From a bacterium (GTDB lineage: Archaea; Thermoplasmatota; E2; JACPAO01; JAHFTW01), in the NCBI GenBank assembly GCA_040390065.1, contig JAZJZE010000009.1:1-64000 (forward strand): a DNA stretch of 64,000 nucleotides. The letters run 5' to 3'. Of this stretch, positions 1 to 64,000 are shown one piece after another. The position numbers and the translations under genes are program-made. A model generated the notes under the pieces. That model saw nothing but the letters and a program-made list of their open reading frames with translations, was not told the origin of the DNA and made no database searches. Within the stretch, counting starts at the first letter, position 1. Each line of letters begins with the position of its first letter.

Positions 1-125
1 CGTGGGGCCGGAGCCTTGGAAAGGCGAAGGCCCCACTGCTTGATGATCGACCTTTTCTGAAGCTCGCGCGAGGGCCGCCGGAGGCCATCGCGTGCAGGCT
101 GCGACTTGTCTCGTATGGCCTGAGC

Positions 126-225
126 ATGGGCGGCCTCGGAGACCAGTGAAACCAATGAAACGCGTGAAACCCGATTCGTTGCCTCATGCGTTTCTTGGGG
201 TTCACTGTTTTTCCAGGCCGCCCAT
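126..225. repeat. Long imperfect palindrome built from 9-bp tandem units (REP-like hairpin)
   Basis: ATGGGCGGCC (126-135) is the perfect reverse complement of GGCCGCCCAT (216-225). Inside, units CCAGTGAAA/CCAATGAAA/CGCGTGAAA pair with TCATGCGTT/TCTTGGGGT/TCACTGTTT. Confidence 0.7.
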
Positions 226-241
226 ATTCGACGACGAGACC

Positions 242-305
242 AACCACTCAACGCAATGAATTCACTGAACGCGTCGCCTCCGTGACTTCAGTGGACTCAG
301 TGGTT
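242..305. repeat. Second 9-bp-unit hairpin (CACTGAA ... TTCAGTG family)
   Basis: CCACTCAAC GCAATGAAT TCACTGAAC ... TCAGTGGAC TCAGTGGTT; same design as 22021-22085. Confidence 0.6.
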
Positions 306-512
306 CCGAAGGGGCAGTACCCCGCCCGGGCGCCCCCTGGTCGGAGGCGCCGCCATCGGAGGCTCGCATGATCGGGCTCTGCCTGGACGATACGCCGTTG
401 CAGGCCGACGCGGCTTGCCACCCCTTGCAAAGCCACAATCGAGTTATTGCGAATAGCTTCGCATGTCGCGCTATTCAGGCAGCCAATTGCTGTTTCTGCA
501 CCTTTCCGCACG

Positions 513-529
513 GTATTAGAAGTTTATAT
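513..529 (+). repeat. 17-bp AT-rich direct repeat, copy 1 (GTATTAGAAGTTTATAT)
   Basis: Identical to 2274-2290. Confidence 0.85.
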
Positions 530-862
530 TGTGCATTTCATGGCCCTTCTGTTGAGCACGGCCCCGTGTCCACTTGCAGCAGTGGAACCACCGCTTCACT
601 TGGAACCCCTTATATCGTCCAAACCGTAGTCCGTGTTCCCGCGGGACCAGGCGCTTCGGCGCCACGGCTGGGAGGCCGAAACGGCCCCACGGACACAGTG
701 GGAGGCATCACATGGACAGCTTCGTCTGGATCCGTGTGGTCACGCCAGAATGGGAATACACAGAACGTGTCCCCGCATGACCACCCTCGTCCCCTTTTCC
801 TTCTTCCCCCCTCCCCTTCCCGCCACCGGCAACCCCAAGCCGACGGCCCCCGTGCCGACCGC

Positions 863-1234
863 ATGTATCCGTTCTCCGGGCGCATGCGCTGGCTGCTGGC
901 CGGACGTCACGCCCACGTCGTCCGCGCCTTCGAACTCCATCCGACGGCCGATTCCCTGGTGATGGAGCGAGTCGGAATGCTGCGCCGCTGGACCCGCGTC
1001 CACGCCGTCGTCGGCACGTTCCTGCTGTTCGGCCTCTTGGGCGCCGCCGCCACCACCTTGGCAAACCTGTTTCCGACGCTCGGCGGCGTCTGGTCCGTCA
1101 TCCGCGACGCGTCTGCCCTGATCGGCGGCCTCGCAGGCCTCCTCACCATCGTCTACCTCACGGTCACCCGACTTCTCGGCCAAATCGAGGCAGACATCCT
1201 CATGCTGATGCTCCAACGCAAGAAAACGCATTAG
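863..1234 (+). CDS. Small membrane protein, 2 predicted TM helices
   Basis: 3' part of ORF 368..1234 has host-like codon usage and two hydrophobic stretches. Start uncertain (863, 884 or later). Confidence 0.6.
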   Translation: MYPFSGRMRWLLAGRHAHVVRAFELHPTADSLVMERVGMLRRWTRVHAVVGTFLLFGLLGAAATTLANLFPTLGGVWSVIRDASALIGGLAGLLTIVYLTVTRLLGQIEADILMLMLQRKKTH

Positions 1235-1360
1235 CGCAACTATGTGGCCAATAAACGCCTTTTCACGATTGATTTGCGCTGTGCGAATCCTGGCTAAGCC
1301 ACCTTGGCCCAGCAACACAGGTGATGGACGGGAACCCGACCATCACGGCGTTGTTTGTAA

Positions 1361-2203
1361 TCAGATTCCCGCGGGCTCGGCGTTGTTTGTTAGCAGACGG
1401 CGGCGGCTTTCGGCCTTGGCCGGGCTGTCGCGGGCGATTTTCTCCTGGGCGGCGAGGAATTCCGGCTTTCCGACGATGGCTGGATGGGTCTCCCAATTGA
1501 TTGCAAGATCCCATTGGGTGGCCCCCGCGTAGGTCGGGTTGGCCAGGATGTGGGCGACGTTCCACCGGGTCCACGGTTTGCCAGACCGGGTCCTCGACCC
1601 CGATTCATTGAGTTTCTGCGCAATATCATTTCTCGTTTCGTTATTGAGATAAGACGAGAATATGGTGCGCACAGTCGCAATTTCCGCGTCGACTGGTTCC
1701 AGGCCCCCCACGTGACCATATGTGTAGCCGAACGGGGCGGGTTTTCCGAGGCCGCCGGCCCTGGTCTTGGCCTTCTGCTCCATGCCGACGTAGGTGCGCT
1801 CGCCGATCTGGTCGGACTCGAGCTGCGCGATGCGTTGGATGATGTCCATGACGAAGCGACCCATGGCCGTCGACGTATCCAGGCTCTCCGTGACGCTCGC
1901 GAACTCCTTGTTCTCCTTGCGCAGCTGGTCCATCATGGCCATGAAGTTGCGGCTGTTGCGGTGGATCCTGTCCATCTTCAGGACCAGGAGAGTGTCCCAT
2001 TTGCCGCGCTCCTCCATCATGCGCATGTACTGCGGCCGCTTCGTGGTCCGCCCGGAGTGGCCTTCGTCGATGTACTCTCCAGCGACGTCCCAGCCCTGGG
2101 CTTTCGCGTAGAATCGGAGGCGGTCGAGCTGCGCGTCGAGGCTGAAGCCTTCCTTCGCCTGGTCCTCCGTCGACACCCGGGTGTACAGGGCGACGCGGAC
2201 CAC
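1361..2203 (-). CDS. Serine recombinase (resolvase catalytic domain + recombinase DNA-binding domain, no zinc ribbon)
   Basis: YTRVSTEDQ catalytic motif, DRIHR, DTSTAMGR, PFGY, WTRWNVAHILANPTYAG, HPAIV. Confidence 0.92.
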   Translation of the reverse strand: MVRVALYTRVSTEDQAKEGFSLDAQLDRLRFYAKAQGWDVAGEYIDEGHSGRTTKRPQYMRMMEERGKWDTLLVLKMDRIHRNSRNFMAMMDQLRKENKEFASVTESLDTSTAMGRFVMDIIQRIAQLESDQIGERTYVGMEQKAKTRAGGLGKPAPFGYTYGHVGGLEPVDAEIATVRTIFSSYLNNETRNDIAQKLNESGSRTRSGKPWTRWNVAHILANPTYAGATQWDLAINWETHPAIVGKPEFLAAQEKIARDSPAKAESRRRLLTNNAEPAGI

Positions 2204-2265
2204 GTGGGGACATTCCGCGAATGGCCCACTTGAACACCGCGGATTCAGCTCAAGGGAATGTAAGA

Positions 2266-2293
2266 TTCATATAGTATTAGAAGTTTATATGAA
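2266..2293. other. 28-bp imperfect palindrome containing direct-repeat copy 2; candidate recombinase site
   Basis: TTCATATA-GTATTAGAAGTT-TATATGAA, about 60 bp upstream of the recombinase start. Confidence 0.55.
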
Positions 2294-2337
2294 GACCCAT
2301 GCATTATCGTATATTGCAAGCCAACATCTGACAATCG

Positions 2338-2976
2338 TTAAACCTGCACTAATTTCTGTTTAACACGGAATGTACTGAAATGTGCAGCTGCGTGGTCGAC
2401 GGCCCAGCTTGTCGCGGCGCGCATGTCTACGGTCGCGCCCTCCGCGACGAGGCTGGTCATCACGGAGGCCCCGAGGCCGCATGGATCGATGCGTTCGAAC
2501 TCGCGCAGGTCGAGGTCCACGTTGACGGCGATGCCGTGCGTGCTCACCCAATGCTGCACCGCGATCCCGATGCTTGCGATCTTCTTCCCCGACCTGTCGG
2601 TCCACACGCCGGGCGAGTCAAGACGCGGATGGGCAACCACGCCGAAGCGGGCAAGCAAGTCGACGACGAACGCTTCGAGATGCTGCACCCAGGCGCGCAC
2701 GTCGCGGTTGCCCTCGCCGAGGTGCACGATGGGATAGACGACGAGCTGGCCCGGCCCGTGGTACGTGGCCTTGCCGCCGCGTTCGATCGTGAAAACGGGC
2801 AGCGTTGCATCGAAGACCTCGGATGGCTGGCCGCGACGGCCAAGTGTGGCGACCGGGGGATGTTCCACGACGAGGATGGTGTCCTCACCGCGCCCGGCGA
2901 TGCGCTCGTCACGCAGGCGATGCTGCAAGGCCAGGCACTCCCCGTATTCCATGCGGCCGAGGTCGAGCACCTTCAC
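2338..2976 (-). CDS. lipB: Lipoyl(octanoyl) transferase
   Basis: EHPPVATLG, RGGKATYHGPGQL, KIASIG, HGIAVN, PCG motifs. Confidence 0.92.
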   Translation of the reverse strand: MKVLDLGRMEYGECLALQHRLRDERIAGRGEDTILVVEHPPVATLGRRGQPSEVFDATLPVFTIERGGKATYHGPGQLVVYPIVHLGEGNRDVRAWVQHLEAFVVDLLARFGVVAHPRLDSPGVWTDRSGKKIASIGIAVQHWVSTHGIAVNVDLDLREFERIDPCGLGASVMTSLVAEGATVDMRAATSWAVDHAAAHFSTFRVKQKLVQV

Positions 2977-3590
2977 TTGCGTCGCCTCGCTGCGGCCACG
3001 GCCACCAGGATGGCACCCGCGCCGAGCGCAACACCTGCCGCATCCCCGCCTTGCGTCGGTGTCGTCACCGGAGGCGGGAGCCCGGGCGGGGGCGGCGCCA
3101 GACCCGGCGTTCCGGGGGGCATGGGCGATGTGACGGGGGGCGGGAGCCCTGGCGGGGGCGGCGGCAGACCCGGCGTCAGCGTCGGGGGAGGCGTCCCGGG
3201 CGGCGTGGCGGGCGGGGGCGGCGCGGCCGGGGCCGTCCAGTTGTAGACGATGTCCGGCGCGCGGCCATCGACCTGGACCGCGTAGTACACTGTCTCGTTT
3301 GGAGCCAAGGCGGGAAGTGCGGCGGAGTGCGAGCCGTTACCGGACGAGGAGGGCCCGTACGACGGCAGCGTGCCGGCCGCTTCACCCCCCCAGACAATGC
3401 GGCTCGTCGTGTTGGCATCGCCGCCGTCGATGGTCCACGACAGCGTCCGGTGCCAGGCGCCGTCCGCGAAATGGTACGGCGAGGGTGAAACGTCCGTGAC
3501 GTGCGCGGCGGCCGCGGAAACTGGTACCGGGTTGAGGGTGCCGACCGCGAAGGCGACTAGCAGGACGCCTCCCAGCCGCACCATGGGCAT
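2973..3590 (-). CDS. Secreted protein with FN3-like domain, Pro-rich repeat linker and C-terminal TM + basic tail
   Basis: Signal-like N-terminus; duplicated PGL(A/P)PPPPGLPPPVT; ends GVALGAGAILVAVAAARRRK; overlaps the lipB start. Confidence 0.75.
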   Translation of the reverse strand: MPMVRLGGVLLVAFAVGTLNPVPVSAAAAHVTDVSPSPYHFADGAWHRTLSWTIDGGDANTTSRIVWGGEAAGTLPSYGPSSSGNGSHSAALPALAPNETVYYAVQVDGRAPDIVYNWTAPAAPPPPATPPGTPPPTLTPGLPPPPPGLPPPVTSPMPPGTPGLAPPPPGLPPPVTTPTQGGDAAGVALGAGAILVAVAAARRRK

Positions 3591-3705
3591 GCCAGCACGA
3601 GGGCAAGCATAGACCTGCCGCCAACCGCTCGACGCGGCGGTCCCCTTGCGCACAGGCCAGCGCCTGTCCGACGGGGTCCAGATAGGGTCACTCCATGGCG
3701 GACAC

Positions 3706-4035
3706 ATGCGCCTTTCCACGCTCGCGATTGGATGCCTAGCCCTGGCCGCATGGCTGGCCGTCGTGCCGAACGCAACCGCCCATACCCATGACTGCTCGAA
3801 CCAGGTTGACACCCACTGCAGCATGTGGGACTGCGGGAACCCGAATTGGAAGCAGTGCGATGCCTACTGCACGGAGCATCAGAACGACCACCCCCCACCT
3901 TGCAACTGGTGGAACTGCGACGTCTTCCTGCAACCTGGCAACGGATACCTTTGCCTGTGGCCCATTACCGGGCAGCACGACCTGCTGTGCGAAGGCCCGC
4001 AGCCGCAAGTGGAGGCGCTCTGCCAGCCGTTCTAG
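3706..4035 (+). CDS. Small secreted Cys/Trp-rich protein
   Basis: Signal peptide ending ATA-H, then about 85 aa with 10 Cys. Confidence 0.7.
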   Translation: MRLSTLAIGCLALAAWLAVVPNATAHTHDCSNQVDTHCSMWDCGNPNWKQCDAYCTEHQNDHPPPCNWWNCDVFLQPGNGYLCLWPITGQHDLLCEGPQPQVEALCQPF

Positions 4036-4070
4036 TCCGCATCATGGGGCTTCGCCGACCCCGCCGCCGT

Positions 4071-5078
4071 TTACCAGTCAGTCGTCGCCGGCCGGAGCAG
4101 CCGCACCAGGAGCGCCATCTGCACCCACATGCGGTTCTCGGCTTCGTCGTAGATGACGGAGCGCGGCCCGTGGGCGAGGTCGTACGTCGCCTCTTGGCCC
4201 CAGTGGCCTGGAAGGCAGTGCAGGAAGATGGCGCCGGGGGCGGCGAGCGTCGCCAGCATCTCTTCTGTCAGGGTGTACCCGGCGAACGCCTTCGTGCGCT
4301 GCAGCTCCTCTGCCTCGTCGCCCATGGATACCCACGTGTCGGTCGCCACGGCGTCGGCGCCCTTCACGGCGAGTTCTGGCTTGCGGTGGAAGGAGATGCG
4401 AGTCCCGGCAGCCTCGGCGAGGGCCTTCGCGCGTTCCACGATCTCGGGGTCCGCGTCGTAGCCCTTCGGTGTTGCGACTTGGATGTGCATGCCTACCATG
4501 GGCGCGGCCAGCAGGTAGCTGTGCAGCATGTTGTTGCCGTCGCCGACATAGGCGAACGTCTTGCCTGCGAGGTCGCCGAGGTGTTCACGCAGCGTCAACC
4601 AGTCCGCCAGGATCTGGCACGGGTGCTCGACGTCGGTGAGGGCGTTGACGACGGGGACGGTGGCGTAGCGTGCCAGCGCCTCGAGGCTGGCATGGCTCTT
4701 GGCGCGGTACACGAGCGCGTGGCCGTACCGCGACAGCACCTGCGCCGTGTCTTCGATGGATTCGCCGCGCGACAGTTGGCTGGTCTGCGCGTCGAGGTTG
4801 ATGGCGATGCCGCCAAGCCGCTGCACGCCGACTTCGAAGCTGACGCGGGTGCGCGTCGAGTTCTTCTCGTACACCATGAGGACGGCTTTGCCCGCAAGCA
4901 GGGGCGGCAGGGGTCCGCGTGCGGCTTGCGCCTTGAGGTCCGCGGCTTCACGCAGGACTTCGTCAAGGTACGGCGCGACGTCCATCATGCCAAGGACGGC
5001 GCGGGCCCCGGGCACGGGGGTGGGCGCGGGGGCCGAGGGCGGTTCGGTGTGGATGGTTTCGATGCGGGTCTTGCTCAT
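4071..5078 (-). CDS. argF: Ornithine carbamoyltransferase
   Basis: STRTR, HPCQILAD, GDGNN, SMG, HCLP; ATG overlaps the argH stop. Confidence 0.95.
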   Translation of the reverse strand: MSKTRIETIHTEPPSAPAPTPVPGARAVLGMMDVAPYLDEVLREAADLKAQAARGPLPPLLAGKAVLMVYEKNSTRTRVSFEVGVQRLGGIAINLDAQTSQLSRGESIEDTAQVLSRYGHALVYRAKSHASLEALARYATVPVVNALTDVEHPCQILADWLTLREHLGDLAGKTFAYVGDGNNMLHSYLLAAPMVGMHIQVATPKGYDADPEIVERAKALAEAAGTRISFHRKPELAVKGADAVATDTWVSMGDEAEELQRTKAFAGYTLTEEMLATLAAPGAIFLHCLPGHWGQEATYDLAHGPRSVIYDEAENRMWVQMALLVRLLRPATTDW

Positions 5079-6541
5079 CGTGGGGTCTCCAAGAGTTGCG
5101 GGATTGGACGGGTGAGGAGGTCGAGCGGGCGTTCGGCTGCCTTCTGGGCGGCGGCCACCATGGACGCCAAGTCCACGGCCCGTGAGGAGAGGCCGCGCAG
5201 CGTGGCCGCGACGGCTGACGGGGCGGGCCCTCCGACCGTTGCCCGACGCGACGGGTCGGGCTGCAGGACGGCGAGGACGGCCTCCGTGGCCGCGCGGTCG
5301 AGTCCGACGGCCTGGACGGCGTCCTGGAGAGAAGATCCCGCTTCGACCTTTGCGTAGGCGCGCGCGGACGCGTCGTAGGCTGTGCGGAATGGCATGCCGG
5401 TGCGCACGAGAGCCTCCGCCACATCGGTCGCCAGGATGCCGGGCTTGGCCCACTCGGCCGCAGCGGCGCGCGCGTCGTACGTCATGCCTTCGACCAGTGG
5501 TGCAAGCAGGTCAGCCGTGGTGACGGCGTCGGCGAGGGCGTCCACGAGGTACGGTTTGGTGAGTTGGAAGTCGCGTTGGTAGCCGAGGCCGAGGCCCCCG
5601 ACGATGGCGGAGACGGCCGCGAGCGGGCCTGCGAGCCCCTTGCCGCGTCCGCGTGCCAACTCGAGGGCGTCGGGGTTGCGCTTCTGCGGCATGAGGCTGG
5701 AGCCCGTCGTGTAGCCCGGCGGCAGTTTGAGCGCGCCCGATGCAAACAGGTCCAACAAGTCTTGGGCGAGGCCCGCGAGGACGATGCCCGCGTGGGCGCA
5801 GGCCTCGCACGTGCGCAGGACTGAGTCCCGCGTGCCGGTGGCGAGGATTGCGCTGCGCGGAGGTCGCAGGCCGAGCAACCGCGCCGTGAACGCCGGGTCG
5901 ATCGGCAGGGTGGAGCCGGCGACGGCGCCGCAGCCGAGTGGCGATTCGCCGACGTCGTCGAAGGCGGCCAACGCGAGTGCGGCGGCGTCCTGCAGGCGCG
6001 CCGCGTGGGCGGCCAGGAGGAATCCTAGAGTGGCGGGCTGCGCCGGTTGGCCGTGCGTGCGTGCGACCCACGGTGTCGCCGTATGCGTCGCCGCCTGGTG
6101 GGCCAGGGCGTTGGACAAGGCCAGCAAGCCTTGGGCCAACTGGGCCAGGCCGGCCCGCGCGTGCAGGACGATGCAAGTCGCGACCTGGTCGTTGCGGCTG
6201 CGCCCCGTGTGCAGCTTGCGGCCCGTGTCGCCGAGGGCGACGGTGAGGCGCGCCTCGATGTTCATGTGCAGGTCTTCGAGGTCCGCCTTGAGGCTGAATG
6301 TCCCGGCCTCGTGGTCGAGCAGGATTGCCCGCAGGCCGGCAAGCAGTTGTGCTGCCTCCTCGGCCGTGACGAGGCCCGCGCTGCGCAGGCCCACGACGTG
6401 CGCGCTCGATCCGGCGAGGTCATGGATGACGAACGGCCGGTCTTCGTCGACCGTCTGCGAATACGCGAGGAGGTCCGGGTGCAAGCCGGAGCCCGTGCGG
6501 GCCTGCCAGAACGGCTGGCCGGGGTTCTGCGGTGTGCTCAT
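5075..6541 (-). CDS. argH: Argininosuccinate lyase
   Basis: EDLHMNIE, HTGRSRNDQ, THGQPAQP, GSSLMPQKRNPD. Confidence 0.93.
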   Translation of the reverse strand: MSTPQNPGQPFWQARTGSGLHPDLLAYSQTVDEDRPFVIHDLAGSSAHVVGLRSAGLVTAEEAAQLLAGLRAILLDHEAGTFSLKADLEDLHMNIEARLTVALGDTGRKLHTGRSRNDQVATCIVLHARAGLAQLAQGLLALSNALAHQAATHTATPWVARTHGQPAQPATLGFLLAAHAARLQDAAALALAAFDDVGESPLGCGAVAGSTLPIDPAFTARLLGLRPPRSAILATGTRDSVLRTCEACAHAGIVLAGLAQDLLDLFASGALKLPPGYTTGSSLMPQKRNPDALELARGRGKGLAGPLAAVSAIVGGLGLGYQRDFQLTKPYLVDALADAVTTADLLAPLVEGMTYDARAAAAEWAKPGILATDVAEALVRTGMPFRTAYDASARAYAKVEAGSSLQDAVQAVGLDRAATEAVLAVLQPDPSRRATVGGPAPSAVAATLRGLSSRAVDLASMVAAAQKAAERPLDLLTRPIPQLLETPR

Positions 6542-7851
6542 TTCTTGGCCTTCACCACGACGCGGGCCTTGCTGGTTTTCTTGCCGTTGGCGATGCTGGC
6601 TTCAATCGTCTTCTGGCCCGTCAGGCGGCCGGCGGCTTGGCCGGAGCGCACAGCGTTGGCGGTCTCCGTCGGCAGGCTCCAGATCTCGATGAAACCCTCC
6701 GAGGCATGGTGGTTGAAGGAGTCCTTCGTCCCGTACGTGGCGAGGTTGTCCTTGAACAGGCTGAGTGGGCTGGTGCGACCGAGGACCGACAGTCCGCCCT
6801 TGTAGGCTTGGACCTTCACGGTGCCGCTGACGTTGCGCTGGATGGTGTCGATGGCGGCGCGGATGGCGAGCATCACTGGCGCATACCACTGGCCGTCGTA
6901 GACGTTCTCGGCGAACTTCTGTTCGAGGAAGGGCTTGAGCTTCATCTCCTCCTTCGTGAGCGTCAAGGCTTCGAGGGCCTTCTTGGCGAACAGGACCGTC
7001 ATTGCGGCGGGAGCTTCGTAGACTTCGCGGCTCTTGATGCCGATGAGGCGGTTCTCGACATGGTCGATGCGGCCGATGCCGTGGGCGCCGGCCAGCGTGT
7101 TGAGCTGGGCTACGAGGTCCCAGAGGGGGAGTGCCTTGCCGTTCAGCTTGACGGGGATGCCGGCCTGGAAGGTGAGCTCGATCGTGCCGGGCGTGTTGGG
7201 CGCGTCGCGCGGGTTCGTGGTCCAGGTGAAGGCGTCGTTGTGCGGCGCGTACGCCGGGTCCTCGGTGTCGCCGCCCTCGATGCTGCGGCCCCACAGGTTC
7301 TCGTCCGTCGAGTACGTGCCATGAGGGGAGGATGACTGGCGCTTGAGCTGCGGGATCTCCAGGTCGTACTTCTTGGCGTACTCGACGGTGGCCACGCGCG
7401 TCATCGGGTGCGTGCGCTGGGGGGCAAGGCAGACGAGGCCGGGCATGAGGGCCTTGACGCCGGCCTCGATGCGGACCTGGTCGTTGCCCTTGCCGGTGCA
7501 GCCGTGGGCAACGGCGTCGCCGCCGGCCAGTTGCACGGCTTCGACGAGCTTCTTCGCGATGAGGGGGCGGCCGATTGCGGTCGCCATGGGGTAGACGCCC
7601 TCGTACATCGCGTTGGCGCGGATCGAAGGCGCCAGGAAGTCGTTGCAGAACTCCTGCGCCGCTGGCAGGATGATGCAATCCTCGGCGCCGTTGGCAAGGG
7701 CGCGCGCCTTGGCCTCGGCGAGCTGGGCCTTCCCTTGTCCGAGGTCGAGCATGGCCGCCGTCACCTTGGCGTTGTGGTTCTTCTTCAGCCAGTGGATCAT
7801 GACGCTGGTGTCGAGGCCGCCGGAATAGGCGAGGACGATGTGCTTGGGCAC
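6538..7851 (-). CDS. argG: Argininosuccinate synthase
   Basis: AYSGGLDTS, HGCTGKGNDQVR, DENLWGRSIE, ENRLIGIKSREVYE; GTG start. Confidence 0.96.
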   Translation of the reverse strand: MPKHIVLAYSGGLDTSVMIHWLKKNHNAKVTAAMLDLGQGKAQLAEAKARALANGAEDCIILPAAQEFCNDFLAPSIRANAMYEGVYPMATAIGRPLIAKKLVEAVQLAGGDAVAHGCTGKGNDQVRIEAGVKALMPGLVCLAPQRTHPMTRVATVEYAKKYDLEIPQLKRQSSSPHGTYSTDENLWGRSIEGGDTEDPAYAPHNDAFTWTTNPRDAPNTPGTIELTFQAGIPVKLNGKALPLWDLVAQLNTLAGAHGIGRIDHVENRLIGIKSREVYEAPAAMTVLFAKKALEALTLTKEEMKLKPFLEQKFAENVYDGQWYAPVMLAIRAAIDTIQRNVSGTVKVQAYKGGLSVLGRTSPLSLFKDNLATYGTKDSFNHHASEGFIEIWSLPTETANAVRSGQAAGRLTGQKTIEASIANGKKTSKARVVVKAKK

Positions 7852-7904
7852 GAAGCGAAATCCTCGGAGGACGCACTTAAGGCGCGCGGCGAATTGTCGC
7901 CATC

Positions 7905-7933
7905 ATTGGGCACGCATGTCTAAAATGGGACAT
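7905..7933. promoter_or_regulatory. Putative arginine-regulon operator, copy 1
   Basis: ATTGGGCACGCATGTCTAAAATGGGACAT, 22/29 identical to 13840-13868; palindromic core ATGTC-N8-GACAT. Confidence 0.65.
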
Positions 7934-7947
7934 CGCGTGTGGAAGGC

Positions 7948-8616
7948 ATGGCGAAGAAGGCCAAGTCGCCGGCCGCGGGATCCGTTGCGCAACAGGTGCG
8001 CGCCTACATCGACGGGAGGCCGGTCGTGCGCGACGCCCTGGCCATGGACATCGTCAACCTGTCCGCCTTGACGCGGCGCATCCGCGACGAGACCGGACTG
8101 GGTTCCGAGGAGGCCGTGCTGGTCGCCTGCCGCCGGTACGTGCCGCGCAACGCTTCGCCGGACTACCAGGCCGCCATCCGGAAGGTACTGGACAAGTCGA
8201 AGCTGGAGGTGCGCACACGCATGGCGGTGCTCACGGCGCACCCTTCGTGGAAGCTTTTCGGGCGCCTCGAGAAGGCCATGAACCAGGCGGGCGGACGCAG
8301 CCACCCGATCCATGTCCTGCATGGCAGCGAGTCGATTACCATCATCACCGACGAGACCCTTCTCGGCGAGATGCAGGAGATCCTCGGCACCGAGGACCTC
8401 ATCAAGGTGCGGCGCGGCCTCGTCGAGCTGAACATCCGCAGCCCCGACTCCGTCGAGGACGTCCCCGGCACGCTCGCGTTCCTGGCGTCGAGCCTGTCCA
8501 GCAAGGGCATCAACTTCATCGAGGTCATCAGTTGCTACAAGGACAACATGTTCCTGATCGAGGAGGACGACCTGTTCGCGGCGTTCCAGGCCCTGAACGG
8601 GCTCATCAAGACCTGA
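7948..8616 (+). CDS. Archaeal ACT-domain protein with N-terminal putative helix-turn-helix; candidate arginine regulator
   Basis: N-terminal IVNLSALTRRI...EAVLVACRRY and C-terminal ACT (PGTLAFLASSLSSKGINFIEVIS); divergent from argG. Confidence 0.8.
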   Translation: MAKKAKSPAAGSVAQQVRAYIDGRPVVRDALAMDIVNLSALTRRIRDETGLGSEEAVLVACRRYVPRNASPDYQAAIRKVLDKSKLEVRTRMAVLTAHPSWKLFGRLEKAMNQAGGRSHPIHVLHGSESITIITDETLLGEMQEILGTEDLIKVRRGLVELNIRSPDSVEDVPGTLAFLASSLSSKGINFIEVISCYKDNMFLIEEDDLFAAFQALNGLIKT

Positions 8617-9367
8617 CGCCCACGCGTCCATGGGAGGTCGGCCTGGCCTTGCGCCGGACGGCAGGCTGCCGCGTCTTGCGAGGTGGCGTTGGTCCCGGTC
8701 TCGCCTCCAGACGCTCGTCAAGAGGGACGCTCGGCGGGTTGGGGCCATGCTGTCGCAGCAAGCGCGTGGCCAGGAGGATGAACCAGGCAGCGATCAGGCC
8801 GACCAGGAGGCGCTGCGCGAGGGCGGCCGCGGCCCATCGAGCCGCCGTGCAGGACACGTAGGCCAACGCCGAACATGACACGCCGATGCCCATGACGAGG
8901 GAAGGACGGGCAAACGGCCGCCAAGCCGCGCAACTGCGAAAGGCGGGCACGAGGACGACCATCGCGGCGCCTGACAAGGCGAACGTGGGCGGGCCGACGC
9001 GTTCGTGGATGGTTCCCGGCAACGACGGCCGCCCGGCGTCTCGGTCGACGGGGCAGGCGGCCATGACGACGGCACCGATGCCGGCAAGCCAGAGCATGGC
9101 GAGACCGGCGCGCTGCCACCCGGAACGGGCCAACTGCGGACGCAAGGCGAAGGTGAGGAGCGCGCCGCCGACTGCGAAGCCCAGGAGCGCGATGGCCCAG
9201 AGGAGCCAGAAGCGCGTGTTGGCGAATTCGCTCATGTGCCAGGGCTCGTGCGCGAGGGAGGTGGCATGGAGTGCGACGACGGCCAGGACGAAGGCGGCCA
9301 CTCCGGCCAGACCCGCGACGGCCAAGCCGCGAAACGGCGCATGGTTGGCGTCTTGGCTCTGCGGCAT
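8606..9367 (-). CDS. DUF998-like multi-pass membrane protein
   Basis: About 6 TM helices; MSE, PVD...GTIH and QR motifs resemble DUF998. Confidence 0.65.
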   Translation of the reverse strand: MPQSQDANHAPFRGLAVAGLAGVAAFVLAVVALHATSLAHEPWHMSEFANTRFWLLWAIALLGFAVGGALLTFALRPQLARSGWQRAGLAMLWLAGIGAVVMAACPVDRDAGRPSLPGTIHERVGPPTFALSGAAMVVLVPAFRSCAAWRPFARPSLVMGIGVSCSALAYVSCTAARWAAAALAQRLLVGLIAAWFILLATRLLRQHGPNPPSVPLDERLEARPGPTPPRKTRQPAVRRKARPTSHGRVGVRS

Positions 9368-9471
9368 GCAGGCGTTCTTCGGACGGCCGGGTATTAAGCG
9401 GTCCCGTCGCCGTCAAACATGCCGCCCGCGGAAACGGCTGCGCCAAGGCGTCCGGCTGGGGAAAGCCGCGC

Positions 9472-10653
9472 CTATGCCGGCGCGAGGACCGCTGCGGTCA
9501 CGGCGCCGGCCAACGGTTCTGTGGCACCAAGGAGCTCGGCCTCCGTCACAACCAGGGGTGGTGCAAGGCGGACGACGGACTTTCCCGCTTGGCCAACGAG
9601 GTAGCCCGCCTTTCGCATCGCGGCAACGACGTCTGGCGCCGTCGGCGTGGCAAGGGGCAGGCCGAGAAGCAGGCCGCGGCCACGCGCCGTCACCCCGAGT
9701 TCCTGCATGCGGGCGAGGAACAGGCCTCCGAGCCGACCAGCCCGCGTGACCAGTTGTTCCTTGGCAAGCACGTCCAGGACGGCGTTGCCGGCGGCACATG
9801 CGATTGGGTTGCCGCCGAAGGTGCAGCCGTGCGAACCGGGGCCAAGCAGTTTCGCTGCGCTAGGCTTCGCAAGCATGGCGCCGAGCGGCAGGCCTCCTCC
9901 GATGCCCTTCGCCATCGTGATCACGTCGGGGTCGAGCCTGTCGTGCTCGAAGCCGAAGAACTTGCCCGTGCGGCCGACGCCCGTCTGCACTTCGTCGGCG
10001 ACCAGAAGGGCGCCGTTCTGCGACGTCAGGCGGGCCATCGTGTTTGCCAGGTCGGGCGACATGGGCGTGACGCCGCCTTCGCCTTGCACCGACTCGAAGA
10101 AGACGCCGGCCACGCGATGCTTGGCGAAGGCCGCGTCGAGGGCCGCGGGGTCGTTGAAGGGGACGTGGACGATCTGGCCCGGCAGCGGAGCGAAGCCTTC
10201 GTGGTAGTGCGGTTGGCCGGTCAAGGCCAAGGAGCCCGTCGTGCGGCCATGGAAGGAGTTGGCAAAGGCCACGACGACTGCGTCGGGCATGCCTTGGGCG
10301 TGGGCGTGGCGACGCAACAACTTGAGCGCCGCTTCGTTGGCCTCGGTTCCTGAATTGACAAACAGCGCCTGATGGCCGCCACTGAGAGCCTGCAGCCGTT
10401 CCGCCAGCAGGAGGCTTGGGGCGTTGGCGTAGAGGTTGGACGTGTGGCCCAAAGTCGCCACCTGCCGCGTGACCGCCTCGACGATCGCGGGATGAGCGTG
10501 GCCGAGGGCGTTGACCGCGACGCCCGCCATGAGGTCGGTGTAGGAGCGGCCTTCGGAATCGTCGACGCGGGCCCCACGGCCGCGCACGAGTTGCAGCGAT
10601 GGCGTCGCGTAGTTGGGAAGCATGGCGGCCTCCCATCGCGTGGTGAGGGTCAT
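9472..10653 (-). CDS. argD: Acetylornithine aminotransferase
   Basis: NSGTEANEAALK, FHGRT, DEVQTGVGRTG, AKGIGGG; ATGA overlap with argB. Confidence 0.93.
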   Translation of the reverse strand: MTLTTRWEAAMLPNYATPSLQLVRGRGARVDDSEGRSYTDLMAGVAVNALGHAHPAIVEAVTRQVATLGHTSNLYANAPSLLLAERLQALSGGHQALFVNSGTEANEAALKLLRRHAHAQGMPDAVVVAFANSFHGRTTGSLALTGQPHYHEGFAPLPGQIVHVPFNDPAALDAAFAKHRVAGVFFESVQGEGGVTPMSPDLANTMARLTSQNGALLVADEVQTGVGRTGKFFGFEHDRLDPDVITMAKGIGGGLPLGAMLAKPSAAKLLGPGSHGCTFGGNPIACAAGNAVLDVLAKEQLVTRAGRLGGLFLARMQELGVTARGRGLLLGLPLATPTAPDVVAAMRKAGYLVGQAGKSVVRLAPPLVVTEAELLGATEPLAGAVTAAVLAPA

Positions 10654-11429
10654 GGCCCCGCCAACCCGGCTTCGACGAGCGTGCCGTCGGCGCGGCCATG
10701 CACGACGGCGTTCTGGAGTGTTCCAGCAGAGAGCCGCGTGATGAGGACGCGCGCGACGCCGGCTTCGATGGCGGCGACGGCGCCGTGCAACTTGGGGATC
10801 ATGCCGCCCGTGGCCGCGTTGCCGACCAAGGCGCGGGCTTGCGGTGGCGTGAGGCGCGATAGGGTCATGCCGTCGCTGCCGCGCACGGCCGAAACATCGG
10901 TCGCAAGGACGAGCCACTCGCAGCGGATGGAGGCGGCGACTGCGCAGGCTCCCTCGTCCGCGTTGACGTTGAGCGCTCCCGCGGCGTCGAAGCCGACGGG
11001 CGTCACGACGGGGACGTGTGTCGGGGTGGCAAGCACCGCGACCGCGCCGGCAAAGCGCGTCACGGCCCCCACGCGGCCGAGGTCGCCGCCGGGGACTTTC
11101 TTGACTTGCGCCTCGAAGGTGCGCTGGGCGGCCGGCATGTGGAAGGTCGCCAAACCATGCGTGGCGAGTTGCTTCGACAGTTCGGCGCCGATCTGGTCCA
11201 TGACGCGCAAGACGACGGCAGCCGCCGCTGGGCTCGTGACCCGCAGGCCGTCGATCTTGTGGACGGTTTCCCCGAGCGATGCCAGGGCCTGGTCGATCTG
11301 GGGCCCGCCGCCGTGCACGATGACGACGTTGTGGCCTGCAGCGCGTAGGGCGCGGCATTCCGCGGCAACGAGGCGGACCTGCTCTGGGTCGAGGACGACG
11401 TTGCCGCCGAGTTTCAGGACGATTCGCAT
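10650..11429 (-). CDS. argB: Acetylglutamate kinase (short form)
   Basis: KLGG, VHGGGPQI, GLRVT, NVNAD, GGMIPK. Confidence 0.92.
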   Translation of the reverse strand: MRIVLKLGGNVVLDPEQVRLVAAECRALRAAGHNVVIVHGGGPQIDQALASLGETVHKIDGLRVTSPAAAAVVLRVMDQIGAELSKQLATHGLATFHMPAAQRTFEAQVKKVPGGDLGRVGAVTRFAGAVAVLATPTHVPVVTPVGFDAAGALNVNADEGACAVAASIRCEWLVLATDVSAVRGSDGMTLSRLTPPQARALVGNAATGGMIPKLHGAVAAIEAGVARVLITRLSAGTLQNAVVHGRADGTLVEAGLAGP

Positions 11430-11437
11430 GGCAACCC

Positions 11438-12787
11438 TCACGTCGTGTACGCCGAGTTGAAGGTGACGTATTCCTCGGACAGGTCGCAGCCCCACGCCTC
11501 TGCGTTGTGGTCGCCAAGCCCCAGGCGGACCCGGATGCGCACTTCCTTCGCCTTGAGGACGTCGGAGGCCTGGCTCAGGAGATTGCCGGCCAGCGGCTCG
11601 CCGCGTTCGAGGACTGGGACGGAGCCGTGCTCGGACTCGAACCAGACGCTGACCTTGGACGGGTCGACGAGCGCGCCGCACGCGCCGACCGCGGCGACGA
11701 TGCGCCCCCAGTTGGGGTCCTTGCCGTGCAGCGCCGACTTCACGAGGTTGCTGGACGCGACGGCCCGCGCGATGGTGCGGGCGTCACTCAAGGTGCTTGC
11801 GCCCTCGACGCTGACCTCCATGAGGCTGGTTGCGCCCTCGCCGTCGCCGGCGATGTGCTTGGCGAGTGTCTTGCAGGCAAGCTGCAGGCCCGCCTGGAAT
11901 GCCTCGGCATCGACGGTGCCCTTGCGCAGGTTGGGCCCACCGGCCGCGCCGTTGGCTATGATGGCGCACGTGTCGTTGGTGGATTGGTCGCCGTCAATCG
12001 TGATCATGTTGAACGTCGCGTTCACGGCCTCCTTGAGGTTCGCCTGGAGGTACGTCGAGTTGAGTGGCGCGTCGGTCACGAGGAAACCGAGCATCGTGGC
12101 CATGTTCGGATGGATCATTCCCGCACCCTTGGCGATGCCCGCAATGTGAAAGGTGCGCGTCTTGCCACCAGCGGCCGGCACCTTGACCTCGATGAAGACG
12201 TGCTTCGGGTGCGAATCCGTCGTCGTGATGGCTTCCGCCGCTTCGCCGCCCGTGGCGTCGCGCAGGGTTGCAGCGCACTCGTCGATGCCGGAGATGACCT
12301 TCTCGATGGGAAGGGGGCGGCCGATGATGCCGGTGCTGCAGACGATGAGCTGGTCCGCCGTGAGGCCGAGCTTGGCTGCGGCGTGGGCGGCCATCGCCCG
12401 CGCGTCGGCGAGGCCCTGCTCGCCTGTGCATGCGTTGGCGTTGCCGGCGTTGCACACGATGGCGCGGATGTCGCCGTTCTCCACGTGCTCACGGCTTACG
12501 ATGACGGGCGCAGCGCAGAACGCGTTCTGGGTGAAGACCGCGGCACCCTTGGAGGGGCGGTCGCTCACGATGAGGCAGACGTCGCGGCGCTTCTTCTTGA
12601 TCTGCGCCCAGACGCCCTGGGCAAGGAAGCCGGGCACGTGGTTGAGGTGCTTGTCGGGCTGCACCGTGAGGGTGTAGGCGGGGCTTGCCGTGGTCGTGGT
12701 CTGCGTCATGTCAGTCAGGCTCGGTTCTGCGGGGGGATGGATGGGGTCGATGCGCGCCAGGCTGCGGCGCCAGCCGAGGAGGACCAT
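11438..12787 (-). CDS. argJ: Glutamate N-acetyltransferase / ornithine acetyltransferase
   Basis: NAGNANACTG, STGIIG, KGAGMIHPNMATML autoproteolysis site, DGDQSTND, WGCDLS. Start is 12787 (TAATG overlap with argC) or 12709. Confidence 0.94.
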   Translation of the reverse strand: MVLLGWRRSLARIDPIHPPAEPSLTDMTQTTTTASPAYTLTVQPDKHLNHVPGFLAQGVWAQIKKKRRDVCLIVSDRPSKGAAVFTQNAFCAAPVIVSREHVENGDIRAIVCNAGNANACTGEQGLADARAMAAHAAAKLGLTADQLIVCSTGIIGRPLPIEKVISGIDECAATLRDATGGEAAEAITTTDSHPKHVFIEVKVPAAGGKTRTFHIAGIAKGAGMIHPNMATMLGFLVTDAPLNSTYLQANLKEAVNATFNMITIDGDQSTNDTCAIIANGAAGGPNLRKGTVDAEAFQAGLQLACKTLAKHIAGDGEGATSLMEVSVEGASTLSDARTIARAVASSNLVKSALHGKDPNWGRIVAAVGACGALVDPSKVSVWFESEHGSVPVLERGEPLAGNLLSQASDVLKAKEVRIRVRLGLGDHNAEAWGCDLSEEYVTFNSAYTT

Positions 12788-13776
12788 TACGGACCCCCTC
12801 CGATGCGTGTCAGGCCGGTCGTCTCGTCGAGGCCCAGGGCGAGGTTCATGTTCTGCACGGCCGCGCCGCTGCCGCCCTTCACGAGGTTGTCGATGGCGCA
12901 GCGAGCCACGATGAGGCCGGCGTCGGTGTCGACGTCGACTGCGACGTCGGCGAAATTGCTGCCCCGCACGTGCGACGTGTCGGGTTCGGCCACGATGCGC
13001 ACGAAAGGCGTGTGGGCGTATGTGCTGGCGTACGCGGCCTTCACGGCGGCGGACGTCGCGCCCGAGACCAAGGGAAGGTAGACGGTGGCAAGAAGGCCGC
13101 GGTTCTGGGGCACGAGGTGCGGCGTGAAGCGGACCGGGCGCACCGGCGCAATCATGCCGTTGGATTCGATGCGGTTCGTCGCAAGGCGGATTTCGCCGAG
13201 GTGGTCGTGGCCAAGCACCTTGTAGGCCCGCACGGCCTCGTTGGTCTCGGCGTAGTGCAAGTCGGCGCGGGCCGTGGCTCCGGCTCCGGAGACGCCGGAC
13301 TTGCCGTCGGAGATGAGCGGGCCTGCTGCGACGAGGTGCGACTTGAGCGCCGGCCCGGCGGCAACCATCGTCGCCGTGGGATAGCATCCGGGATTTGCGA
13401 TGCGGCGCGTCCCCTTGGGCACCGGCATGAACTCCGACAAGCCGTAGGTCCAACCGGAGCCTGCCTCGAACGCGGCGGCCCGATGGGCACGGGAAAGGTC
13501 CACGATGAGCGGGACGTCCGCAAGCTCCGTCGCGTGCTTGAGGGCCTCCTCGGAATCCGTCGCGAGGAAGACGACGTCGGCGTCGTGGGCGGCTTGCGCA
13601 TGCGTCATGACCAGGTTGGTCAGGTGCCGGAAGGCTGGGACCGAGTCGCCGTAGGGCTTCCCCGCGTCGCCGCTTGTGACGGGGTGCAGCGCGCCGACAG
13701 CGGGGTGGGCGACCAGGAGGCGCATCAATTCACGGCCCAGGTAGCCCCGGGCGCCGATCACGGCGACGTCAACCAT
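12787..13776 (-). CDS. argC: N-acetyl-gamma-glutamyl-phosphate reductase
   Basis: GARGYLG, IANPGCYPT, SGVSGAG, IDNLVKGGSGAAVQNMN. Confidence 0.95.
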   Translation of the reverse strand: MVDVAVIGARGYLGRELMRLLVAHPAVGALHPVTSGDAGKPYGDSVPAFRHLTNLVMTHAQAAHDADVVFLATDSEEALKHATELADVPLIVDLSRAHRAAAFEAGSGWTYGLSEFMPVPKGTRRIANPGCYPTATMVAAGPALKSHLVAAGPLISDGKSGVSGAGATARADLHYAETNEAVRAYKVLGHDHLGEIRLATNRIESNGMIAPVRPVRFTPHLVPQNRGLLATVYLPLVSGATSAAVKAAYASTYAHTPFVRIVAEPDTSHVRGSNFADVAVDVDTDAGLIVARCAIDNLVKGGSGAAVQNMNLALGLDETTGLTRIGGGP

Positions 13777-13839
13777 TGCGAAGGACGACCCTAAACTCGG
13801 TGGCGATGATGATAACCATGATGGCGAGCAGGGAACAAG

Positions 13840-13868
13840 ATTGGGCACGTGTGTCCGAATTCGGACAC
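13840..13868. promoter_or_regulatory. Putative arginine-regulon operator, copy 2
   Basis: Perfect 18-bp palindrome GTGTCCGAATTCGGACAC (13851-13868) preceded by ATTGGGCACG, upstream of argC. Confidence 0.7.
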
Positions 13869-13870
13869 GC

Positions 13871-16024
13871 TCAGGTGCGGCGCTTCCTTGCGCCCTTCAT
13901 GGCCAAGGCGGCAAGCGGTGCGCAGCCGGCAAGGGTGCCGCCCGCCCACGCGGCCAGCGCCGGCCATGGATTTGGATGGGCGACGCCCTCGAGGACGGCC
14001 GAAGGCGGCGGGCGGGCGCGGCCGGCTTGCTTGGTGACGTCCGAACAAGCGTCGCCCAAACCGTTGCCGTCGACATCTTCCTGCGCCGGGTTCGGCACGG
14101 TCGGGCAGTTGTCCACGCCACCGAGCGCGGAATCGTTGGCAATCCCGTCGCCGTCGAGGTCTGCATCGCAGAGGTCGCCCATGCCGTCCCCGTCCATGTC
14201 GCGTTGCATGCGGTCGGCCACACGCGGGCAATCGTCGACGGCATCGGGAATGGCGTCCAGGTCCGCGTCCGGAGGCGGCACCGCGGCCGTTGGTTCTGCT
14301 GCGGGCTCCCCCGGCACATCGGGAGCCGTGGTGTCGCAGGCGTCGCCGATGCCGTCGCGGTCGGCGTCCCCTTGGTCGCGGTTCACGGCGGCGGGGCAAT
14401 TGTCTGCGCCGTCGGCCACCCCATCCATGTCGGAATCGCGGTCGCCAGGGTCATCCCGGACGACGACGTTGCAGGAGGATTGGCCGTCGCTGGCAGCGGA
14501 GCCGACGGTCACCGCATAGTCGCCCGCCTCGGCGTATTGCACGACAATGCCAGACGATCCCGGCTGCACGACTGCGGCACCCGGCGCGTCCCAGACGGGC
14601 TGGGCGGCCCCGGTCTGAACGATGGAGACGTACGCGCCGACGGCCGTGATCTGCGAGGCGGGCCGGCAGACGACGACCTCCGGGGCCGGCGGCCGCACGC
14701 TGACCGCGCAGGTTGCCGTCGTGGGCGGGTCGCCCTGGTCGCGGACCGTGATGGTGTAGTTGCCGACCTCCGAAAAGGCGCGGGTCATGACAGCCATCGC
14801 AGCCTGACCGTCGTCATCGCCTTCGAACGGGTCCCAGGCGTAGGGCGGCGTGCCGCCGGTCGCTTGCCACGTGGCCGAAGATCCTGGAGCAAGCGTCCGG
14901 AACGACGGGGAGCATGCAAGGGGCTCCGGCTCGGGCGGCGGTGGAGGCGATGGCGGCGGAGACGGAGGAGGTGGGGGCGGCGGGAGCGAGGGGTGGCAGC
15001 GAGGCGGACCGATGGCGACGATGTCATTGCGGAAGGCGGCGCCGTACGTCGCGGATGCCTGTCCGCCAAAGAGGTAGGCGCACCCGGCACCCATGTCGTA
15101 GACCGAGGGCGCCCCGTACTCCCCGTAGGGCAACGGCGTGGGCCACGACTGGACGGTCATGGCGGCCGGATCGAAGGCACCGATCCACGCCGACGGCTCG
15201 TTGGGGTGGTTCCACCCGCCGCGGCCGCCCATGATGATGGCGCGCGATCCGTCCCACACAGCCGTCAGTTCCGCCACGTCATCCGGCAAGCTGGCCGGGA
15301 GGATGGTGACGGAGCCAGGGCTCACGCCGGATGGCGGCACGAAGCGCAGGATACGTTGCGACGCGATCGGCCCCGTTCCATCCCAGCCGCCGATCGCGTA
15401 CGCCGCGGAGCCATCCCAGACGGCTGCCCCGGCGTATACGGCCACGGGCATGCGAAGCGCCAAGGTCGCCACGGTCTGCGCGGCCGGATCGAATTCGTAG
15501 ATGTTGTAGTTCCACGTGCCCCAAGCGCCGTCGACGTTCTCCCAGCCGCCGAAGACGTAGGCCTTGGAACCGGTCCACACGGCCATCGAGTCGGTGAGGC
15601 CGTACGGCAGGTGCGGCTTCATCGTTGTAAACGAACCGCCGCCGGCGGGGTCGAAGGCGAGGATGGTGTCCCAGACGTTGTTGTCGCCGCTGTCGCCCCA
15701 ACCACCGAAGAGGTAGGCAACCGAGCCGGCCCACACCGCCGGAAACCTTGTGCGCCACGTGGGAAGGTGCGCCGGCATGACCGTCGTGGTGCCAGCCACG
15801 GGATCGAAGTCCACGACTTCACTGGCACTGGCCAACGAGGCCTCGCCGCCGAAGATGTACGCGTGCGTCCCGGACCAGACAGCGGCTTGTCCGGCCTGCG
15901 GACTCGGCAGATGAACCGCGAGACTTTGCGCCGAGGCCCCCGGGGGAATCGCAGCCTCGGCGCCGCCGAACCCACCAAGGGCCAGCAAGGCGAGAAGCCC
16001 AGCCACCACGACGTTGGACCGCAT
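13871..16024 (-). CDS. Surface protein: Kelch beta-propeller, poly-Pro linker, thrombospondin type-3 Ca-binding repeats, C-terminal anchor
   Basis: Six Kelch-type repeats (AVWxGxxAYxFGG...FDP); DxDxDGxGDACD and DNCP repeats; signal peptide. Confidence 0.85.
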   Translation of the reverse strand: MRSNVVVAGLLALLALGGFGGAEAAIPPGASAQSLAVHLPSPQAGQAAVWSGTHAYIFGGEASLASASEVVDFDPVAGTTTVMPAHLPTWRTRFPAVWAGSVAYLFGGWGDSGDNNVWDTILAFDPAGGGSFTTMKPHLPYGLTDSMAVWTGSKAYVFGGWENVDGAWGTWNYNIYEFDPAAQTVATLALRMPVAVYAGAAVWDGSAAYAIGGWDGTGPIASQRILRFVPPSGVSPGSVTILPASLPDDVAELTAVWDGSRAIIMGGRGGWNHPNEPSAWIGAFDPAAMTVQSWPTPLPYGEYGAPSVYDMGAGCAYLFGGQASATYGAAFRNDIVAIGPPRCHPSLPPPPPPPSPPPSPPPPPEPEPLACSPSFRTLAPGSSATWQATGGTPPYAWDPFEGDDDGQAAMAVMTRAFSEVGNYTITVRDQGDPPTTATCAVSVRPPAPEVVVCRPASQITAVGAYVSIVQTGAAQPVWDAPGAAVVQPGSSGIVVQYAEAGDYAVTVGSAASDGQSSCNVVVRDDPGDRDSDMDGVADGADNCPAAVNRDQGDADRDGIGDACDTTAPDVPGEPAAEPTAAVPPPDADLDAIPDAVDDCPRVADRMQRDMDGDGMGDLCDADLDGDGIANDSALGGVDNCPTVPNPAQEDVDGNGLGDACSDVTKQAGRARPPPSAVLEGVAHPNPWPALAAWAGGTLAGCAPLAALAMKGARKRRT

Positions 16025-16091
16025 GCGAGCAGAAGCCCCCACAGCGGCATAAACGGTTGCGCTCAGGTTCGGCGCCGACCGTCCCAACTCG

Positions 16092-16934
16092 TCAGCCGGC
16101 CTTGAGCGAGTCCAGGTGCGCCTGCCCGTCGGCATGGCCCTGCGCGATGGTTTTCCGGATGGCCCCGAGGTCGCGCGACAGGCGGTGCAGGCCGGTGCTT
16201 CGCGTCGGCCGCACGACGCGGACCGTGGCGCCGGGGGGCGGATCGGCAGCGTACGCCATGGCCGCCTCCTTGATCTCGGCATGACGCAGGAGGCCGTTGC
16301 GCAGCGTGGGGAAACGACGGGCAATCATGGCTGCAAGGACACGGTTGTCCTTCCGGATGACGCCATCTTGCCAGTTGACGACGACCGTGACGTCGGTGGC
16401 CCCGTCCTCCACGGCCTTGCGCACCGGGATGGGGTCGTTGATGCCGCCGTCCAGGTAGTCAAGGCCGTCGATGCGCACGGGGCGGCCGGCCGCCAGGGGC
16501 AGGCGACCCGTCGCCTTGAGCCAGGGAATGACGGGCCCGTTGCGCAAGTCGTGGTACGTCGTGCCCCCGTCCTTCAGGCGGCAAGCGGTCACGTACACGG
16601 GGTACGGGCAACGATGGATTGCAGCTTGGTCGATGGGATGTTCCAATTCGTAGACGATCTCCAGCAACGCGTCGTGGTCCAGAAGCGGCCCCCGGCGGCG
16701 CAGGAAGCGGCGGTAACTGAGGATGCGGCGGTCGGCGGCGTAGGTCCACGTGTGCTCCGCATGCTTGGCCTGGCCTGCGGCGAACCAAGCCGCCAGTGCT
16801 CCGCCCGCCGAGGTGCCGTACACGGCATCCCACTTGGTATGTCCGGCCTCCTCGAATGCCGAAAGGACGCCGTTGGCGTACGCCGCCTTCATGCCGCCGC
16901 CTTCGATGACGAGGACGCGTTTGGCCGGAGGCAC
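16092..16934 (-). CDS. Patatin-like phospholipase
   Basis: EGGGMK, GTSAG, DGG motifs; start approximate. Confidence 0.88.
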   Translation of the reverse strand: MPPAKRVLVIEGGGMKAAYANGVLSAFEEAGHTKWDAVYGTSAGGALAAWFAAGQAKHAEHTWTYAADRRILSYRRFLRRRGPLLDHDALLEIVYELEHPIDQAAIHRCPYPVYVTACRLKDGGTTYHDLRNGPVIPWLKATGRLPLAAGRPVRIDGLDYLDGGINDPIPVRKAVEDGATDVTVVVNWQDGVIRKDNRVLAAMIARRFPTLRNGLLRHAEIKEAAMAYAADPPPGATVRVVRPTRSTGLHRLSRDLGAIRKTIAQGHADGQAHLDSLKAG

Positions 16935-16981
16935 GCACCAAACGAGCGGATTCCCGGTGAAAAGGTGCACGCTGGTGGCGG

Positions 16982-17707
16982 CTAGGTGCTGAGCTCGATG
17001 CGACTTGGCCACATGATGCCACGGCCGCGTGTAGGCAAGACGGCGCCCGTGAAGGACATGGCAAGGCTGAACGCGTCGGCACCAAGGGGAGCGTCAAGCC
17101 GCATGGGGATGCGCACGGCGACAAGGGAATCCTTGGTGAGGCAGTCGGTCTGGCCGCCCCCGGAGTAGGCGTATACAGTGGATCCCTCGGCGATGGTGGC
17201 GCCTTTCTGCAGCACCTTGGCAAACAGGGTCGCCGTGCCCATGCCGTCATGATCGATGTAGAACGTGACGTTGGCCCACGCGCCCTTTGGGAATCCCGTG
17301 GTGGCCTCGACGGAGACCCATGTCCCGAGGTCGGCGGGACCGGTCAAGGCCTGCACGCCCAGGGTGCCGCATGTGCTGGTGCTGCCCAGGTCCTGGTCAA
17401 GCTCCTCGTCCGAGGTTTGGATGTCTTGGCGCAGGTACCACGTCTCGTTGTGCGTGGGCGCGGGGGGTGGGGCATTTGGGCCCGGGCCCGACGGGGACGT
17501 GGTGGAGGACGTCGTCGTCGGAGGCGGTGCCTCGGAGGTCGCGGTCGAGGTCGTGCCGAAGGACGTCGGCGCTGCGGCGGGGCTCCCCGAATCCGTCGTC
17601 GTGGATGTACCTGTCTCCGCCGACTGCGAACAGCCAGGCAAGAGGAGAACGCCGACCATTGCAAGGGCCAGCGGGAGGTCACGCGTGCGCACGTCGGTGC
17701 GACGCAT
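16982..17707 (-). CDS. Putative lipoprotein with Ser/Thr/Pro linker
   Basis: LLLPGC lipobox-like signal followed by a low-complexity linker. Confidence 0.7.
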   Translation of the reverse strand: MRRTDVRTRDLPLALAMVGVLLLPGCSQSAETGTSTTTDSGSPAAAPTSFGTTSTATSEAPPPTTTSSTTSPSGPGPNAPPPAPTHNETWYLRQDIQTSDEELDQDLGSTSTCGTLGVQALTGPADLGTWVSVEATTGFPKGAWANVTFYIDHDGMGTATLFAKVLQKGATIAEGSTVYAYSGGGQTDCLTKDSLVAVRIPMRLDAPLGADAFSLAMSFTGAVLPTRGRGIMWPSRIELST

Positions 17708-17733
17708 TGGCCGGGTCTTAGCCCCTTCCGTTG

Positions 17734-19170
17734 CTAGCGGTTCACGGCGTGGATCGCCTTGCCGTGCAGCGCCTCGGCGGCCTCCATGATGCCTTCCGAC
17801 ATCGTGGGGTGGGGGTGGACCATCAGGGCCAGATCCTCGACCGTTGCGCCCATCTCGAGGGCCAGGACGGCCTCCGAGATGAGGTCACTTGCATTGGCGC
17901 CAAGGATGTGGATGCCAAGCACGCGGTCCGTCTTGGCGTCGGCGACAATCTTGTAGAATCCGTCGGGTTCGGAGGCGGCCAGAGCACGGCCCAGTCCGGC
18001 GACGTTGAAGGTCCCCGTTCGCACGTCGTGGCCGGCGGCCTTTGCCTGCACTTCGGTGAGTCCGGCCGTTGCGACTTCCGGGTCGGTAAAGATGACGCCC
18101 GGAATGGTCACCCAGTCCGCGGCGGCGCCCTTCTTGCCCGCGATGGCCTCTGCCGCCACGATGCCCTCCTTGGACGCCTTGTGGGCGAGCATTGGGCCGG
18201 GCGTGATGTCGCCGATTGCGTACACGGACGGGACGGAGGTGCGCATCTGTTTGTCCGTCGGCACAAAGCCGCGTTCGTCGACCGTGACGCCGGCCTTGTC
18301 GAAGCCGAGGTTCTTCGTGTTGGGGCGGCGGCCGACGGAGACGAGGACGTAGTCGCAATCGATGACCTGTTCCTTGCCGGCGGCATCGAATGTGAGCTTG
18401 ACGGACGAGCCCGAGACCTTGGCTTCCTTGGCCCGCGCAGAGAGGTGAAGCGAGAAGCCCTTGCGTTTGAGGATGCGCTCGAGGCCCTTCGCGATGTCGA
18501 CGTCGACGCCGGGGATGAGCTGGTCCATCATCTCGATGACCGTGACCTTGCTGCCGAGGTTGGCGTAGGCGCAGCCGAGTTCGAGGCCGATGACGCCGCC
18601 GCCGATCACGACGATGTGCTTCGGGACCTCGCGCAATTCGAGGGCACCCGTGCTCGACAGGATGCGCTTCTCGTCGAACTTGAAGCCCGGAATCTCGATC
18701 GTGCTCGAACCCGTCCCGACGATGATGCTCTTGGCCTGCAACGAGCGCCGGGATGGTCCCGCGACATCGATCGAGTTGGCTCCAGTGAGTGTGGCACGGC
18801 CTTGAAGCACTTCGACTTTGTTGGCCTTGAGGAGCCCCGCAACGCCGGATGTGAGCTTGTCGACGACGGATTGCTTCCAGGCGACCAGTTTGCCCATGTC
18901 GACGGCCGCGGCGCCAAACGAGATGCCCTTGTCGCCGGCGTGGGTGGCGTGCTTGAAGTCCTTGGCGGCGGAGATGACGGCTTTGGACGGGATGCAGCCG
19001 ACGTTGAGGCAGACGCCGCCGAGCTTGCCCTCGTCGATGATGATGGTCCGGAGCCCGAGTTGGCCGCAGCGGATGGCTGCAACGTATCCGCCGGGACCGG
19101 CGCCGATGACCGCCACGTCGTAGGAATCGCCCGGCTTGGCTGCGACCGCCTGGCCTTGCGCCTGGACCAT
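17734..19170 (-). CDS. lpdA: Dihydrolipoamide dehydrogenase (E3)
   Basis: GAGPGG, GGVCLNVGCIPSK, GGGVIG, HPHPTMSE. Confidence 0.96.
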   Translation of the reverse strand: MVQAQGQAVAAKPGDSYDVAVIGAGPGGYVAAIRCGQLGLRTIIIDEGKLGGVCLNVGCIPSKAVISAAKDFKHATHAGDKGISFGAAAVDMGKLVAWKQSVVDKLTSGVAGLLKANKVEVLQGRATLTGANSIDVAGPSRRSLQAKSIIVGTGSSTIEIPGFKFDEKRILSSTGALELREVPKHIVVIGGGVIGLELGCAYANLGSKVTVIEMMDQLIPGVDVDIAKGLERILKRKGFSLHLSARAKEAKVSGSSVKLTFDAAGKEQVIDCDYVLVSVGRRPNTKNLGFDKAGVTVDERGFVPTDKQMRTSVPSVYAIGDITPGPMLAHKASKEGIVAAEAIAGKKGAAADWVTIPGVIFTDPEVATAGLTEVQAKAAGHDVRTGTFNVAGLGRALAASEPDGFYKIVADAKTDRVLGIHILGANASDLISEAVLALEMGATVEDLALMVHPHPTMSEGIMEAAEALHGKAIHAVNR

Positions 19171-20564
19171 CACAGGGACTCCAGCAGCAGAAGTTGCGGA
19201 TCCTCGAGGTAGCGCAGGAGGGTGTTGGCGAACATGGCGCCATTGTAGCCGTCGACGATGCGGTGGTCGAAGCTGAAACTCAAGTTCATGCGCCACCCGA
19301 TGGCGACGGTGCCGTCCTTCACCACGGGCACTTGCTTCATTTCGTGGACGCCCATGATGGCGACCTCGGGGTAGTTCAGAATCGGCGTCGCCATGACGCC
19401 GCCGAGTTTGCCGAGGCTCGTGATGCTGAAGGTCGAACCCGTCAATTCCTCGAGTTTGGCCTTGCCGGTGCGCGTCCGTTCCGACAAGTCGACGATTTCG
19501 CGCGCGATGTCCAGGATGCCCTTCTTGTCCGCGTCCTTCACGACGGGCACGATGAGGCCGTTCTCCGTCGCGGTCGCGATGCCGATGTGGTAGTACTTCT
19601 TGCGCACGATCTCCGACGTGGTCTCGTCGAAAGCGACGTTGACGTCCGGGTGCTTCTTCAGGGCGGCGACGGCGGCCTTCAAGATGAAGGGCAGGAAGCT
19701 CAACTTCACGCCACGCTCATCGGCGAGGCCCTTCGCAGAGTCCCGCAGGCGCACGAGGTTGTCGCAGTCGACTTCGGCCACGTACGTGAAGTGCGTCGCC
19801 GTGAAGGCGCTGCGCTCCATGGCCTTGGCAATCGTGCGGCGAAGGCCACGCAACGGGATGCGTTCCTCGCGCGTCGGGTCCGTCGAGTACTTCACGTCCG
19901 CGTAACCGAAGCGAGCACCGCCAGTCGCCGTGGGCGCCGGCTGCCCCGCAGCCATGCCGCCAGAACCGGAGCGTTCCAAGTCCTCCGCGGTGACGCGGCC
20001 GTTCTGGCCTGTCCCGAGGACGGTGTTGATGTCGATGCCCTTCTCTCGGGCCAAGCGACGAATGGCCGGCGCGGCCGTGGCTTTGTAGCCGGCCGGGACG
20101 GCGGAGCGCGGCGCCGAGGACGGGGACGTGCCCGCCGACTTGCGCTCGATGACCTTCGTTGCCGCCGCGATGTCCTTCGGCAAGTCGAAGAGCGTCTTCT
20201 CCTCCTTGGCCTCCTTGACCGCGGATGCCGCGACGGGCCTCGACGTCGCCGCAGGGGCCTTCGTTTCCTTCGCCGTGACGGCTGGAACGGGTGCGGCCGT
20301 GGCGGCGGGCGGGGGCGGCGTGGACGATGCGCCTTCCTCGATGTCGACGATGACTTGGCCGACCTTCGCCATGTCGCCTTCCTTGAGGTAGTGCTTCGCG
20401 ATGACGCCTTTGCGCGGGCTCGTGAGTTCGACGGTGGCCTTGTCCGTCATGACCTCGACGAAGGGCTCGTCCTCGTTGACGGCGTCGCCTTCCTTCTTGA
20501 TCCAGCGCACGATCTCGCCTTCCTGGATGCCTTCGCCGATGTCGGGGAGCTTGAATTGGAACAT
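19170..20564 (-). CDS. pdhC: Dihydrolipoamide acyltransferase (E2), one lipoyl domain
   Basis: EVMTDKA lipoyl lysine, E3-binding GTGQNGRV, FDHRIVDG. Confidence 0.94.
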   Translation of the reverse strand: MFQFKLPDIGEGIQEGEIVRWIKKEGDAVNEDEPFVEVMTDKATVELTSPRKGVIAKHYLKEGDMAKVGQVIVDIEEGASSTPPPPAATAAPVPAVTAKETKAPAATSRPVAASAVKEAKEEKTLFDLPKDIAAATKVIERKSAGTSPSSAPRSAVPAGYKATAAPAIRRLAREKGIDINTVLGTGQNGRVTAEDLERSGSGGMAAGQPAPTATGGARFGYADVKYSTDPTREERIPLRGLRRTIAKAMERSAFTATHFTYVAEVDCDNLVRLRDSAKGLADERGVKLSFLPFILKAAVAALKKHPDVNVAFDETTSEIVRKKYYHIGIATATENGLIVPVVKDADKKGILDIAREIVDLSERTRTGKAKLEELTGSTFSITSLGKLGGVMATPILNYPEVAIMGVHEMKQVPVVKDGTVAIGWRMNLSFSFDHRIVDGYNGAMFANTLLRYLEDPQLLLLESL

Positions 20565-20578
20565 GGGTCAAGGCCTTC

Positions 20579-21553
20579 CTAGAAGTTGATGACCTCTTCG
20601 ATGGCCGCCATGACCTTGTTGGCGTTGGGCATGTAGAGGTTCTCGAGGGTGTACGGGAACGGCACATCGTAGCCGGTCACGCGCTTGACGGGGGCGAGGA
20701 GGTGCTCGATGGCGTGTTCCGCGATGGTTGCGGAGACTTCGCTCGCGAATCCGCCGGTGAGGGGCGCTTCGTTGACGATGACGGCGCGGCCGGTCTTCTT
20801 GACGGAGTCGAGGACGGTCTTGCGGTCCCATGGGTTGATGGTTCGCAGGTCGATGACTTCGCAGGAGATGCGGGCCTTGTCAGCCGCCTCCGCCGCCGCC
20901 GTGCACAACGGCAACATCGCGCCGTAGGAGACGAGTGTCAGGTCGTCGCCTTCGCGGATGATGCGCGCCTTGCCGAGCGGCTCCGTGTAGTATTCCTCCT
21001 TCACGTCGCCCTTCACGGCGCGGTAGATCTTCTTCGGCTCCATGAAGATGACCGGGTCATTGGACGCGATGGCTGCGTGCAGCAAGCCCTTGGCGTCGTG
21101 CGGGTTGGAGGGGATGACGACCGTGAGCCCGGGCGTGTGCGCGAAGTAGGCTTCGCCGCTTTGCGAGTGGTAATGTCCGCCGCGGATGCCGCCGCCGTAG
21201 GGCGTGCGGATGACCATGGGCACCGTGTATTGGCCACCACTGCGGTAGCGGATTTTCGCGGCCTCGGACACGATTTGGTCGAAGGCTGGATAGATGAAGT
21301 CCGAGAACTGGATCTCAGGCACCGGGCGCAGACCGTACATCGCCATGCCAATCGCGGAGCCCACGATGAGCGACTCGTTGAGCGGCGTGTCCAGCACGCG
21401 GGCGTCGCCGTACTTCGCCCAAAGCCCGTCCGTCGCGCGGAAGACGCCGCCATTCTTGCCGACGTCCTCGCCCAGGATGCAGACGTTCTCGTCGCGGCCC
21501 ATGGCTTGGTCGAGGGTGTGCGTCACGGCTTGGATGAGAGTCATGGTTGTCAT
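20579..21553 (-). CDS. pdhB: 2-oxoacid dehydrogenase E1 beta
   Basis: GEDVGKNGGVFRAT, DTPLNE, EIQFSDF, HSQS. Confidence 0.95.
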   Translation of the reverse strand: MTTMTLIQAVTHTLDQAMGRDENVCILGEDVGKNGGVFRATDGLWAKYGDARVLDTPLNESLIVGSAIGMAMYGLRPVPEIQFSDFIYPAFDQIVSEAAKIRYRSGGQYTVPMVIRTPYGGGIRGGHYHSQSGEAYFAHTPGLTVVIPSNPHDAKGLLHAAIASNDPVIFMEPKKIYRAVKGDVKEEYYTEPLGKARIIREGDDLTLVSYGAMLPLCTAAAEAADKARISCEVIDLRTINPWDRKTVLDSVKKTGRAVIVNEAPLTGGFASEVSATIAEHAIEHLLAPVKRVTGYDVPFPYTLENLYMPNANKVMAAIEEVINF

Positions 21554-21750
21554 TGTGGAGCCTCCTTCCATCCCGAAATTGCCGCGCGCGTGGCGCGGTT
21601 TGCCCGGTGCATGCAGTAGTACGAACAACCCATCAGGACGATGGGCGAAAGGAAGAAGCCGATGACCGGGATGAACACCACGCCCACGGCGAGTCCGATG
21701 CCGCCGAGGACCATGCTTGCGGCTTCCCAGGCGGTAGAGTCCGTTGTCAT
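21550..21750 (-). CDS. Small membrane protein (66 aa), coupled to pdhB
   Basis: GGAGG SD; ATGA overlaps at both ends; long hydrophobic stretch. Confidence 0.6.
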   Translation of the reverse strand: MTTDSTAWEAASMVLGGIGLAVGVVFIPVIGFFLSPIVLMGCSYYCMHRANRATRAAISGWKEAPQ

Positions 21751-21923
21751 GCGGTCTTCCTCCAAGGCCCGCCGGCGCCCGCGGGCCACAACCCGCCGAC
21801 GATGGCTCCGGCCACGAACAGGAAGACGGCTCCAACGTATGGGGACGCCTGTTGCAAGAAGAACACTCCAGCCAACACGGAGACCACGCTGCAGGCGAGA
21901 CGGAAGACGTTGTAGACTTCCAT
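21747..21923 (-). CDS. Small membrane protein (58 aa, 2 TM)
   Basis: GAGGTG SD; TGATG overlap upstream and ATGA overlap downstream. Confidence 0.6.
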   Translation of the reverse strand: MEVYNVFRLACSVVSVLAGVFFLQQASPYVGAVFLFVAGAIVGGLWPAGAGGPWRKTA

Positions 21924-22006
21924 CAAACGCACCTCGTGCAGAGGAAGATGCCGCAGCCGATGCCGGTGGCGAAGAGCAATTTCGCGGCGATGGCCGGAAG
22001 CATCAT
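21923..22006 (-). CDS. Hydrophobic micropeptide (27 aa, MMLPAIAAKLLFATGIGCGIFLCTRCV)
   Basis: Read by hand, below the ORF-track cut-off; GGAGG SD; stop overlaps the next ATG. Confidence 0.5.
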   Translation of the reverse strand: MMLPAIAAKLLFATGIGCGIFLCTRCV

Positions 22007-22020
22007 GCCGCCTCCGGGAC

Positions 22021-22085
22021 GAACCACGGAGCGCACTGAACCCACTGAACCGACCACGCGCCCTTCAGTGAGCTCAGTGGATCGG
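22021..22085. repeat. 9-bp-unit hairpin (REP-like), third copy
   Basis: CCACGGAGC GCACTGAAC CCACTGAAC ... TTCAGTGAGCTCAGTGG. Confidence 0.65.
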
Positions 22086-22105
22086 TCGGGCGTCGGGCAA
22101 GCATT

Positions 22106-23197
22106 TCAATGCGCCCCCGGCACGCCGTGTTCGTCGTAGTCCTTCTTCATCGCGGCCCGTTGCTCCTTCAACAATTCGGGCACGTTCTCGTAGACGTCGT
22201 CGAACATCGACTCCACCGGCGGCGTGGTGGCGTTCTTCTCCGCCGCCTTGATGGCATCGTTCACTTCGACTTCTGCGTCCTTGGCGAGCTTGTCCATCTC
22301 GGCTTGCGTGATGACCTTGTTCTTGAGGAGGAACGCCTCGAAGCGCTTGAGCGGATCCTTGCCGGCCCACTCCTTGAGGAGTTCCGGCGGGCAGTAGCGG
22401 CTCGGGTCGTCGCTTGTGCTGTGGGCCGCCATGCGGAACGTGACGAGTTCAATGAGGCTCGGCCCTTCGCCACGGCGGGCGCGGTCGACGGCTTCCTTCG
22501 TCAGCTTGTAGACGGCGAGGATGTCGTTGCCATCCACTTGGATGCCGGGCATGCCGTAGGCGGCCGCCTTGATGGCGTACGACTCGGAGGCGGACTGTTT
22601 CGAGTTGGGCACGGAGATGGCGTAGCCGTTGTTCTCCAGCATGAAGATGCAGGGGCTCTTGGTGACGGCGGCGAAGTTCATGCCGCTGTGGAAGTCGATC
22701 TCCGAGCTGGAGCCGTCGCCGAAACTCGTCATGGCGACTTGCTTCGTGCCCTTGAGTTTCATGGCGTACGCGGCGCCGGCGGCTTGCGGGATCTGCGTCG
22801 CAAGGGGCGAACTGATGCTGAAGAAATTGATGTCCTTGAACGAGTAGTGGACCGGCATCTGGCGGCCCTTGATCTCGTCGGCGGCGTTGCCGAAGCACTG
22901 GTTCACCATGCGCAGCATCGAGACGCCACGCAGAAGCGGGGTGCCCGGGTTGCGGTAGTGTGGGAAGATCCAGTCGTCCTCGTTCAAGGCGTAGGCGGCG
23001 CCGATGTGGCAGGCCTCTTGGCCCAGGCAGGAGAGGTAGAAGCCGATGCGGCCCTGGCGCTGCAGCAGGATGAGCTTCTCGTCCATCTTCCGGACGCGCA
23101 CCATGGTGGCGTGCAGTTTCTTCAAGTCCGTGTCGGAGAGGTCCAGCTCGAGGTCCTTCTTCTTGCTCTCCAAAAGACTCAGGGGCTTGTCCGCCAA
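22106..23197 (-). CDS. pdhA: 2-oxoacid dehydrogenase E1 alpha (branched-chain/pyruvate type)
   Basis: QRQGRIGFY, GQEA, GRQMPVHY, GDG...ENNGYAIS TPP motif, HSTSDDP; probable TTG start. Confidence 0.93.
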   Translation of the reverse strand: MADKPLSLLESKKKDLELDLSDTDLKKLHATMVRVRKMDEKLILLQRQGRIGFYLSCLGQEACHIGAAYALNEDDWIFPHYRNPGTPLLRGVSMLRMVNQCFGNAADEIKGRQMPVHYSFKDINFFSISSPLATQIPQAAGAAYAMKLKGTKQVAMTSFGDGSSSEIDFHSGMNFAAVTKSPCIFMLENNGYAISVPNSKQSASESYAIKAAAYGMPGIQVDGNDILAVYKLTKEAVDRARRGEGPSLIELVTFRMAAHSTSDDPSRYCPPELLKEWAGKDPLKRFEAFLLKNKVITQAEMDKLAKDAEVEVNDAIKAAEKNATTPPVESMFDDVYENVPELLKEQRAAMKKDYDEHGVPGAH

Positions 23198-23324
23198 GGC
23201 ATGCCTCGATTCAAGGGATGACGGAACTCGGTTTAAGGGTGCAGGGTCAACACATGAATGCATGTTCATGTATCTGTTCGTGCCCCTAGGCCGACGTTTA
23301 GGTCGTGGCGACCGATGCCAGGCC

Positions 23325-23564
23325 ATGAAGCCCGCCGCGTGCCTCGTCCTGCTCATCGCGTCGACCCTGCTTGCCGGCTGCGGCAAAGGGTCCGACACGT
23401 CCGGGACCCGCACCGGCTACGTCGTTGCTCCACATGCCGTCGAGCAGGGAGATGCTGGACCGCCAGGCGACTCGAGCGAACAGGCTACTGCCGACCGTCC
23501 GGGCTCCGCCGGCGGCGATGCCCTCGGCGCTTCGGCGCAAGCCATGTCCCCCCTGCGCGACTAA
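23325..23564 (+). CDS. Small putative lipoprotein
   Basis: LLAGC lipobox. Confidence 0.5.
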   Translation: MKPAACLVLLIASTLLAGCGKGSDTSGTRTGYVVAPHAVEQGDAGPPGDSSEQATADRPGSAGGDALGASAQAMSPLRD

Positions 23565-23599
23565 TCGCATTCAAGAACGCCCCGTCCCTGCGCCGCCCC

Positions 23600-24037
23600 A
23601 TGCAACTTCGTCTCCTCCTTGCCTGCACGGTCCTCCTCGCCGGCTGCACGATTCCAAGCGACACGACGACGGAGAAGCCGGTCGACGCGTCGACGTACCA
23701 GATCGTCGTCCAGTGGACCATCTCCGGCGTCCCAGGCAATTCCACCTTCACGTTCCCCATGCAAGTCAACAGCGCTGCCGGAATCGTGACCTCGAGCCCC
23801 CACATCGGCGCCCACTACTGGACGAGCCACCAGGAGAGCCCGGCCACGAGCAACGCGGCGACGCCCGGCTGCACGCACTACAAGGACGGCCGCCAGATCC
23901 CCCAAGACTTCGACGTCACCTGCACGGCCCCGAAGGCGCCCGGCATCTACTACCTGCGCGGCCATGTCCAGGAGACGCGCGGCAACCAGACCTACAATTG
24001 GTGGAGCGACGAGAAGAGCTTCACCGTGAACGCGTAG
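23600..24037 (+). CDS. Putative lipoprotein with Ig-like beta domain
   Basis: LLAGC lipobox, host-like codon usage. Confidence 0.75.
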   Translation: MQLRLLLACTVLLAGCTIPSDTTTEKPVDASTYQIVVQWTISGVPGNSTFTFPMQVNSAAGIVTSSPHIGAHYWTSHQESPATSNAATPGCTHYKDGRQIPQDFDVTCTAPKAPGIYYLRGHVQETRGNQTYNWWSDEKSFTVNA

Positions 24038-24088
24038 TCCGGCCGCGCTCAAGGCAAAGCCCAAGCGGCAGCTCTTCCTGCGGCCTCC

Positions 24089-24424
24089 GTGGACCGCTAC
24101 CACATCTGGTTCGACTTGCGCCACGGCGTCAAGGACATGGAGCTGGTCGCCGCCATCCGCGGCATGCTGGGCCACCTGAAGGAGCAGGGCATGATCGAGG
24201 GCTTCGAGTTGGAGCGCCGCAAGCTCGGCTTCGGTCCGTCCGCCATCGGCGAGTGGCACGTCGCCATCCTGACCAAGGACATGGCGCAACTCGACCACGC
24301 GTTCAGCTTCGTCACACCGCGAACCGGCGAGATGGAGCGGCTGCACGCTGCGGTCTGGTCGAAGGTGGAGCACTTCCAGAGCGGCTTGTACCGCGACTTC
24401 CCCGACGCTAACCGCGCCCCTTGA
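24089..24424 (+). CDS. DUF6614-like small protein
   Basis: YHIWFDL...RRKLGFGP...LDHAF...LYRDFPD pattern. Confidence 0.7.
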   Translation: MDRYHIWFDLRHGVKDMELVAAIRGMLGHLKEQGMIEGFELERRKLGFGPSAIGEWHVAILTKDMAQLDHAFSFVTPRTGEMERLHAAVWSKVEHFQSGLYRDFPDANRAP

Positions 24425-24483
24425 TGCTGGATTTCGATGAAATTACCTCACATCCTTTATGCCAAACGGCGATCGGATGGGAC

Positions 24484-24768
24484 ATGCGAGGCACACTCCT
24501 GCTTGCATGCGCCGGCCTGTTGGTCGGAACCGCCCTGGTCGCGCCGTCCGCCAACGCGGCGGCCATCGAGACGGAGACCATCATCTGGGAGAAGTGGTGC
24601 TACATCGGCTACGATGGGCAATGGGTGCTGTGCTACGACACCGACCAGAACCTCTGCGTCCTCACCGAATGCGCCCACGCGCCCAACGCCGTCGCGAGCG
24701 CCCTGAAGTGCGCAAACGAGAGCGTCTGGCAGGTCCTCGACGGCCACCTGCCCGTGGCCTGCGTCTAG
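24484..24768 (+). CDS. Small secreted Cys-rich protein
   Basis: Signal peptide ending ANA-A, 6 Cys in the mature part. Confidence 0.7.
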   Translation: MRGTLLLACAGLLVGTALVAPSANAAAIETETIIWEKWCYIGYDGQWVLCYDTDQNLCVLTECAHAPNAVASALKCANESVWQVLDGHLPVACV

Positions 24769-24860
24769 AGTCGCCACTTCGGGGTGGTGCTCGCCCGGTC
24801 CGTGGCCGCGCCCACACCATTGGCCGCAAGCGGCCAGCGGCACAGCCCCAACCACCCTTA

Positions 24861-25129
24861 GAGGTCATTGCGTAACCTCCAGGAGGCCTGCGCGCGCCGG
24901 TTTGCAAGGAGTGCTAGGAGGTTGGGCCGACTTCGTGGCAGCGCCACGACGAGGTCCAGGCGACGACGCAATCCGCCGCAAAGCGGCGCGCCCTTGCGGG
25001 TCGTTTTCCGGCCACACACTCCTGGCGCCGGCGGTCTTGGCGGGCTTCCGGCCCGCCGGCAACCGCCCCCGCCAGGATTGCGAAGGCCGGAAAACGACGC
25101 AGGCACCCTGGAAGTTATGCAATGACCTC
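24861..25129 (+). mobile_element. MITE-like non-autonomous element, copy 1
   Basis: About 32-bp imperfect TIRs GAGGTCATTGC(G/A)TAAC...GCCTGCG, flanked by TA; homologous to 36524-36790 and 37483-37750. Confidence 0.85.
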
Positions 25130-25860
25130 TAGTGGTTGTGGCCCTCGTGGCCCTCTTCCTCGACCGGGGCGTCCGGCATCGCCGGGTAGACTTCGACGAG
25201 CTTGACGGCGCGCTTCTTGTCCGTCGCCATGCGCAGGTCGCCGACGACGCGGAACTTCGCCATGAGCCAGTTCTGGTCGAACTTCGCCTGGTCCGGCACT
25301 TCGAGGCTGACCGAGTCCGCATCGAAGGCGACCTTGTACGTGCCCGCAGGGAAGAGACTTGCCAGCACGGCGTCGACCTTGGCCTTCTCGTCCGTGAGGA
25401 CTTCGCGGATCGTGTACTCGTACTTCAGCGGCTTTCCTGCAAGGTCATGGTTGAGGTCGACACGGATGCGGCCGCCGGCCACGCGCGTGATGACGCCGCG
25501 CTCGCCCTCGAACGTCAGCGTCATGCCGACCTTGGGCTCGACCTTTTGGGCTTTGAACTGCGCCATGGGGACGTCCTTGATCTTGTGCGCGTCGCGTTCG
25601 CCGTAGGCGTCGATGGCGGCAATCTCCACGGTGACGGGTTTGCCGACGGTGCCGTGGCTGCGGATGTGCGACTCGAGGCCCTTGATGATCTGGTTGCCGC
25701 CCAGCGTCACCGTGAGGGGCTGGTAGCGGCGGCTGTCGCGGTGGATGTCGTTCGCCTTCGCGACGGCCTCGTCCGAGGTCTCCACCATCTTGCCGTCGAC
25801 CCACAGCGTGTAGTCGAACTTGATGACGTTTCCGTCCTGCAGCCGGGCCTTGTCTGCCAT
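25129..25860 (-). CDS. slyD: Long-type FKBP peptidyl-prolyl isomerase (SlyD-like)
   Basis: DYTL...ETS, IIKGLE, AYGERD, VDLNHDLAGK, His/Glu tail. Confidence 0.88.
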   Translation of the reverse strand: MADKARLQDGNVIKFDYTLWVDGKMVETSDEAVAKANDIHRDSRRYQPLTVTLGGNQIIKGLESHIRSHGTVGKPVTVEIAAIDAYGERDAHKIKDVPMAQFKAQKVEPKVGMTLTFEGERGVITRVAGGRIRVDLNHDLAGKPLKYEYTIREVLTDEKAKVDAVLASLFPAGTYKVAFDADSVSLEVPDQAKFDQNWLMAKFRVVGDLRMATDKKRAVKLVEVYPAMPDAPVEEEGHEGHNH

Positions 25861-25916
25861 CTTGGCGCGCGAGTTGGAGGGGGTAGATAATGGGCTCGCA
25901 GCAGGCGGATTGCGGC

Positions 25917-26237
25917 CTACCGGGCCAGGCGCAGGATGGCGATGCCAAACAGGAGCAGGATGACGCCCAGCACGATGTCCAGCACCAGCGTCACGCCTTG
26001 GTGCAACTTGGTCGAGAACAGGAGGCCGAGGCCGACGGCGACGCAGACGGCGGCGCCCACCTTGCTGGAACGGCGCTGGTCGACCAGCATGAGAAGCCCG
26101 AGAACGACGAGCATCACCGCGGCGATGGTGACGAGGATGCCGAGGTCGAGTGGGCCAAGCAGCATGAGGATGCCCAGCGCGACGAGAAGGACTCCCACGA
26201 GGCGGACGCGCACCAGCGGGTCCTGCAGCCAGTTCAC
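25917..26237 (-). CDS. Small 4-TM membrane protein
   Basis: Hydrophobic; GTGA overlap with the upstream gene. Confidence 0.7.
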   Translation of the reverse strand: MNWLQDPLVRVRLVGVLLVALGILMLLGPLDLGILVTIAAVMLVVLGLLMLVDQRRSSKVGAAVCVAVGLGLLFSTKLHQGVTLVLDIVLGVILLLFGIAILRLAR

Positions 26238-26593
26238 GGGCAGACCCCGGTGTCGCTGTCGTAGATGCAATGCGCCTTGCTGGAGTCCTGGTACACGATG
26301 GTGTGCCCCGTGCGGATGTGGTAGACGACGAAGTTGTCGGGCCGAAGCGCCAGGCACACCTGCCGCGACAAGTCGACGCTGTGCCGGAGGCCGAAGAGAC
26401 GCGTGGTCACCGTTGCCGACGAGTCAGTCGTCGCAAACAGCTGCGGGAAGTTCGGGTTGCCACCGCCGGCGCACTGCACCTCCGACACCGTCGCTTCGAT
26501 GCCGAAGTCGGACGCGTAGGCGACGCCTGCAACGAGGCCGAGCACGCCCACGACGCCGAGGGCGATCTTGACCGTGAGCCCGAGCCACCCCAT
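26234..26593 (-). CDS. Small membrane-anchored protein with 4 Cys
   Basis: N-terminal TM helix, host-like codon usage. Confidence 0.7.
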   Translation of the reverse strand: MGWLGLTVKIALGVVGVLGLVAGVAYASDFGIEATVSEVQCAGGGNPNFPQLFATTDSSATVTTRLFGLRHSVDLSRQVCLALRPDNFVVYHIRTGHTIVYQDSSKAHCIYDSDTGVCP

Positions 26594-26644
26594 GCGTTTT
26601 GCGCCATGACGAGCAAGCATTAGACCGTTGTCGAAAGGGGGCGG

Positions 26645-28435
26645 TTACTGCGCCTCTTCGTCCTGCGCGTAGTAGTATTCGCCCATGGCGCGCTGTTCGC
26701 GGTCGAGGCGGGAGCCTTGCTTGTTGATGCGCGGCCGCTTCGTCTCGGAATCGCGCCGGAAGGTCACGCCGACGTCCTTCAGGAAGCGGTTCATGCCGTC
26801 CCGCAGCGGATACGGCCCGCCGGCGTGGCCGTGGATGCCGGGCTTGCCGCCGAAGACCATCATGGAATCCGACACCAGGTCGAGGAAGTAGACGTCGTGG
26901 TCCACGATGAGGGCGGACTTGGCCTTCTTCTCCATGACGCGGCGGATGGTGCGCGCGGCCTGGATGCGCTGGTTGACGTCGAGGTACGCCGAGGGCTCGT
27001 CGAGGAGATAGATATCGGCGTCCCGGTCGAGCGCAAGCGACACGGCGACGCGCTGCAGTTCACCGCCGGAGAGGCTTGCGACTTGCCTTTCCAGCAGCGG
27101 CTTCAGCGTCATGGGCCGCGCAATCTCGGCGTTCGCGAATCCCGACAGAAGAAGTTCCGGCGCCTGAGCCGCAAACAGCTCCTGCACGGTGCCTTCGTAG
27201 TCGGCCTTGACGTACTGCGGCTTGTAGGACACTTTCAGGTCCGGCAGCGCGTCGCCGCCGTCCGGTGGCAGGACCTTGGCGAGCATCTTCACGAACGTCG
27301 TCTTGCCCGTGCCGTTGGGACCGACGACGCCCACGACTTCGCCGTGGTGGATGGTGCCGGGATCCGATTCCATCTTGAACGTCCCGAAGTCCTTGTGCAA
27401 CGCCGGGAAGTCGAGGAGGTCGATGAGTTCGGCCTTGGGCCGCGGAGGTCGCGCCTCGAACCGGATGGCATCCTCCCGCACCCGGATGTTCTCCTCGGGC
27501 AGGAAGCCGTTGAGGTACGTGTTGATGCCGTGCCGGACGTTGCGCGCCGCCGTCATGACCCCGTACGCGCCCTCGTCGCCGTAGACGAGATGGACTTGCT
27601 CGGTGAGGAAGTCCAAGACCGCAAGGTCGTGCTCGATGACGATGACGCGGCGCTTTTCCGCCAAGTCCTGGATGACCTGTGCGACGCGCAAGCGCTCGTG
27701 GATGTCGAGGTAGGAGCTCGGCTCGTCGAAGAAGTACACGTCGGCGTCCTTCAGCAACGTCGCGGCAATGGCGATGCGCTGCAGTTCGCCCCCCGAGACC
27801 TGGTCCATCTCGCGGTCCAAGACGCCGTCGATGTTGAGTCGCGGTACCACCAGGTCCCAGCGCCCGTCGGTGTCGGCCTTCTTGAGAAGGTCGCGCACAC
27901 GACCCTTGAAGGCCTTGGGCAACTGGTCGACGTACTGCGGTTTGCGCGCCGTCCGGACGCCCTTGTCGACGACGGTCTTCAGGTACTCGCCCAACTCCGT
28001 ACCCTTGTACTTCGCCAGGATGGGCTCCCACGACGGCTTCTCCTCCCAGTTTCCGAGATTGGGAATCTCTTCGCCCGCGAGGACCTTGATGGCCGTCGTC
28101 TTGCCCATGCCATTGGGCCCGAGGATGCCGGTCGCGGCTCCGAGCTTCGGGACGGGCAGCTTGAACAGGCGGAAGCCGTTCTTGCCGTACTGGTGCACGA
28201 GGTCGTCGGCAAGCGCCTCCGGCAAGCCGATGATCTTGATGGCCTGGAACGGGCACTTGTTGACGCAGATGCCGCAGCCGATGCACAATTCCTCCGAGAT
28301 GACGGGCTTGCCGATGGCCGGGTCCATCTTGATGGTGTCAATCACACCGCTGCGCACGGGCGGACAGAAGCGGATGCATTCCTGCTGGCACTTGCGGGGC
28401 TGGCAGCGGTCGGCCAAGAGGACGGCGATTCGCAT
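26645..28435 (-). CDS. rli: Ribosome recycling ATPase ABCE1 (RLI)
   Basis: N-terminal Fe-S motif CIGCGICVNKCP; two ABC domains (GPNGMGKT, GPNGTGKT, SGGELQR). Confidence 0.96.
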   Translation of the reverse strand: MRIAVLLADRCQPRKCQQECIRFCPPVRSGVIDTIKMDPAIGKPVISEELCIGCGICVNKCPFQAIKIIGLPEALADDLVHQYGKNGFRLFKLPVPKLGAATGILGPNGMGKTTAIKVLAGEEIPNLGNWEEKPSWEPILAKYKGTELGEYLKTVVDKGVRTARKPQYVDQLPKAFKGRVRDLLKKADTDGRWDLVVPRLNIDGVLDREMDQVSGGELQRIAIAATLLKDADVYFFDEPSSYLDIHERLRVAQVIQDLAEKRRVIVIEHDLAVLDFLTEQVHLVYGDEGAYGVMTAARNVRHGINTYLNGFLPEENIRVREDAIRFEARPPRPKAELIDLLDFPALHKDFGTFKMESDPGTIHHGEVVGVVGPNGTGKTTFVKMLAKVLPPDGGDALPDLKVSYKPQYVKADYEGTVQELFAAQAPELLLSGFANAEIARPMTLKPLLERQVASLSGGELQRVAVSLALDRDADIYLLDEPSAYLDVNQRIQAARTIRRVMEKKAKSALIVDHDVYFLDLVSDSMMVFGGKPGIHGHAGGPYPLRDGMNRFLKDVGVTFRRDSETKRPRINKQGSRLDREQRAMGEYYYAQDEEAQ

Positions 28436-28532
28436 CGACGGATGCGCCCAGCGCCGCTGCGATAAGAAGGGTTCGTAAGGAGGGGCCAAGCCGACCGAGG
28501 GGGATATCAAGCGCGTCGCCCTTTCGCCCGGC

Positions 28533-29402
28533 GTGCGCCTGTTGCTTGCCGCGGCCGTCGTGTGCCTGGCCAGCCCGTGCGCGGCGCAGATTGGGTGGCG
28601 CGACGGCGACCCGTTTGCCGGGCCGATCGAGGCCGTACTCACGCCACCGTACACCGACTACCACGTCAACGCCTGGCCCGACGATGTCACGTACACGTGG
28701 GCCAACTCCAACACGTGCGGCACCTTCGAGCAGCGCGGCGCGACGGCCCGATGGACGCATGGCGACGAGACCGACTGCCATCGCCGCGGACCCGGCATCC
28801 ATGCCGGCACCATCACGGTGACCGTCCATTCAAGCGACGGCAACCACGACATCACCCGCAGTTACGCCAAGGGATCGGTCACGGGCACTGGCCCCGAAGT
28901 CTACGTGGACGCCAACGGAGCCACGCGCACCGCCACCGTGTTCCGCGGCGCGGCAGACATCCTCCCGACCCGGCTCGACGTAGAGGCACCCGGTGGCCGG
29001 GCCCTCCGCATCGACCTGGAGGCGGGCAACTTCGGCGACGCGGCCGGCTCGCACGACATCCCCGTCAAGGCCACGAAGGCCGGAGCATCGTACCAGGCCG
29101 GCAAGGAAACCTTCACCCTCGACCCCACCGAGGTGCGCACCCAAGCGTTCGACTGGACGGCGCCAGTCGGCGGCACCTGGACCATCACCGCCGAAAGCCT
29201 CTCGGTCACCATCAACCTCGATCTGGGCGAGACACGCAACGCCACCCGGCCACTTCCTGCCGACCCGGATTGGCAAGGATCGTACTGGGACTCTGCCGAG
29301 CCCGGCGCGGCCGCGAAGCCCAGCCCGATGCCACTCGGCCTCACCGCCATTGTCCTTTCCGGACTAGCGGCAGCCCGCAACGCGCGGCGCAATCGGCCCT
29401 GA
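28533..29402 (+). CDS. Secreted protein with C-terminal sorting-like signal
   Basis: Signal peptide; ends KPSPMPLGLTAIVLSGLAAARNARR. Confidence 0.72.
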   Translation: MRLLLAAAVVCLASPCAAQIGWRDGDPFAGPIEAVLTPPYTDYHVNAWPDDVTYTWANSNTCGTFEQRGATARWTHGDETDCHRRGPGIHAGTITVTVHSSDGNHDITRSYAKGSVTGTGPEVYVDANGATRTATVFRGAADILPTRLDVEAPGGRALRIDLEAGNFGDAAGSHDIPVKATKAGASYQAGKETFTLDPTEVRTQAFDWTAPVGGTWTITAESLSVTINLDLGETRNATRPLPADPDWQGSYWDSAEPGAAAKPSPMPLGLTAIVLSGLAAARNARRNRP

Positions 29403-29447
29403 CGGATCCACCGCAACCGCCTTCCGTCGCCGCCCGCGTCGCGCCGC

Positions 29448-30371
29448 GTGGCCAAGCGCTTCAACGACCGCCTCACCGCCCCGCTCCCTCGCTTCAAGGA
29501 TTTCGTTCGCATCCTGCGAGAAGGGGGCTTCCATGGGCGCGGCCACCCAGAACGGGCGGCCGGCGACGTGCCACGGGTTTCCGCTCCACTCCCCGCAGTC
29601 CCGCAACGGGCCATCGGACTGACATGGATCGGCCACGCGACGTACCTCGTCCGCATCGGTGGCCTCAACATCCTCACCGATCCAGTCTGGAGCCCAGGCC
29701 TGCCGGGCCGCATCAAGAGGTTGGTTCCACCTGGCATCGCCTGGAACGACTTGCCGCGCATCGACGCCGTCGTCGTCAGCCACAACCACTACGACCACCT
29801 GGATTCCAAGACCGTGAAGCGCTTGCCGCGCGACACAGCCATCTTCGTGCCACTGCAACTGGGCCGGTTCTTCCGCCGGCGCGGCTTTACCAACGTCACC
29901 GAACTCGACTGGTGGGCGGAGGCCACCTTGGCCGGCGTCTCCCTGACGTGTGTTCCGGTGCACCACTGGAGCCGCCGCGGACTCACGGACACGAACAAGA
30001 CCCTGTGGGGCGGCTGGGTGATGCAGGCGGCAGGCCGACGCGTCTTCTTCGGCGGCGACACCGCCTACGGCAAGCACTTCGCCGACGTGGGCGACCGCTT
30101 CGGGAGCTTCGACGTGGCCCTCATGCCCATCGGTGCCTACGCGCCGCGCTGGTTCATGCAGGACGTGCACATGGACCCCGACGAAGCCGTCGCCGCCTGC
30201 AAGGACCTGCGGGCGCAACGCATGGCCACCATGCATTGGGGGACCTTCGTGCTGACGCAGGAACCACTGCTGGAGCCCCTCGAACGCATCCGCGCCGCCT
30301 GGGCGGCGGCTGGCCGGCGCCGCGAAGACCTCCTGGACCTGGCCATCGGGGAAAGCCGCGTCTTGGAGTAG
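29448..30371 (+). CDS. MBL-fold metallo-hydrolase (NAPE-PLD/RomA-like)
   Basis: WIGHAT, SHNHYDHLD, GDTAY, PIGAY, HWGTF. Confidence 0.9.
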   Translation: MAKRFNDRLTAPLPRFKDFVRILREGGFHGRGHPERAAGDVPRVSAPLPAVPQRAIGLTWIGHATYLVRIGGLNILTDPVWSPGLPGRIKRLVPPGIAWNDLPRIDAVVVSHNHYDHLDSKTVKRLPRDTAIFVPLQLGRFFRRRGFTNVTELDWWAEATLAGVSLTCVPVHHWSRRGLTDTNKTLWGGWVMQAAGRRVFFGGDTAYGKHFADVGDRFGSFDVALMPIGAYAPRWFMQDVHMDPDEAVAACKDLRAQRMATMHWGTFVLTQEPLLEPLERIRAAWAAAGRRREDLLDLAIGESRVLE

Positions 30372-30522
30372 GTTCAGCGACCTCCGGCTCGCACGGTTGA
30401 ACTGTGCGGGACGTCCATGGCCGTCCAGGCACGTCCGCGGCCGTCCACCCCCGGCCACCCCCGGCCAGCGCCCGTTTCGCCCTGGCCGAATCCTTTTCCC
30501 ACGCCACCCCGTCGACCACCCG

Positions 30523-31479
30523 ATGACGGGCCTGCCCAACATCCCTCTTGCAGTGTCGGGGCGGCCCCGCCTGCCGGAGTGGTTCAAGGTCAAGGCCCCA
30601 AGCGGCGAGCAGTACACGGCAATCAAGCAGGCGCTACGCGAACGCGGCTTGTCGACGGTGTGCGAGGAGGCGCGGTGCCCGAACTTGGCGGAGTGCTGGT
30701 CCGGCGGCAAGTCTGGCCGTGGCACGGCGACGCTCATGGTCATGGGGGGCACGTGCACGCGTGGTTGCCGCTTCTGCTCCGTCCCGACGGGCAAGCCTGG
30801 GGCATTGGACCCGGAGGAGCCGCGCAAGGCCAGCGAGACGATCGGTGTGATGGGCGTCGGCTACGTGGTCATCACGAGCGTGGACCGCGACGACTTGCCC
30901 GACGGCGGGGCTGCGCATTTTGCCGACGTCATCCGGTGCTGCAAGGCGGACCACCCGGGCCTCCTGGTCGAGGTCTTGACGCCGGATTTCCAGGGCGACC
31001 GTGCCGCTCTCGGCGCCATCCTCGACGCGCGCCCCGACGTCGTCGCACACAACGTCGAGACCGTGCGCCGCCTCACCCCATCCGTTCGCGACCGCCGGGC
31101 CGGCTACGACCAGACCCTCGCCGTCCTGCGTGCGTACAAGTCGCTGGGCGCCCGCTTTACGAAGACCAGCATCATGCTGGGCCTCGGCGAGACGCAGGCC
31201 GAAGTGGAGGAGTGCTTGCGAGATTTGCGCGCCGCCGACGTCGACATCGTCACCTTCGGCCAGTACCTGCGGCCGACGCAGGAGGCGCGGCACCTGCCGG
31301 TCGTCGAATTCGTTCCGCCGCAGGGGTTCGCCGAGTACCAGCGGATGGCGGAGGCGATCGGGTTCCTCTACGTCGCATCCGGGCCACTCGTGCGTTCGTC
31401 CTACAAGGCCGGCGAGTTGTTCCTTGAGGGCATGATTCGCTCGTCGGCAGTCGCGCCAAGCCTGGGCCGCGCGCTTTAA
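30523..31479 (+). CDS. lipA: Lipoyl synthase
   Basis: CEEARCPNLAEC, CTRGCRFC, RSSY. Confidence 0.96.
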   Translation: MTGLPNIPLAVSGRPRLPEWFKVKAPSGEQYTAIKQALRERGLSTVCEEARCPNLAECWSGGKSGRGTATLMVMGGTCTRGCRFCSVPTGKPGALDPEEPRKASETIGVMGVGYVVITSVDRDDLPDGGAAHFADVIRCCKADHPGLLVEVLTPDFQGDRAALGAILDARPDVVAHNVETVRRLTPSVRDRRAGYDQTLAVLRAYKSLGARFTKTSIMLGLGETQAEVEECLRDLRAADVDIVTFGQYLRPTQEARHLPVVEFVPPQGFAEYQRMAEAIGFLYVASGPLVRSSYKAGELFLEGMIRSSAVAPSLGRAL

Positions 31480-31503
31480 CCCGGTGCCTGTGCTTGGCGC
31501 CGC

Positions 31504-32823
31504 ATGGCTGAGCCACCGCCAGGGTCCCCCAAGCCCCCGCGCGGCCTCGCCCAGCTTTGGGTCGTGCATCCAAGCGTCACGGCGCCGCCCGAGCAACGGC
31601 GGGCCCGAGCTGCCGCTGGACTGCTTATCGCATTGACGGTTCTGGCCGCCCTCGACACGATCGCGTCGGCCGCCTCAGCCTACGGACCCCCGACGGCGCT
31701 CGACATGGCGGCGAACATGGCGTCCCTCGTCGGCTTGGTCGTCGCCTATGCCCTCGTTCGAAAGGGGCGCACGACGTGGGGCGTCATCACCGCGCTCCTC
31801 GTCATGCAGGCGGCCATCTGGGCCTACCGCGTCAAGGACTCTGGGCCCGGCGAGACGCAACTGCTGTACTTCCTGGTGGTGCCGCTTCTTCTAGGTGGGC
31901 TGCTGTTGCGGGGCCGGGCCGCGTACGCCATGGCCGTGGCGACCATCGTCTCGTCCGTTGCATTCGAGGCGTACCTCGACAAACGCTCGGGGCAGGGCCT
32001 CAACTCGGACGATGCCAGCCTCATCCTCCTTCTGGGAGCCGTCGCGTCCATCTCCGTCGTGGCGGCCCGCTTTGCCGAAGGCGACGCGCAACTGCTCGAC
32101 CGCCGCACCGCGGAATTGGAGGCGGCATCCGAGGCCTTGCGCGAAGCGATGGCCGAGCGCGCCCGCATGTTCAACCAGATCGCACACGATCTCGCCAATC
32201 CGCTAAGCCCCATCTTGCTGCAGACGCGCATCCTGGCCACCGCCGACGCCGAAGGCACTGCCAAGGGATTGGCCATCATCCGTCGCAACCTGGAACTCGT
32301 GCAGCGCCAGGTGGACGACCTCAAGGAACTTGCACGGCTCGAAAGCGGACGCATGAAACTCACGATGGCGCCGCTCGACCTGAGCGCGCTTGCCCGCGAG
32401 GCGGTTGAGTCCTTCCGCGCGGGGGCCCAGGAACGCCAATTGTCGCTCCAGGCCGCATCGACGGGGCCGCTTGTCGTCCCGGGCGACCGCGCTCGCATCA
32501 ACCAGGCATTGTACAACCTCGTGGGCAACGCCCTCAAGTTCACGCCGAGCGGCGGAATGGTCTCGGTGAAGGCCGCCGCGGACGGGAACTTGGCGGTCAT
32601 TGACGTGGTCGACACGGGTCGCGGCCTTTCCGCGGAGGACATCGCCCGTCTATTCCGGCCGTTCTCGCAAGCACACTCGGCCGGCGAGATTCCCGAGCGC
32701 GGCAGCGGCTTAGGCCTGTACATCGCCAAAGGCATCGTCGAGGCCCACGGCGGCACCATCGGCGTCGCCAGCGCGGGCCGCGGCCAAGGCAGCACGTTCA
32801 CGTTCCGATTGCCTCTAGGATGA
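31504..32823 (+). CDS. Membrane sensor histidine kinase
   Basis: About 6 TM helices; AHDLANPL H-box, NLVGNALKF, DTGRG, GSGLGL. Confidence 0.92.
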   Translation: MAEPPPGSPKPPRGLAQLWVVHPSVTAPPEQRRARAAAGLLIALTVLAALDTIASAASAYGPPTALDMAANMASLVGLVVAYALVRKGRTTWGVITALLVMQAAIWAYRVKDSGPGETQLLYFLVVPLLLGGLLLRGRAAYAMAVATIVSSVAFEAYLDKRSGQGLNSDDASLILLLGAVASISVVAARFAEGDAQLLDRRTAELEAASEALREAMAERARMFNQIAHDLANPLSPILLQTRILATADAEGTAKGLAIIRRNLELVQRQVDDLKELARLESGRMKLTMAPLDLSALAREAVESFRAGAQERQLSLQAASTGPLVVPGDRARINQALYNLVGNALKFTPSGGMVSVKAAADGNLAVIDVVDTGRGLSAEDIARLFRPFSQAHSAGEIPERGSGLGLYIAKGIVEAHGGTIGVASAGRGQGSTFTFRLPLG

Positions 32824-32861
32824 CGGGTTCAAGAACGCCCAACGCCTGGCACGCCCAGCCC

Positions 32862-33134
32862 ATGGCGTTCAGTTTTCGGATTCTCGATGGACCAATCATT
32901 CGGTTCAGCAAGACGTTTCGCTGGTCCAAAATCAAGGTCTGGCACGACGACATGCTCGTATACGAGGGGCGCCCAGCATCCGGCGAACCGGTACGCTACG
33001 AGGTCCGGGAAAAAGGCCGTGAAATTCCATATGTGATTGCCCTCGATGGAAACGTCTACGCGTGGACGCTTGGCGTTTGGCGAGATGGGGCACAGGTGCT
33101 GAAGGTCGCATATGGCCGAAGGACGAAGGCATGA
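32862..33134 (+). CDS. Hypothetical small protein
   Basis: Lower-GC ORF with ATGA overlap to the next gene. Confidence 0.55.
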   Translation: MAFSFRILDGPIIRFSKTFRWSKIKVWHDDMLVYEGRPASGEPVRYEVREKGREIPYVIALDGNVYAWTLGVWRDGAQVLKVAYGRRTKA

Positions 33135-33637
33135 CCGCCTCCGACGTCCTGCCTTACTTCCAACTTGCCTCCGCCGCAGGCATCGTGGTGGGCGCCTTCT
33201 TCGCCGGCTATCAACTGTGGCGTGGGGAGCAGCACCGCAAGGCCGCAGCCGCTCTGGCGACAGTGACGTCGTTCAACACGTCCGAATTCCGCAACGCGTT
33301 TGCCAAAGTGTACTCACTGCCGCTCGGCGCCGATGCGAAGCAGGTCCGGGACGCGGGCCGCGACATGGAGGACGCGGCGACCGCCGTCATGATGACGTTC
33401 GAGATGATTGGTGTCCTCGTCTACAACCGCATGGTGCCCATCGAGACGGTGGACCAGGCCATCGGGGGGTTCCTGCGTGAATCGTGGCGCCGCCTCGAGA
33501 AGTACGTCGCTGTCAAGCGCGTCGAGGTGCAGAGTCCGCGTTGGGGGGAATGGTACCAGTGGCTGTTCGAGCACTTGGCCGTGAACCCGCGCCGCGCCGA
33601 GGGCGCGTACCAGACGTTCAAGGATTGGCGGCCGTAG
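33131..33637 (+). CDS. DUF4760-like single-TM protein
   Basis: N-terminal TM, FEMIGVLV...W...YQWL pattern. Confidence 0.7.
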   Translation: MTASDVLPYFQLASAAGIVVGAFFAGYQLWRGEQHRKAAAALATVTSFNTSEFRNAFAKVYSLPLGADAKQVRDAGRDMEDAATAVMMTFEMIGVLVYNRMVPIETVDQAIGGFLRESWRRLEKYVAVKRVEVQSPRWGEWYQWLFEHLAVNPRRAEGAYQTFKDWRP

Positions 33638-33639
33638 CG

Positions 33640-33855
33640 TCAGCTGAGTCCGGCGCCACGAAGCGACGCGAACGTGTCGTCGAACGTGCGTAGGAGGCCG
33701 AGCGCCGTGGACGCCGTCGCCGTCAGGACCAGCCAACCGCCGTCGACGACCGCATGCAGAAAAACGCCGTTGTCCGCGGCCAGGGCACGCAGCATGCGCG
33801 CCGCATCGGAGGGCGATTTGCAGTCGATGCGCAGCACGGCATGGTGGACCGTCAA
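33640..33855 (-). CDS. pcc1: KEOPS complex subunit Pcc1
   Basis: About 71 aa, RALAADN...LLRTFDD; position after rps15-DHH is the usual euryarchaeal order. Confidence 0.78.
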   Translation of the reverse strand: MTVHHAVLRIDCKSPSDAARMLRALAADNGVFLHAVVDGGWLVLTATASTALGLLRTFDDTFASLRGAGLS

Positions 33856-35270
33856 GCGGCCACCTTGACGAAGCCTTGGGCGACGAGGGCCGCATCGAGC
33901 GCGCCAAGGAATGCCTCGACGTCGGCGCTGCCGATGACCGCGCCGGCAGCGACGGGGTGACCGCCACCTTCCTTGCCGACAGCGGCCGCCGCGAGTTGGC
34001 AGGCGCGCCCCAAGTCGAGGCCCGCGCGGACTTGCTCCTCGGTGCCCCGCGTCGAGACCTGCACCAGACCATCGGGCCGCTTGGCCAGCACCGCGATGGG
34101 GCGCACTCGATCCTCGAGCATGACGGTCATGGCCACGCCGGCGACCATGCCCGTGTAGTCGGCGCGTTCGGTCCATGCCACGCCGACGGCGCGCCGCAGG
34201 TCCAGTCCCTTCTCGCGCAAGACGCGCAACCCTGCGACGAGCGCCACCTTGTAGCGGCGCAGGCAGGCCATCGCCTCGGCCTTGGCCGACGGGTCGCCCA
34301 TGAGGTACGCGATGCCCGTCGTGGGTTCGCCTTCGCGGCCGCAGGCGTCGACGATGCGGAAGACGTGCCGCAGGCTGGTGCCAAGGCGCACGTTGTGGTC
34401 GGTGGGTGCAACGAGGCGCGCAACGGCTTCCCGTTCGCCGGCGCCAAGCAAGCGAAGCGCGCACATGGAAACGAGGCGGGCCTGCTCCTCGGGGTTGAGG
34501 TCCTCGACGTCCGCCGTCGGGTTGAGCCCTTCGGCCTGCACGGCCTGCCACGCCGCCTGCGGATTGCCGTGCAGCCCGGGGATGGGTGGTCGGAAGCGTG
34601 CCATCGCCTCGGCGAGGTCGGCGCCGATGAAGCGCGGTTGCACGACTGGGGCCACGGTGCCATCCGCCCGGCAGCGCTCCAGGATTTCCAGGTTCCAGCC
34701 CTGCCACGACGGGCGCTGCTGCCAGTCCCCGATGGCGCCCGAAAGGCCGACGGAGGCCCAGCCCCACGCTTCGTCGCCACACAGGGCAAGGGCCAGGGCG
34801 ACGGCAGTGGTCGCGCCGGAGGCATCGCGCGAACCGTCGAGGCCGCACATGCGGGGGTTGACCATTGCGAAGCCGGGGGCGTCCGGCGTCAAGCCGTGCG
34901 GGTTATGGTGGTCCACGACGAGGACGGGGCGGTCGGGCGTGGCCGCGGCGGCGAGCAGGGCGGCGTGGCTCGTTCCCTTGTCGAGCAGGATGATTCCCTG
35001 GAACGGCTCGGCAAGGGCCGCGCGGTACGCGGCTTCGTCCTTGGCCCGGCTCGGCCGCGCCGTGAAGCGGTGCCCGATGCGCAGCAAAGCCCGGGCCGTG
35101 ACGGCAGCGGCACACAAGCCGTCGGCGTCCGTGTCGCAGGCCAGCAGCCAATGCGTGCCCCGGGGGCGGCCCTTGATGAGCACCGCAGCCCGCATGGCTG
35201 CCTCGCGCAGGGAGGACGTATCCGGCCGAGCGCCTGCGCTGCCCTCGCCCGGGATGTCCTCCATGGCCAC
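33852..35270 (-). CDS. RecJ-like DHH phosphoesterase
   Basis: DTDADG, LLDKG, VVDHH, GAIGD, GGGHPVAAGA. Confidence 0.9.
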   Translation of the reverse strand: MAMEDIPGEGSAGARPDTSSLREAAMRAAVLIKGRPRGTHWLLACDTDADGLCAAAVTARALLRIGHRFTARPSRAKDEAAYRAALAEPFQGIILLDKGTSHAALLAAAATPDRPVLVVDHHNPHGLTPDAPGFAMVNPRMCGLDGSRDASGATTAVALALALCGDEAWGWASVGLSGAIGDWQQRPSWQGWNLEILERCRADGTVAPVVQPRFIGADLAEAMARFRPPIPGLHGNPQAAWQAVQAEGLNPTADVEDLNPEEQARLVSMCALRLLGAGEREAVARLVAPTDHNVRLGTSLRHVFRIVDACGREGEPTTGIAYLMGDPSAKAEAMACLRRYKVALVAGLRVLREKGLDLRRAVGVAWTERADYTGMVAGVAMTVMLEDRVRPIAVLAKRPDGLVQVSTRGTEEQVRAGLDLGRACQLAAAAVGKEGGGHPVAAGAVIGSADVEAFLGALDAALVAQGFVKVAA

Positions 35271-35330
35271 GGCCAGAGGCTGGTCCGGTTAGCGTTTTTG
35301 GGGGACCGCAGGCGCGGGTGCGGCCGGTTC

Positions 35331-35361
35331 GTCGACCAGCAGCCGCGCGCCTTCGCGCGTG
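35331..35361 (-). repeat. Duplicate of the last 31 bp of rps15 coding sequence
   Basis: 30/31 identical to 35453-35483; both encode TREGARLLVD. Confidence 0.85.
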
Positions 35362-35449
35362 GCGCAATGGCCGCGCAAGCCCAACCGCGGCGTAACCTCG
35401 CTCGGCATCGGCACGCACAAATGGCGCGGTGCAGGCGCCTTCGCTGCGC

Positions 35450-35881
35450 TCAGTCGACCAGCAGCCGGGCGCCTTCGCGCGTGTAGTTCCACTCAGGCGG
35501 CAGTTCGCCGCGGGACTGGTGGTACTTGGCCAGTCCACGGATGCGGGACTCCATGAGTTCGAGGCCGCGCAGGTTGTGCAGGTCGCGCGAGTTGGCCGCG
35601 AGGTGCTCCTGGAGGTGGATGGAGCGGGCGATCAGGTTCTGCAGGTCCTGCGGCAGCTTGCCGGAAAGGCCGCCGTCCTTGATGATCTGGGCGATCTTCT
35701 TGCCGGTGAGTTCCTGCACCGAGGGGACGCCGTAGGAGTCGCGAAGGATGAGGCCGATCATGGCCGGCTGCTTGCCTTCCTTGGCGAGTTCCAGGACCTT
35801 GGCCTCGGCCTCGCGGGGCAGGAGGGGCACCCAGGACGGGTGGGAATCGCGTACGGGCTTCGAGCTGGCGTGGCGGGACAT
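35450..35881 (-). CDS. rps15: 30S ribosomal protein S15 (uS15, archaeal type)
   Basis: IGLILRDSYGVPSV, PQDLQNLI, DLHNLRGL, ESRIRGLAKY; GGTGA SD. Confidence 0.95.
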   Translation of the reverse strand: MSRHASSKPVRDSHPSWVPLLPREAEAKVLELAKEGKQPAMIGLILRDSYGVPSVQELTGKKIAQIIKDGGLSGKLPQDLQNLIARSIHLQEHLAANSRDLHNLRGLELMESRIRGLAKYHQSRGELPPEWNYTREGARLLVD

Positions 35882-35900
35882 GGGTCACCTTCAATGCAGG

Positions 35901-35950
35901 AAGCGCACGGTCGTATCTCCGGGCTCACCGGGGACTACGAGGATACGCTT
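35901..35950 (-). promoter_or_regulatory. Structured 5' leader of rps15 (candidate r-protein leader)
   Basis: Hairpin AAGCGUAU..UCGUAGUC.CCGG-UGAGC-CCGG.GAUACGA..GUGCGCUU between a TATA-like CTTATA (about 35975-35980) and the SD. Confidence 0.6.
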
Positions 35951-36113
35951 CCAAGGCTCGCGACAAGGAGCCGGTATAAGACGGTTACCCAAACCCTTGG
36001 ACGGACCGTGGACGGAGAGGCCACCGATGTGGCCGTTGACGGTGGATGCATCCGGCCCGTCGGCAAGCCTTTCGCCCCAAACGGCAATCCTGGGTTGCGC
36101 CTTTCAAGGGCGC

Positions 36114-36458
36114 ATGAGGAACCGCATGCTTCGAACCTTGACGATGACCAGCTTGTTGACGACCGCCTTGCTCGCCTTCGGTGCGCCGGCGACCGATGCG
36201 GCCCTGCCGGGATGCTACCAGACCCTGGATTCCCCCACCAGCCATTACTGGTGCGAAGCCCCGGGTCAGCGCCTCGACTGCTATCGCCAGACGGATGGCC
36301 ACTACGAGTGCCTCATGACCGGCGGCGTGCGCGGAGAGGCCGTCATGTGCCGTGCCGGCACCGATGTGCCGCCGGACTCCATCGTCTGCCGCGTCAACAA
36401 CGCCTGGGTGACTTGCGTCCGCATGGGCCCAGCCTTCTACTTCTGTGAAATCTTCTGA
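36114..36458 (+). CDS. Small secreted Cys-rich protein
   Basis: Signal peptide, 8 regularly spaced Cys. Confidence 0.7.
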   Translation: MRNRMLRTLTMTSLLTTALLAFGAPATDAALPGCYQTLDSPTSHYWCEAPGQRLDCYRQTDGHYECLMTGGVRGEAVMCRAGTDVPPDSIVCRVNNAWVTCVRMGPAFYFCEIF

Positions 36459-36523
36459 GCCCACACCGCGCTGGCCGGCCCCGGCCACAGGACACACTCG
36501 CACGCACTCGTGCCGCGGCTCTA

Positions 36524-36790
36524 GAGGCTGTTTCATAACTTCCAGGAAGCCTGCGCGCGCCGGTTTGCAAGCAGGGCTAGGGGGAGTTGCCGACCGCGTG
36601 GCACCGCCACGCCGAGGCAATTCCGACGACGCCATCCGCCGTAAAGCGGCGCGCCCTCCGGGTCATTTTCCGGCCACACACTCCCGTCGCGGGCGGCCTT
36701 GGCGGGCTTCCGGCCCGCCGGCGGCCGCCATCGCCAGGTTGCGAAGCCCGGAAAACGACGCAGGCACCCTGGCAGTTATGAAACGGCCTC
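36524..36790 (+). mobile_element. MITE-like element, copy 2
   Basis: TIRs GAGGCTGTTTCATAACT ... AGTTATGAAACGGCCTC with CTAG at both junctions. Confidence 0.85.
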
Positions 36791-37182
36791 TAGGCAAACA
36801 GAAGGGGCTCGTCCGACGCGGTCATCGTGAAGCGGTTGGGGGACGTCCAGAAGTCCACGACGACCCAGACGGGTCCCTGCTTGGCGAAGGACTGCCCGAA
36901 GTCCGTGCCAGTGTCGGATTCGTAGGCCTTCACCTCGTGCATGCCGTTCGTCAAGGACATGTTGAAGGGCATCCAGTTGTGCTCGTCCTCCACGGGTGCC
37001 GCCCGGTCGAAGACGAGGACACCATCGACCCAGACCTTGATGTGCGCGGTGGGGTGCGCGAAGCTCTGGTTGCTGACGTAGAACTGTGCATCGCCGCCCA
37101 CAGTCTGGCCTGCCGGGGACGACGTGCAGCCGGAGGCGAGCAGCAGGCAGAAGAAAGCCGCAATGCGGACCAGGAGCATCAT
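36790..37182 (-). CDS. Small putative lipoprotein
   Basis: LASGC lipobox, beta-rich domain; its TAG stop is the MITE junction. Confidence 0.7.
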   Translation of the reverse strand: MMLLVRIAAFFCLLLASGCTSSPAGQTVGGDAQFYVSNQSFAHPTAHIKVWVDGVLVFDRAAPVEDEHNWMPFNMSLTNGMHEVKAYESDTGTDFGQSFAKQGPVWVVVDFWTSPNRFTMTASDEPLLFA

Positions 37183-37255
37183 CGCACCCTGGTGGGCTGC
37201 CACGCCTAAAAAGGGGTGGCAAAACGTTTGGCCGGGGCGTACGAGAGCGGGGACG

Positions 37256-37441
37256 TCAATAGCACGGGTGCGGGTAGGCGAAGTGGCACGGACGGAGGTT
37301 CTGCTGGATGCAGTCGACCTGGTCCTCGACGGGGGCGCGCGGGTCGAGGGCGCACGACGACGAGGCGGCGGCGGGGGCGGGCACGGCGATGACGGCCACG
37401 GTTCCGACGAGGAGGAGGGCGAGCACGAGTGCGGCGCGCAT
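37256..37441 (-). CDS. Secreted Cys-containing peptide (61 aa)
   Basis: Signal peptide plus about 35-aa mature part with 4 Cys. Confidence 0.6.
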   Translation of the reverse strand: MRAALVLALLLVGTVAVIAVPAPAAASSSCALDPRAPVEDQVDCIQQNLRPCHFAYPHPCY

Positions 37442-37482
37442 GCCGACGCCATGGCGGAGTCCCGTCATGATTCTTGCGGCTA

Positions 37483-37750
37483 GAGGTCATTGCATAACTG
37501 CCAGGGTGCCTGCGTCGTTTTCCGGGCTTCGCAATCCTGGCGATGGCGGCCGCCGGCGGGCCGGAAGCCCGCCAAGGCCGCCAGCGCCAGGAGTGTGTGG
37601 CCGGAAAACGACCCGGAGGGCGCGCCGCTTTGCGGCGGATTGCGGGGTCACCTCGGCCTCGGCGTGGCCAGGCCACGCAGTCGGCCAAACTTCCTTACAC
37701 TCCTTGCAAACCGGCGCGCGCAGGCTTCCTGGAAGTTATGCAAGGACCTC
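37483..37750 (-). mobile_element. MITE-like element, copy 3 (inverted)
   Basis: Reverse-complement homologue of copies 1 and 2; CTAG at both junctions. Confidence 0.85.
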
Positions 37751-38955
37751 TAGCGGCGCGTGCTGCGGCGGAACGAGGCCGTGGAGCGCGTATGCATGAC
37801 GAGCTTGACGGCGACGAGGAGGCCGACGGCGGTGCCTGCGACGGCCAAGATGACGTCCTGAACTGGGTACTGCGGCGGCTTGGGGCGGCCGACGGCGGCG
37901 GACACGCCGGTGGTGCTTTCGAGGTTCTCCGTGCACGGGCTCATCTGGGCTCTTCCCTTGAGTCCGAACAGGACTGAATCCCACCACATGTTGAGGTCGA
38001 AATCGCTCGGCGGGGTCATCTCGATGTCGACTGCATAGTGGCCCGTGGCCATCTTGCCCGTCACTTGCAGGCCGTACATGCCGAGGTGGTCCAGGTCGAA
38101 GGGCAGGTCCACCTTGCCGTTCGTCGTCGCGTCAAAGGCCACCGTCTGGTTTGCCACCGCCGCGCCGATGGGCGAGAGCACCGTGAACGTGAGTTGGTTC
38201 AGGCCGGGCGGAGCGTCGGCCGACGTCGTGACGTGGGCGACGGCCTTGCCGCCATACTTCACGTTGGCAAACGGCCGGAACGCTTTGTACTCGGGCGCAT
38301 AGGAACCGAGACCCGCCGGCAGGTTGTCGGGCGATTCCGTGTGGAAGGTGGCCGGCTTCGGCGCCGCTCCGGTGGGCGAACGGACGCGCAGGTGGAACTC
38401 GCTCTGGCCGGCCACAGGTTTGGCTGCCAGGGCGTGCGTCGCGTCGTCGCGCAGGCCGTCGTTGGCTGCGAAGAAGGTCGCCGTGAATTCCTCGCCGTCC
38501 CCCACGGGGTCGGTGAAGTTGGCGCCGTTGACGCTGATGCGGGCCGTGCCCCACGCGGCGGCGCTGGCGAGCACCGCGGGGTGGTCGGGGCCGTCGTCGA
38601 GGGCGCCATCCAAGGTGATGTTCGTGGCAATGCCGCCTTGCTTGTCGCCGCCGCCGTGGAAGCTGCTGACGTCGATGGTGACGGGCGTGATGCCGTCCAC
38701 GACGCCGACCATGCGCACGATGCCGTGTTCGCGCTCCGGCCGCAACTGGGCAAGGGCGCACCCGGCAAAGACTGCCGTCGGGTGGCCCGTGGGCGCGGAA
38801 CCCAACGCCATCACACCCGATCCGCTTCCTCCGAAAGCCATGTAGTAGGTGACGCCGTCGACGCGACCGTACCCGGATTGCACGTCTGCGGCGCTGGAAG
38901 AGATTGCCAAGGCCACGAGGGCGGCGCCCGTGATGAGGATGGAACGGGCGTTCAC
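37750..38955 (-). CDS. Secreted protein with C-terminal TM anchor
   Basis: GTG start overlapping the upstream stop; signal peptide; C-terminal TM + basic tail. Confidence 0.75.
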   Translation of the reverse strand: MNARSILITGAALVALAISSSAADVQSGYGRVDGVTYYMAFGGSGSGVMALGSAPTGHPTAVFAGCALAQLRPEREHGIVRMVGVVDGITPVTIDVSSFHGGGDKQGGIATNITLDGALDDGPDHPAVLASAAAWGTARISVNGANFTDPVGDGEEFTATFFAANDGLRDDATHALAAKPVAGQSEFHLRVRSPTGAAPKPATFHTESPDNLPAGLGSYAPEYKAFRPFANVKYGGKAVAHVTTSADAPPGLNQLTFTVLSPIGAAVANQTVAFDATTNGKVDLPFDLDHLGMYGLQVTGKMATGHYAVDIEMTPPSDFDLNMWWDSVLFGLKGRAQMSPCTENLESTTGVSAAVGRPKPPQYPVQDVILAVAGTAVGLLVAVKLVMHTRSTASFRRSTRR

Positions 38956-39569
38956 GGGGCCACCTTGGACTTGCGCGCGACTTGCTCGATGGCCGCCGTG
39001 TCGTCCCAGCCGGCCTGGAACTTGGCCAGGAATGCCGCGATGCTGAGCGGGATAGCCCCGCCGGCCAGGGCGAAGCCGGCCCCGAGGGTCGTGCGCCAGT
39101 AGCCGTCGCCGCGCAACTCGCTTGTAAACGGCGCGCTCGAGATGCCGACGCTGGCCGGCAAGCCAAACCACGTGACGGCCAGGGCGCCGGCAAGGGCAAG
39201 TGTCGCCACGCCGGATGCGGCGAGGCTGACGAAGCGGGGCACGACACGCTGGATGCCGGGCACCTCAGCAAGGAACACGATGGCCAGGCCGACGGCGGCG
39301 GCGAGGCTGAGCCACGACATGTCGCGCAGCCACTCGGCGTGCTTGGCTGGCTCGGCAACGGGGATGTCGCCGCGGGTCGTGCCTGGTCCGTCGTCCAGGG
39401 TCTGCCGCTGCACGCCCGTGTCTTGGGGCGGTTCCAGGCCGTTCGGGGGCGTGCGGCGGCCGCTCGAATGTTCGGCACTGAACCACGGGGCCATGACGGA
39501 TCCGGCCAGCATGGCGCCGGCGGCCAGGGCAAACGCGAGGGCCCACCAGGACTTCTCGATGGGCCTCAC
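38952..39569 (-). CDS. 4-TM membrane protein
   Basis: GTGA overlaps at both ends; four hydrophobic segments. Confidence 0.72.
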   Translation of the reverse strand: MRPIEKSWWALAFALAAGAMLAGSVMAPWFSAEHSSGRRTPPNGLEPPQDTGVQRQTLDDGPGTTRGDIPVAEPAKHAEWLRDMSWLSLAAAVGLAIVFLAEVPGIQRVVPRFVSLAASGVATLALAGALAVTWFGLPASVGISSAPFTSELRGDGYWRTTLGAGFALAGGAIPLSIAAFLAKFQAGWDDTAAIEQVARKSKVAP

Positions 39570-41695
39570 AGGGCACCTCCGCAGGCACAAGCCCCGACGG
39601 CGATGGGCACTGGCGGCAGGGCGCTGCGTGACGGCGGCAGCGGCTTCATGGCGTCCATGTTCTCCAGGAGGCTCCGCTGCGGGTAGTGGATTCCCGGCAC
39701 GGGGAACTGCGTCGTCGGGTCGACCGTGAGCGCAGGCAGGTTGAGGACGGTCTGGGGCCCGAGGGTAAGGTCCACGGGGGCCGGCGTCGCCGTCGCTTGG
39801 TGGTCGTCGTTGCTGCCCTGGAAGACCCACAGCACGAGGTGATGGCCTCTCGGGACGTTGACCTCGAGCGGCTCGAATTGCAGGCGGGCGACGTACTGCG
39901 TGCCCGGGGTCAACGTCTGCATTGTCTCGCCGCCCGCATAATAGCGCAGGTTGATCTGCCCGTGGCCGATGATTGGGACGCCGACGGGGTGCCAGCGCGG
40001 GACGGCGGCACTCGGTGGGGCAGCATAGGGTGCCCGGGCCGTGCCGTTGGCGTCCATGTCGAAAAGCCAGATCCCCAGTTGACCCCCGTCCCCCTGCGGC
40101 ACGAACGGCAGGGTCGCCGTCGGCATGCCGGAGATGTAGAGGTCTTGGGTCAACTCGGGACCGACGAGCTCCAGGATGGTGCCGTCCGCGTTGGGTGTGG
40201 TCGGCATGAGGCGTACGGTGGCCGTCGTCGCTCCATTGGCCTCGAGCTTGAGGTCGCCCGAAAGTTGCAATGGTGTCCAGTCGGGCTTCGCGGGCGGGAA
40301 CGAGTCGGCGTTGCGCCACTCGCCGAGGTTGTCCTCCACTTGGATGGACGGGCCCAGGTCGTGCGTCCGGTCGCCCTTGAGGTAGTGGTCCAGCCAGCGT
40401 GACAGGACCTCGGCGAAGTCGAGGCGGCAAGGCATGCTCACCCAGTCGGGCGTCGGGGTCAGGCACCTCGAATCGGGAAGCGCGTGGTCCCACTGGCCGT
40501 ACCATTCCTTCATCGGCAAGCCCTTGGCGCGCAGGGCCAGGTTGAACGGCACGACGGAGTGCGGGTCGACGTTCCAGTCTTGCAGGCCGTGGATGAGGAA
40601 GATGGAGCCGTTGTATTGGTCCAGCACCTGTTGGCGGTGGTCACGGATGGTCCAGTAGTCGGAGCCGGCGCTGCCGCGGTCTCCGGTGAGGGCTGAGACC
40701 TGCCCCATGGCCGCACCCCGGAAGGCTTCGGGACACACCAGGTTCTGCATGTCCTGGTACGGTTGGCGGCCGTTGGCTTCGGGCTGCGGCGCCGGGAACC
40801 CGGGCCAGTACGGCCACGGCAGCGGGGGCGGGATGGGCAGCGGAGGCCACGCGGGCCAGCCGCCAGGGACCTGGTTGTACGGCCAGCCGTCGCTGAAGCC
40901 GGACCCCCAGTAGACGGAGGCGTGCATGTACGCGCCGCGTGTCTCCGGCGTGCCGTTGTGGAACATGAGGTCGTAGATGTCGGGCAGCCCCGAGACCGGG
41001 ATGATGGCCTTGAGGTGGGTGTTGCCCGTGGCCGCGACCTCCCACGGCGTCGAGCCGTCATAGGAGACGCCAATCATCGCGATGTTACCGTTCGACCACG
41101 GCTGCTCGCCAAGGTACGTGATGGCCTGGTCGAGGTCATGCATCTCGGACGGGCCCATGAGGTCCATGCAGCCGCCGGACGTTCCGGTGCCACGCACGGC
41201 CAGTTGCACGACGGCGTAGCCGCGCGGCAGGAAGTTGCTGAGGCTGAAGCGCGTCGTCTGGCCCGGCCAGTCGATGGTGTCGTCGACGAGCTGGTCGGCT
41301 TGGCAGGACATGGCGCCGCTCTTGCAGTGCTGGCCAATCTCGTAGTACGGCCCGGCGTCCACGATGACCGGCACCGTGCCGGTCACGTTCATCGGGCGCC
41401 AGATGGCCATCGTGATGAACACGGTGCCGTCGCTCGAGGTCTCGCCAAGCGGCGAGGCGTACGCCGGCAAGGTCGAGCGCAGGTGGATGACTTCGGGGTG
41501 GCCTGCGACAAAGGCGCCGGCCTGCAGCACCGTCGACGTCGAGCCGAACGTGTAATTGCCTTCGAAGACGCCGGGATTCTTGTACGGCGCATCGACGTCG
41601 AAGTCATAGTAAGGCTCAACGCCGCCGACGCAGCCCGACAGGGCCGCGATCGCCAGGAGGGTCAATGCAAACGCCACGCGGCGCCCGCCCTGCAA
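39566..41695 (-). CDS. CocE/NonD (peptidase S15 / X-Pro dipeptidyl-peptidase-like) hydrolase, lipoprotein
   Basis: LSGC lipobox, RGTGTSGGC, WSNGNI..GVSYDG nucleophile elbow, HGLQDWNV, QWDH; start approximate. Confidence 0.88.
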   Translation of the reverse strand: MQGGRRVAFALTLLAIAALSGCVGGVEPYYDFDVDAPYKNPGVFEGNYTFGSTSTVLQAGAFVAGHPEVIHLRSTLPAYASPLGETSSDGTVFITMAIWRPMNVTGTVPVIVDAGPYYEIGQHCKSGAMSCQADQLVDDTIDWPGQTTRFSLSNFLPRGYAVVQLAVRGTGTSGGCMDLMGPSEMHDLDQAITYLGEQPWSNGNIAMIGVSYDGSTPWEVAATGNTHLKAIIPVSGLPDIYDLMFHNGTPETRGAYMHASVYWGSGFSDGWPYNQVPGGWPAWPPLPIPPPLPWPYWPGFPAPQPEANGRQPYQDMQNLVCPEAFRGAAMGQVSALTGDRGSAGSDYWTIRDHRQQVLDQYNGSIFLIHGLQDWNVDPHSVVPFNLALRAKGLPMKEWYGQWDHALPDSRCLTPTPDWVSMPCRLDFAEVLSRWLDHYLKGDRTHDLGPSIQVEDNLGEWRNADSFPPAKPDWTPLQLSGDLKLEANGATTATVRLMPTTPNADGTILELVGPELTQDLYISGMPTATLPFVPQGDGGQLGIWLFDMDANGTARAPYAAPPSAAVPRWHPVGVPIIGHGQINLRYYAGGETMQTLTPGTQYVARLQFEPLEVNVPRGHHLVLWVFQGSNDDHQATATPAPVDLTLGPQTVLNLPALTVDPTTQFPVPGIHYPQRSLLENMDAMKPLPPSRSALPPVPIAVGACACGGAL

Positions 41696-41699
41696 GGCC

Positions 41700-43721
41700 T
41701 CACGCTCCGGTGGCTGCCTTCGGGCGGGCCTTGGGCACGACGCGCACGGTCGGCGCATTCGTGGCAAGGGCCAGGGCGGCTTCCAGGTCGCCGACGAAGG
41801 AGATCTGGACGCGGTCCTTGTAGACCTGGTTCAAGAGGACGTCGTTGCGGTTCGCCGAGGGCACGACGACGTGGTTGTAGCCATTGTCCACGGCGCTCTC
41901 GATCTGTTGCGTGACACCGCGCACGGCGCGCAGCCCACCGCCGACGGCGAGTCCGCCGATGAGGACGACGTCTTGGCGCACCGGCAGCTTGCGCAGGGCC
42001 GAGATGGCACTGACCGCCAGGGCGACGCCGCACGCCGTCGCGTCGACGCCTTCCTGCGGCACGAGGCTCTGCAGGTGGATGTCGCTCGTCGAGATGACGT
42101 CTGGCGCCAGGGTCTTGAGGAGCGACGCCACCGTCTGGCACTGCGTCTTGCCGGAGTCCTCGATGCCGCCGCCGAACTCGATGTGGCCGCCTTGGCGGCT
42201 GATGGGCGGTGTGACGACGGCTGCGATGGGGACCATGAGGCCGGCGGGCTCGCCGACCTCGCCCGTGCCGACGACGCCGGCGCCGACGGCGCGGCCGATG
42301 GCGGTCCCGGAGGGGACTGCGACGTCGTGGTCGTGGCGCGCGTCGAGGGCCGACTGCGCGATCTGCTGCTCGAGGCTGCGGCTGAGGATCTTGGCGCGGC
42401 GCACGTCGTCGGACGTGACGGCCTTGCGGCCTTGGCTCTGGGCGATGTCGCCGGCGGTGCGCACGAGACCTCCGAGTTCACGCAGGCGGAGGGTGAGTTT
42501 GCCGCGTTGGCCGCTGCGGCGCTGGCCTTCCAGGATGACTTCGGCGATGGCGTCGCGTTCGAAGTGCGGGATGCGGCCGTCGCGGGTGACTTCCTGGGCC
42601 ACGAAGCGGCACAGCTTGAGGCGGTTGTCGTGCGTGTCCGGCATGCTGGAGTTGACGTAGACTTCGTAGCCGTAGCCGCGGATGCGCGAGCGCAGGGCGG
42701 GGTGCATGCCCTTGTGGACGCCATCGGGCGGCTGCACGGCGTCGAGGTTGCCGGCGGCAACAAGGATGAACTCGCAGGGCACAGGGTCGGTGCGCACCAT
42801 GGCACCCGAGGATGTCTCGGATTGGCCCACGATGGAGTATTGTCGGTCCTGCATGGCCGTGAGAAGCGACTGCTGCGAGTCGAGGCGCAGCACGTTGATC
42901 TCGTCGATGAACAGGATGCCCTTGTGGGCGCGGTGGATGGCGCCGATTTCAACCCGCTCGTGGGTGGGCGTCTCGAGGCCGCCCGACTGGAACGGGTCGT
43001 GGCGCACGTCGCCCAAGAGGGCGCCGGCGTGCGAGCCGGTGCCGTCGACGTACGCAGCGTGGGTCTCCTTCTTGGGATCGTGGCCGATAAGGAGTTTCGG
43101 CACGGCGAAGACGACGGAGTCCTTGCGCTGCTTGAAGATCATGAAGGCGAACAATGCGGCCAGCGTCAGCACGCCGAAGGCCATGATGTCGGGTTCGGTC
43201 TTGTGGAAGAAGCCCATGTAGATGCCGAGGCCGAGGAGGCCGCCGATGGCGGCGTAACCGATGACGGTCATGGCGACCTTGCGGCGGCGGGCGCGGCGGC
43301 GCATCGTCGTCAGGACGGTCGGGCCCTTGCCGGCGTCGACGCTGGCGATGCGCGGCTGGTTCGGGTCGGCGGCGTTGTGGTAGCTCATCACGTCCGAGAG
43401 TTTCTCGGGCGGCAGCATCTCCGACATGGCCTTCGCGATCATCGACTTGCCCGTGCCCGGGTCGCCGATGAGCAGCAGGTGGCGCTTCTGGCCGGCGGCC
43501 TTCTGCGCGGCGGCGACGGCGTGGTCTTGGCCGATGACCTGTTCGATGAGTGTTGCGGAGACGGGGACATCGTTGGAGGACTTGATGGTCGTCTGCTTGG
43601 CAATCCATTCGTACGGGTCGGTGATGAGTGCACCGTTGGTCGGAGCCTTGGCGGCGCCGTTGCCATTTGCGCTGGCGCCGTTGGTCGGGGTCTTGGGGTT
43701 CGTTTCACGGGGCATGGTCAC
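41700..43721 (-). CDS. lonB: LonB-family AAA+ ATPase with degenerate protease domain
   Basis: GDPGTGKS, 2-TM insert, DVRHDPFQSGG, LFIDE, HPALRSRIRG, LRLRELGG; catalytic Ser and Lys positions read Ala and Gln. Confidence 0.88.
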   Translation of the reverse strand: MTMPRETNPKTPTNGASANGNGAAKAPTNGALITDPYEWIAKQTTIKSSNDVPVSATLIEQVIGQDHAVAAAQKAAGQKRHLLLIGDPGTGKSMIAKAMSEMLPPEKLSDVMSYHNAADPNQPRIASVDAGKGPTVLTTMRRRARRRKVAMTVIGYAAIGGLLGLGIYMGFFHKTEPDIMAFGVLTLAALFAFMIFKQRKDSVVFAVPKLLIGHDPKKETHAAYVDGTGSHAGALLGDVRHDPFQSGGLETPTHERVEIGAIHRAHKGILFIDEINVLRLDSQQSLLTAMQDRQYSIVGQSETSSGAMVRTDPVPCEFILVAAGNLDAVQPPDGVHKGMHPALRSRIRGYGYEVYVNSSMPDTHDNRLKLCRFVAQEVTRDGRIPHFERDAIAEVILEGQRRSGQRGKLTLRLRELGGLVRTAGDIAQSQGRKAVTSDDVRRAKILSRSLEQQIAQSALDARHDHDVAVPSGTAIGRAVGAGVVGTGEVGEPAGLMVPIAAVVTPPISRQGGHIEFGGGIEDSGKTQCQTVASLLKTLAPDVISTSDIHLQSLVPQEGVDATACGVALAVSAISALRKLPVRQDVVLIGGLAVGGGLRAVRGVTQQIESAVDNGYNHVVVPSANRNDVLLNQVYKDRVQISFVGDLEAALALATNAPTVRVVPKARPKAATGA

Positions 43722-45787
43722 TTTCCTCCTTTGGCGATGGACACGGAGAGGTCTTTCCTGCGGTTGGCGAAGAAGGCGCCGGCAATGAGTGCGGCCGTGG
43801 TGATGCCGGCAGCGGGCAGCAGGACGCCGGTGGCCGTTGAACTCGTGGCCGCGGCTGGAATCGGTGGCGGGGGTCCCTGGCCGGCCGCAAACGCCGGCCC
43901 GCGCAGGTTCGTCACCTCGACGAGTTCCGCGAACTGGACTTGGCCGTAGTCGCCGATGGCGAAGAACTCGCGTTGGTAGTGCAGGCTCAGTTCGTCCTTC
44001 TTGCCGCCGGGCTCGGTGAAGTTGAAGTTGCCTTCGGGCAGTTGCAGGAAGTCGTCCTTCGTGTCGTCGTAGGCGGCCTCGGGCGCCTGCATGAGGTCGG
44101 GGTCGCTCGTGCGGTTGCCGATGTTTCCGATGTCCATGTCATGCTTGTAGAGGACACCGTAGTTCTCGTCCAGCGCAATGATGGTCTTGTGCAGGTGCGG
44201 CGAGAGCGCGGTCTTCGGGACGCCGACGGACGTCCCCGAGGACTGGATGCGCGTCTTGAGGATGAGGTGCACGACGCCCGAATATTCACGGTAGATGAGG
44301 TCCTGCACGTTCGCGTCTGTCACGCGGAACGAGGGATTCACGGGCAGGATCTTGTCGCCGTACGAGGTGAGCGGGTTCCAGTCGATGCCATGGCGATCCT
44401 CGGTGTAGTGGCCAAAGGCCGCAAGGAAGCGCAACTGGCCATCCGTCGTGGCCTGTGTGGAGAGGAGCGCGAGGCGGCCGTCCGAGCGCACGCCAAGCCG
44501 GGCGTTGCCGCCGACGATGGGGGAGGCGCCGAGGTATTGCGGCTTGCCACCCGATGGGTCCATGCGGAACAGTTCGACCGTGCCGGGCACCGCGGTGGGG
44601 TCCCAGCGGAACTGGCCTTCCTCGGGCGCGACGACGCAGCCCACGTACAGGTATCCGTCCGACAGAACTGGATTCGTGCTCGAGGAGCACGGCCCAATTG
44701 CCTCGTCGCGGCTTTGGTAGCGGTACGTGTCGTTCACTTCCAGACCCGTCCACGCGACGCCGATGACGCTGCGCGGCGTGCCGGGCTCGAGCGGCTGCGA
44801 GGTGTTGCCGGCCGCGGCGGCGGTGGCACGGCGGGGCGCGGATGCGATCGCCGATCCGCCACTGGTGGCATGGCCCGCTGCTGCGCGCTGGGTGTCGGTC
44901 ACGCCGGGCGGCGGGCATGTGACGGGCGTCTGCAGGCCTGCCATGTTGTTGCTCTCCTCCCAGGCGGTTCCGTCGGTCTTGACGTAGTAGCCCGCGGCCT
45001 CGACGGCATCGGGGTCGGCGTTGCACGGCGGCGGCGCGATAGGCTTGGCAAGATGTTCGCTCCACACGAGGGTCATGTTGTCCTGTGCGGGGTCGAAGAG
45101 GAACCAGAGTTGGCTGATGGCGCTGTCGTTGTACACGGGGCCCAGGAATTCGGCGTGGTATTCGCCGTCCTGGTGACTGTTGATGTTGGACAAGTCGCTG
45201 AACTTCTGCGCCGCGAGGATGTACCGGAACCCGGTCTTTCCGCCAGGCTCGGCGTACAGGGAACCGACGAAGACCTGGCCGTACGGGTTGATGGTGATGG
45301 CGGTCGTCTCGCCGAAGGCGCTTTCGCCGACCTTGCCGGGGGGAAGGAACGGGTTGTCGGTCCACGACGCTCCGCCATCGCGTGAGGTGAACGTGGTGAA
45401 GTCCTGGCCGCAGCGACTCTTCGTGGTGGGTCCGCGACCGTTGCAGAAATTGATGCCCGTCGCGCCATACGAACCGCCGTGCAGGCTGGCGATGACGAGG
45501 TTGTTCGGGTCCGACGGGTCGACCGCGATGGAGGGGTCGCCCATCTCGTCCTGCTCGTCGACGGCGCGTATGGGACAACCGACGCCCGGGGAATTGGTGC
45601 TGATGCTGCCGCGGCCTTGCGGGCAGGCGATGAAGATGGCATACTCGACGCCCGTGCCGCCCGCCTGGGCCGCAGCCGGGGGCGAGGCGGAGATGGGCAT
45701 CAGGCAGAGGACCAGGAATCCGGCCAGGAGAAGCCTCCAAGCCGCCGGGTGCCGTGCCGTGGTTGCCGCGTCGGGATGGCGGGCCAT
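43718..45787 (-). CDS. Large secreted protein, probable beta-propeller, C-terminal TM anchor
   Basis: Signal peptide, Asp-box SRDGGASW, C-terminal TM + NRRK; ATGA overlap with lonB. Confidence 0.78.
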   Translation of the reverse strand: MARHPDAATTARHPAAWRLLLAGFLVLCLMPISASPPAAAQAGGTGVEYAIFIACPQGRGSISTNSPGVGCPIRAVDEQDEMGDPSIAVDPSDPNNLVIASLHGGSYGATGINFCNGRGPTTKSRCGQDFTTFTSRDGGASWTDNPFLPPGKVGESAFGETTAITINPYGQVFVGSLYAEPGGKTGFRYILAAQKFSDLSNINSHQDGEYHAEFLGPVYNDSAISQLWFLFDPAQDNMTLVWSEHLAKPIAPPPCNADPDAVEAAGYYVKTDGTAWEESNNMAGLQTPVTCPPPGVTDTQRAAAGHATSGGSAIASAPRRATAAAAGNTSQPLEPGTPRSVIGVAWTGLEVNDTYRYQSRDEAIGPCSSSTNPVLSDGYLYVGCVVAPEEGQFRWDPTAVPGTVELFRMDPSGGKPQYLGASPIVGGNARLGVRSDGRLALLSTQATTDGQLRFLAAFGHYTEDRHGIDWNPLTSYGDKILPVNPSFRVTDANVQDLIYREYSGVVHLILKTRIQSSGTSVGVPKTALSPHLHKTIIALDENYGVLYKHDMDIGNIGNRTSDPDLMQAPEAAYDDTKDDFLQLPEGNFNFTEPGGKKDELSLHYQREFFAIGDYGQVQFAELVEVTNLRGPAFAAGQGPPPPIPAAATSSTATGVLLPAAGITTAALIAGAFFANRRKDLSVSIAKGGK

Positions 45788-45877
45788 GTCAGCCGTCCAG
45801 GTGGGCGGGCCCTACAAAAGAATATTGTACGCTGTATCCGCGGCCTCCTGGTCGAGGACGGGTGTGCGATGCCCGTT

Positions 45878-47254
45878 TCAGAGCAGCGATGGGCCTTGCT
45901 GCAAGGTGCCGAAGTAGACATCCGTTCCCTGCACGGCGATGCCCAGGCCAGTGCCAAGGGTGCTGGACGCGAAGGCCACGACGGGTTGGCCATTGGGCGC
46001 GATTGCGACCTCGAAGAAGTCGAGGAGGCTGCGGTCGGCGGCCAGGCAGCCGGTGCCGCTCGTGCACACCGAACCGACGTGGTTCGGCGTCTGCGTGAGG
46101 GTGACAGTCGCCGAGACGGGACTTACCTGGTCGGCCGTGACGGATTCCCACAACTTGACGTTCCATTCGTCGGGGAGGGCCTCGCCGGGCACGCCGACGA
46201 CGCTCTCGTACCAGACGACGGCGATGCGACCTGCGGCGCCAGCTGCGACCCAGGGGAAACGCGCATCCTTCAGCGGGTCGGAGATGAGTTGTGGCGTCGA
46301 CCACGTCTTTCCCTGGTCGTGCGACACGGCGAGGTACGTCCCATAGCGGGCTGCCTCCTCGGGCGGCGCTTGGCCGGCGGGCAGGCCGGTCGCGTCCGCG
46401 GAGTAGACGAGGTAGGCAGTGCCGTTGCCGTCCACCGCTACGACGGGGAAGTCGCTGGCGTAGGCGTTGGGCTCGACGGGACTCGTGCGCGGCAGGGTCG
46501 CGACGTCGGCACCCGTCCAGCTCTTGCCCTCGTCGGCCGACGCATACACGTGCACGACGGCGGGTGCGACGCCCGCGGTCTCGGCCTGGTCTACGTCGGC
46601 GATGTAGAGCAAGCCCGAGACCGGGTCGTGCGTCACCGGGCCCTCGTCGCCGTCGGGGCCGACGACGCTCTTGGGTTGCCACGTCGCGCCGCCATCCGTG
46701 GACGCGCGGAACTCGAGGGCGCCTTTGCCGCCTGCGGAGCCGCGCCACGTGGTGTAGATGTGGCCGTCGGGCGTCGCGTCGATCCATTCCCGGTCGGCGC
46801 CGGTCTTTTCGGACACGTCGAAGGCCTTGGGGAAGGTCTCGCCGCGGTCGCTGCTGGCCTGGAAAGGCACGGGGCCCGCCGCGCCGAAGAGGCCGAGCCA
46901 GTACAGGGTGCCCGCGCCGTCGACGGCGATGTCGCCGTCGCCGCCGCCTTGAGCGTCCTTCGCAGCGGCCGCGGTCCACGTCTTGCCGCCGTCGTCGCTG
47001 CGCCAGAATGCCAGGGGCGTCGAGATGTAGAGCGTGCCGTCCGGGGCGACTGCGATGTTGGGCTCCGCTCCGCCACCCGGGGAGCCGACGAGGACTTCGG
47101 GCGCAGCCTGCAGCGTGCCCAAGGTTGGCCGACCCGTCTCGACCGCCGTCGTCGTGGTCGTGGTGGAGGTGGTGGTCGTCTGCACTGCCGGCTGCGAGCA
47201 ACCGGCGGCAAGCAGCGCAATGGCCAGAAGGCCGAAGGCGGTTTGCACTCGCAT
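45878..47254 (-). CDS. BNR/Asp-box repeat (sialidase-fold) lipoprotein
   Basis: AAGC lipobox; SDDGGKTW, SSDRGETF, STDGGATW, SADEGKSW, SHDQGKTW. Confidence 0.85.
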   Translation of the reverse strand: MRVQTAFGLLAIALLAAGCSQPAVQTTTTSTTTTTTAVETGRPTLGTLQAAPEVLVGSPGGGAEPNIAVAPDGTLYISTPLAFWRSDDGGKTWTAAAAKDAQGGGDGDIAVDGAGTLYWLGLFGAAGPVPFQASSDRGETFPKAFDVSEKTGADREWIDATPDGHIYTTWRGSAGGKGALEFRASTDGGATWQPKSVVGPDGDEGPVTHDPVSGLLYIADVDQAETAGVAPAVVHVYASADEGKSWTGADVATLPRTSPVEPNAYASDFPVVAVDGNGTAYLVYSADATGLPAGQAPPEEAARYGTYLAVSHDQGKTWSTPQLISDPLKDARFPWVAAGAAGRIAVVWYESVVGVPGEALPDEWNVKLWESVTADQVSPVSATVTLTQTPNHVGSVCTSGTGCLAADRSLLDFFEVAIAPNGQPVVAFASSTLGTGLGIAVQGTDVYFGTLQQGPSLL

Positions 47255-47298
47255 GGAGCGGGCCACGGCGCGGGCCCGTTTAGGCTTGCGCCACGGGG

Positions 47299-48618
47299 TC
47301 ACCACTTGACCCAGGCGAGACCGACGGCCATGAGGAGCCCCGCGACGAGGTGCAGTTGGATGGTCATGGCGCACGCCTTTGCGAGGCTGCGCTTGGCGTA
47401 GTTCTGGATGACTTTCATGATGGCGTAGGCGCCAAGCAGCGCGGCGGCAAGGCCGATGAGCGCGCCCTTCGTGAAGACGCCCGCCGCAACGAGGGCGGCC
47501 AGAGCCGCAAAGGCGCCGAGGACGATGACCAGGTAGCCCCAACGCGCACGGCGCGTCCCAAGGGTCGCAACGAGGTGGTTCTTGCCCGTGTGCAAGTCGC
47601 CGGCCACGTCGGGGAACTCGTTGACCCAGAGGATGGCGAGCGTCAGCAGGCCGATGGGGATCCCTACGAGGAAGGTGTTGACGCTGACTTGCCCGGAGAT
47701 GCCGTAGATGGCGCCGGCGGTGAGGAGCGGACCGAAGTTGAGGAACGTGGCCAGTTCGCCGAGCCCGCGGCGGGCCGACAGGCGGATCGGCGGCGCCGTG
47801 TAGAAGAAGCCCATGAGCGCCCCGACGGCGCCGAAGGCACCCACCCACACCTTGCCCATGGCGATGAGCGCCACGCCGAGGGCGGCTGCCACGACGATGC
47901 TCGCCGTGCCGACGAGGAACATGCCGCGCGGCGTGATGAGGCCGAGTTCGATGGAGCGCGAGCCGCCCGAGAACGGCAGGAAGTAGTCGTTGTTGGCCTG
48001 GTCGGTGCCTGCCCGCCAATCCCAGTAGTCGTTGAACGTGTTGGCCGCCAGGTGCAGTGCCAGACCGCCAGCGAGGACGAGCGCGAAGGCAACCCAGTCG
48101 AGCGTCATGGTGGGCTGCGTGGCGATCCAGGCCGCCGCGAGGAGGATGGGCACGAGCGTTGCCGTGAGGAAAGGCAGGCGGCCGATGACGACGCCCTTGA
48201 AGATGCGCGTCGCGAAGGCGGTCTTCGGCGTCGCAGCCGCCGGGTCGACGGAATCGAGGACCGTCGTGGTGCCGCAGTAGCCGGCCTGCTCGCCCTCGGT
48301 GCGGCCCCGGTGGAAGGTGGGCGTGATGCGGATGTGCGCGGCGAACCTGCTGCCGTCCTTGCGCACGAAGACCGTGTCCGTCTCAAAGGAGCCCTTCGTG
48401 CGTGCCTCCTTCAACCAATGCGGGACGTGGCCGAGCACGACCTCGCCGGGCGAGAACAGGGACACGCGGCGCTTGCCGATGACCTCGTCCGGCGCGTAGC
48501 CGAAGATGTGGTGCGCGCCCTCGTTGTAGGTCTCGATGCGTCCTTCCATGTCGCAGGTGATGACGCTGACGGCCTCTTTGTGGGGTTGGAGGCGGGGCGG
48601 AGAGGGTGCCTTGGCCAT
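47299..48618 (-). CDS. menA: PAS domain fused to MenA-like UbiA prenyltransferase
   Basis: N-terminal PAS (GRIETYNEGAHHIFGYAPDEVIG...RKDGSRF); NTFNDYWD..GTD, FYTAPP..GLGE, VNEFPD..GD...GK. Confidence 0.82.
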   Translation of the reverse strand: MAKAPSPPRLQPHKEAVSVITCDMEGRIETYNEGAHHIFGYAPDEVIGKRRVSLFSPGEVVLGHVPHWLKEARTKGSFETDTVFVRKDGSRFAAHIRITPTFHRGRTEGEQAGYCGTTTVLDSVDPAAATPKTAFATRIFKGVVIGRLPFLTATLVPILLAAAWIATQPTMTLDWVAFALVLAGGLALHLAANTFNDYWDWRAGTDQANNDYFLPFSGGSRSIELGLITPRGMFLVGTASIVVAAALGVALIAMGKVWVGAFGAVGALMGFFYTAPPIRLSARRGLGELATFLNFGPLLTAGAIYGISGQVSVNTFLVGIPIGLLTLAILWVNEFPDVAGDLHTGKNHLVATLGTRRARWGYLVIVLGAFAALAALVAAGVFTKGALIGLAAALLGAYAIMKVIQNYAKRSLAKACAMTIQLHLVAGLLMAVGLAWVKW

Positions 48619-48709
48619 GGTGGTCGCTTGCGCTTACAGGAGGGGCGTGATAAGCGTTGACGACGGACACAACTGGTGAGAAGTTGTATCGCCGGCGCAC
48701 GAAGGGGAA

Positions 48710-48906
48710 CGGGGCCGCCGGGGGGCCTGAAAGACCGGGAAGCCACGGAAAAAATCCGGAAAGCGACCTTTGCCGTCTTCGGCGACTTCGCTGTCTTTCA
48801 GGCATGGGCGGCCTGGGGGAACCGGAGACGAGCGGAGAACAGGAACCCATTCCCGTTCTCTTCACGAGATTCCTGTTCTCCGAGGCCCCCCACACTCACC
48901 ACGCGG
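48710..48906 (-). repeat. Dispersed structured element (candidate ncRNA or non-autonomous element), copy A
   Basis: Reverse-complement homologue of 60280-60454 with conserved stems. Confidence 0.75.
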
Positions 48907-48976
48907 CCACTTCGTTCGCGGCGCCGCCGTCGGAGGACGCGGTGGCCAGTCGTTGGCCAGCAGCGAAGTCGAGCGC

Positions 48977-50203
48977 CTACTCGGCCGGGACGTCGAGGCG
49001 GACCTTGCGCATCTTGGCGGCGGCCTTCTGCCAGCCCTCGACGCGCTTCGAAGTGATCTTGGTCCCGAGCACGTTGGTCTCCAGCGTGTCGAGGTAGTTG
49101 TTGACTTGGTTGGCGATGGCGTCGGGGCTGCGGCGCTTCAGTTCCGCGATGCCTTGGATGCCGGCGCGGGCTAGGGCTTCGGCGTACTGCTTGCCCACAC
49201 CGCTGATCTTCATGAGCTCCCCCATGTGCTGCCACTGTTCGACGGTCTTCTTCGGGACGCCGACGCGCTTGCCGAGGGATTCCGGCTCCTCGTAGGCGAG
49301 GCGGGCCGTCGTGAGGACGCCGGCTTGGGCGAGTTTGGCGCCGTAGATGCGGCCGATGCCTTCGATGTCCTCGACGTTGTGGATGTCGCCCGTGTAGTCG
49401 TAGTAGGCCCGCGATGCGGACCCGTTCGTGCCCGCGCGCTTGGCGAGGCGTTCCTCGAGTTCCGAGATGAAACCGCGGCCGTCGGCCTTGCGGCCGGTGC
49501 GCGGGACGGCTTCCTCGGTCGGCTCAGCCTCGGTCGCGGCACCGGTCGGCCAGTACTTCTCGCGCACGTCGGCGGGAAGACGTGCACGAACGTCCTCGGG
49601 GATGGAGGCGAGGCGCTTCTCGTCCATGACGACGACCGGCTTCTGCGAGTTGCGCAGCGGCAGTTCGGCGGCTTGGCCGTTGGGCGGCCCAGCAAGCAGG
49701 ATGCGCAGCTTGAGTTGGTTGCCCTGGTTGTCGATGGGGATGTACGTGTTCGTGTACAACGCCGACTCGACGGTGCGGGGCGTCACGAACGGGTACAGCT
49801 TGTTGCGGCGCTCGTACTTGCCGTACGCGTGGTACATCTGCGGCAGCGCCCCGAGGTTGTAGACGACCATCTCCGGGCCCTTGCCGAGGCCGTCGGGTTC
49901 GCCGAGTGTTGCCTCGAAGGCGTCGCGGGCGGCGTTCTCGGCGGCAAGACGGGCCGCTTCTTCCGCCTCGGCGCGCCGGTTGCGGCGTTCGTCGCTGGAG
50001 CGGATGAGGATGGCAAGAAGGATCAGGCAGACGAGGGCGGCAAGGACGACGCCGACCCAGAGCGCGACGGTCGGAGCGTCTTTCACCCACGGGAAGTCGG
50101 CCTGGTCGGTCGACTTGGCCCAGAGGAGGAACAAGAAGAACATGGTGACCAGGAACAGGACCACGAAGGAGACGGTGCCAAGGATCCGTTTGCCGCTGGC
50201 CAT
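48977..50203 (-). CDS. Membrane-anchored protein with C-terminal DUF4332-like tandem helix-hairpin-helix domain
   Basis: 2 N-terminal TM; IEGIGRIYGAKL..AGV and ISGVGKQYAEAL..AGI. Confidence 0.8.
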   Translation of the reverse strand: MASGKRILGTVSFVVLFLVTMFFLFLLWAKSTDQADFPWVKDAPTVALWVGVVLAALVCLILLAILIRSSDERRNRRAEAEEAARLAAENAARDAFEATLGEPDGLGKGPEMVVYNLGALPQMYHAYGKYERRNKLYPFVTPRTVESALYTNTYIPIDNQGNQLKLRILLAGPPNGQAAELPLRNSQKPVVVMDEKRLASIPEDVRARLPADVREKYWPTGAATEAEPTEEAVPRTGRKADGRGFISELEERLAKRAGTNGSASRAYYDYTGDIHNVEDIEGIGRIYGAKLAQAGVLTTARLAYEEPESLGKRVGVPKKTVEQWQHMGELMKISGVGKQYAEALARAGIQGIAELKRRSPDAIANQVNNYLDTLETNVLGTKITSKRVEGWQKAAAKMRKVRLDVPAE

Positions 50204-50234
50204 CAGTTATCGGGCCTTCCAAGGGGGCGGCTCT

Positions 50235-50846
50235 TTATGGTTTTGCTGTTTGATTTCTGGAGGCCGCCAGGTAGGCCGCCAGGGCGCGGGCGGCAACCCC
50301 CCTGTGACTCAGGGCAGCTTTCACTGTTGGAGGCACCTCCGCGAAGGTCCGGCCATCGCCTTGCGAACCGGGGGGGACGAGCGGCCGGAAGACGGGGTCG
50401 AAGCCGAAACCGCCCCCGCCGGCGGCGGCGGTGGCGACAAAGCCCCGGCATGCGCCTGCAAAGTGGCGCCGGTGGAGCCCTGCCTCGTCGCGCTCCACGA
50501 GGAGGATGTCGGCGTTGAACGACGCGACGCGGTCCTTCGGGGCAATCCCGGCCATGAGGCGCAAGAGGCCGGGGACGCCGATCGTGTCGAGGGCATGACG
50601 ACTGTAGACGCCCGGAAAGCCTCGCAAGGCCGCGACGAACAGGCCCGAGTCCTCGAGGATGAATGGCGGCCGCACCCCGGACGCCAGCAGGTGGTCGGCG
50701 CCGGCCTCGGTGACCTGGTCCAGGGTGGACGCCTGTAGCTCCGGGTAACCACGAGCGTCCTGCACCACCTCGACGCCGATGGGCGCTAACAGCAAGGTCA
50801 TTTCGGCTACTTTGCCGGCATTGGTGGTGACGAAGGTGAGTCTCAC
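50235..50846 (-). CDS. rdgB: Non-canonical purine NTP pyrophosphatase (RdgB/HAM1)
   Basis: TTNAGK, EDSGL, PGVYS, GFGFDPVF, SHR. Confidence 0.93.
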   Translation of the reverse strand: MRLTFVTTNAGKVAEMTLLLAPIGVEVVQDARGYPELQASTLDQVTEAGADHLLASGVRPPFILEDSGLFVAALRGFPGVYSRHALDTIGVPGLLRLMAGIAPKDRVASFNADILLVERDEAGLHRRHFAGACRGFVATAAAGGGGFGFDPVFRPLVPPGSQGDGRTFAEVPPTVKAALSHRGVAARALAAYLAASRNQTAKP

Positions 50847-52519
50847 CTGTAGCGCCCCCGCGAACGGATGGCATCGAGGCGCACGATGGCGGCTGGCGCG
50901 CAGCGGGCTCGGCTGTAGGCGCCCAGGAATGCCGCAAACAGGTCGTGGCTGCGCGGCTCTGTGGCCTCCAGTGCCTCCTCGAGCAGATGCAGGTCGACGC
51001 CGCGCGGTTCGGGCTCATCGGAGAACGACCCGAGGCCGAAGTCGATGAGGACGACGCGGCTGGCGGCGCCCGCGTCGGGGACGAGGACGTTGCTCGTCGT
51101 CAGGTCGCCATGCGACAGGCCGGCATCGTGCAGGCGACCGACGGCGGTGCCGAGGGCCGCAAGCCTTGTGCAGGCCACGTCGTCGGCGTCATGTCGCAGC
51201 GTGGCTTGCAGCGACTCGCCCGCAATGGGCTCGAGGGCCATGGCCGTTTCCTTGCGGTCCACGTCGTGCACGATCGGCACGGCCACTCCGGCACGCCTTG
51301 CGGCGACGAGCAGGTGTGCCTCGTCCCTGGTGCGGGCCGCCCGGATCGCTGCGTCGAGCCGGGCATCGCGGTACGCTTTGGGCAATCGGCGTTTCTGCAG
51401 GACCGCGGCGCCGAGGAAGCGGGCGGGTTCGAGCACGGCTTCCGCCCCGCCAAACGGCCGTGGCAAGCTGGCCATTGGGGCCTCGTCGCTGCGCCATGTC
51501 ACGGCGACCTGGTCGGTGCGTTCGTACGGGGTCACGGCGCTTGTTTCGGGTGTCAGGACGTCGCCCACGGCGAGTTTCGCGGTGCCCAGCCATGCAATCA
51601 TCGCGCCGTTGTCCACCAGCACGTCGCGGGGCGGGCAGTGCATCGTCGCGCCGCGCTCGTTGCACATGAGGCGCGCCATGTCCTGCAGACGCGCGTTGCA
51701 GGCGACGCCACCCCCCAGGGCCAACTCGTTGCGCCCCGTGTGGGCCAAGGCGCGCTCGGCCGTCTCGACGAGGGCGGCGAAGGCGTGCTCCTGGAAGGCG
51801 CGGCACACCTCCGGAAGCGGCACGCCGTCCGTGACGAGTCGCGATGCGGCCGTCGCCAGGCCGGCGAAGCTGACGTCCATGCCCTTGACCGTGTACGGCA
51901 GGTCGCGCCAGGAGTCGCGCGCCGCAGTGGCCGCAAGGCGCTCGACCTCGGGGCCGCCGGGGAACGGGATGCCCTGCTCGCGGGCGAACTTGTCGAGGGC
52001 GTTGCCCAGGCCGACGTCGAGCGTCTCACCGAAGACGCGGTATCGCCCGCGCACGTAGGCGAGGACTTGCGTGTTGGCGCCGGACACGTAGAGGAGCATC
52101 GGGTCCTTCGCGTCGGTGAGGCCGCGCGCGATCTCCAAGTGCGCGACACAGTGGTTGACGCCAATCAGCGGCTTGCCGGCGGCGATGGAGAGGGAGCGCG
52201 CCATCGTCGCCGCGACGCGCAGGCATGGCCCGAGACCCGGGCCTTGGCTGAAGGCGACAGCCTCCAAGTCCTTCGGGGAAAGGCCCGCCGCGTCGAGGGC
52301 TTTCTCCAGGAGCGCCGGCCCGACCTCGCCGTGGTGGTGGGCGGCTTCGCGCGGGTGGATGCCCATGGCCGCCTCGTCCGGGCCCGGCGGCGGCGGGCGC
52401 ACCATCGACCTCTCGTTGGCGAGGATGCGGCACTTGCCGGAGCTGTCGCGCTCCACGATGCCGACGCCCAACGTGTGGGCCGTGCCTTCGATGCCGAGGA
52501 CTGCCAACGCCGCGGCCAC
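50843..52519 (-). CDS. kae1: Bifunctional Kae1-Bud32 t6A synthesis protein (KEOPS)
   Basis: GIEGTAHT, GPGLGPCL, NHCVAHLE, DNGAMIA; kinase GAEA, HGDLTTSN, IDFGL. Confidence 0.95.
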   Translation of the reverse strand: MAAALAVLGIEGTAHTLGVGIVERDSSGKCRILANERSMVRPPPPGPDEAAMGIHPREAAHHHGEVGPALLEKALDAAGLSPKDLEAVAFSQGPGLGPCLRVAATMARSLSIAAGKPLIGVNHCVAHLEIARGLTDAKDPMLLYVSGANTQVLAYVRGRYRVFGETLDVGLGNALDKFAREQGIPFPGGPEVERLAATAARDSWRDLPYTVKGMDVSFAGLATAASRLVTDGVPLPEVCRAFQEHAFAALVETAERALAHTGRNELALGGGVACNARLQDMARLMCNERGATMHCPPRDVLVDNGAMIAWLGTAKLAVGDVLTPETSAVTPYERTDQVAVTWRSDEAPMASLPRPFGGAEAVLEPARFLGAAVLQKRRLPKAYRDARLDAAIRAARTRDEAHLLVAARRAGVAVPIVHDVDRKETAMALEPIAGESLQATLRHDADDVACTRLAALGTAVGRLHDAGLSHGDLTTSNVLVPDAGAASRVVLIDFGLGSFSDEPEPRGVDLHLLEEALEATEPRSHDLFAAFLGAYSRARCAPAAIVRLDAIRSRGRYR

Positions 52520-52561
52520 GCCGGGACGCGGCCTTAAGGGCTCGCCGACGCCGCAGGGCCT

Positions 52562-53920
52562 CTAGGTCGGTCGGCGCCGGCCGATGTGCAGGGCACGCTC
52601 GATTGGGCCGTCGCGGTGGTACAGGTCCAGCACACCGATCAATTCCTTGAGGAATTCCGGGAACCACGCGAAGGCTGCAAAGGCGATGAGCACCATGGCA
52701 ACGAGTGAGCCGCCCTTGCCGACGGCGTCATGCATGACCCAGAAACTCGCCTGGCCTTGGCCGTAGAACCAGATGATGCCGGTATTTCGCAGCAGGTTCA
52801 GGACGTACACGACGGTGGCGACGATGACGCTGGCGGCGATGCGCTTGCGCCACGGCGCCGTCGTGCCGATGAACAAGCCGACGAAGAGCATGATGGACTG
52901 CAATGCGGTGCAGGCGAGGATGATGGAGACGGGGATGACGAGCGTCGAGCCGCCGGTGGGGTCGAAGTGCGTGATGGATTCCCAGGCGCCGTGCGGCGGC
53001 GGCGGAAGCGTCCCGAGGTGGCTGTGGTAGCCGAAGGAAGCGAGGTTGGCGCCGAGGTCGCTCGTGGACTCGACGGTCTGGGCGCAGTGCTGGACGATGT
53101 ACGGGCTCGCGCCGACGGCCGGGTCGGCGGCATACGTCTGGCCACCGAAGCAGTAGTCGAGGCCGACTTGGGCCCCTTGCCCGAAGAAGTTCAGCGTCCA
53201 CAGCGTGTGCTTCGACACGGCGAGGATGAGCCACACGCGCACGGGCTCGATCTTGTCGATGACGAAGTAGGCGCCGGCGGCGACGAACGTCGAGATGTTG
53301 AGGAAGCGCACCGTGTGGTTCTCGACGCGGCGCATCTCGGAGAGCCACTGGTGGTACGCGAGGTAGGTGAAGAAGTACGTCCCCACGATGGCGAAGAACA
53401 GGTTGACGTAGTCGCCGTTCTCCTCGACGAACAGGTCCTGCGCCACGAGCGCCCAGTAGAAGGCGAAGAGGAGCCAGCCGGCCATCGTGATGGATTTGGC
53501 CCAGTTGCGCTGGATGAAGCCGAAGCCCAAGAGGCCGAGGCCAGCAAAGAGCGGCACGTCGGTCCATCCGTCCCATGCCTTCGTCGCCGTCGGGTTGAGG
53601 TGCCAACTGTACAAGCGGGCGAGGAAGAAGCCGATGAGCGTCATGCCGGTGGCAAGGGCTAGCCAGAACAAGGTCACGTTGCGCGGGTCGTGCGCCAATT
53701 CGTCTGGCGTGGATGGCTCGCCGGCGTACGGGTGCGGGCGCTCGGGTCGCTTGGAACGGCCGAACCAGCCCCGGCGGACGGCGGGCGCTGCCGTCGGAGG
53801 GGCGCCATCGGAGGTGGGCGTAGCCGGCGACGCGGCAGGTGCCGAGGTGGGCGCAGGCGGCGGGGCCCCTGGACCTGCGGCCGCGTTGGACCGACTTGGA
53901 CGGGCGGCCGGAGTCTCCAC
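52562..53920 (-). CDS. artA: Archaeosortase A
   Basis: Multi-TM; IILACTALQS (catalytic Cys), NLLRN (Arg), MHD..GKGGS. Start uncertain. Confidence 0.85.
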   Translation of the reverse strand: METPAARPSRSNAAAGPGAPPPAPTSAPAASPATPTSDGAPPTAAPAVRRGWFGRSKRPERPHPYAGEPSTPDELAHDPRNVTLFWLALATGMTLIGFFLARLYSWHLNPTATKAWDGWTDVPLFAGLGLLGFGFIQRNWAKSITMAGWLLFAFYWALVAQDLFVEENGDYVNLFFAIVGTYFFTYLAYHQWLSEMRRVENHTVRFLNISTFVAAGAYFVIDKIEPVRVWLILAVSKHTLWTLNFFGQGAQVGLDYCFGGQTYAADPAVGASPYIVQHCAQTVESTSDLGANLASFGYHSHLGTLPPPPHGAWESITHFDPTGGSTLVIPVSIILACTALQSIMLFVGLFIGTTAPWRKRIAASVIVATVVYVLNLLRNTGIIWFYGQGQASFWVMHDAVGKGGSLVAMVLIAFAAFAWFPEFLKELIGVLDLYHRDGPIERALHIGRRRPT

Positions 53921-53995
53921 GCTCGCGCGACTTGCCCCGTCCGCCTAAAGGTTGTGGTCAGTCGGTTTGGCCGGACCACCGCGGGCAAAGCCTTG

Positions 53996-54793
53996 ATGGG
54001 CGGCGCCGTCCACCCGCGCGTGCCGGAGGCGCCGCAGAGGATCGTCTCGCTCGTCCCGAGCCACACGGAGACGCTTCATGCCCTCGGCTTGGGGGACCGC
54101 GTCGTCGGGCGCACGCGCTTCTGCATCCACCCAGAACCATGGGCCGAAACCGTCCCCGCCGTCGGCGGCACGAAGGACGCATCCCTTGACAAGATCCTGG
54201 CGTTGCGGCCGGACCTCGTTGTCGCGGACAAGGACGAGAACCCGAAGGCGCTGGTCGAGGCCCTGCAAGCTGCCGGCGTCGCCGTGCTTTGGTCCGACAT
54301 CGCCACCGTCGAGGACGCGGCCGGCTTCGTGGCACGCCTGGCGGCGCAGTGCGGTGTTGCCGACGCGGGCCGCGCCCAATCCGACGCCATCCTGCAGGCG
54401 CTTGCCGAGGTGCGGGGAGCTGGGCGAGGCGTCGCGGTCTTCTGCCCGATCTGGCATGCGCCGTGGATGACGTTCGATGCAACGGCCTACCCAAGCGCCG
54501 TACTCGACGCCGTGGGCTTGCACAACGCGTTTGCCGGCCACGCCGGGACGCGGTACTTCGAGGTGACCGAGTCCGACGTCGCGGCGTCGCAGGCGTCGTG
54601 GGCCCTGCTGCCGACCGAACCGTTCCCGTTCCACAAGCGCCGCGCCGCGATTGACACGGCCGGACTCGGCCGCTGCGGACAAACCGACCGCGTCCGCGTC
54701 ATCGACGGCGAAGCCCTGACGTGGTTCGGCGTACGCACGGCGCCGGGGCTGCGCGAGCTTGCAAAAGTGGCGCGCGAATTGGCTCAGACTTGA
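53996..54793 (+). CDS. Helical-backbone metal receptor (BtuF-like), no obvious signal peptide
   Basis: RIVSLVPSHTE, VGRTRFC, VGGTKD, EPFPF, DGEALTWFG. Confidence 0.85.
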   Translation: MGGAVHPRVPEAPQRIVSLVPSHTETLHALGLGDRVVGRTRFCIHPEPWAETVPAVGGTKDASLDKILALRPDLVVADKDENPKALVEALQAAGVAVLWSDIATVEDAAGFVARLAAQCGVADAGRAQSDAILQALAEVRGAGRGVAVFCPIWHAPWMTFDATAYPSAVLDAVGLHNAFAGHAGTRYFEVTESDVAASQASWALLPTEPFPFHKRRAAIDTAGLGRCGQTDRVRVIDGEALTWFGVRTAPGLRELAKVARELAQT

Positions 54794-56838
54794 CGGCGGC
54801 GCCGGGCCAACACGGCAACCAACCCCAGGGCCGCCGCTAGCCAGGCGATCTCCAATCCCGGCGTCGATTTGTGGTTCGCAGCTTCCAGGACCTTGGCGCG
54901 TTCGGCTGCATCGTATTTCCCGAGGCCGCCGTGCAGGTCCTCGAACGCCGCGGTTTCCGATCCCGCGGTGCCGGAGCCTGCCGAACCGTTGGCGTCGCCG
55001 GGCGAAGTGGACCCAGTCGACGTCGTCGACATGCCGGACGGCGTCGGTCCAGCCATGGCCTTGGGCGATCCGTCCATGACGCAGTAGTCGTAGCAGCCGC
55101 CGCCGTACATCATCTGGCCGCGGGTCAGCACGACGTCGAACGGTGAGTCGCCGGCCGGGACGTCGAGGACGCCCTGCCAGACGAAGTAGCCGTACATCGA
55201 GACGGTGACCTGGTGGTAGCCGCTGCGGAGGCCCACCTTGTAGGAGCCGTCGCGGTCCGTCTGCGCGTAGCCGCCGGCGTTGTTGTCCATGTTGTAGAAC
55301 GAGATCGTCGCCTGGGGGATGGCCTTGTGCGACGTGCCGTCGACCAGGTAGCCGGACACGGTTGCGTCGGGGTGCGGCTTGGGGCGCAGCTGGATGTCGA
55401 GCTTGGTGTCCGCGTTGGCCGTAAGGTTGAGCGTTCCAATCCACGGGAAGTACTCCGGCCCGCACGTCGTGGCCGAACTGTGGTCCGCGTTCGTCGTCGT
55501 CGAGCACGACCTCCATGTGTCATAGTAGACGTTAACGGTCGCGTAGCCGGGGGTCACCATGGCCTCGAAGGAGCCGTCGGACTGCACCTTGATGGCGCAG
55601 CCGTTGTTTCCAGGGTACGGGTACATGGCCGGCGAGGCTTGCGCCGAACCGGTCGCCGTCGCGCTGCCGCCGCTGTACGTCGGCTCCGACGCCGTCACGC
55701 TCATGGGGTACACTTGTGAGCCGCCGCCGTCGCTGCACTCGTAGACGCCGAATTCCGGCGAGTTGACGTTGATCGAGACGTAGCCGAGGCCGCGACCGGT
55801 CTCCGCGTCGGTGACGTGGCCGACGAGGTGGGCCGTCTTGTCCGGGAACTTCGTGAGCTTGACGTCGACCTGGACGGTCTGGCCCTTCTCCACGTACTGC
55901 GACGTGTAGAACGAGGCATAGCCCGCCTGGTTGACTTGGACGTTGACACTGGAGCCGCCGAACACCTTGACGGCGTAGCGGCCGTCGGACCCGGTGGTCG
56001 CCGATGTGTCGCCGCCGTAGCAGCACGGACGGACGCAGGACTGCGTCGGTGCGCCGGCGTTCGGAGGCGGTGGCGCGCAAGCGTAGTCGGGTTGTGGCTC
56101 GGCGCAGCAGCCGCCGTTGTAGTCGTAAACGTGCACGACGATTCCCGAGAGGGGCGTGGCATGTTGGTCCGTGACAACGCCCTGCACCGTGGCATCGCGG
56201 CCGGGTTCGGCCGCAACCTTGAGCAAGACGACGGCGGTGCCATCGACGAACGCTTCCTGACTGAGCACCATGACGCCGTTGCGCACGACGTTGAACGTGC
56301 GGTACCCACCGACCGTGGTCACCTGGAAGCCGCCATCGGGTCCCGTGGTTGCCGCCGAGGAGTCGCCGCCAGGGCAGCACACCTTGACGTACGCGTCCGC
56401 GACGCCCTTGCCGTTTGCGTCCACGACCTGGCCCGTGGCCGCCACCTTGGTGCCGGAGAGGGCCACGTCATGGATGGTGCCGCCCTTGACGGCCACCATG
56501 GCGGATCCGTCCGCAAAGCCCGCATGGCTCACGGCGAGGTCGTAGTCGCCATCGGCCAGCGACGAGAACTGGTAGGAGCCGTGGGCGTCCGCCTCAACCG
56601 TCTGGTCGACGGCCCCGACCGCCGTGCCGGCAGCGCCCGGTTTCGTCAAGTGGACCGACGCTGCGGGGATGCCATCGATGCGACAGGCCCCGGGGCTCGT
56701 CCCGTTGAAGCCCTCCACGGTGCACACGAGGCCCGCGAGGGAGGAGTTGTTCACCTGGGCTTCGGCGCCGTGCAGGAGAGGTGTGGCGGGGGCCAGGACG
56801 AAAATCGCCGTGGCGATGATGGCAGCAAAGCCGCGCAT
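54784..56838 (-). CDS. Surface protein with repeated carboxypeptidase-regulatory-like domains and PGF-CTERM-like tail
   Basis: Repeated G.V.D..G......V / T..DG.Y units; ends KSTPGLEIAWLAAALGLVAVLARRRR. Confidence 0.85.
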   Translation of the reverse strand: MRGFAAIIATAIFVLAPATPLLHGAEAQVNNSSLAGLVCTVEGFNGTSPGACRIDGIPAASVHLTKPGAAGTAVGAVDQTVEADAHGSYQFSSLADGDYDLAVSHAGFADGSAMVAVKGGTIHDVALSGTKVAATGQVVDANGKGVADAYVKVCCPGGDSSAATTGPDGGFQVTTVGGYRTFNVVRNGVMVLSQEAFVDGTAVVLLKVAAEPGRDATVQGVVTDQHATPLSGIVVHVYDYNGGCCAEPQPDYACAPPPPNAGAPTQSCVRPCCYGGDTSATTGSDGRYAVKVFGGSSVNVQVNQAGYASFYTSQYVEKGQTVQVDVKLTKFPDKTAHLVGHVTDAETGRGLGYVSINVNSPEFGVYECSDGGGSQVYPMSVTASEPTYSGGSATATGSAQASPAMYPYPGNNGCAIKVQSDGSFEAMVTPGYATVNVYYDTWRSCSTTTNADHSSATTCGPEYFPWIGTLNLTANADTKLDIQLRPKPHPDATVSGYLVDGTSHKAIPQATISFYNMDNNAGGYAQTDRDGSYKVGLRSGYHQVTVSMYGYFVWQGVLDVPAGDSPFDVVLTRGQMMYGGGCYDYCVMDGSPKAMAGPTPSGMSTTSTGSTSPGDANGSAGSGTAGSETAAFEDLHGGLGKYDAAERAKVLEAANHKSTPGLEIAWLAAALGLVAVLARRRRQV

Positions 56839-56917
56839 GGCATTCCGATGTGCTGCTTCAGGCTATATACGTCCGGTGATGGGAGGGGTTTTCCCCAACC
56901 GCCCGCGCAATGCCGCA

Positions 56918-58051
56918 TCAACGCTTCTTGGAGGCGGGGGCCGGCGCGTCCGGAGCCATCCCAGTCTCGGTCGGCTTGCCTTTGCGGTCCACGATGCGTT
57001 CCGCCTCGGCCTGCTCCTGCTCCATCTCCTTGGAGAGCTGGTCGAGTTCCTTCTTGATGTCGCTGTGGCGGGGGATGTCGCCCAGGACGTCGTCCGCGGA
57101 GCCAATCATCTTCTCGAGGGCCGTGGCATCGCCAATCTTGCCGGCCGGAGCATCCGGCGCGACGCCGAGGAAGTTCGAGATGCCCTGCAGCGCCTTCGTG
57201 ACCTCGAAGGGCAGGACGATCTTGGTCGCGGCGCCCTCGCCGAGTTGCCCGAGGGCATCGAGCGACAGCACCGACAGCGCCTTTGAATCGAGGGCGACGG
57301 CGCCCAGGGCGAGGATGCGCAGGGCCTGCGCCCGGCCTTGGCTGTTGAGGATCTGGGCCGTGCGGTTGCCTTCCGCTTCGAGGATCTGCGATTGGCGGAC
57401 CCCTTCGGCCTGCAGGATGCGGCTGCGCTTCAGGCCCTCGGCTTCCAGGATTGCGGCACGCTTCTGGCCGTCCGCCTTCAGGATGGCGGCGCGGCGTTCG
57501 CGTTCCGCGGACGTCTGCTCCTCCATGGCGCGCTTGACGCGCTCCACCGGGTCGACCTCGCGGATCTCCACGGATTCGACCTTGACGCCCCACGCGTCGG
57601 TGGCCTCGTCGAGGGTGTCCCGCAGCCGCGTGTTGATCTTCTCGCGCGAGTTCAGGACTTCGTCGAGTTCCATGTCGCCGATGACGCTGCGCAGCGTCGT
57701 CTGGGCAAGGGCCACGGTCGCGAAGCGGTAGTCAGCCACCTCGAAGGTCGCCCGCTCGGGGTCGACGATCTTGGTGTAGATGATGGCGTCGACGTTCGTG
57801 GGCGAGTTGTCCTTCGTGATGACCTCTTGGCGCGGCACCTCGAGGACGGCGGTGCGCATGTCCAGGCGGACGACGCGCGAGCCCATCGGGATCACGAGGT
57901 TGACGCCGGTGTTGAGCTTGCCACGGTACTTGCCGAGGAAGATGTAGAGGCCCTGCTCGTAAGGCTGGATGATGCGGATGGACGACGCAAGGAGCAGCAT
58001 GATGAGGATCGCTGCGACAATCCCCAGGACGACGAAGATGGGCTCCACCAT
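56918..58051 (-). CDS. SPFH/Band-7 (stomatin/QmcA-like) protein
   Basis: QEVITKDN, AQTTLRSVIG, WGVKV, AERERRA and repeated ILEAEG units. Confidence 0.93.
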   Translation of the reverse strand: MVEPIFVVLGIVAAILIMLLLASSIRIIQPYEQGLYIFLGKYRGKLNTGVNLVIPMGSRVVRLDMRTAVLEVPRQEVITKDNSPTNVDAIIYTKIVDPERATFEVADYRFATVALAQTTLRSVIGDMELDEVLNSREKINTRLRDTLDEATDAWGVKVESVEIREVDPVERVKRAMEEQTSAERERRAAILKADGQKRAAILEAEGLKRSRILQAEGVRQSQILEAEGNRTAQILNSQGRAQALRILALGAVALDSKALSVLSLDALGQLGEGAATKIVLPFEVTKALQGISNFLGVAPDAPAGKIGDATALEKMIGSADDVLGDIPRHSDIKKELDQLSKEMEQEQAEAERIVDRKGKPTETGMAPDAPAPASKKR

Positions 58052-58158
58052 GGTCCGCGCCGAGACAGGTCCAGGCCTTGAAGTTTGGCCGACCGCCTCG
58101 CCGCCGACCGCCCGGTCCCAACCGCTTTAAGCCCGGCGGCCACCTCGATGGCTTGGCC

Positions 58159-59562
58159 ATGCCGGAGCTTGCGGAACTGCGGCGCATCGTCGAGGCGCAC
58201 TTCCGGGTGTACGAGGCTCGCGAGCAGGTGCACAAGGGCCACGTCGGGGCGCGCTTCTTCTACGTCATGGTGCCGCCGGGGGAGTTCGACCGGCGGTACG
58301 ACGCCGTGCAAGCGGAGATGAAGGCCAAGCACCCGGAGCTTCTCACGTTCGTGCGTCGCGAGGGCGGCGAGGACATCATCTTCGTCGCGGAGCGCCCGCC
58401 CGCGCCGCGCCTGCGCGTCGGCCTGCACCTAGGGCTCCTGCTCGCGACGGTCGTCACGACGGCTCTTGCCGGCGCCATTGCGTGGCATGGATACTCGCAG
58501 CCTCGCGACACCAACCCGGCCGGCTTCTTCACGACGGCCAGCATCGCGTGGGGCGCCCTGACGTTCGCGGTGCCGCTCATGGCCATCCTCGGGGCGCAAG
58601 CCGCCTTCACGTTCCTTGCCGGCCGGCGGCGAGGCATGCACCCGGCCCTGCCGCTCTTCATCCCCGCTCCGCCCATCGTTCTCCCCTTCGGCACGTTCGG
58701 CGCCTTCAGCGTCGTGAAGGAACCCTTCGCCGACCGCAAAGCCATGTTCGATGTCGGCGTCGCGGGGCCTCTTGCGGGCTTCGCTCTAGCCGTCCCCATC
58801 CTCATCCTGGGGATGTTCCTCACGTCGTCCGGCGCCCACGCCGTCCCCGACATCGGCCGGCCCACGGCATGGATCGACCAGCCCTTTGCGACGGACAACC
58901 GCACGACGGGCCAGGCCGCGCTGCACCTGGAGCACCCGGTCGCCGGAATCGCGGTGTGGAACGTGACCGGGCCAGGTGACGCCGGCGGCGATTGGGCGTA
59001 TTCGGCGCAAGCCACGCTTCACCTCGCAAACGGCACGGTCTTGTCGGACGACCTGGCGAGCCACAAGCTCGCCGCCGGAAAATCGGAGCGCCGCACCATC
59101 CTCATCCCGGCCAACGTGACGTCCGCGGACATCACTCTCACGTGGGACGACCATTTCGTGCGTTTCGGCGACCCGCTCCTGGTCATTCTGCTGCAGCCCC
59201 TCTTCCCCCACGACGGCGACTATCTCACCCATCCCCTGTTCCTTGCCGGCTGGGTCGGCCTTCTGATCGGCAGCATCAAGCTCCTGCCCATCGGCCAACT
59301 CGACGGCGGACGCGTCTCCCGCGCCATCCTGGGAGACAACAGCCTGTGGCTTGCCCGCGGCGTCTTTGCCGCCCTCGTCCTGCTGTCCTTCATCGTGTTC
59401 GACACGTGGATCTTCATCGCCTTCTTCGTCTTCGCCCTCGGCCTGCAGCACCCGCCGCCGCTCAACGACCGAAGCAAGGTCGAAGGTCGCCGCCTGGTCG
59501 TCGCCGCCATCGCCGTGGCCATCCTCGTGCTGACGTTCATCCCCGTCCCCATCCAGGTCTAG
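58159..59562 (+). CDS. Site-2 protease (M50) family protein lacking the HExxH motif
   Basis: PLFIP, GTFGA, FDVGVAGPLAG, HPLFLAGWVG, LLPIGQLDGG present; HExxH position reads QAAFT. Confidence 0.85.
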   Translation: MPELAELRRIVEAHFRVYEAREQVHKGHVGARFFYVMVPPGEFDRRYDAVQAEMKAKHPELLTFVRREGGEDIIFVAERPPAPRLRVGLHLGLLLATVVTTALAGAIAWHGYSQPRDTNPAGFFTTASIAWGALTFAVPLMAILGAQAAFTFLAGRRRGMHPALPLFIPAPPIVLPFGTFGAFSVVKEPFADRKAMFDVGVAGPLAGFALAVPILILGMFLTSSGAHAVPDIGRPTAWIDQPFATDNRTTGQAALHLEHPVAGIAVWNVTGPGDAGGDWAYSAQATLHLANGTVLSDDLASHKLAAGKSERRTILIPANVTSADITLTWDDHFVRFGDPLLVILLQPLFPHDGDYLTHPLFLAGWVGLLIGSIKLLPIGQLDGGRVSRAILGDNSLWLARGVFAALVLLSFIVFDTWIFIAFFVFALGLQHPPPLNDRSKVEGRRLVVAAIAVAILVLTFIPVPIQV

Positions 59563-59563
59563 C

Positions 59564-60277
59564 ATGCTCGACCCCCTCCGCCTCGACGCCGTCGTCTTCG
59601 ACCTCGACGACACGCTCGTCAACTGGCGAGAGGCCGAGGCGGGCGCCATCGGGGACCTGGCACGCAGCGAGTTCGCGCCGCGCGGATTCGGCGAAGCCCG
59701 TGTCCGCGCCACGTACGACGAGGTCATGGCCGAGAACATGCGCTCCTGGGCGCAACTGCGCCGCTGGTGGTACATCTCCGAACGCCTGCACCTGTTGTCC
59801 GAGCGCCTAGGGACGGCCGTCGACCTGCCCGGCACGCACCTCGCCGAGACATTCGGCCGCGACGTGACGCGCCGCTTGGCGCTCCTCGACGGAGCGGTCG
59901 AGGCATTGCGGGCCGCGCGGCGCCATGGCCGCAAGACGGCGCTCCTCACGAACGGCCGCGGCGAGACGCAGCGCCCCAAGATCCTACGCTTTGGCCTCGA
60001 CCGCGAGGTCGACTTCGTCGGCATCACGGGCGAACTCGGCTCGTGGAAACCCGACGCCGAGGCCTTCCACAAGGTGCTTCGCGAACTCGGCGTCGAGCCG
60101 CACCGTGCCACCATGGTCGGCGACTCCGTCGACTTCGACCTCGTCCCCGCGAAGGCGTTGGGCATGCAGACGGTCATGGTTGGTGGAGCGCCCAACGAGG
60201 CAGCCGACCACCACGTCGCGACACCGGGCCACCTGGTCGGCCTATTGCCGGCGCCTGCGCCGCCCGTCAAGCGCTGA
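59564..60277 (+). CDS. HAD-superfamily hydrolase
   Basis: FDLDDTL, LTNG, KPD, VGDSVDFD. Confidence 0.92.
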   Translation: MLDPLRLDAVVFDLDDTLVNWREAEAGAIGDLARSEFAPRGFGEARVRATYDEVMAENMRSWAQLRRWWYISERLHLLSERLGTAVDLPGTHLAETFGRDVTRRLALLDGAVEALRAARRHGRKTALLTNGRGETQRPKILRFGLDREVDFVGITGELGSWKPDAEAFHKVLRELGVEPHRATMVGDSVDFDLVPAKALGMQTVMVGGAPNEAADHHVATPGHLVGLLPAPAPPVKR

Positions 60278-60279
60278 CA

Positions 60280-60454
60280 CCGCGGGGCGAGTGTGGGGGG
60301 CCTTGGAGAACAGGAATCTCGTGGAGAAAACAGGAATGGGTTCCTGTTCTCCGGGCGTCTCCGGTTCTCCCACGCCGCCTTTGCCTGGAAAACCAGGAAA
60401 AGCGTCTTCCCTTCTTCGGCGTTTTTCTGGACGTTCACGCCCCCGGCGGCCCCG
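60280..60454 (+). repeat. Dispersed structured element, copy B
   Basis: Starts 3 bp after the HAD stop; homologous to 48710-48906. Confidence 0.75.
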
Positions 60455-60690
60455 CGCGCGGCTTCGCCTCGCGCGCTTGCCACGCCCTCGCACGCCCGCG
60501 CTGCGCGGCGGGCTGCTCGCCCCGACCGGGGGCGCTCCGCTTCGCGTCGTTCGATTCCCTCCTGGATGTCGGCACCGCCGGAGGCCGGGGAATCGGCGGT
60601 TGGCCTGGGTCGGGCAGGTTTCCGCCCTTGCCGGGCATGCGAGATGCCGTGCGCGAAACGCTCAAGGGGATGCCGCCGCTCGGCGCCCCC

Positions 60691-61053
60691 ATGCAGACGT
60701 ACCCCGTCAAGCCCGGCCACGCCGCCAAGGTCGACTTTGCCATGGTCTTCGACGCCTGCTTCGACGCGCACAAGAAGGACGGCGACTGGTACTCGGGCGC
60801 CTTCGGCTCCATGCCACAGATCAAGGCGCGCTACGAGGGCAAGAAGGAGCTCCAGGTCGACACGCTCACCGACAAGTCGTTCGCCATCAAGGTCGCAGGC
60901 GGCGACAAGGCCGCCTTCGCCGTGGCCGCCGACACGCAGCGCCGCTGGAACGAGTTCCTCGAAGCCATCACCGGGTACGATGCCAAGGCGCGCAGCAAGA
61001 AGATCCAGGAATTGGCCAAGAAGGGCGCCAAGGAACTGCCCAAGGGCGCCTGA
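60691..61053 (+). CDS. DUF5611-like archaeal protein
   Basis: MQTYPVKPG...DT.RRWNEFLEAITGYDAKARSKK pattern. Confidence 0.72.
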   Translation: MQTYPVKPGHAAKVDFAMVFDACFDAHKKDGDWYSGAFGSMPQIKARYEGKKELQVDTLTDKSFAIKVAGGDKAAFAVAADTQRRWNEFLEAITGYDAKARSKKIQELAKKGAKELPKGA

Positions 61054-61094
61054 GCGACGATTCCCCTTAAGAGGGAGCCTTCCGTCGGCCGGCT

Positions 61095-61730
61095 GTGGTA
61101 CGCCTTGCGCGCGGCAGCCTACCCTGGCTTGCCGGCCCCCCGGTCGTCGCCTTCCTCTTCGCCGCCATCGGGCGTCGCACCGGAACCGACGTGTGGTACT
61201 GGCTGTCCATTGGCGCCATGCTGGTGTTCCTCTTCTTCCTGGCCTTCTTCCGTGACCCCCAGCGCGTCGTGGCCAACGGTCTTGCCAGCCCGGCCGACGG
61301 CAAGGTGCGCGCCATGGAGACCGTGGTCGACGCCGACGTCGGCGCCGCCGACCTTCTGTCCATCTTCATGTCGCCCAAGGACGTGCACGTCAACCGCATG
61401 CCCCTCGACGGGACCGTCCTCGCCGTCCTTCACTTCCCGGGCAGCCACGTCCCCGCGTTCAAGAAGGAGTCCGAACGCAACGAGCGCGTCGAGGTCCTGC
61501 TGGACACGGCCATCGGGCGCGTCAAGGTCACCTTGATCGCCGGCACGGTCGCCCGCCGCATCGTGCCGTACATCGAGGAAGGGCAACGCCTGGCGAAGGG
61601 CCAACGCATCGCGCTCATCCGATTCGGTTCGCGTTGCGACCTGCTGGTCCCCGAGGGCCGCATCCGCTGGAAGGCCCACGCCGGCGACCAGGTCCAGGCC
61701 GCGGCGACCTCGTTGGGGGACCTGGCGTGA
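61095..61730 (+). CDS. pssD: Archaetidylserine/phosphatidylserine decarboxylase
   Basis: FFRDP, SPADG, IFMSPKDVHVNR, IRFGSR self-cleavage motif. Confidence 0.92.
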   Translation: MVRLARGSLPWLAGPPVVAFLFAAIGRRTGTDVWYWLSIGAMLVFLFFLAFFRDPQRVVANGLASPADGKVRAMETVVDADVGAADLLSIFMSPKDVHVNRMPLDGTVLAVLHFPGSHVPAFKKESERNERVEVLLDTAIGRVKVTLIAGTVARRIVPYIEEGQRLAKGQRIALIRFGSRCDLLVPEGRIRWKAHAGDQVQAAATSLGDLA

Positions 61731-62548
61731 GTGACGAGGGGCGCCCCAGTGGCTCGCTTCGCGGCTACCTGCACGCCGCCTTGCGCGACGAATGGGATGG
61801 CCTCGAACGCATCAACCGCGACCTGCGGCTTGCGGACCTGTTCACGATCCTGAACGCCGTCATGGGGCTGACGGCCCTCATGGTCGCTGCCCACGCGGCC
61901 GGTGCGGACGAGGCGACGCGTTGGCACTCGATCCGCATCGCCATCGAACTCGTCATGGTCGGCGTCATCATGGACGGCGTCGACGGCGCCGTCGCGCGCC
62001 TCGGCAAGGGCAACGGGCCGCTCGGCGCTGTCCTCGACACGCTGGCTGACGCCCTCACGTTCGTGACCACGAGTGCCGTGCTTGCGTTCCTGAGCTTCGA
62101 CCTGTCGCGTTGGAGCCCCTCGCTCGTCGCGGCCATCGTCGTGCCCATCGGCTTCTACGCCGTCTGCGGACTCCTGCGCCTGGCCCGCTTCGAGTCGCTG
62201 CGCGACGACGGCAAGACGCGCCACTACTTCTCCGGCATGCCGACGCCCGCCGCCGCCGTCACCTTGCTGTCCTTGGTGCAACTGCACGTGGCGCCCTGGG
62301 TCATCGTGGTAGCGGCCTTCTATCTCGGCATCCTCATGGTGACCCGCGTGCGCTTCCCCAAACTGCGCGGCTGGCTCGCCGTGGCGACCGTCGCCATCCT
62401 GCTTGCCATCCTGGTGTCGTTCGAGAACGCGACGCTGCAGACGTCGCTGACCTGGGGCCTTCTGGGCTTCATGGCCCTGTACGTCGTGGCCGGACCCTTC
62501 TACGTCCTGGCCCGTGAAGGCGCCCGCTTCGAGGCGGCCGCCCCATGA
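61727..62548 (+). CDS. pssA: Archaetidylserine/phosphatidylserine synthase (CDP-alcohol phosphatidyltransferase)
   Basis: DGVDGAVAR...G..LDTLAD, LRLARF, FSGMPTP; GTGA overlap with pssD. Confidence 0.9.
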   Translation: MSDEGRPSGSLRGYLHAALRDEWDGLERINRDLRLADLFTILNAVMGLTALMVAAHAAGADEATRWHSIRIAIELVMVGVIMDGVDGAVARLGKGNGPLGAVLDTLADALTFVTTSAVLAFLSFDLSRWSPSLVAAIVVPIGFYAVCGLLRLARFESLRDDGKTRHYFSGMPTPAAAVTLLSLVQLHVAPWVIVVAAFYLGILMVTRVRFPKLRGWLAVATVAILLAILVSFENATLQTSLTWGLLGFMALYVVAGPFYVLAREGARFEAAAP

Positions 62549-64000
62549 CCCCGCTGCCCCCAGCGCCCCCCAGCGGCCAGGCCCCGTCGGGCATCCCCCA
62601 GAGGCGCAGGAAATCCTCCATCCGCACGGCCACGGAGTCGGTGCAGGAGCAGTTCCTCGACCGCGTCCGCCAGGTCGCGAAAGACCCGACCCTGGCCTTG
62701 CCGGAACCCTTGGGGGAAGAGGCGGGGCCGCTGCGCCGGCTGCGCCGGAGCTTCGAGGCCGGCAAGCTGCCGTTCTCCGCGCGCTTCGACAAGGGCCTGC
62801 TCGGGGCGCTGCGAGCTGTGCGCGACATCGCCACCCAGGACGAGGCGCCGCGCATGCTGGACGCCCGCGTCGACGGCAACCGGCGCTTCTTCCTGACGCG
62901 CGGCCACGTCAACAAGCTGTGCTGCCTCGGCGTGCAGAACTGGGACGACCCGCTCGCCCTGATGCTGGCGTACGGCCCCATCGCCATCAAGCATCACCTG
63001 CACCTGTTCGCTGGGTCCGACTTGTGGTGCAGTGGGACGAAGCCCGCGCCGCCCGCGCAGTGGTTCCGGGACCTGGCCGAGCGCACGGACTTGGACCTCG
63101 CGGTCGACGGGCAGGGCGCGGCCTGCCCGCACGCCGACCGGCCGCGCGTCAGCCTGGACTTCCGGCAGGGTCCATCGATCCTCGTCTGCGGCGCCTGCGG
63201 CCACGGCGCGCGCAACCTGCACACCCACCTCACGAACCGCTACGTCTGCGACCAGCCAAGCAGGCCTGTCGACGTGCGCGTCGTCCTGGCTGGCGGCGGC
63301 ACGGCACCCGTGGGCGACGGCCTCGTGGCGGCGTACCGCGTCGGCAAGATTGACGAAGCGGAACTGCTCGGATCCGCCCTCAAGGCCTGGCACAAGGAAG
63401 CGCGCAGCGCCGGCCGCTTCGCCGTGGCCGGCCGCGACTTCGGCACGGACCAGGACGCATTCCTCGACGCCCTTGCGCTCAGCCCGTGGGAGCGCGAAGC
63501 CGTGCGCCGCATCACGGCTGGTGGCCACGTCGGCGCCCACAGCGCCGCCGCCGACGTCCTGGCCGACCACCGCGACACCTTGGCTACTGGCGTCGAGGCC
63601 ATCCTGCCCGGCGAGGGCGAGGCCTTCGTGCGCAGCCACGCCGGCACGGAGGCGCGCAGCCTGCTGCGCCTGGCCCACGACGAGGCCGAGCGCCGCTCCA
63701 AGACCCGCGACCTGCCCGCCATCGCGGCCGGCCTTGGCCCGCTGGGCCAATGGATCGACGGGTTTGCCCGCGAGGCGCGGACCCTCGAGCGAGCCCAGCT
63801 TCTTGCCAACGTGCGCAGGCTCATCCCGCAGAGCCGGCACCCGGCCCACTTGTACGCCTTCCTCTGCGCCATCGGCCTCGAAGCCGAAGGCGAGCGCAGC
63901 TTCAACCATGAACAGAAGGAGGCGGGGGCGCATTGGGCGCCGCTTGCGAAATCCGTGATGGCCGCAACCGGCGACGCGTACCGGGACGCCGTGCTTTCGT
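62545..64000 (+). CDS. Large hypothetical protein with putative Zn site, truncated by window end
   Basis: Frame from the ATGA overlap with pssA appears open to the window end (absent from the ORF track because it has no stop): MTPLPP...LGVQNWDDP...CPH...CGAC. Confidence 0.75.
   Translation, partial: MTPLPPAPPSGQAPSGIPQRRRKSSIRTATESVQEQFLDRVRQVAKDPTLALPEPLGEEAGPLRRLRRSFEAGKLPFSARFDKGLLGALRAVRDIATQDEAPRMLDARVDGNRRFFLTRGHVNKLCCLGVQNWDDPLALMLAYGPIAIKHHLHLFAGSDLWCSGTKPAPPAQWFRDLAERTDLDLAVDGQGAACPHADRPRVSLDFRQGPSILVCGACGHGARNLHTHLTNRYVCDQPSRPVDVRVVLAGGGTAPVGDGLVAAYRVGKIDEAELLGSALKAWHKEARSAGRFAVAGRDFGTDQDAFLDALALSPWEREAVRRITAGGHVGAHSAAADVLADHRDTLATGVEAILPGEGEAFVRSHAGTEARSLLRLAHDEAERRSKTRDLPAIAAGLGPLGQWIDGFAREARTLERAQLLANVRRLIPQSRHPAHLYAFLCAIGLEAEGERSFNHEQKEAGAHWAPLAKSVMAATGDAYRDAVLS

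Follow-up and report, generated by a model that had tools for sequence, protein, structure and literature searches.

Several described systems invite comparison with the locus presented here. LysM of Sulfolobus belongs to the Lrp/AsnC family and regulates the lysW lysine/arginine cluster; it is a one-component archaeal regulator of basic-amino-acid biosynthesis whose binding upstream of the promoter is modulated by the amino acid and whose ligand domain has a small ferredoxin-like (beta-alpha-beta-beta-alpha-beta) fold, traits that our candidate, a 222-aa ACT protein, would share. The bacterial arginine repressor ArgR/AhrC does the job proposed here, acting from palindromic sites before several arg operons and regulating its own gene, and the bacterial factors NikR and TyrR/PhhR combine a DNA-binding domain with an ACT-type ligand domain and oligomerise through the ACT part. 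In contrast to LysM, the candidate has no Pfam match to HTH_AsnC or AsnC_trans_reg (RAM) at E<=0.01, which places it outside Lrp/AsnC; it is modelled with a wingless four-helix N-domain and a tandem aspartokinase-type ACT rather than one RAM domain, and both its operator and its phylum are different. It likewise falls outside ArgR/AhrC, with no Arg_repressor match at E<=0.01, a different sensor fold, a TGTCC-N6-GGACA site unlike the AT-rich 18-bp ARG box, and a box lying far upstream of the TATA element. NikR has a ribbon-helix-helix, whereas the N-domain model here contains no strand, and TyrR carries PAS, AAA+ and C-terminal HTH domains; the protein matches neither family in Pfam. To our knowledge, Thermoplasmatota have no described regulator dedicated to arginine biosynthesis.

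The window, that is, the whole stretch of 64,000 nucleotides that was analysed, contains two arginine operons, argGHF and argCJBD, and a divergent gene for the ACT protein:

4071..5078, minus strand: ornithine/aspartate carbamoyltransferase (OTCace_N and OTCace), taken to be argF from its operon context
5075..6541, minus strand: argH, argininosuccinate lyase (Lyase_1 and ASL_C2)
6538..7851, minus strand: argG, argininosuccinate synthase, first gene of operon 1 (Pfam E 3.6e-80 and 2.4e-57)
7948..8616, plus strand: ACT gene (P0001), 222-aa DUF7523 / ACT_7 protein, the candidate regulator
9472..10623, minus strand: argD, class-III aminotransferase (Pfam search)
10650..11429, minus strand: argB, amino acid kinase family (Pfam search)
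11438..12709, minus strand: argJ (Pfam search)
12787..13776, minus strand: argC (Pfam search)

Two 29-bp boxes, at 7905-7933 and 13840-13868 and both on the plus strand, are identical at 22/29 positions (7 mismatches). For box 1, the distance to the GTG of argG (7851, minus strand) is 54 nt and that from its end to the ACT-gene ATG (7948) is 15 nt; for box 2, the distance to the ATG of argC (13776, minus strand) is 64 nt. From this likeness, orientation and spacing the earlier note had proposed a shared operator, and the sequences bear out each of these details, together with its perfect 18-bp TGTC-N8-GACA palindrome at argC and its CTTAAG element. The 29-bp likeness resolves into a 16-bp palindrome common to both boxes, TGTCC-N6-GGACA, followed by a third half-site, GTGCCCA. 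A surface-protein gene upstream of argC stops at 13871-13873, and box 2 begins 3 nt past this stop. The elements of the two promoter regions are:

7876..7881, minus strand: CTTAAG, TATA-like element of argG, aligned with CTTATC / CTATAA / CTATAT in 26 genus promoters
7888..7901, no strand: second inverted repeat GGCGA-N4-TCGCC, between box 1 and the argG TATA element
7907..7913, minus strand: box 1 third half-site GTGCCCA in the argG reading direction, 3 nt past the palindrome
7917..7932, no strand: box 1 core palindrome TGTCTAAAATGGGACA (TGTCY-N6-RGACA), centre 7924.5
7921..7926, plus strand: TAAAAT in the box 1 spacer, its spacing kept across the genus
13811..13816, minus strand: GTTATC, TATA-like element of argC, aligning with CTATAA / CTATAT of relatives
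13842..13848, minus strand: box 2 third half-site GTGCCCA, from the genus promoter alignment
13851..13868, no strand: box 2, perfect 18-bp palindrome GTGTCCGAATTCGGACAC, core 13852-13867, centre 13859.5

Centre to centre, box 1 and the argG TATA-like element are 46 bp apart, and the centre of box 2 is likewise 46 bp from the argC element, which is the position of an upstream activator rather than of a classical operator; at the ACT gene, box and likely TATA element overlap. Here box 1 is centred ~24 nt before the ATG, and archaeal promoter geometry makes the TAAAAT of its AT-rich spacer (centre 24.5 nt before ATG 7948) the likely TATA box of a divergent, leaderless ACT gene. Given that the centre of CTTAAG lies 27.5 nt before GTG 7851, argG is probably leaderless too. 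TGCCC of the third half-site is invariant in 26/26 genus promoters and becomes TGTCC in more distant relatives (L017, L018, L050), and the GTGCCCA and TCGYC blocks between palindrome and TATA are conserved, with no gaps, across 26 genus promoters. Judged by eye, the GGCGA-N4-TCGCC repeat recurs in most of 13 argG promoters from the genus, in some with one or two bases altered.

Similarity over the whole 29-mer is far from chance. For each box, the best non-self match on both strands of the 2.68-Mb genome is the other box; no further match occurs within 8 mismatches and just two at 9. A matrix built from 39 sites of relatives, with this genome left out of training, scores box 1 at 28.6 bits and box 2 at 24.9 bits, and the next site in the genome at 16.1. 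The TGTC-N8-GACA skeleton alone occurs twice in the window (0.93 expected) and is not enriched genome-wide (13 occurrences, 14 for the reversed control).

Relatives place the box at the same promoters. Scanning 13 genomes of the genus with TGTCYNAWWTNRGACA at up to one mismatch gave 20 matches against 1 control match, and all 20 lie directly upstream of the ACT gene or argC. The box precedes argC in 22 of 25 ortholog loci, at 65-77 nt from the start in 20 of these and at 47 and 90 nt in the other two, and none of five loci of the paralog (32-38% identical) has it. Upstream of the ACT gene it is present in 19/30 loci (at least 8/10 core positions); the 11 loci without a clear box are mostly <=51% identical. 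One of these 11, L020, does carry a box that is absent from its extract. In 20/30 loci the gene next to the ACT gene, in divergent orientation, is argG. The ACT gene keeps its box even where argG is not adjacent (L027, L029, L032), the usual signature of an autoregulated transcription factor. A same-order relative (L076) has an extra site between argH and the carbamoyltransferase gene, and among 33 pattern matches in relatives from this family and order, 18 lie away from recognised arg genes. Throughout, the half-sites stay constant while spacer and flanks vary.

The pattern extends to Methanomethylophilaceae, a different order, in which the protein is 32-34% identical and its gene, which shares its strand with argC, comes after argD (identified by eye from the C-terminus). 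At >=8/10 core positions, 80/80 loci there have the box directly against the TATA element of the ACT gene, and at >=9/10 positions it is found in 62/80 loci against 11/400 background windows; in 4/4 complete genomes the argC TATA element follows the box by ~5 nt. Box-to-TATA distance varies by lineage, from 46 bp here to ~17 bp in Methanomethylophilaceae. Judged by this conservation, the box is a real cis-element common to the two arg operons and the ACT gene. The earlier note had expected the motif to mark arg and car promoters; across the genome and its relatives it is conserved at the arg and ACT-gene promoters and nearly absent elsewhere, and no site was found at carA. With sites at its own gene and at the arg operons that are rare elsewhere in the genome, the ACT protein also fits the site part of our operational definition of an autoregulated one-component transcription factor with a local regulon.

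In the ACT protein, Pfam ACT_7 (PF13840) matches residues 155-217 at 33.3 bits (E 4.3e-8; cut-off 27 bits). The match to DUF7523 (PF24367), a family without recorded function, reaches 24.1 bits, or 26.4 for the N-terminal 82 aa, against a gathering cut-off of 27; the N-terminal halves of 29/29 orthologues match it at E<=1 (best 5.4e-10), and most close homologues carry the precomputed PF24367 label. DUF7523 is present in 54 of 151 sampled Thermoplasmatota genomes and also in Haloferax volcanii. The AF2 model (pLDDT 85.8) comprises four N-terminal helices and a tandem ACT, with a first unit of E85-97 H101-114 E122-125 E130-135 H136-146 and a second of E151-164 H175-185 E190-196 E199-205 H206-220, the latter retaining the invariant P173-G174 loop. 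Aspartate-kinase regulatory domains head the Foldseek list (3aaw, 3mah, 3c1n, 2dtj, 4go5; E 1.8e-8 to 3e-7), the first four at E ~2e-8 and TM ~0.5 on the query and ~0.7 on the target, and on the model residues ~85-220 are an aspartokinase-type tandem ACT regulatory module. Unlike aspartate kinases, the protein has neither kinase domain nor partner, and carries instead a small, basic helical domain joined to the module. Homologues are mis-named 'aspartokinase' in some sources.

Homodimer prediction gave a score of 0.45, compared with 0.00 for the best of 3 controls, with at least 80% of contacts agreeing between runs and partner pLDDT ~75; the mark used is reached by 20/30 proteins solved as pairs and by 1/23 solved as single chains. 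Such a predicted homodimer fits a palindromic, two-fold symmetric site. In 35 homologues the N-domain is basic (median pI 9.2) and the ACT part acidic (5.0), and R18, R43, R62 and R63 of the N-domain are invariant or nearly so; its most conserved residues, 33-41, sit in the predicted dimer interface and not on an obvious recognition helix. The N-domain is modelled at pLDDT 85. None of Foldseek, VIA-align, Pfam and profile searches with it gave a significant match to any DNA-binding domain: Foldseek found nothing in the PDB at E<=0.001, the best wide VIA-align Z of 5.3 (Slx4 CCD) does not rise above the noise of small helical bundles, with DNA-binding domains only at Z 3.6-3.9, Pfam returned DUF7523 alone, and the profile search of PDB sequences a designed repeat protein alone. 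The N-terminal HTH suggested in the earlier note is therefore unproven. Of its proposal that an HTH-ACT factor controls both arg operons and its own gene, the shared, conserved box supports the control and the fold searches leave the HTH unconfirmed.

We consider it likely that the ACT protein, a member of an uncharacterised family, senses an amino acid and regulates arginine synthesis as well as its own gene, and we infer its binding to the palindrome, its ligand and its sign of regulation. As a homodimeric one-component transcription factor, the 222-aa DUF7523/ACT_7 protein would bind TGTCC-N6-GGACA, with the extra half-site GTGCCCA seen in this family, through its basic four-helix N-domain, while the aspartokinase-type tandem ACT module would sense an amino acid, most plausibly arginine. 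It would act from two strong sites, each ~72 bp upstream of the putative transcription start of argCJBD or argGHF; on the argGHF side, the site would also cover the likely TATA box of the leaderless gene that encodes the regulator. The arg promoters are probably activated and the own gene repressed, in that the DNA-bound form may repress its own gene and, at both arg promoters, aid recruitment of the basal machinery, and the ligand may switch binding. Taken as a whole, this would be a dedicated arginine-biosynthesis regulon. For an archaeal activator, a site centred ~72 bp upstream of the start is unusually distant.

The same regulator and operator could also follow an ArgR-like logic, in which the arginine-bound protein represses all three promoters and, at the arg promoters, spreads across the third half-site and the conserved blocks beyond it in the direction of BRE/TATA. 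End-product co-repression is the usual logic for arginine, the gap-free GTGCCCA and TCGYC blocks could hold further subunits, the Methanomethylophilaceae argC box lies close to TATA and may overlap the BRE, and at the regulator's own gene the box overlaps or abuts the TATA element. We nevertheless hold such repression, including the spreading, to be unlikely: 46 bp upstream of both arg TATAs, the palindrome centre is too distant by itself to exclude TBP/TFB, and the blocks downstream do not repeat it.

Less probable still is that a different transcription factor binds the palindrome, with the ACT protein belonging to the arginine regulon as a co-regulated, non-DNA-binding member, such as a pathway-enzyme partner that senses arginine. 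The N-domain's lack of detectable similarity to DNA-binding domains, the modelling of its most conserved stretch in a protein-protein interface, and the fact that tandem ACT modules are chiefly known from regulatory subunits of enzymes would all agree with such a role. Against it, the sole gene between the two arg operons other than the ACT gene encodes a DUF998 membrane protein, leaving no other candidate regulator there; the box stays with the ACT gene where the gene is detached from arg genes, and across two orders with the protein down to 32-34% identity; and the basic N-domain with its invariant arginines and the predicted homodimer suit a symmetric DNA site. If the ACT gene were simply a regulon member under another factor, a box in front of it would be expected just as much. 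Finally, box 2, starting so close behind a stop codon and able to form a 7-bp stem, might be the terminator hairpin of the surface-protein gene and box 1 an ordinary TATA region, in keeping with the lack of enrichment of TGTC-N8-GACA alone. We regard this absence of regulatory meaning as very remote: no T-run follows the box 2 palindrome, half-sites are fixed while spacer and flanks change, the argC distance is near-fixed, and the same box occurs at three kinds of promoter in two orders. Ortholog-locus conservation, the relatives-only matrix and the genus pattern scan contradict it.

Regulation by the ACT protein would pair a concrete operator with a concrete candidate regulator and propose a function for a DUF found in about one third of sampled Thermoplasmatota genomes; a full-text literature search for 'DUF7523' returned nothing, and broader full-text searches nothing relevant to the family. 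More tentatively, and at somewhat less than an even chance, DUF7523 is an unrecognised archaeal transcription-factor family with a novel dimeric four-helix DNA-binding module and a tandem ACT that reads arginine, constituting the missing arginine regulator of Thermoplasmatota, including the Methanomethylophilaceae gut methanogens, and possibly of haloarchaea, with one operator type serving an arg activator that is also a TATA-occluding autorepressor. The finding reaches host-associated methanogens, which have cultured relatives. It may also reveal a DNA-binding domain without a solved relative, and a compact promoter whose single site gives opposite outcomes at two divergent genes.

The two arginine operons, argGHF and argCJBD, and the gene for P0001, a 222-residue DUF7523/ACT_7 protein ("the ACT gene"), lie on contig C9 of a metagenome-assembled archaeal genome of 2.68 Mb with 66.8% G+C. 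The locus is organised as follows:

4071-5078, minus strand: carbamoyltransferase gene, argF by context
5075-6541, minus strand: argH
6538-7851, minus strand: argG, GTG start
7948-8616, divergent from argG: ACT gene (P0001, 222 aa)
between the ACT gene and argD: DUF998 membrane-protein gene
9472-13776, minus strand: argD, argB, argJ and argC
13871-16324, minus strand: Kelch/TSP3/PKD surface-protein gene, next upstream of argC

The product of 13871-16324, a large predicted surface protein, combines Kelch repeats, PKD-like domains and thrombospondin type-3 repeats with a proline-rich PPPPS linker. Its gene ends in a stop codon 3 nt away from the argC box and is unrelated to the regulon. Rfam returned nothing at gathering scores for positions 1-20000 of the window.

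The earlier note had paired two 29-nt sequences, box 1 (7905-7933, between argG and the ACT gene) and box 2 (13840-13868, upstream of argC), as operators of one regulator. Both read as quoted and in the same orientation, with 22 of 29 positions identical, and they lie 54 nt from the argG start and 64 nt from the argC start. Each box has the other as its best partner, and no third sequence comes within 8 mismatches on either strand of the whole genome. The palindrome TGTC-N8-GACA by itself is not enriched (13 occurrences in the genome vs 14 for the reversed control), and it was therefore dropped as a motif in favour of the full box, a matrix and the pattern TGTCYNAWWTNRGACA. The matrix, trained on 39 sites of relatives with the window genome left out, scores the two boxes at 28.6 and 24.9 bits; the next best sites in 2.68 Mb reach 16.1 bits (C49:1163) and 15.1 bits (C5:206579), with no arg gene recognised among the reading frames near either. 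The argC and argG/ACT gene promoters carry the box, and carA, with a best matrix score of -8.9 within 600 bp around its start, has no site and was rejected as a regulon member.

Orthologues of P0001 were present in 33 of 41 related genomes. Among the 30 ACT-gene loci fetched, argG was found in 21, in 20 of them as the immediate divergent neighbour, and 19 of the 30 carry TGTCC-N6-GGACA upstream of the ACT gene with at least 8 of 10 core positions (genus consensus, by eye, GGGCAcGCATGTCTAAAAtnGGACAt); one additional box, in locus L020, lies outside this count. TGAC variants of the site occur in L032 and L054. Conservation upstream of orthologous arg genes was borne out at argC, where 22 of 25 orthologue loci retain the core vs none of five loci of an argC paralogue (32-38% identical in tblastn). 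The argC box lies 65-77 nt from the start in 20 of the 22 loci and 47 and 90 nt away in the remaining two. On another contig, a second argC-like gene (G000:C8:31344-32384, 40% identical) is situated about 6 kb from a second carbamoyltransferase-family gene (C8:38663-39082), and this pair may represent a LysW-type or pyrimidine cluster; no box turned up at the paralogue loci of the relatives.

Searches with TGTCYNAWWTNRGACA, allowing at most one mismatch, gave 20 matches in the 13 genomes of the genus vs one for the reversed control, and all 20 are located directly upstream of the ACT gene or argC. Beyond the genus, ACT-gene or argC promoters account for 9 of the 16 matches in the remaining genera of the family. 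In the order's remaining families, 6 of the 17 matches fall at the ACT gene, argC, argG or the carbamoyltransferase gene (the L076 site lies between argH and the latter), with four control matches in total for these two groups. The other 18 matches stand beside unrelated or unidentified genes, some inside reading frames; one genome, G029, contributes seven of the order-level matches, two of them at arg genes. Class-level outgroups, most of which are without the ACT gene, showed no enrichment (24 matches vs 38 for the control).

Several of these loci carry further features. On contig C177 of G029 (locus L071), identical 16-mers, TGTCCAAATTTGGTCA, at 844-859 and 2305-2320, 1.46 kb apart, flank a HAD-hydrolase gene and adjoin an S15 peptidase gene; the G029 sites may reflect an expanded regulon or a repeat element. 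At 1527-1542 of L077 (G026:C16), a box precedes by about 110 nt a fusion ORF combining PALP (PLP-dependent) and GNAT acetyltransferase domains, which may also belong to the regulon. More remote paralogues of the ACT protein (37-41% identical) lie downstream of other genes in L026, L033, L034 and L084 (G022:C497), and no box was detected in their upstream regions. The L084 paralogue follows a D-2-hydroxyacid dehydrogenase gene, and those of L026 and L033 have a different upstream coding sequence; these proteins may act as regulators or members of other amino-acid pathways.

Of 151 genomes sampled from the phylum, 54 contain DUF7523, as does the Haloferax volcanii control; a second protein profile search yielded only near relatives, and no new lineages, among the matches listed. 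In the Methanomethylophilaceae, which belong to a different order, the orthologue is 32-34% identical to P0001. Here, argG is followed by a divergent argC, and the ACT gene, which has its own promoter, lies downstream on the same strand as argC and immediately follows a gene with an ArgD-like C-terminus (by eye). Across 80 loci gathered with a Methanomethylophilaceae alignment, a box TGTYY-N6-RRACA abutting the TATA-like ATAAATAC or ATATATAC keeps at least 8 of 10 core positions in all 80, and at least 9 in 62, compared to 11 of 400 background windows; in 76 of the 80 it lies 45-52 nt before the matched ACT-gene start. At argC, the same box precedes a T/A-rich element by about 5 nt in four of four complete genomes. 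The box stays with the gene and with the arg promoters in both orders, even as the protein falls to about one-third identity; we therefore consider any role other than operator of the regulator itself very unlikely, with binding by another factor as a formal possibility. In one Methanomethylophilaceae genome (L087, G094), a long inverted repeat, TTGTCCCTAAACAGG...CCTGTTTCAGGGACAA, is located about 130-80 nt upstream of the ACT gene, between a gene read as argD and the ACT-gene box; its arms contain the half-site letters TGTCCC and GGGACA, and it looks like a terminator.

The putative operator is embedded in a conserved promoter architecture. When the 13 argG and 13 argC promoters of the genus are aligned, the order is almost gap-free: the palindrome, 3 nt, GTGCCCA (TGCCC being invariant in all 26), about 13 nt, TCGYC and a TATA-like element (CTTAAG, CTTATC or CTATAA). 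The third element reads TGTCC in the more distant relatives L017, L018 and L050, and is hence a third half-site, placed two helical turns away from the first. The distance between palindrome and TATA centres is 46 bp at both argG (7924.5 and 7878.5) and argC (13859.5 and 13813.5); with the usual archaeal promoter geometry, the site would lie near -72, argG would be leaderless and argC would have a leader of about 11 nt. At the ACT gene, the box 1 spacer TAAAAT (7921-7926) is centred 24.5 nt before the ATG, so that a protein on box 1 should exclude TBP from the regulator's own leaderless promoter. Because of the box-TATA spacing at the arg promoters and the TAAAAT overlap at the ACT gene, we favour a model in which the regulator represses its own gene and activates the arg operons from upstream. 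The rival, an ArgR-like co-repressor that spreads from the palindrome over the downstream blocks, would give these conserved blocks a role, and we consider it rather unlikely. For autorepression and activation, we infer the effector, the sign of regulation and the transcription starts.

Two further features of the argG promoter deserve mention. A second inverted repeat, GGCGA-N4-TCGCC (7888-7901), lies between box 1 and the TATA-like element and recurs in most of the 13 argG promoters of the genus, in some with one or two changed bases (by eye), and argC promoters have GTTCCC...TCGYC in its place; another factor, or additional subunits, may bind there. The first argG codons, GTG CCC AAG (7845-7851), repeat GTGCCCA, the third half-site heptamer beside both boxes, with CTTGGGCACG at 7843-7852; this may be due to chance or mark one more contact where transcription starts.

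In P0001, Pfam places ACT_7 at residues 155-217 (33.3 bits) and DUF7523 at residues 12-74 (24.1 bits, just under the cut-off of 27); NCBIfam gave sub-threshold matches only, and phmmer against PDB sequences gave nothing significant. In the AF2 model (pLDDT 85.8), four helices (13-62) and a linker helix (71-82) precede two beta-alpha-beta-beta-alpha units. Residues ~85-220 match the regulatory tandem-ACT domains of aspartate kinases in Foldseek (E ~2e-8), and the second unit keeps the invariant P173-G174 loop, the usual amino-acid-binding place of ACT domains. The N-terminal helix-turn-helix postulated in the earlier note is unproven, since the N-domain, modelled alone at pLDDT 85, had no Foldseek match in the PDB at E 0.001 or better, reached a Z of 5.3 at best in a wide VIA-align search with no usable assignment, and had no sequence match outside DUF7523 in a PDB profile search and Pfam. 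A protein atlas (features only) gave no usable fold assignment, and PDB structure and sequence searches revealed no solved relative of this domain. The N-domain is basic (median pI 9.2 vs 5.0 for the ACT part); no variation occurs at V17, N37, S39, A40, L41, R43 and R63, and almost none at R18 and R62. A homodimer prediction scored 0.45, with 0.00 for the best of three controls; for comparison, 20 of 30 proteins with structures solved as pairs reach the dimer mark, as does 1 of 23 whose structures are single chains. At least 80% of contacts are shared between runs, and the partner pLDDT is ~75. The predicted interface takes in residues 26-44. Dimerisation may therefore be the role of the best-conserved N-domain stretch, in which case the arginines of helices 1, 3 and 4 would remain as candidates for contacting DNA.

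The closest protein homologues of P0001 are assigned in the sources to a Thermoplasmatota or Thermoplasmata archaeon. Homologues are labelled "hypothetical", "ACT domain-containing", "DUF7523 family" or "aspartokinase" in the sources, the last of these labels being wrong. COG2150 is listed as Euryarchaeota-specific in PMC1852104. Full-text literature searches for DUF7523 found no papers, and the titles listed by broader searches indicated nothing on such a regulator. Amino-acid-responsive one-component regulators include LysM, an Lrp-family protein of Sulfolobus, and ArgR of bacteria, while NikR and TyrR carry ACT-fold domains. By analogy, P0001 would work like LysM and ArgR and would have its ACT-fold domain in common with NikR and TyrR. 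It belongs to neither the ArgR nor the Lrp family, as no such Pfam domain was found.
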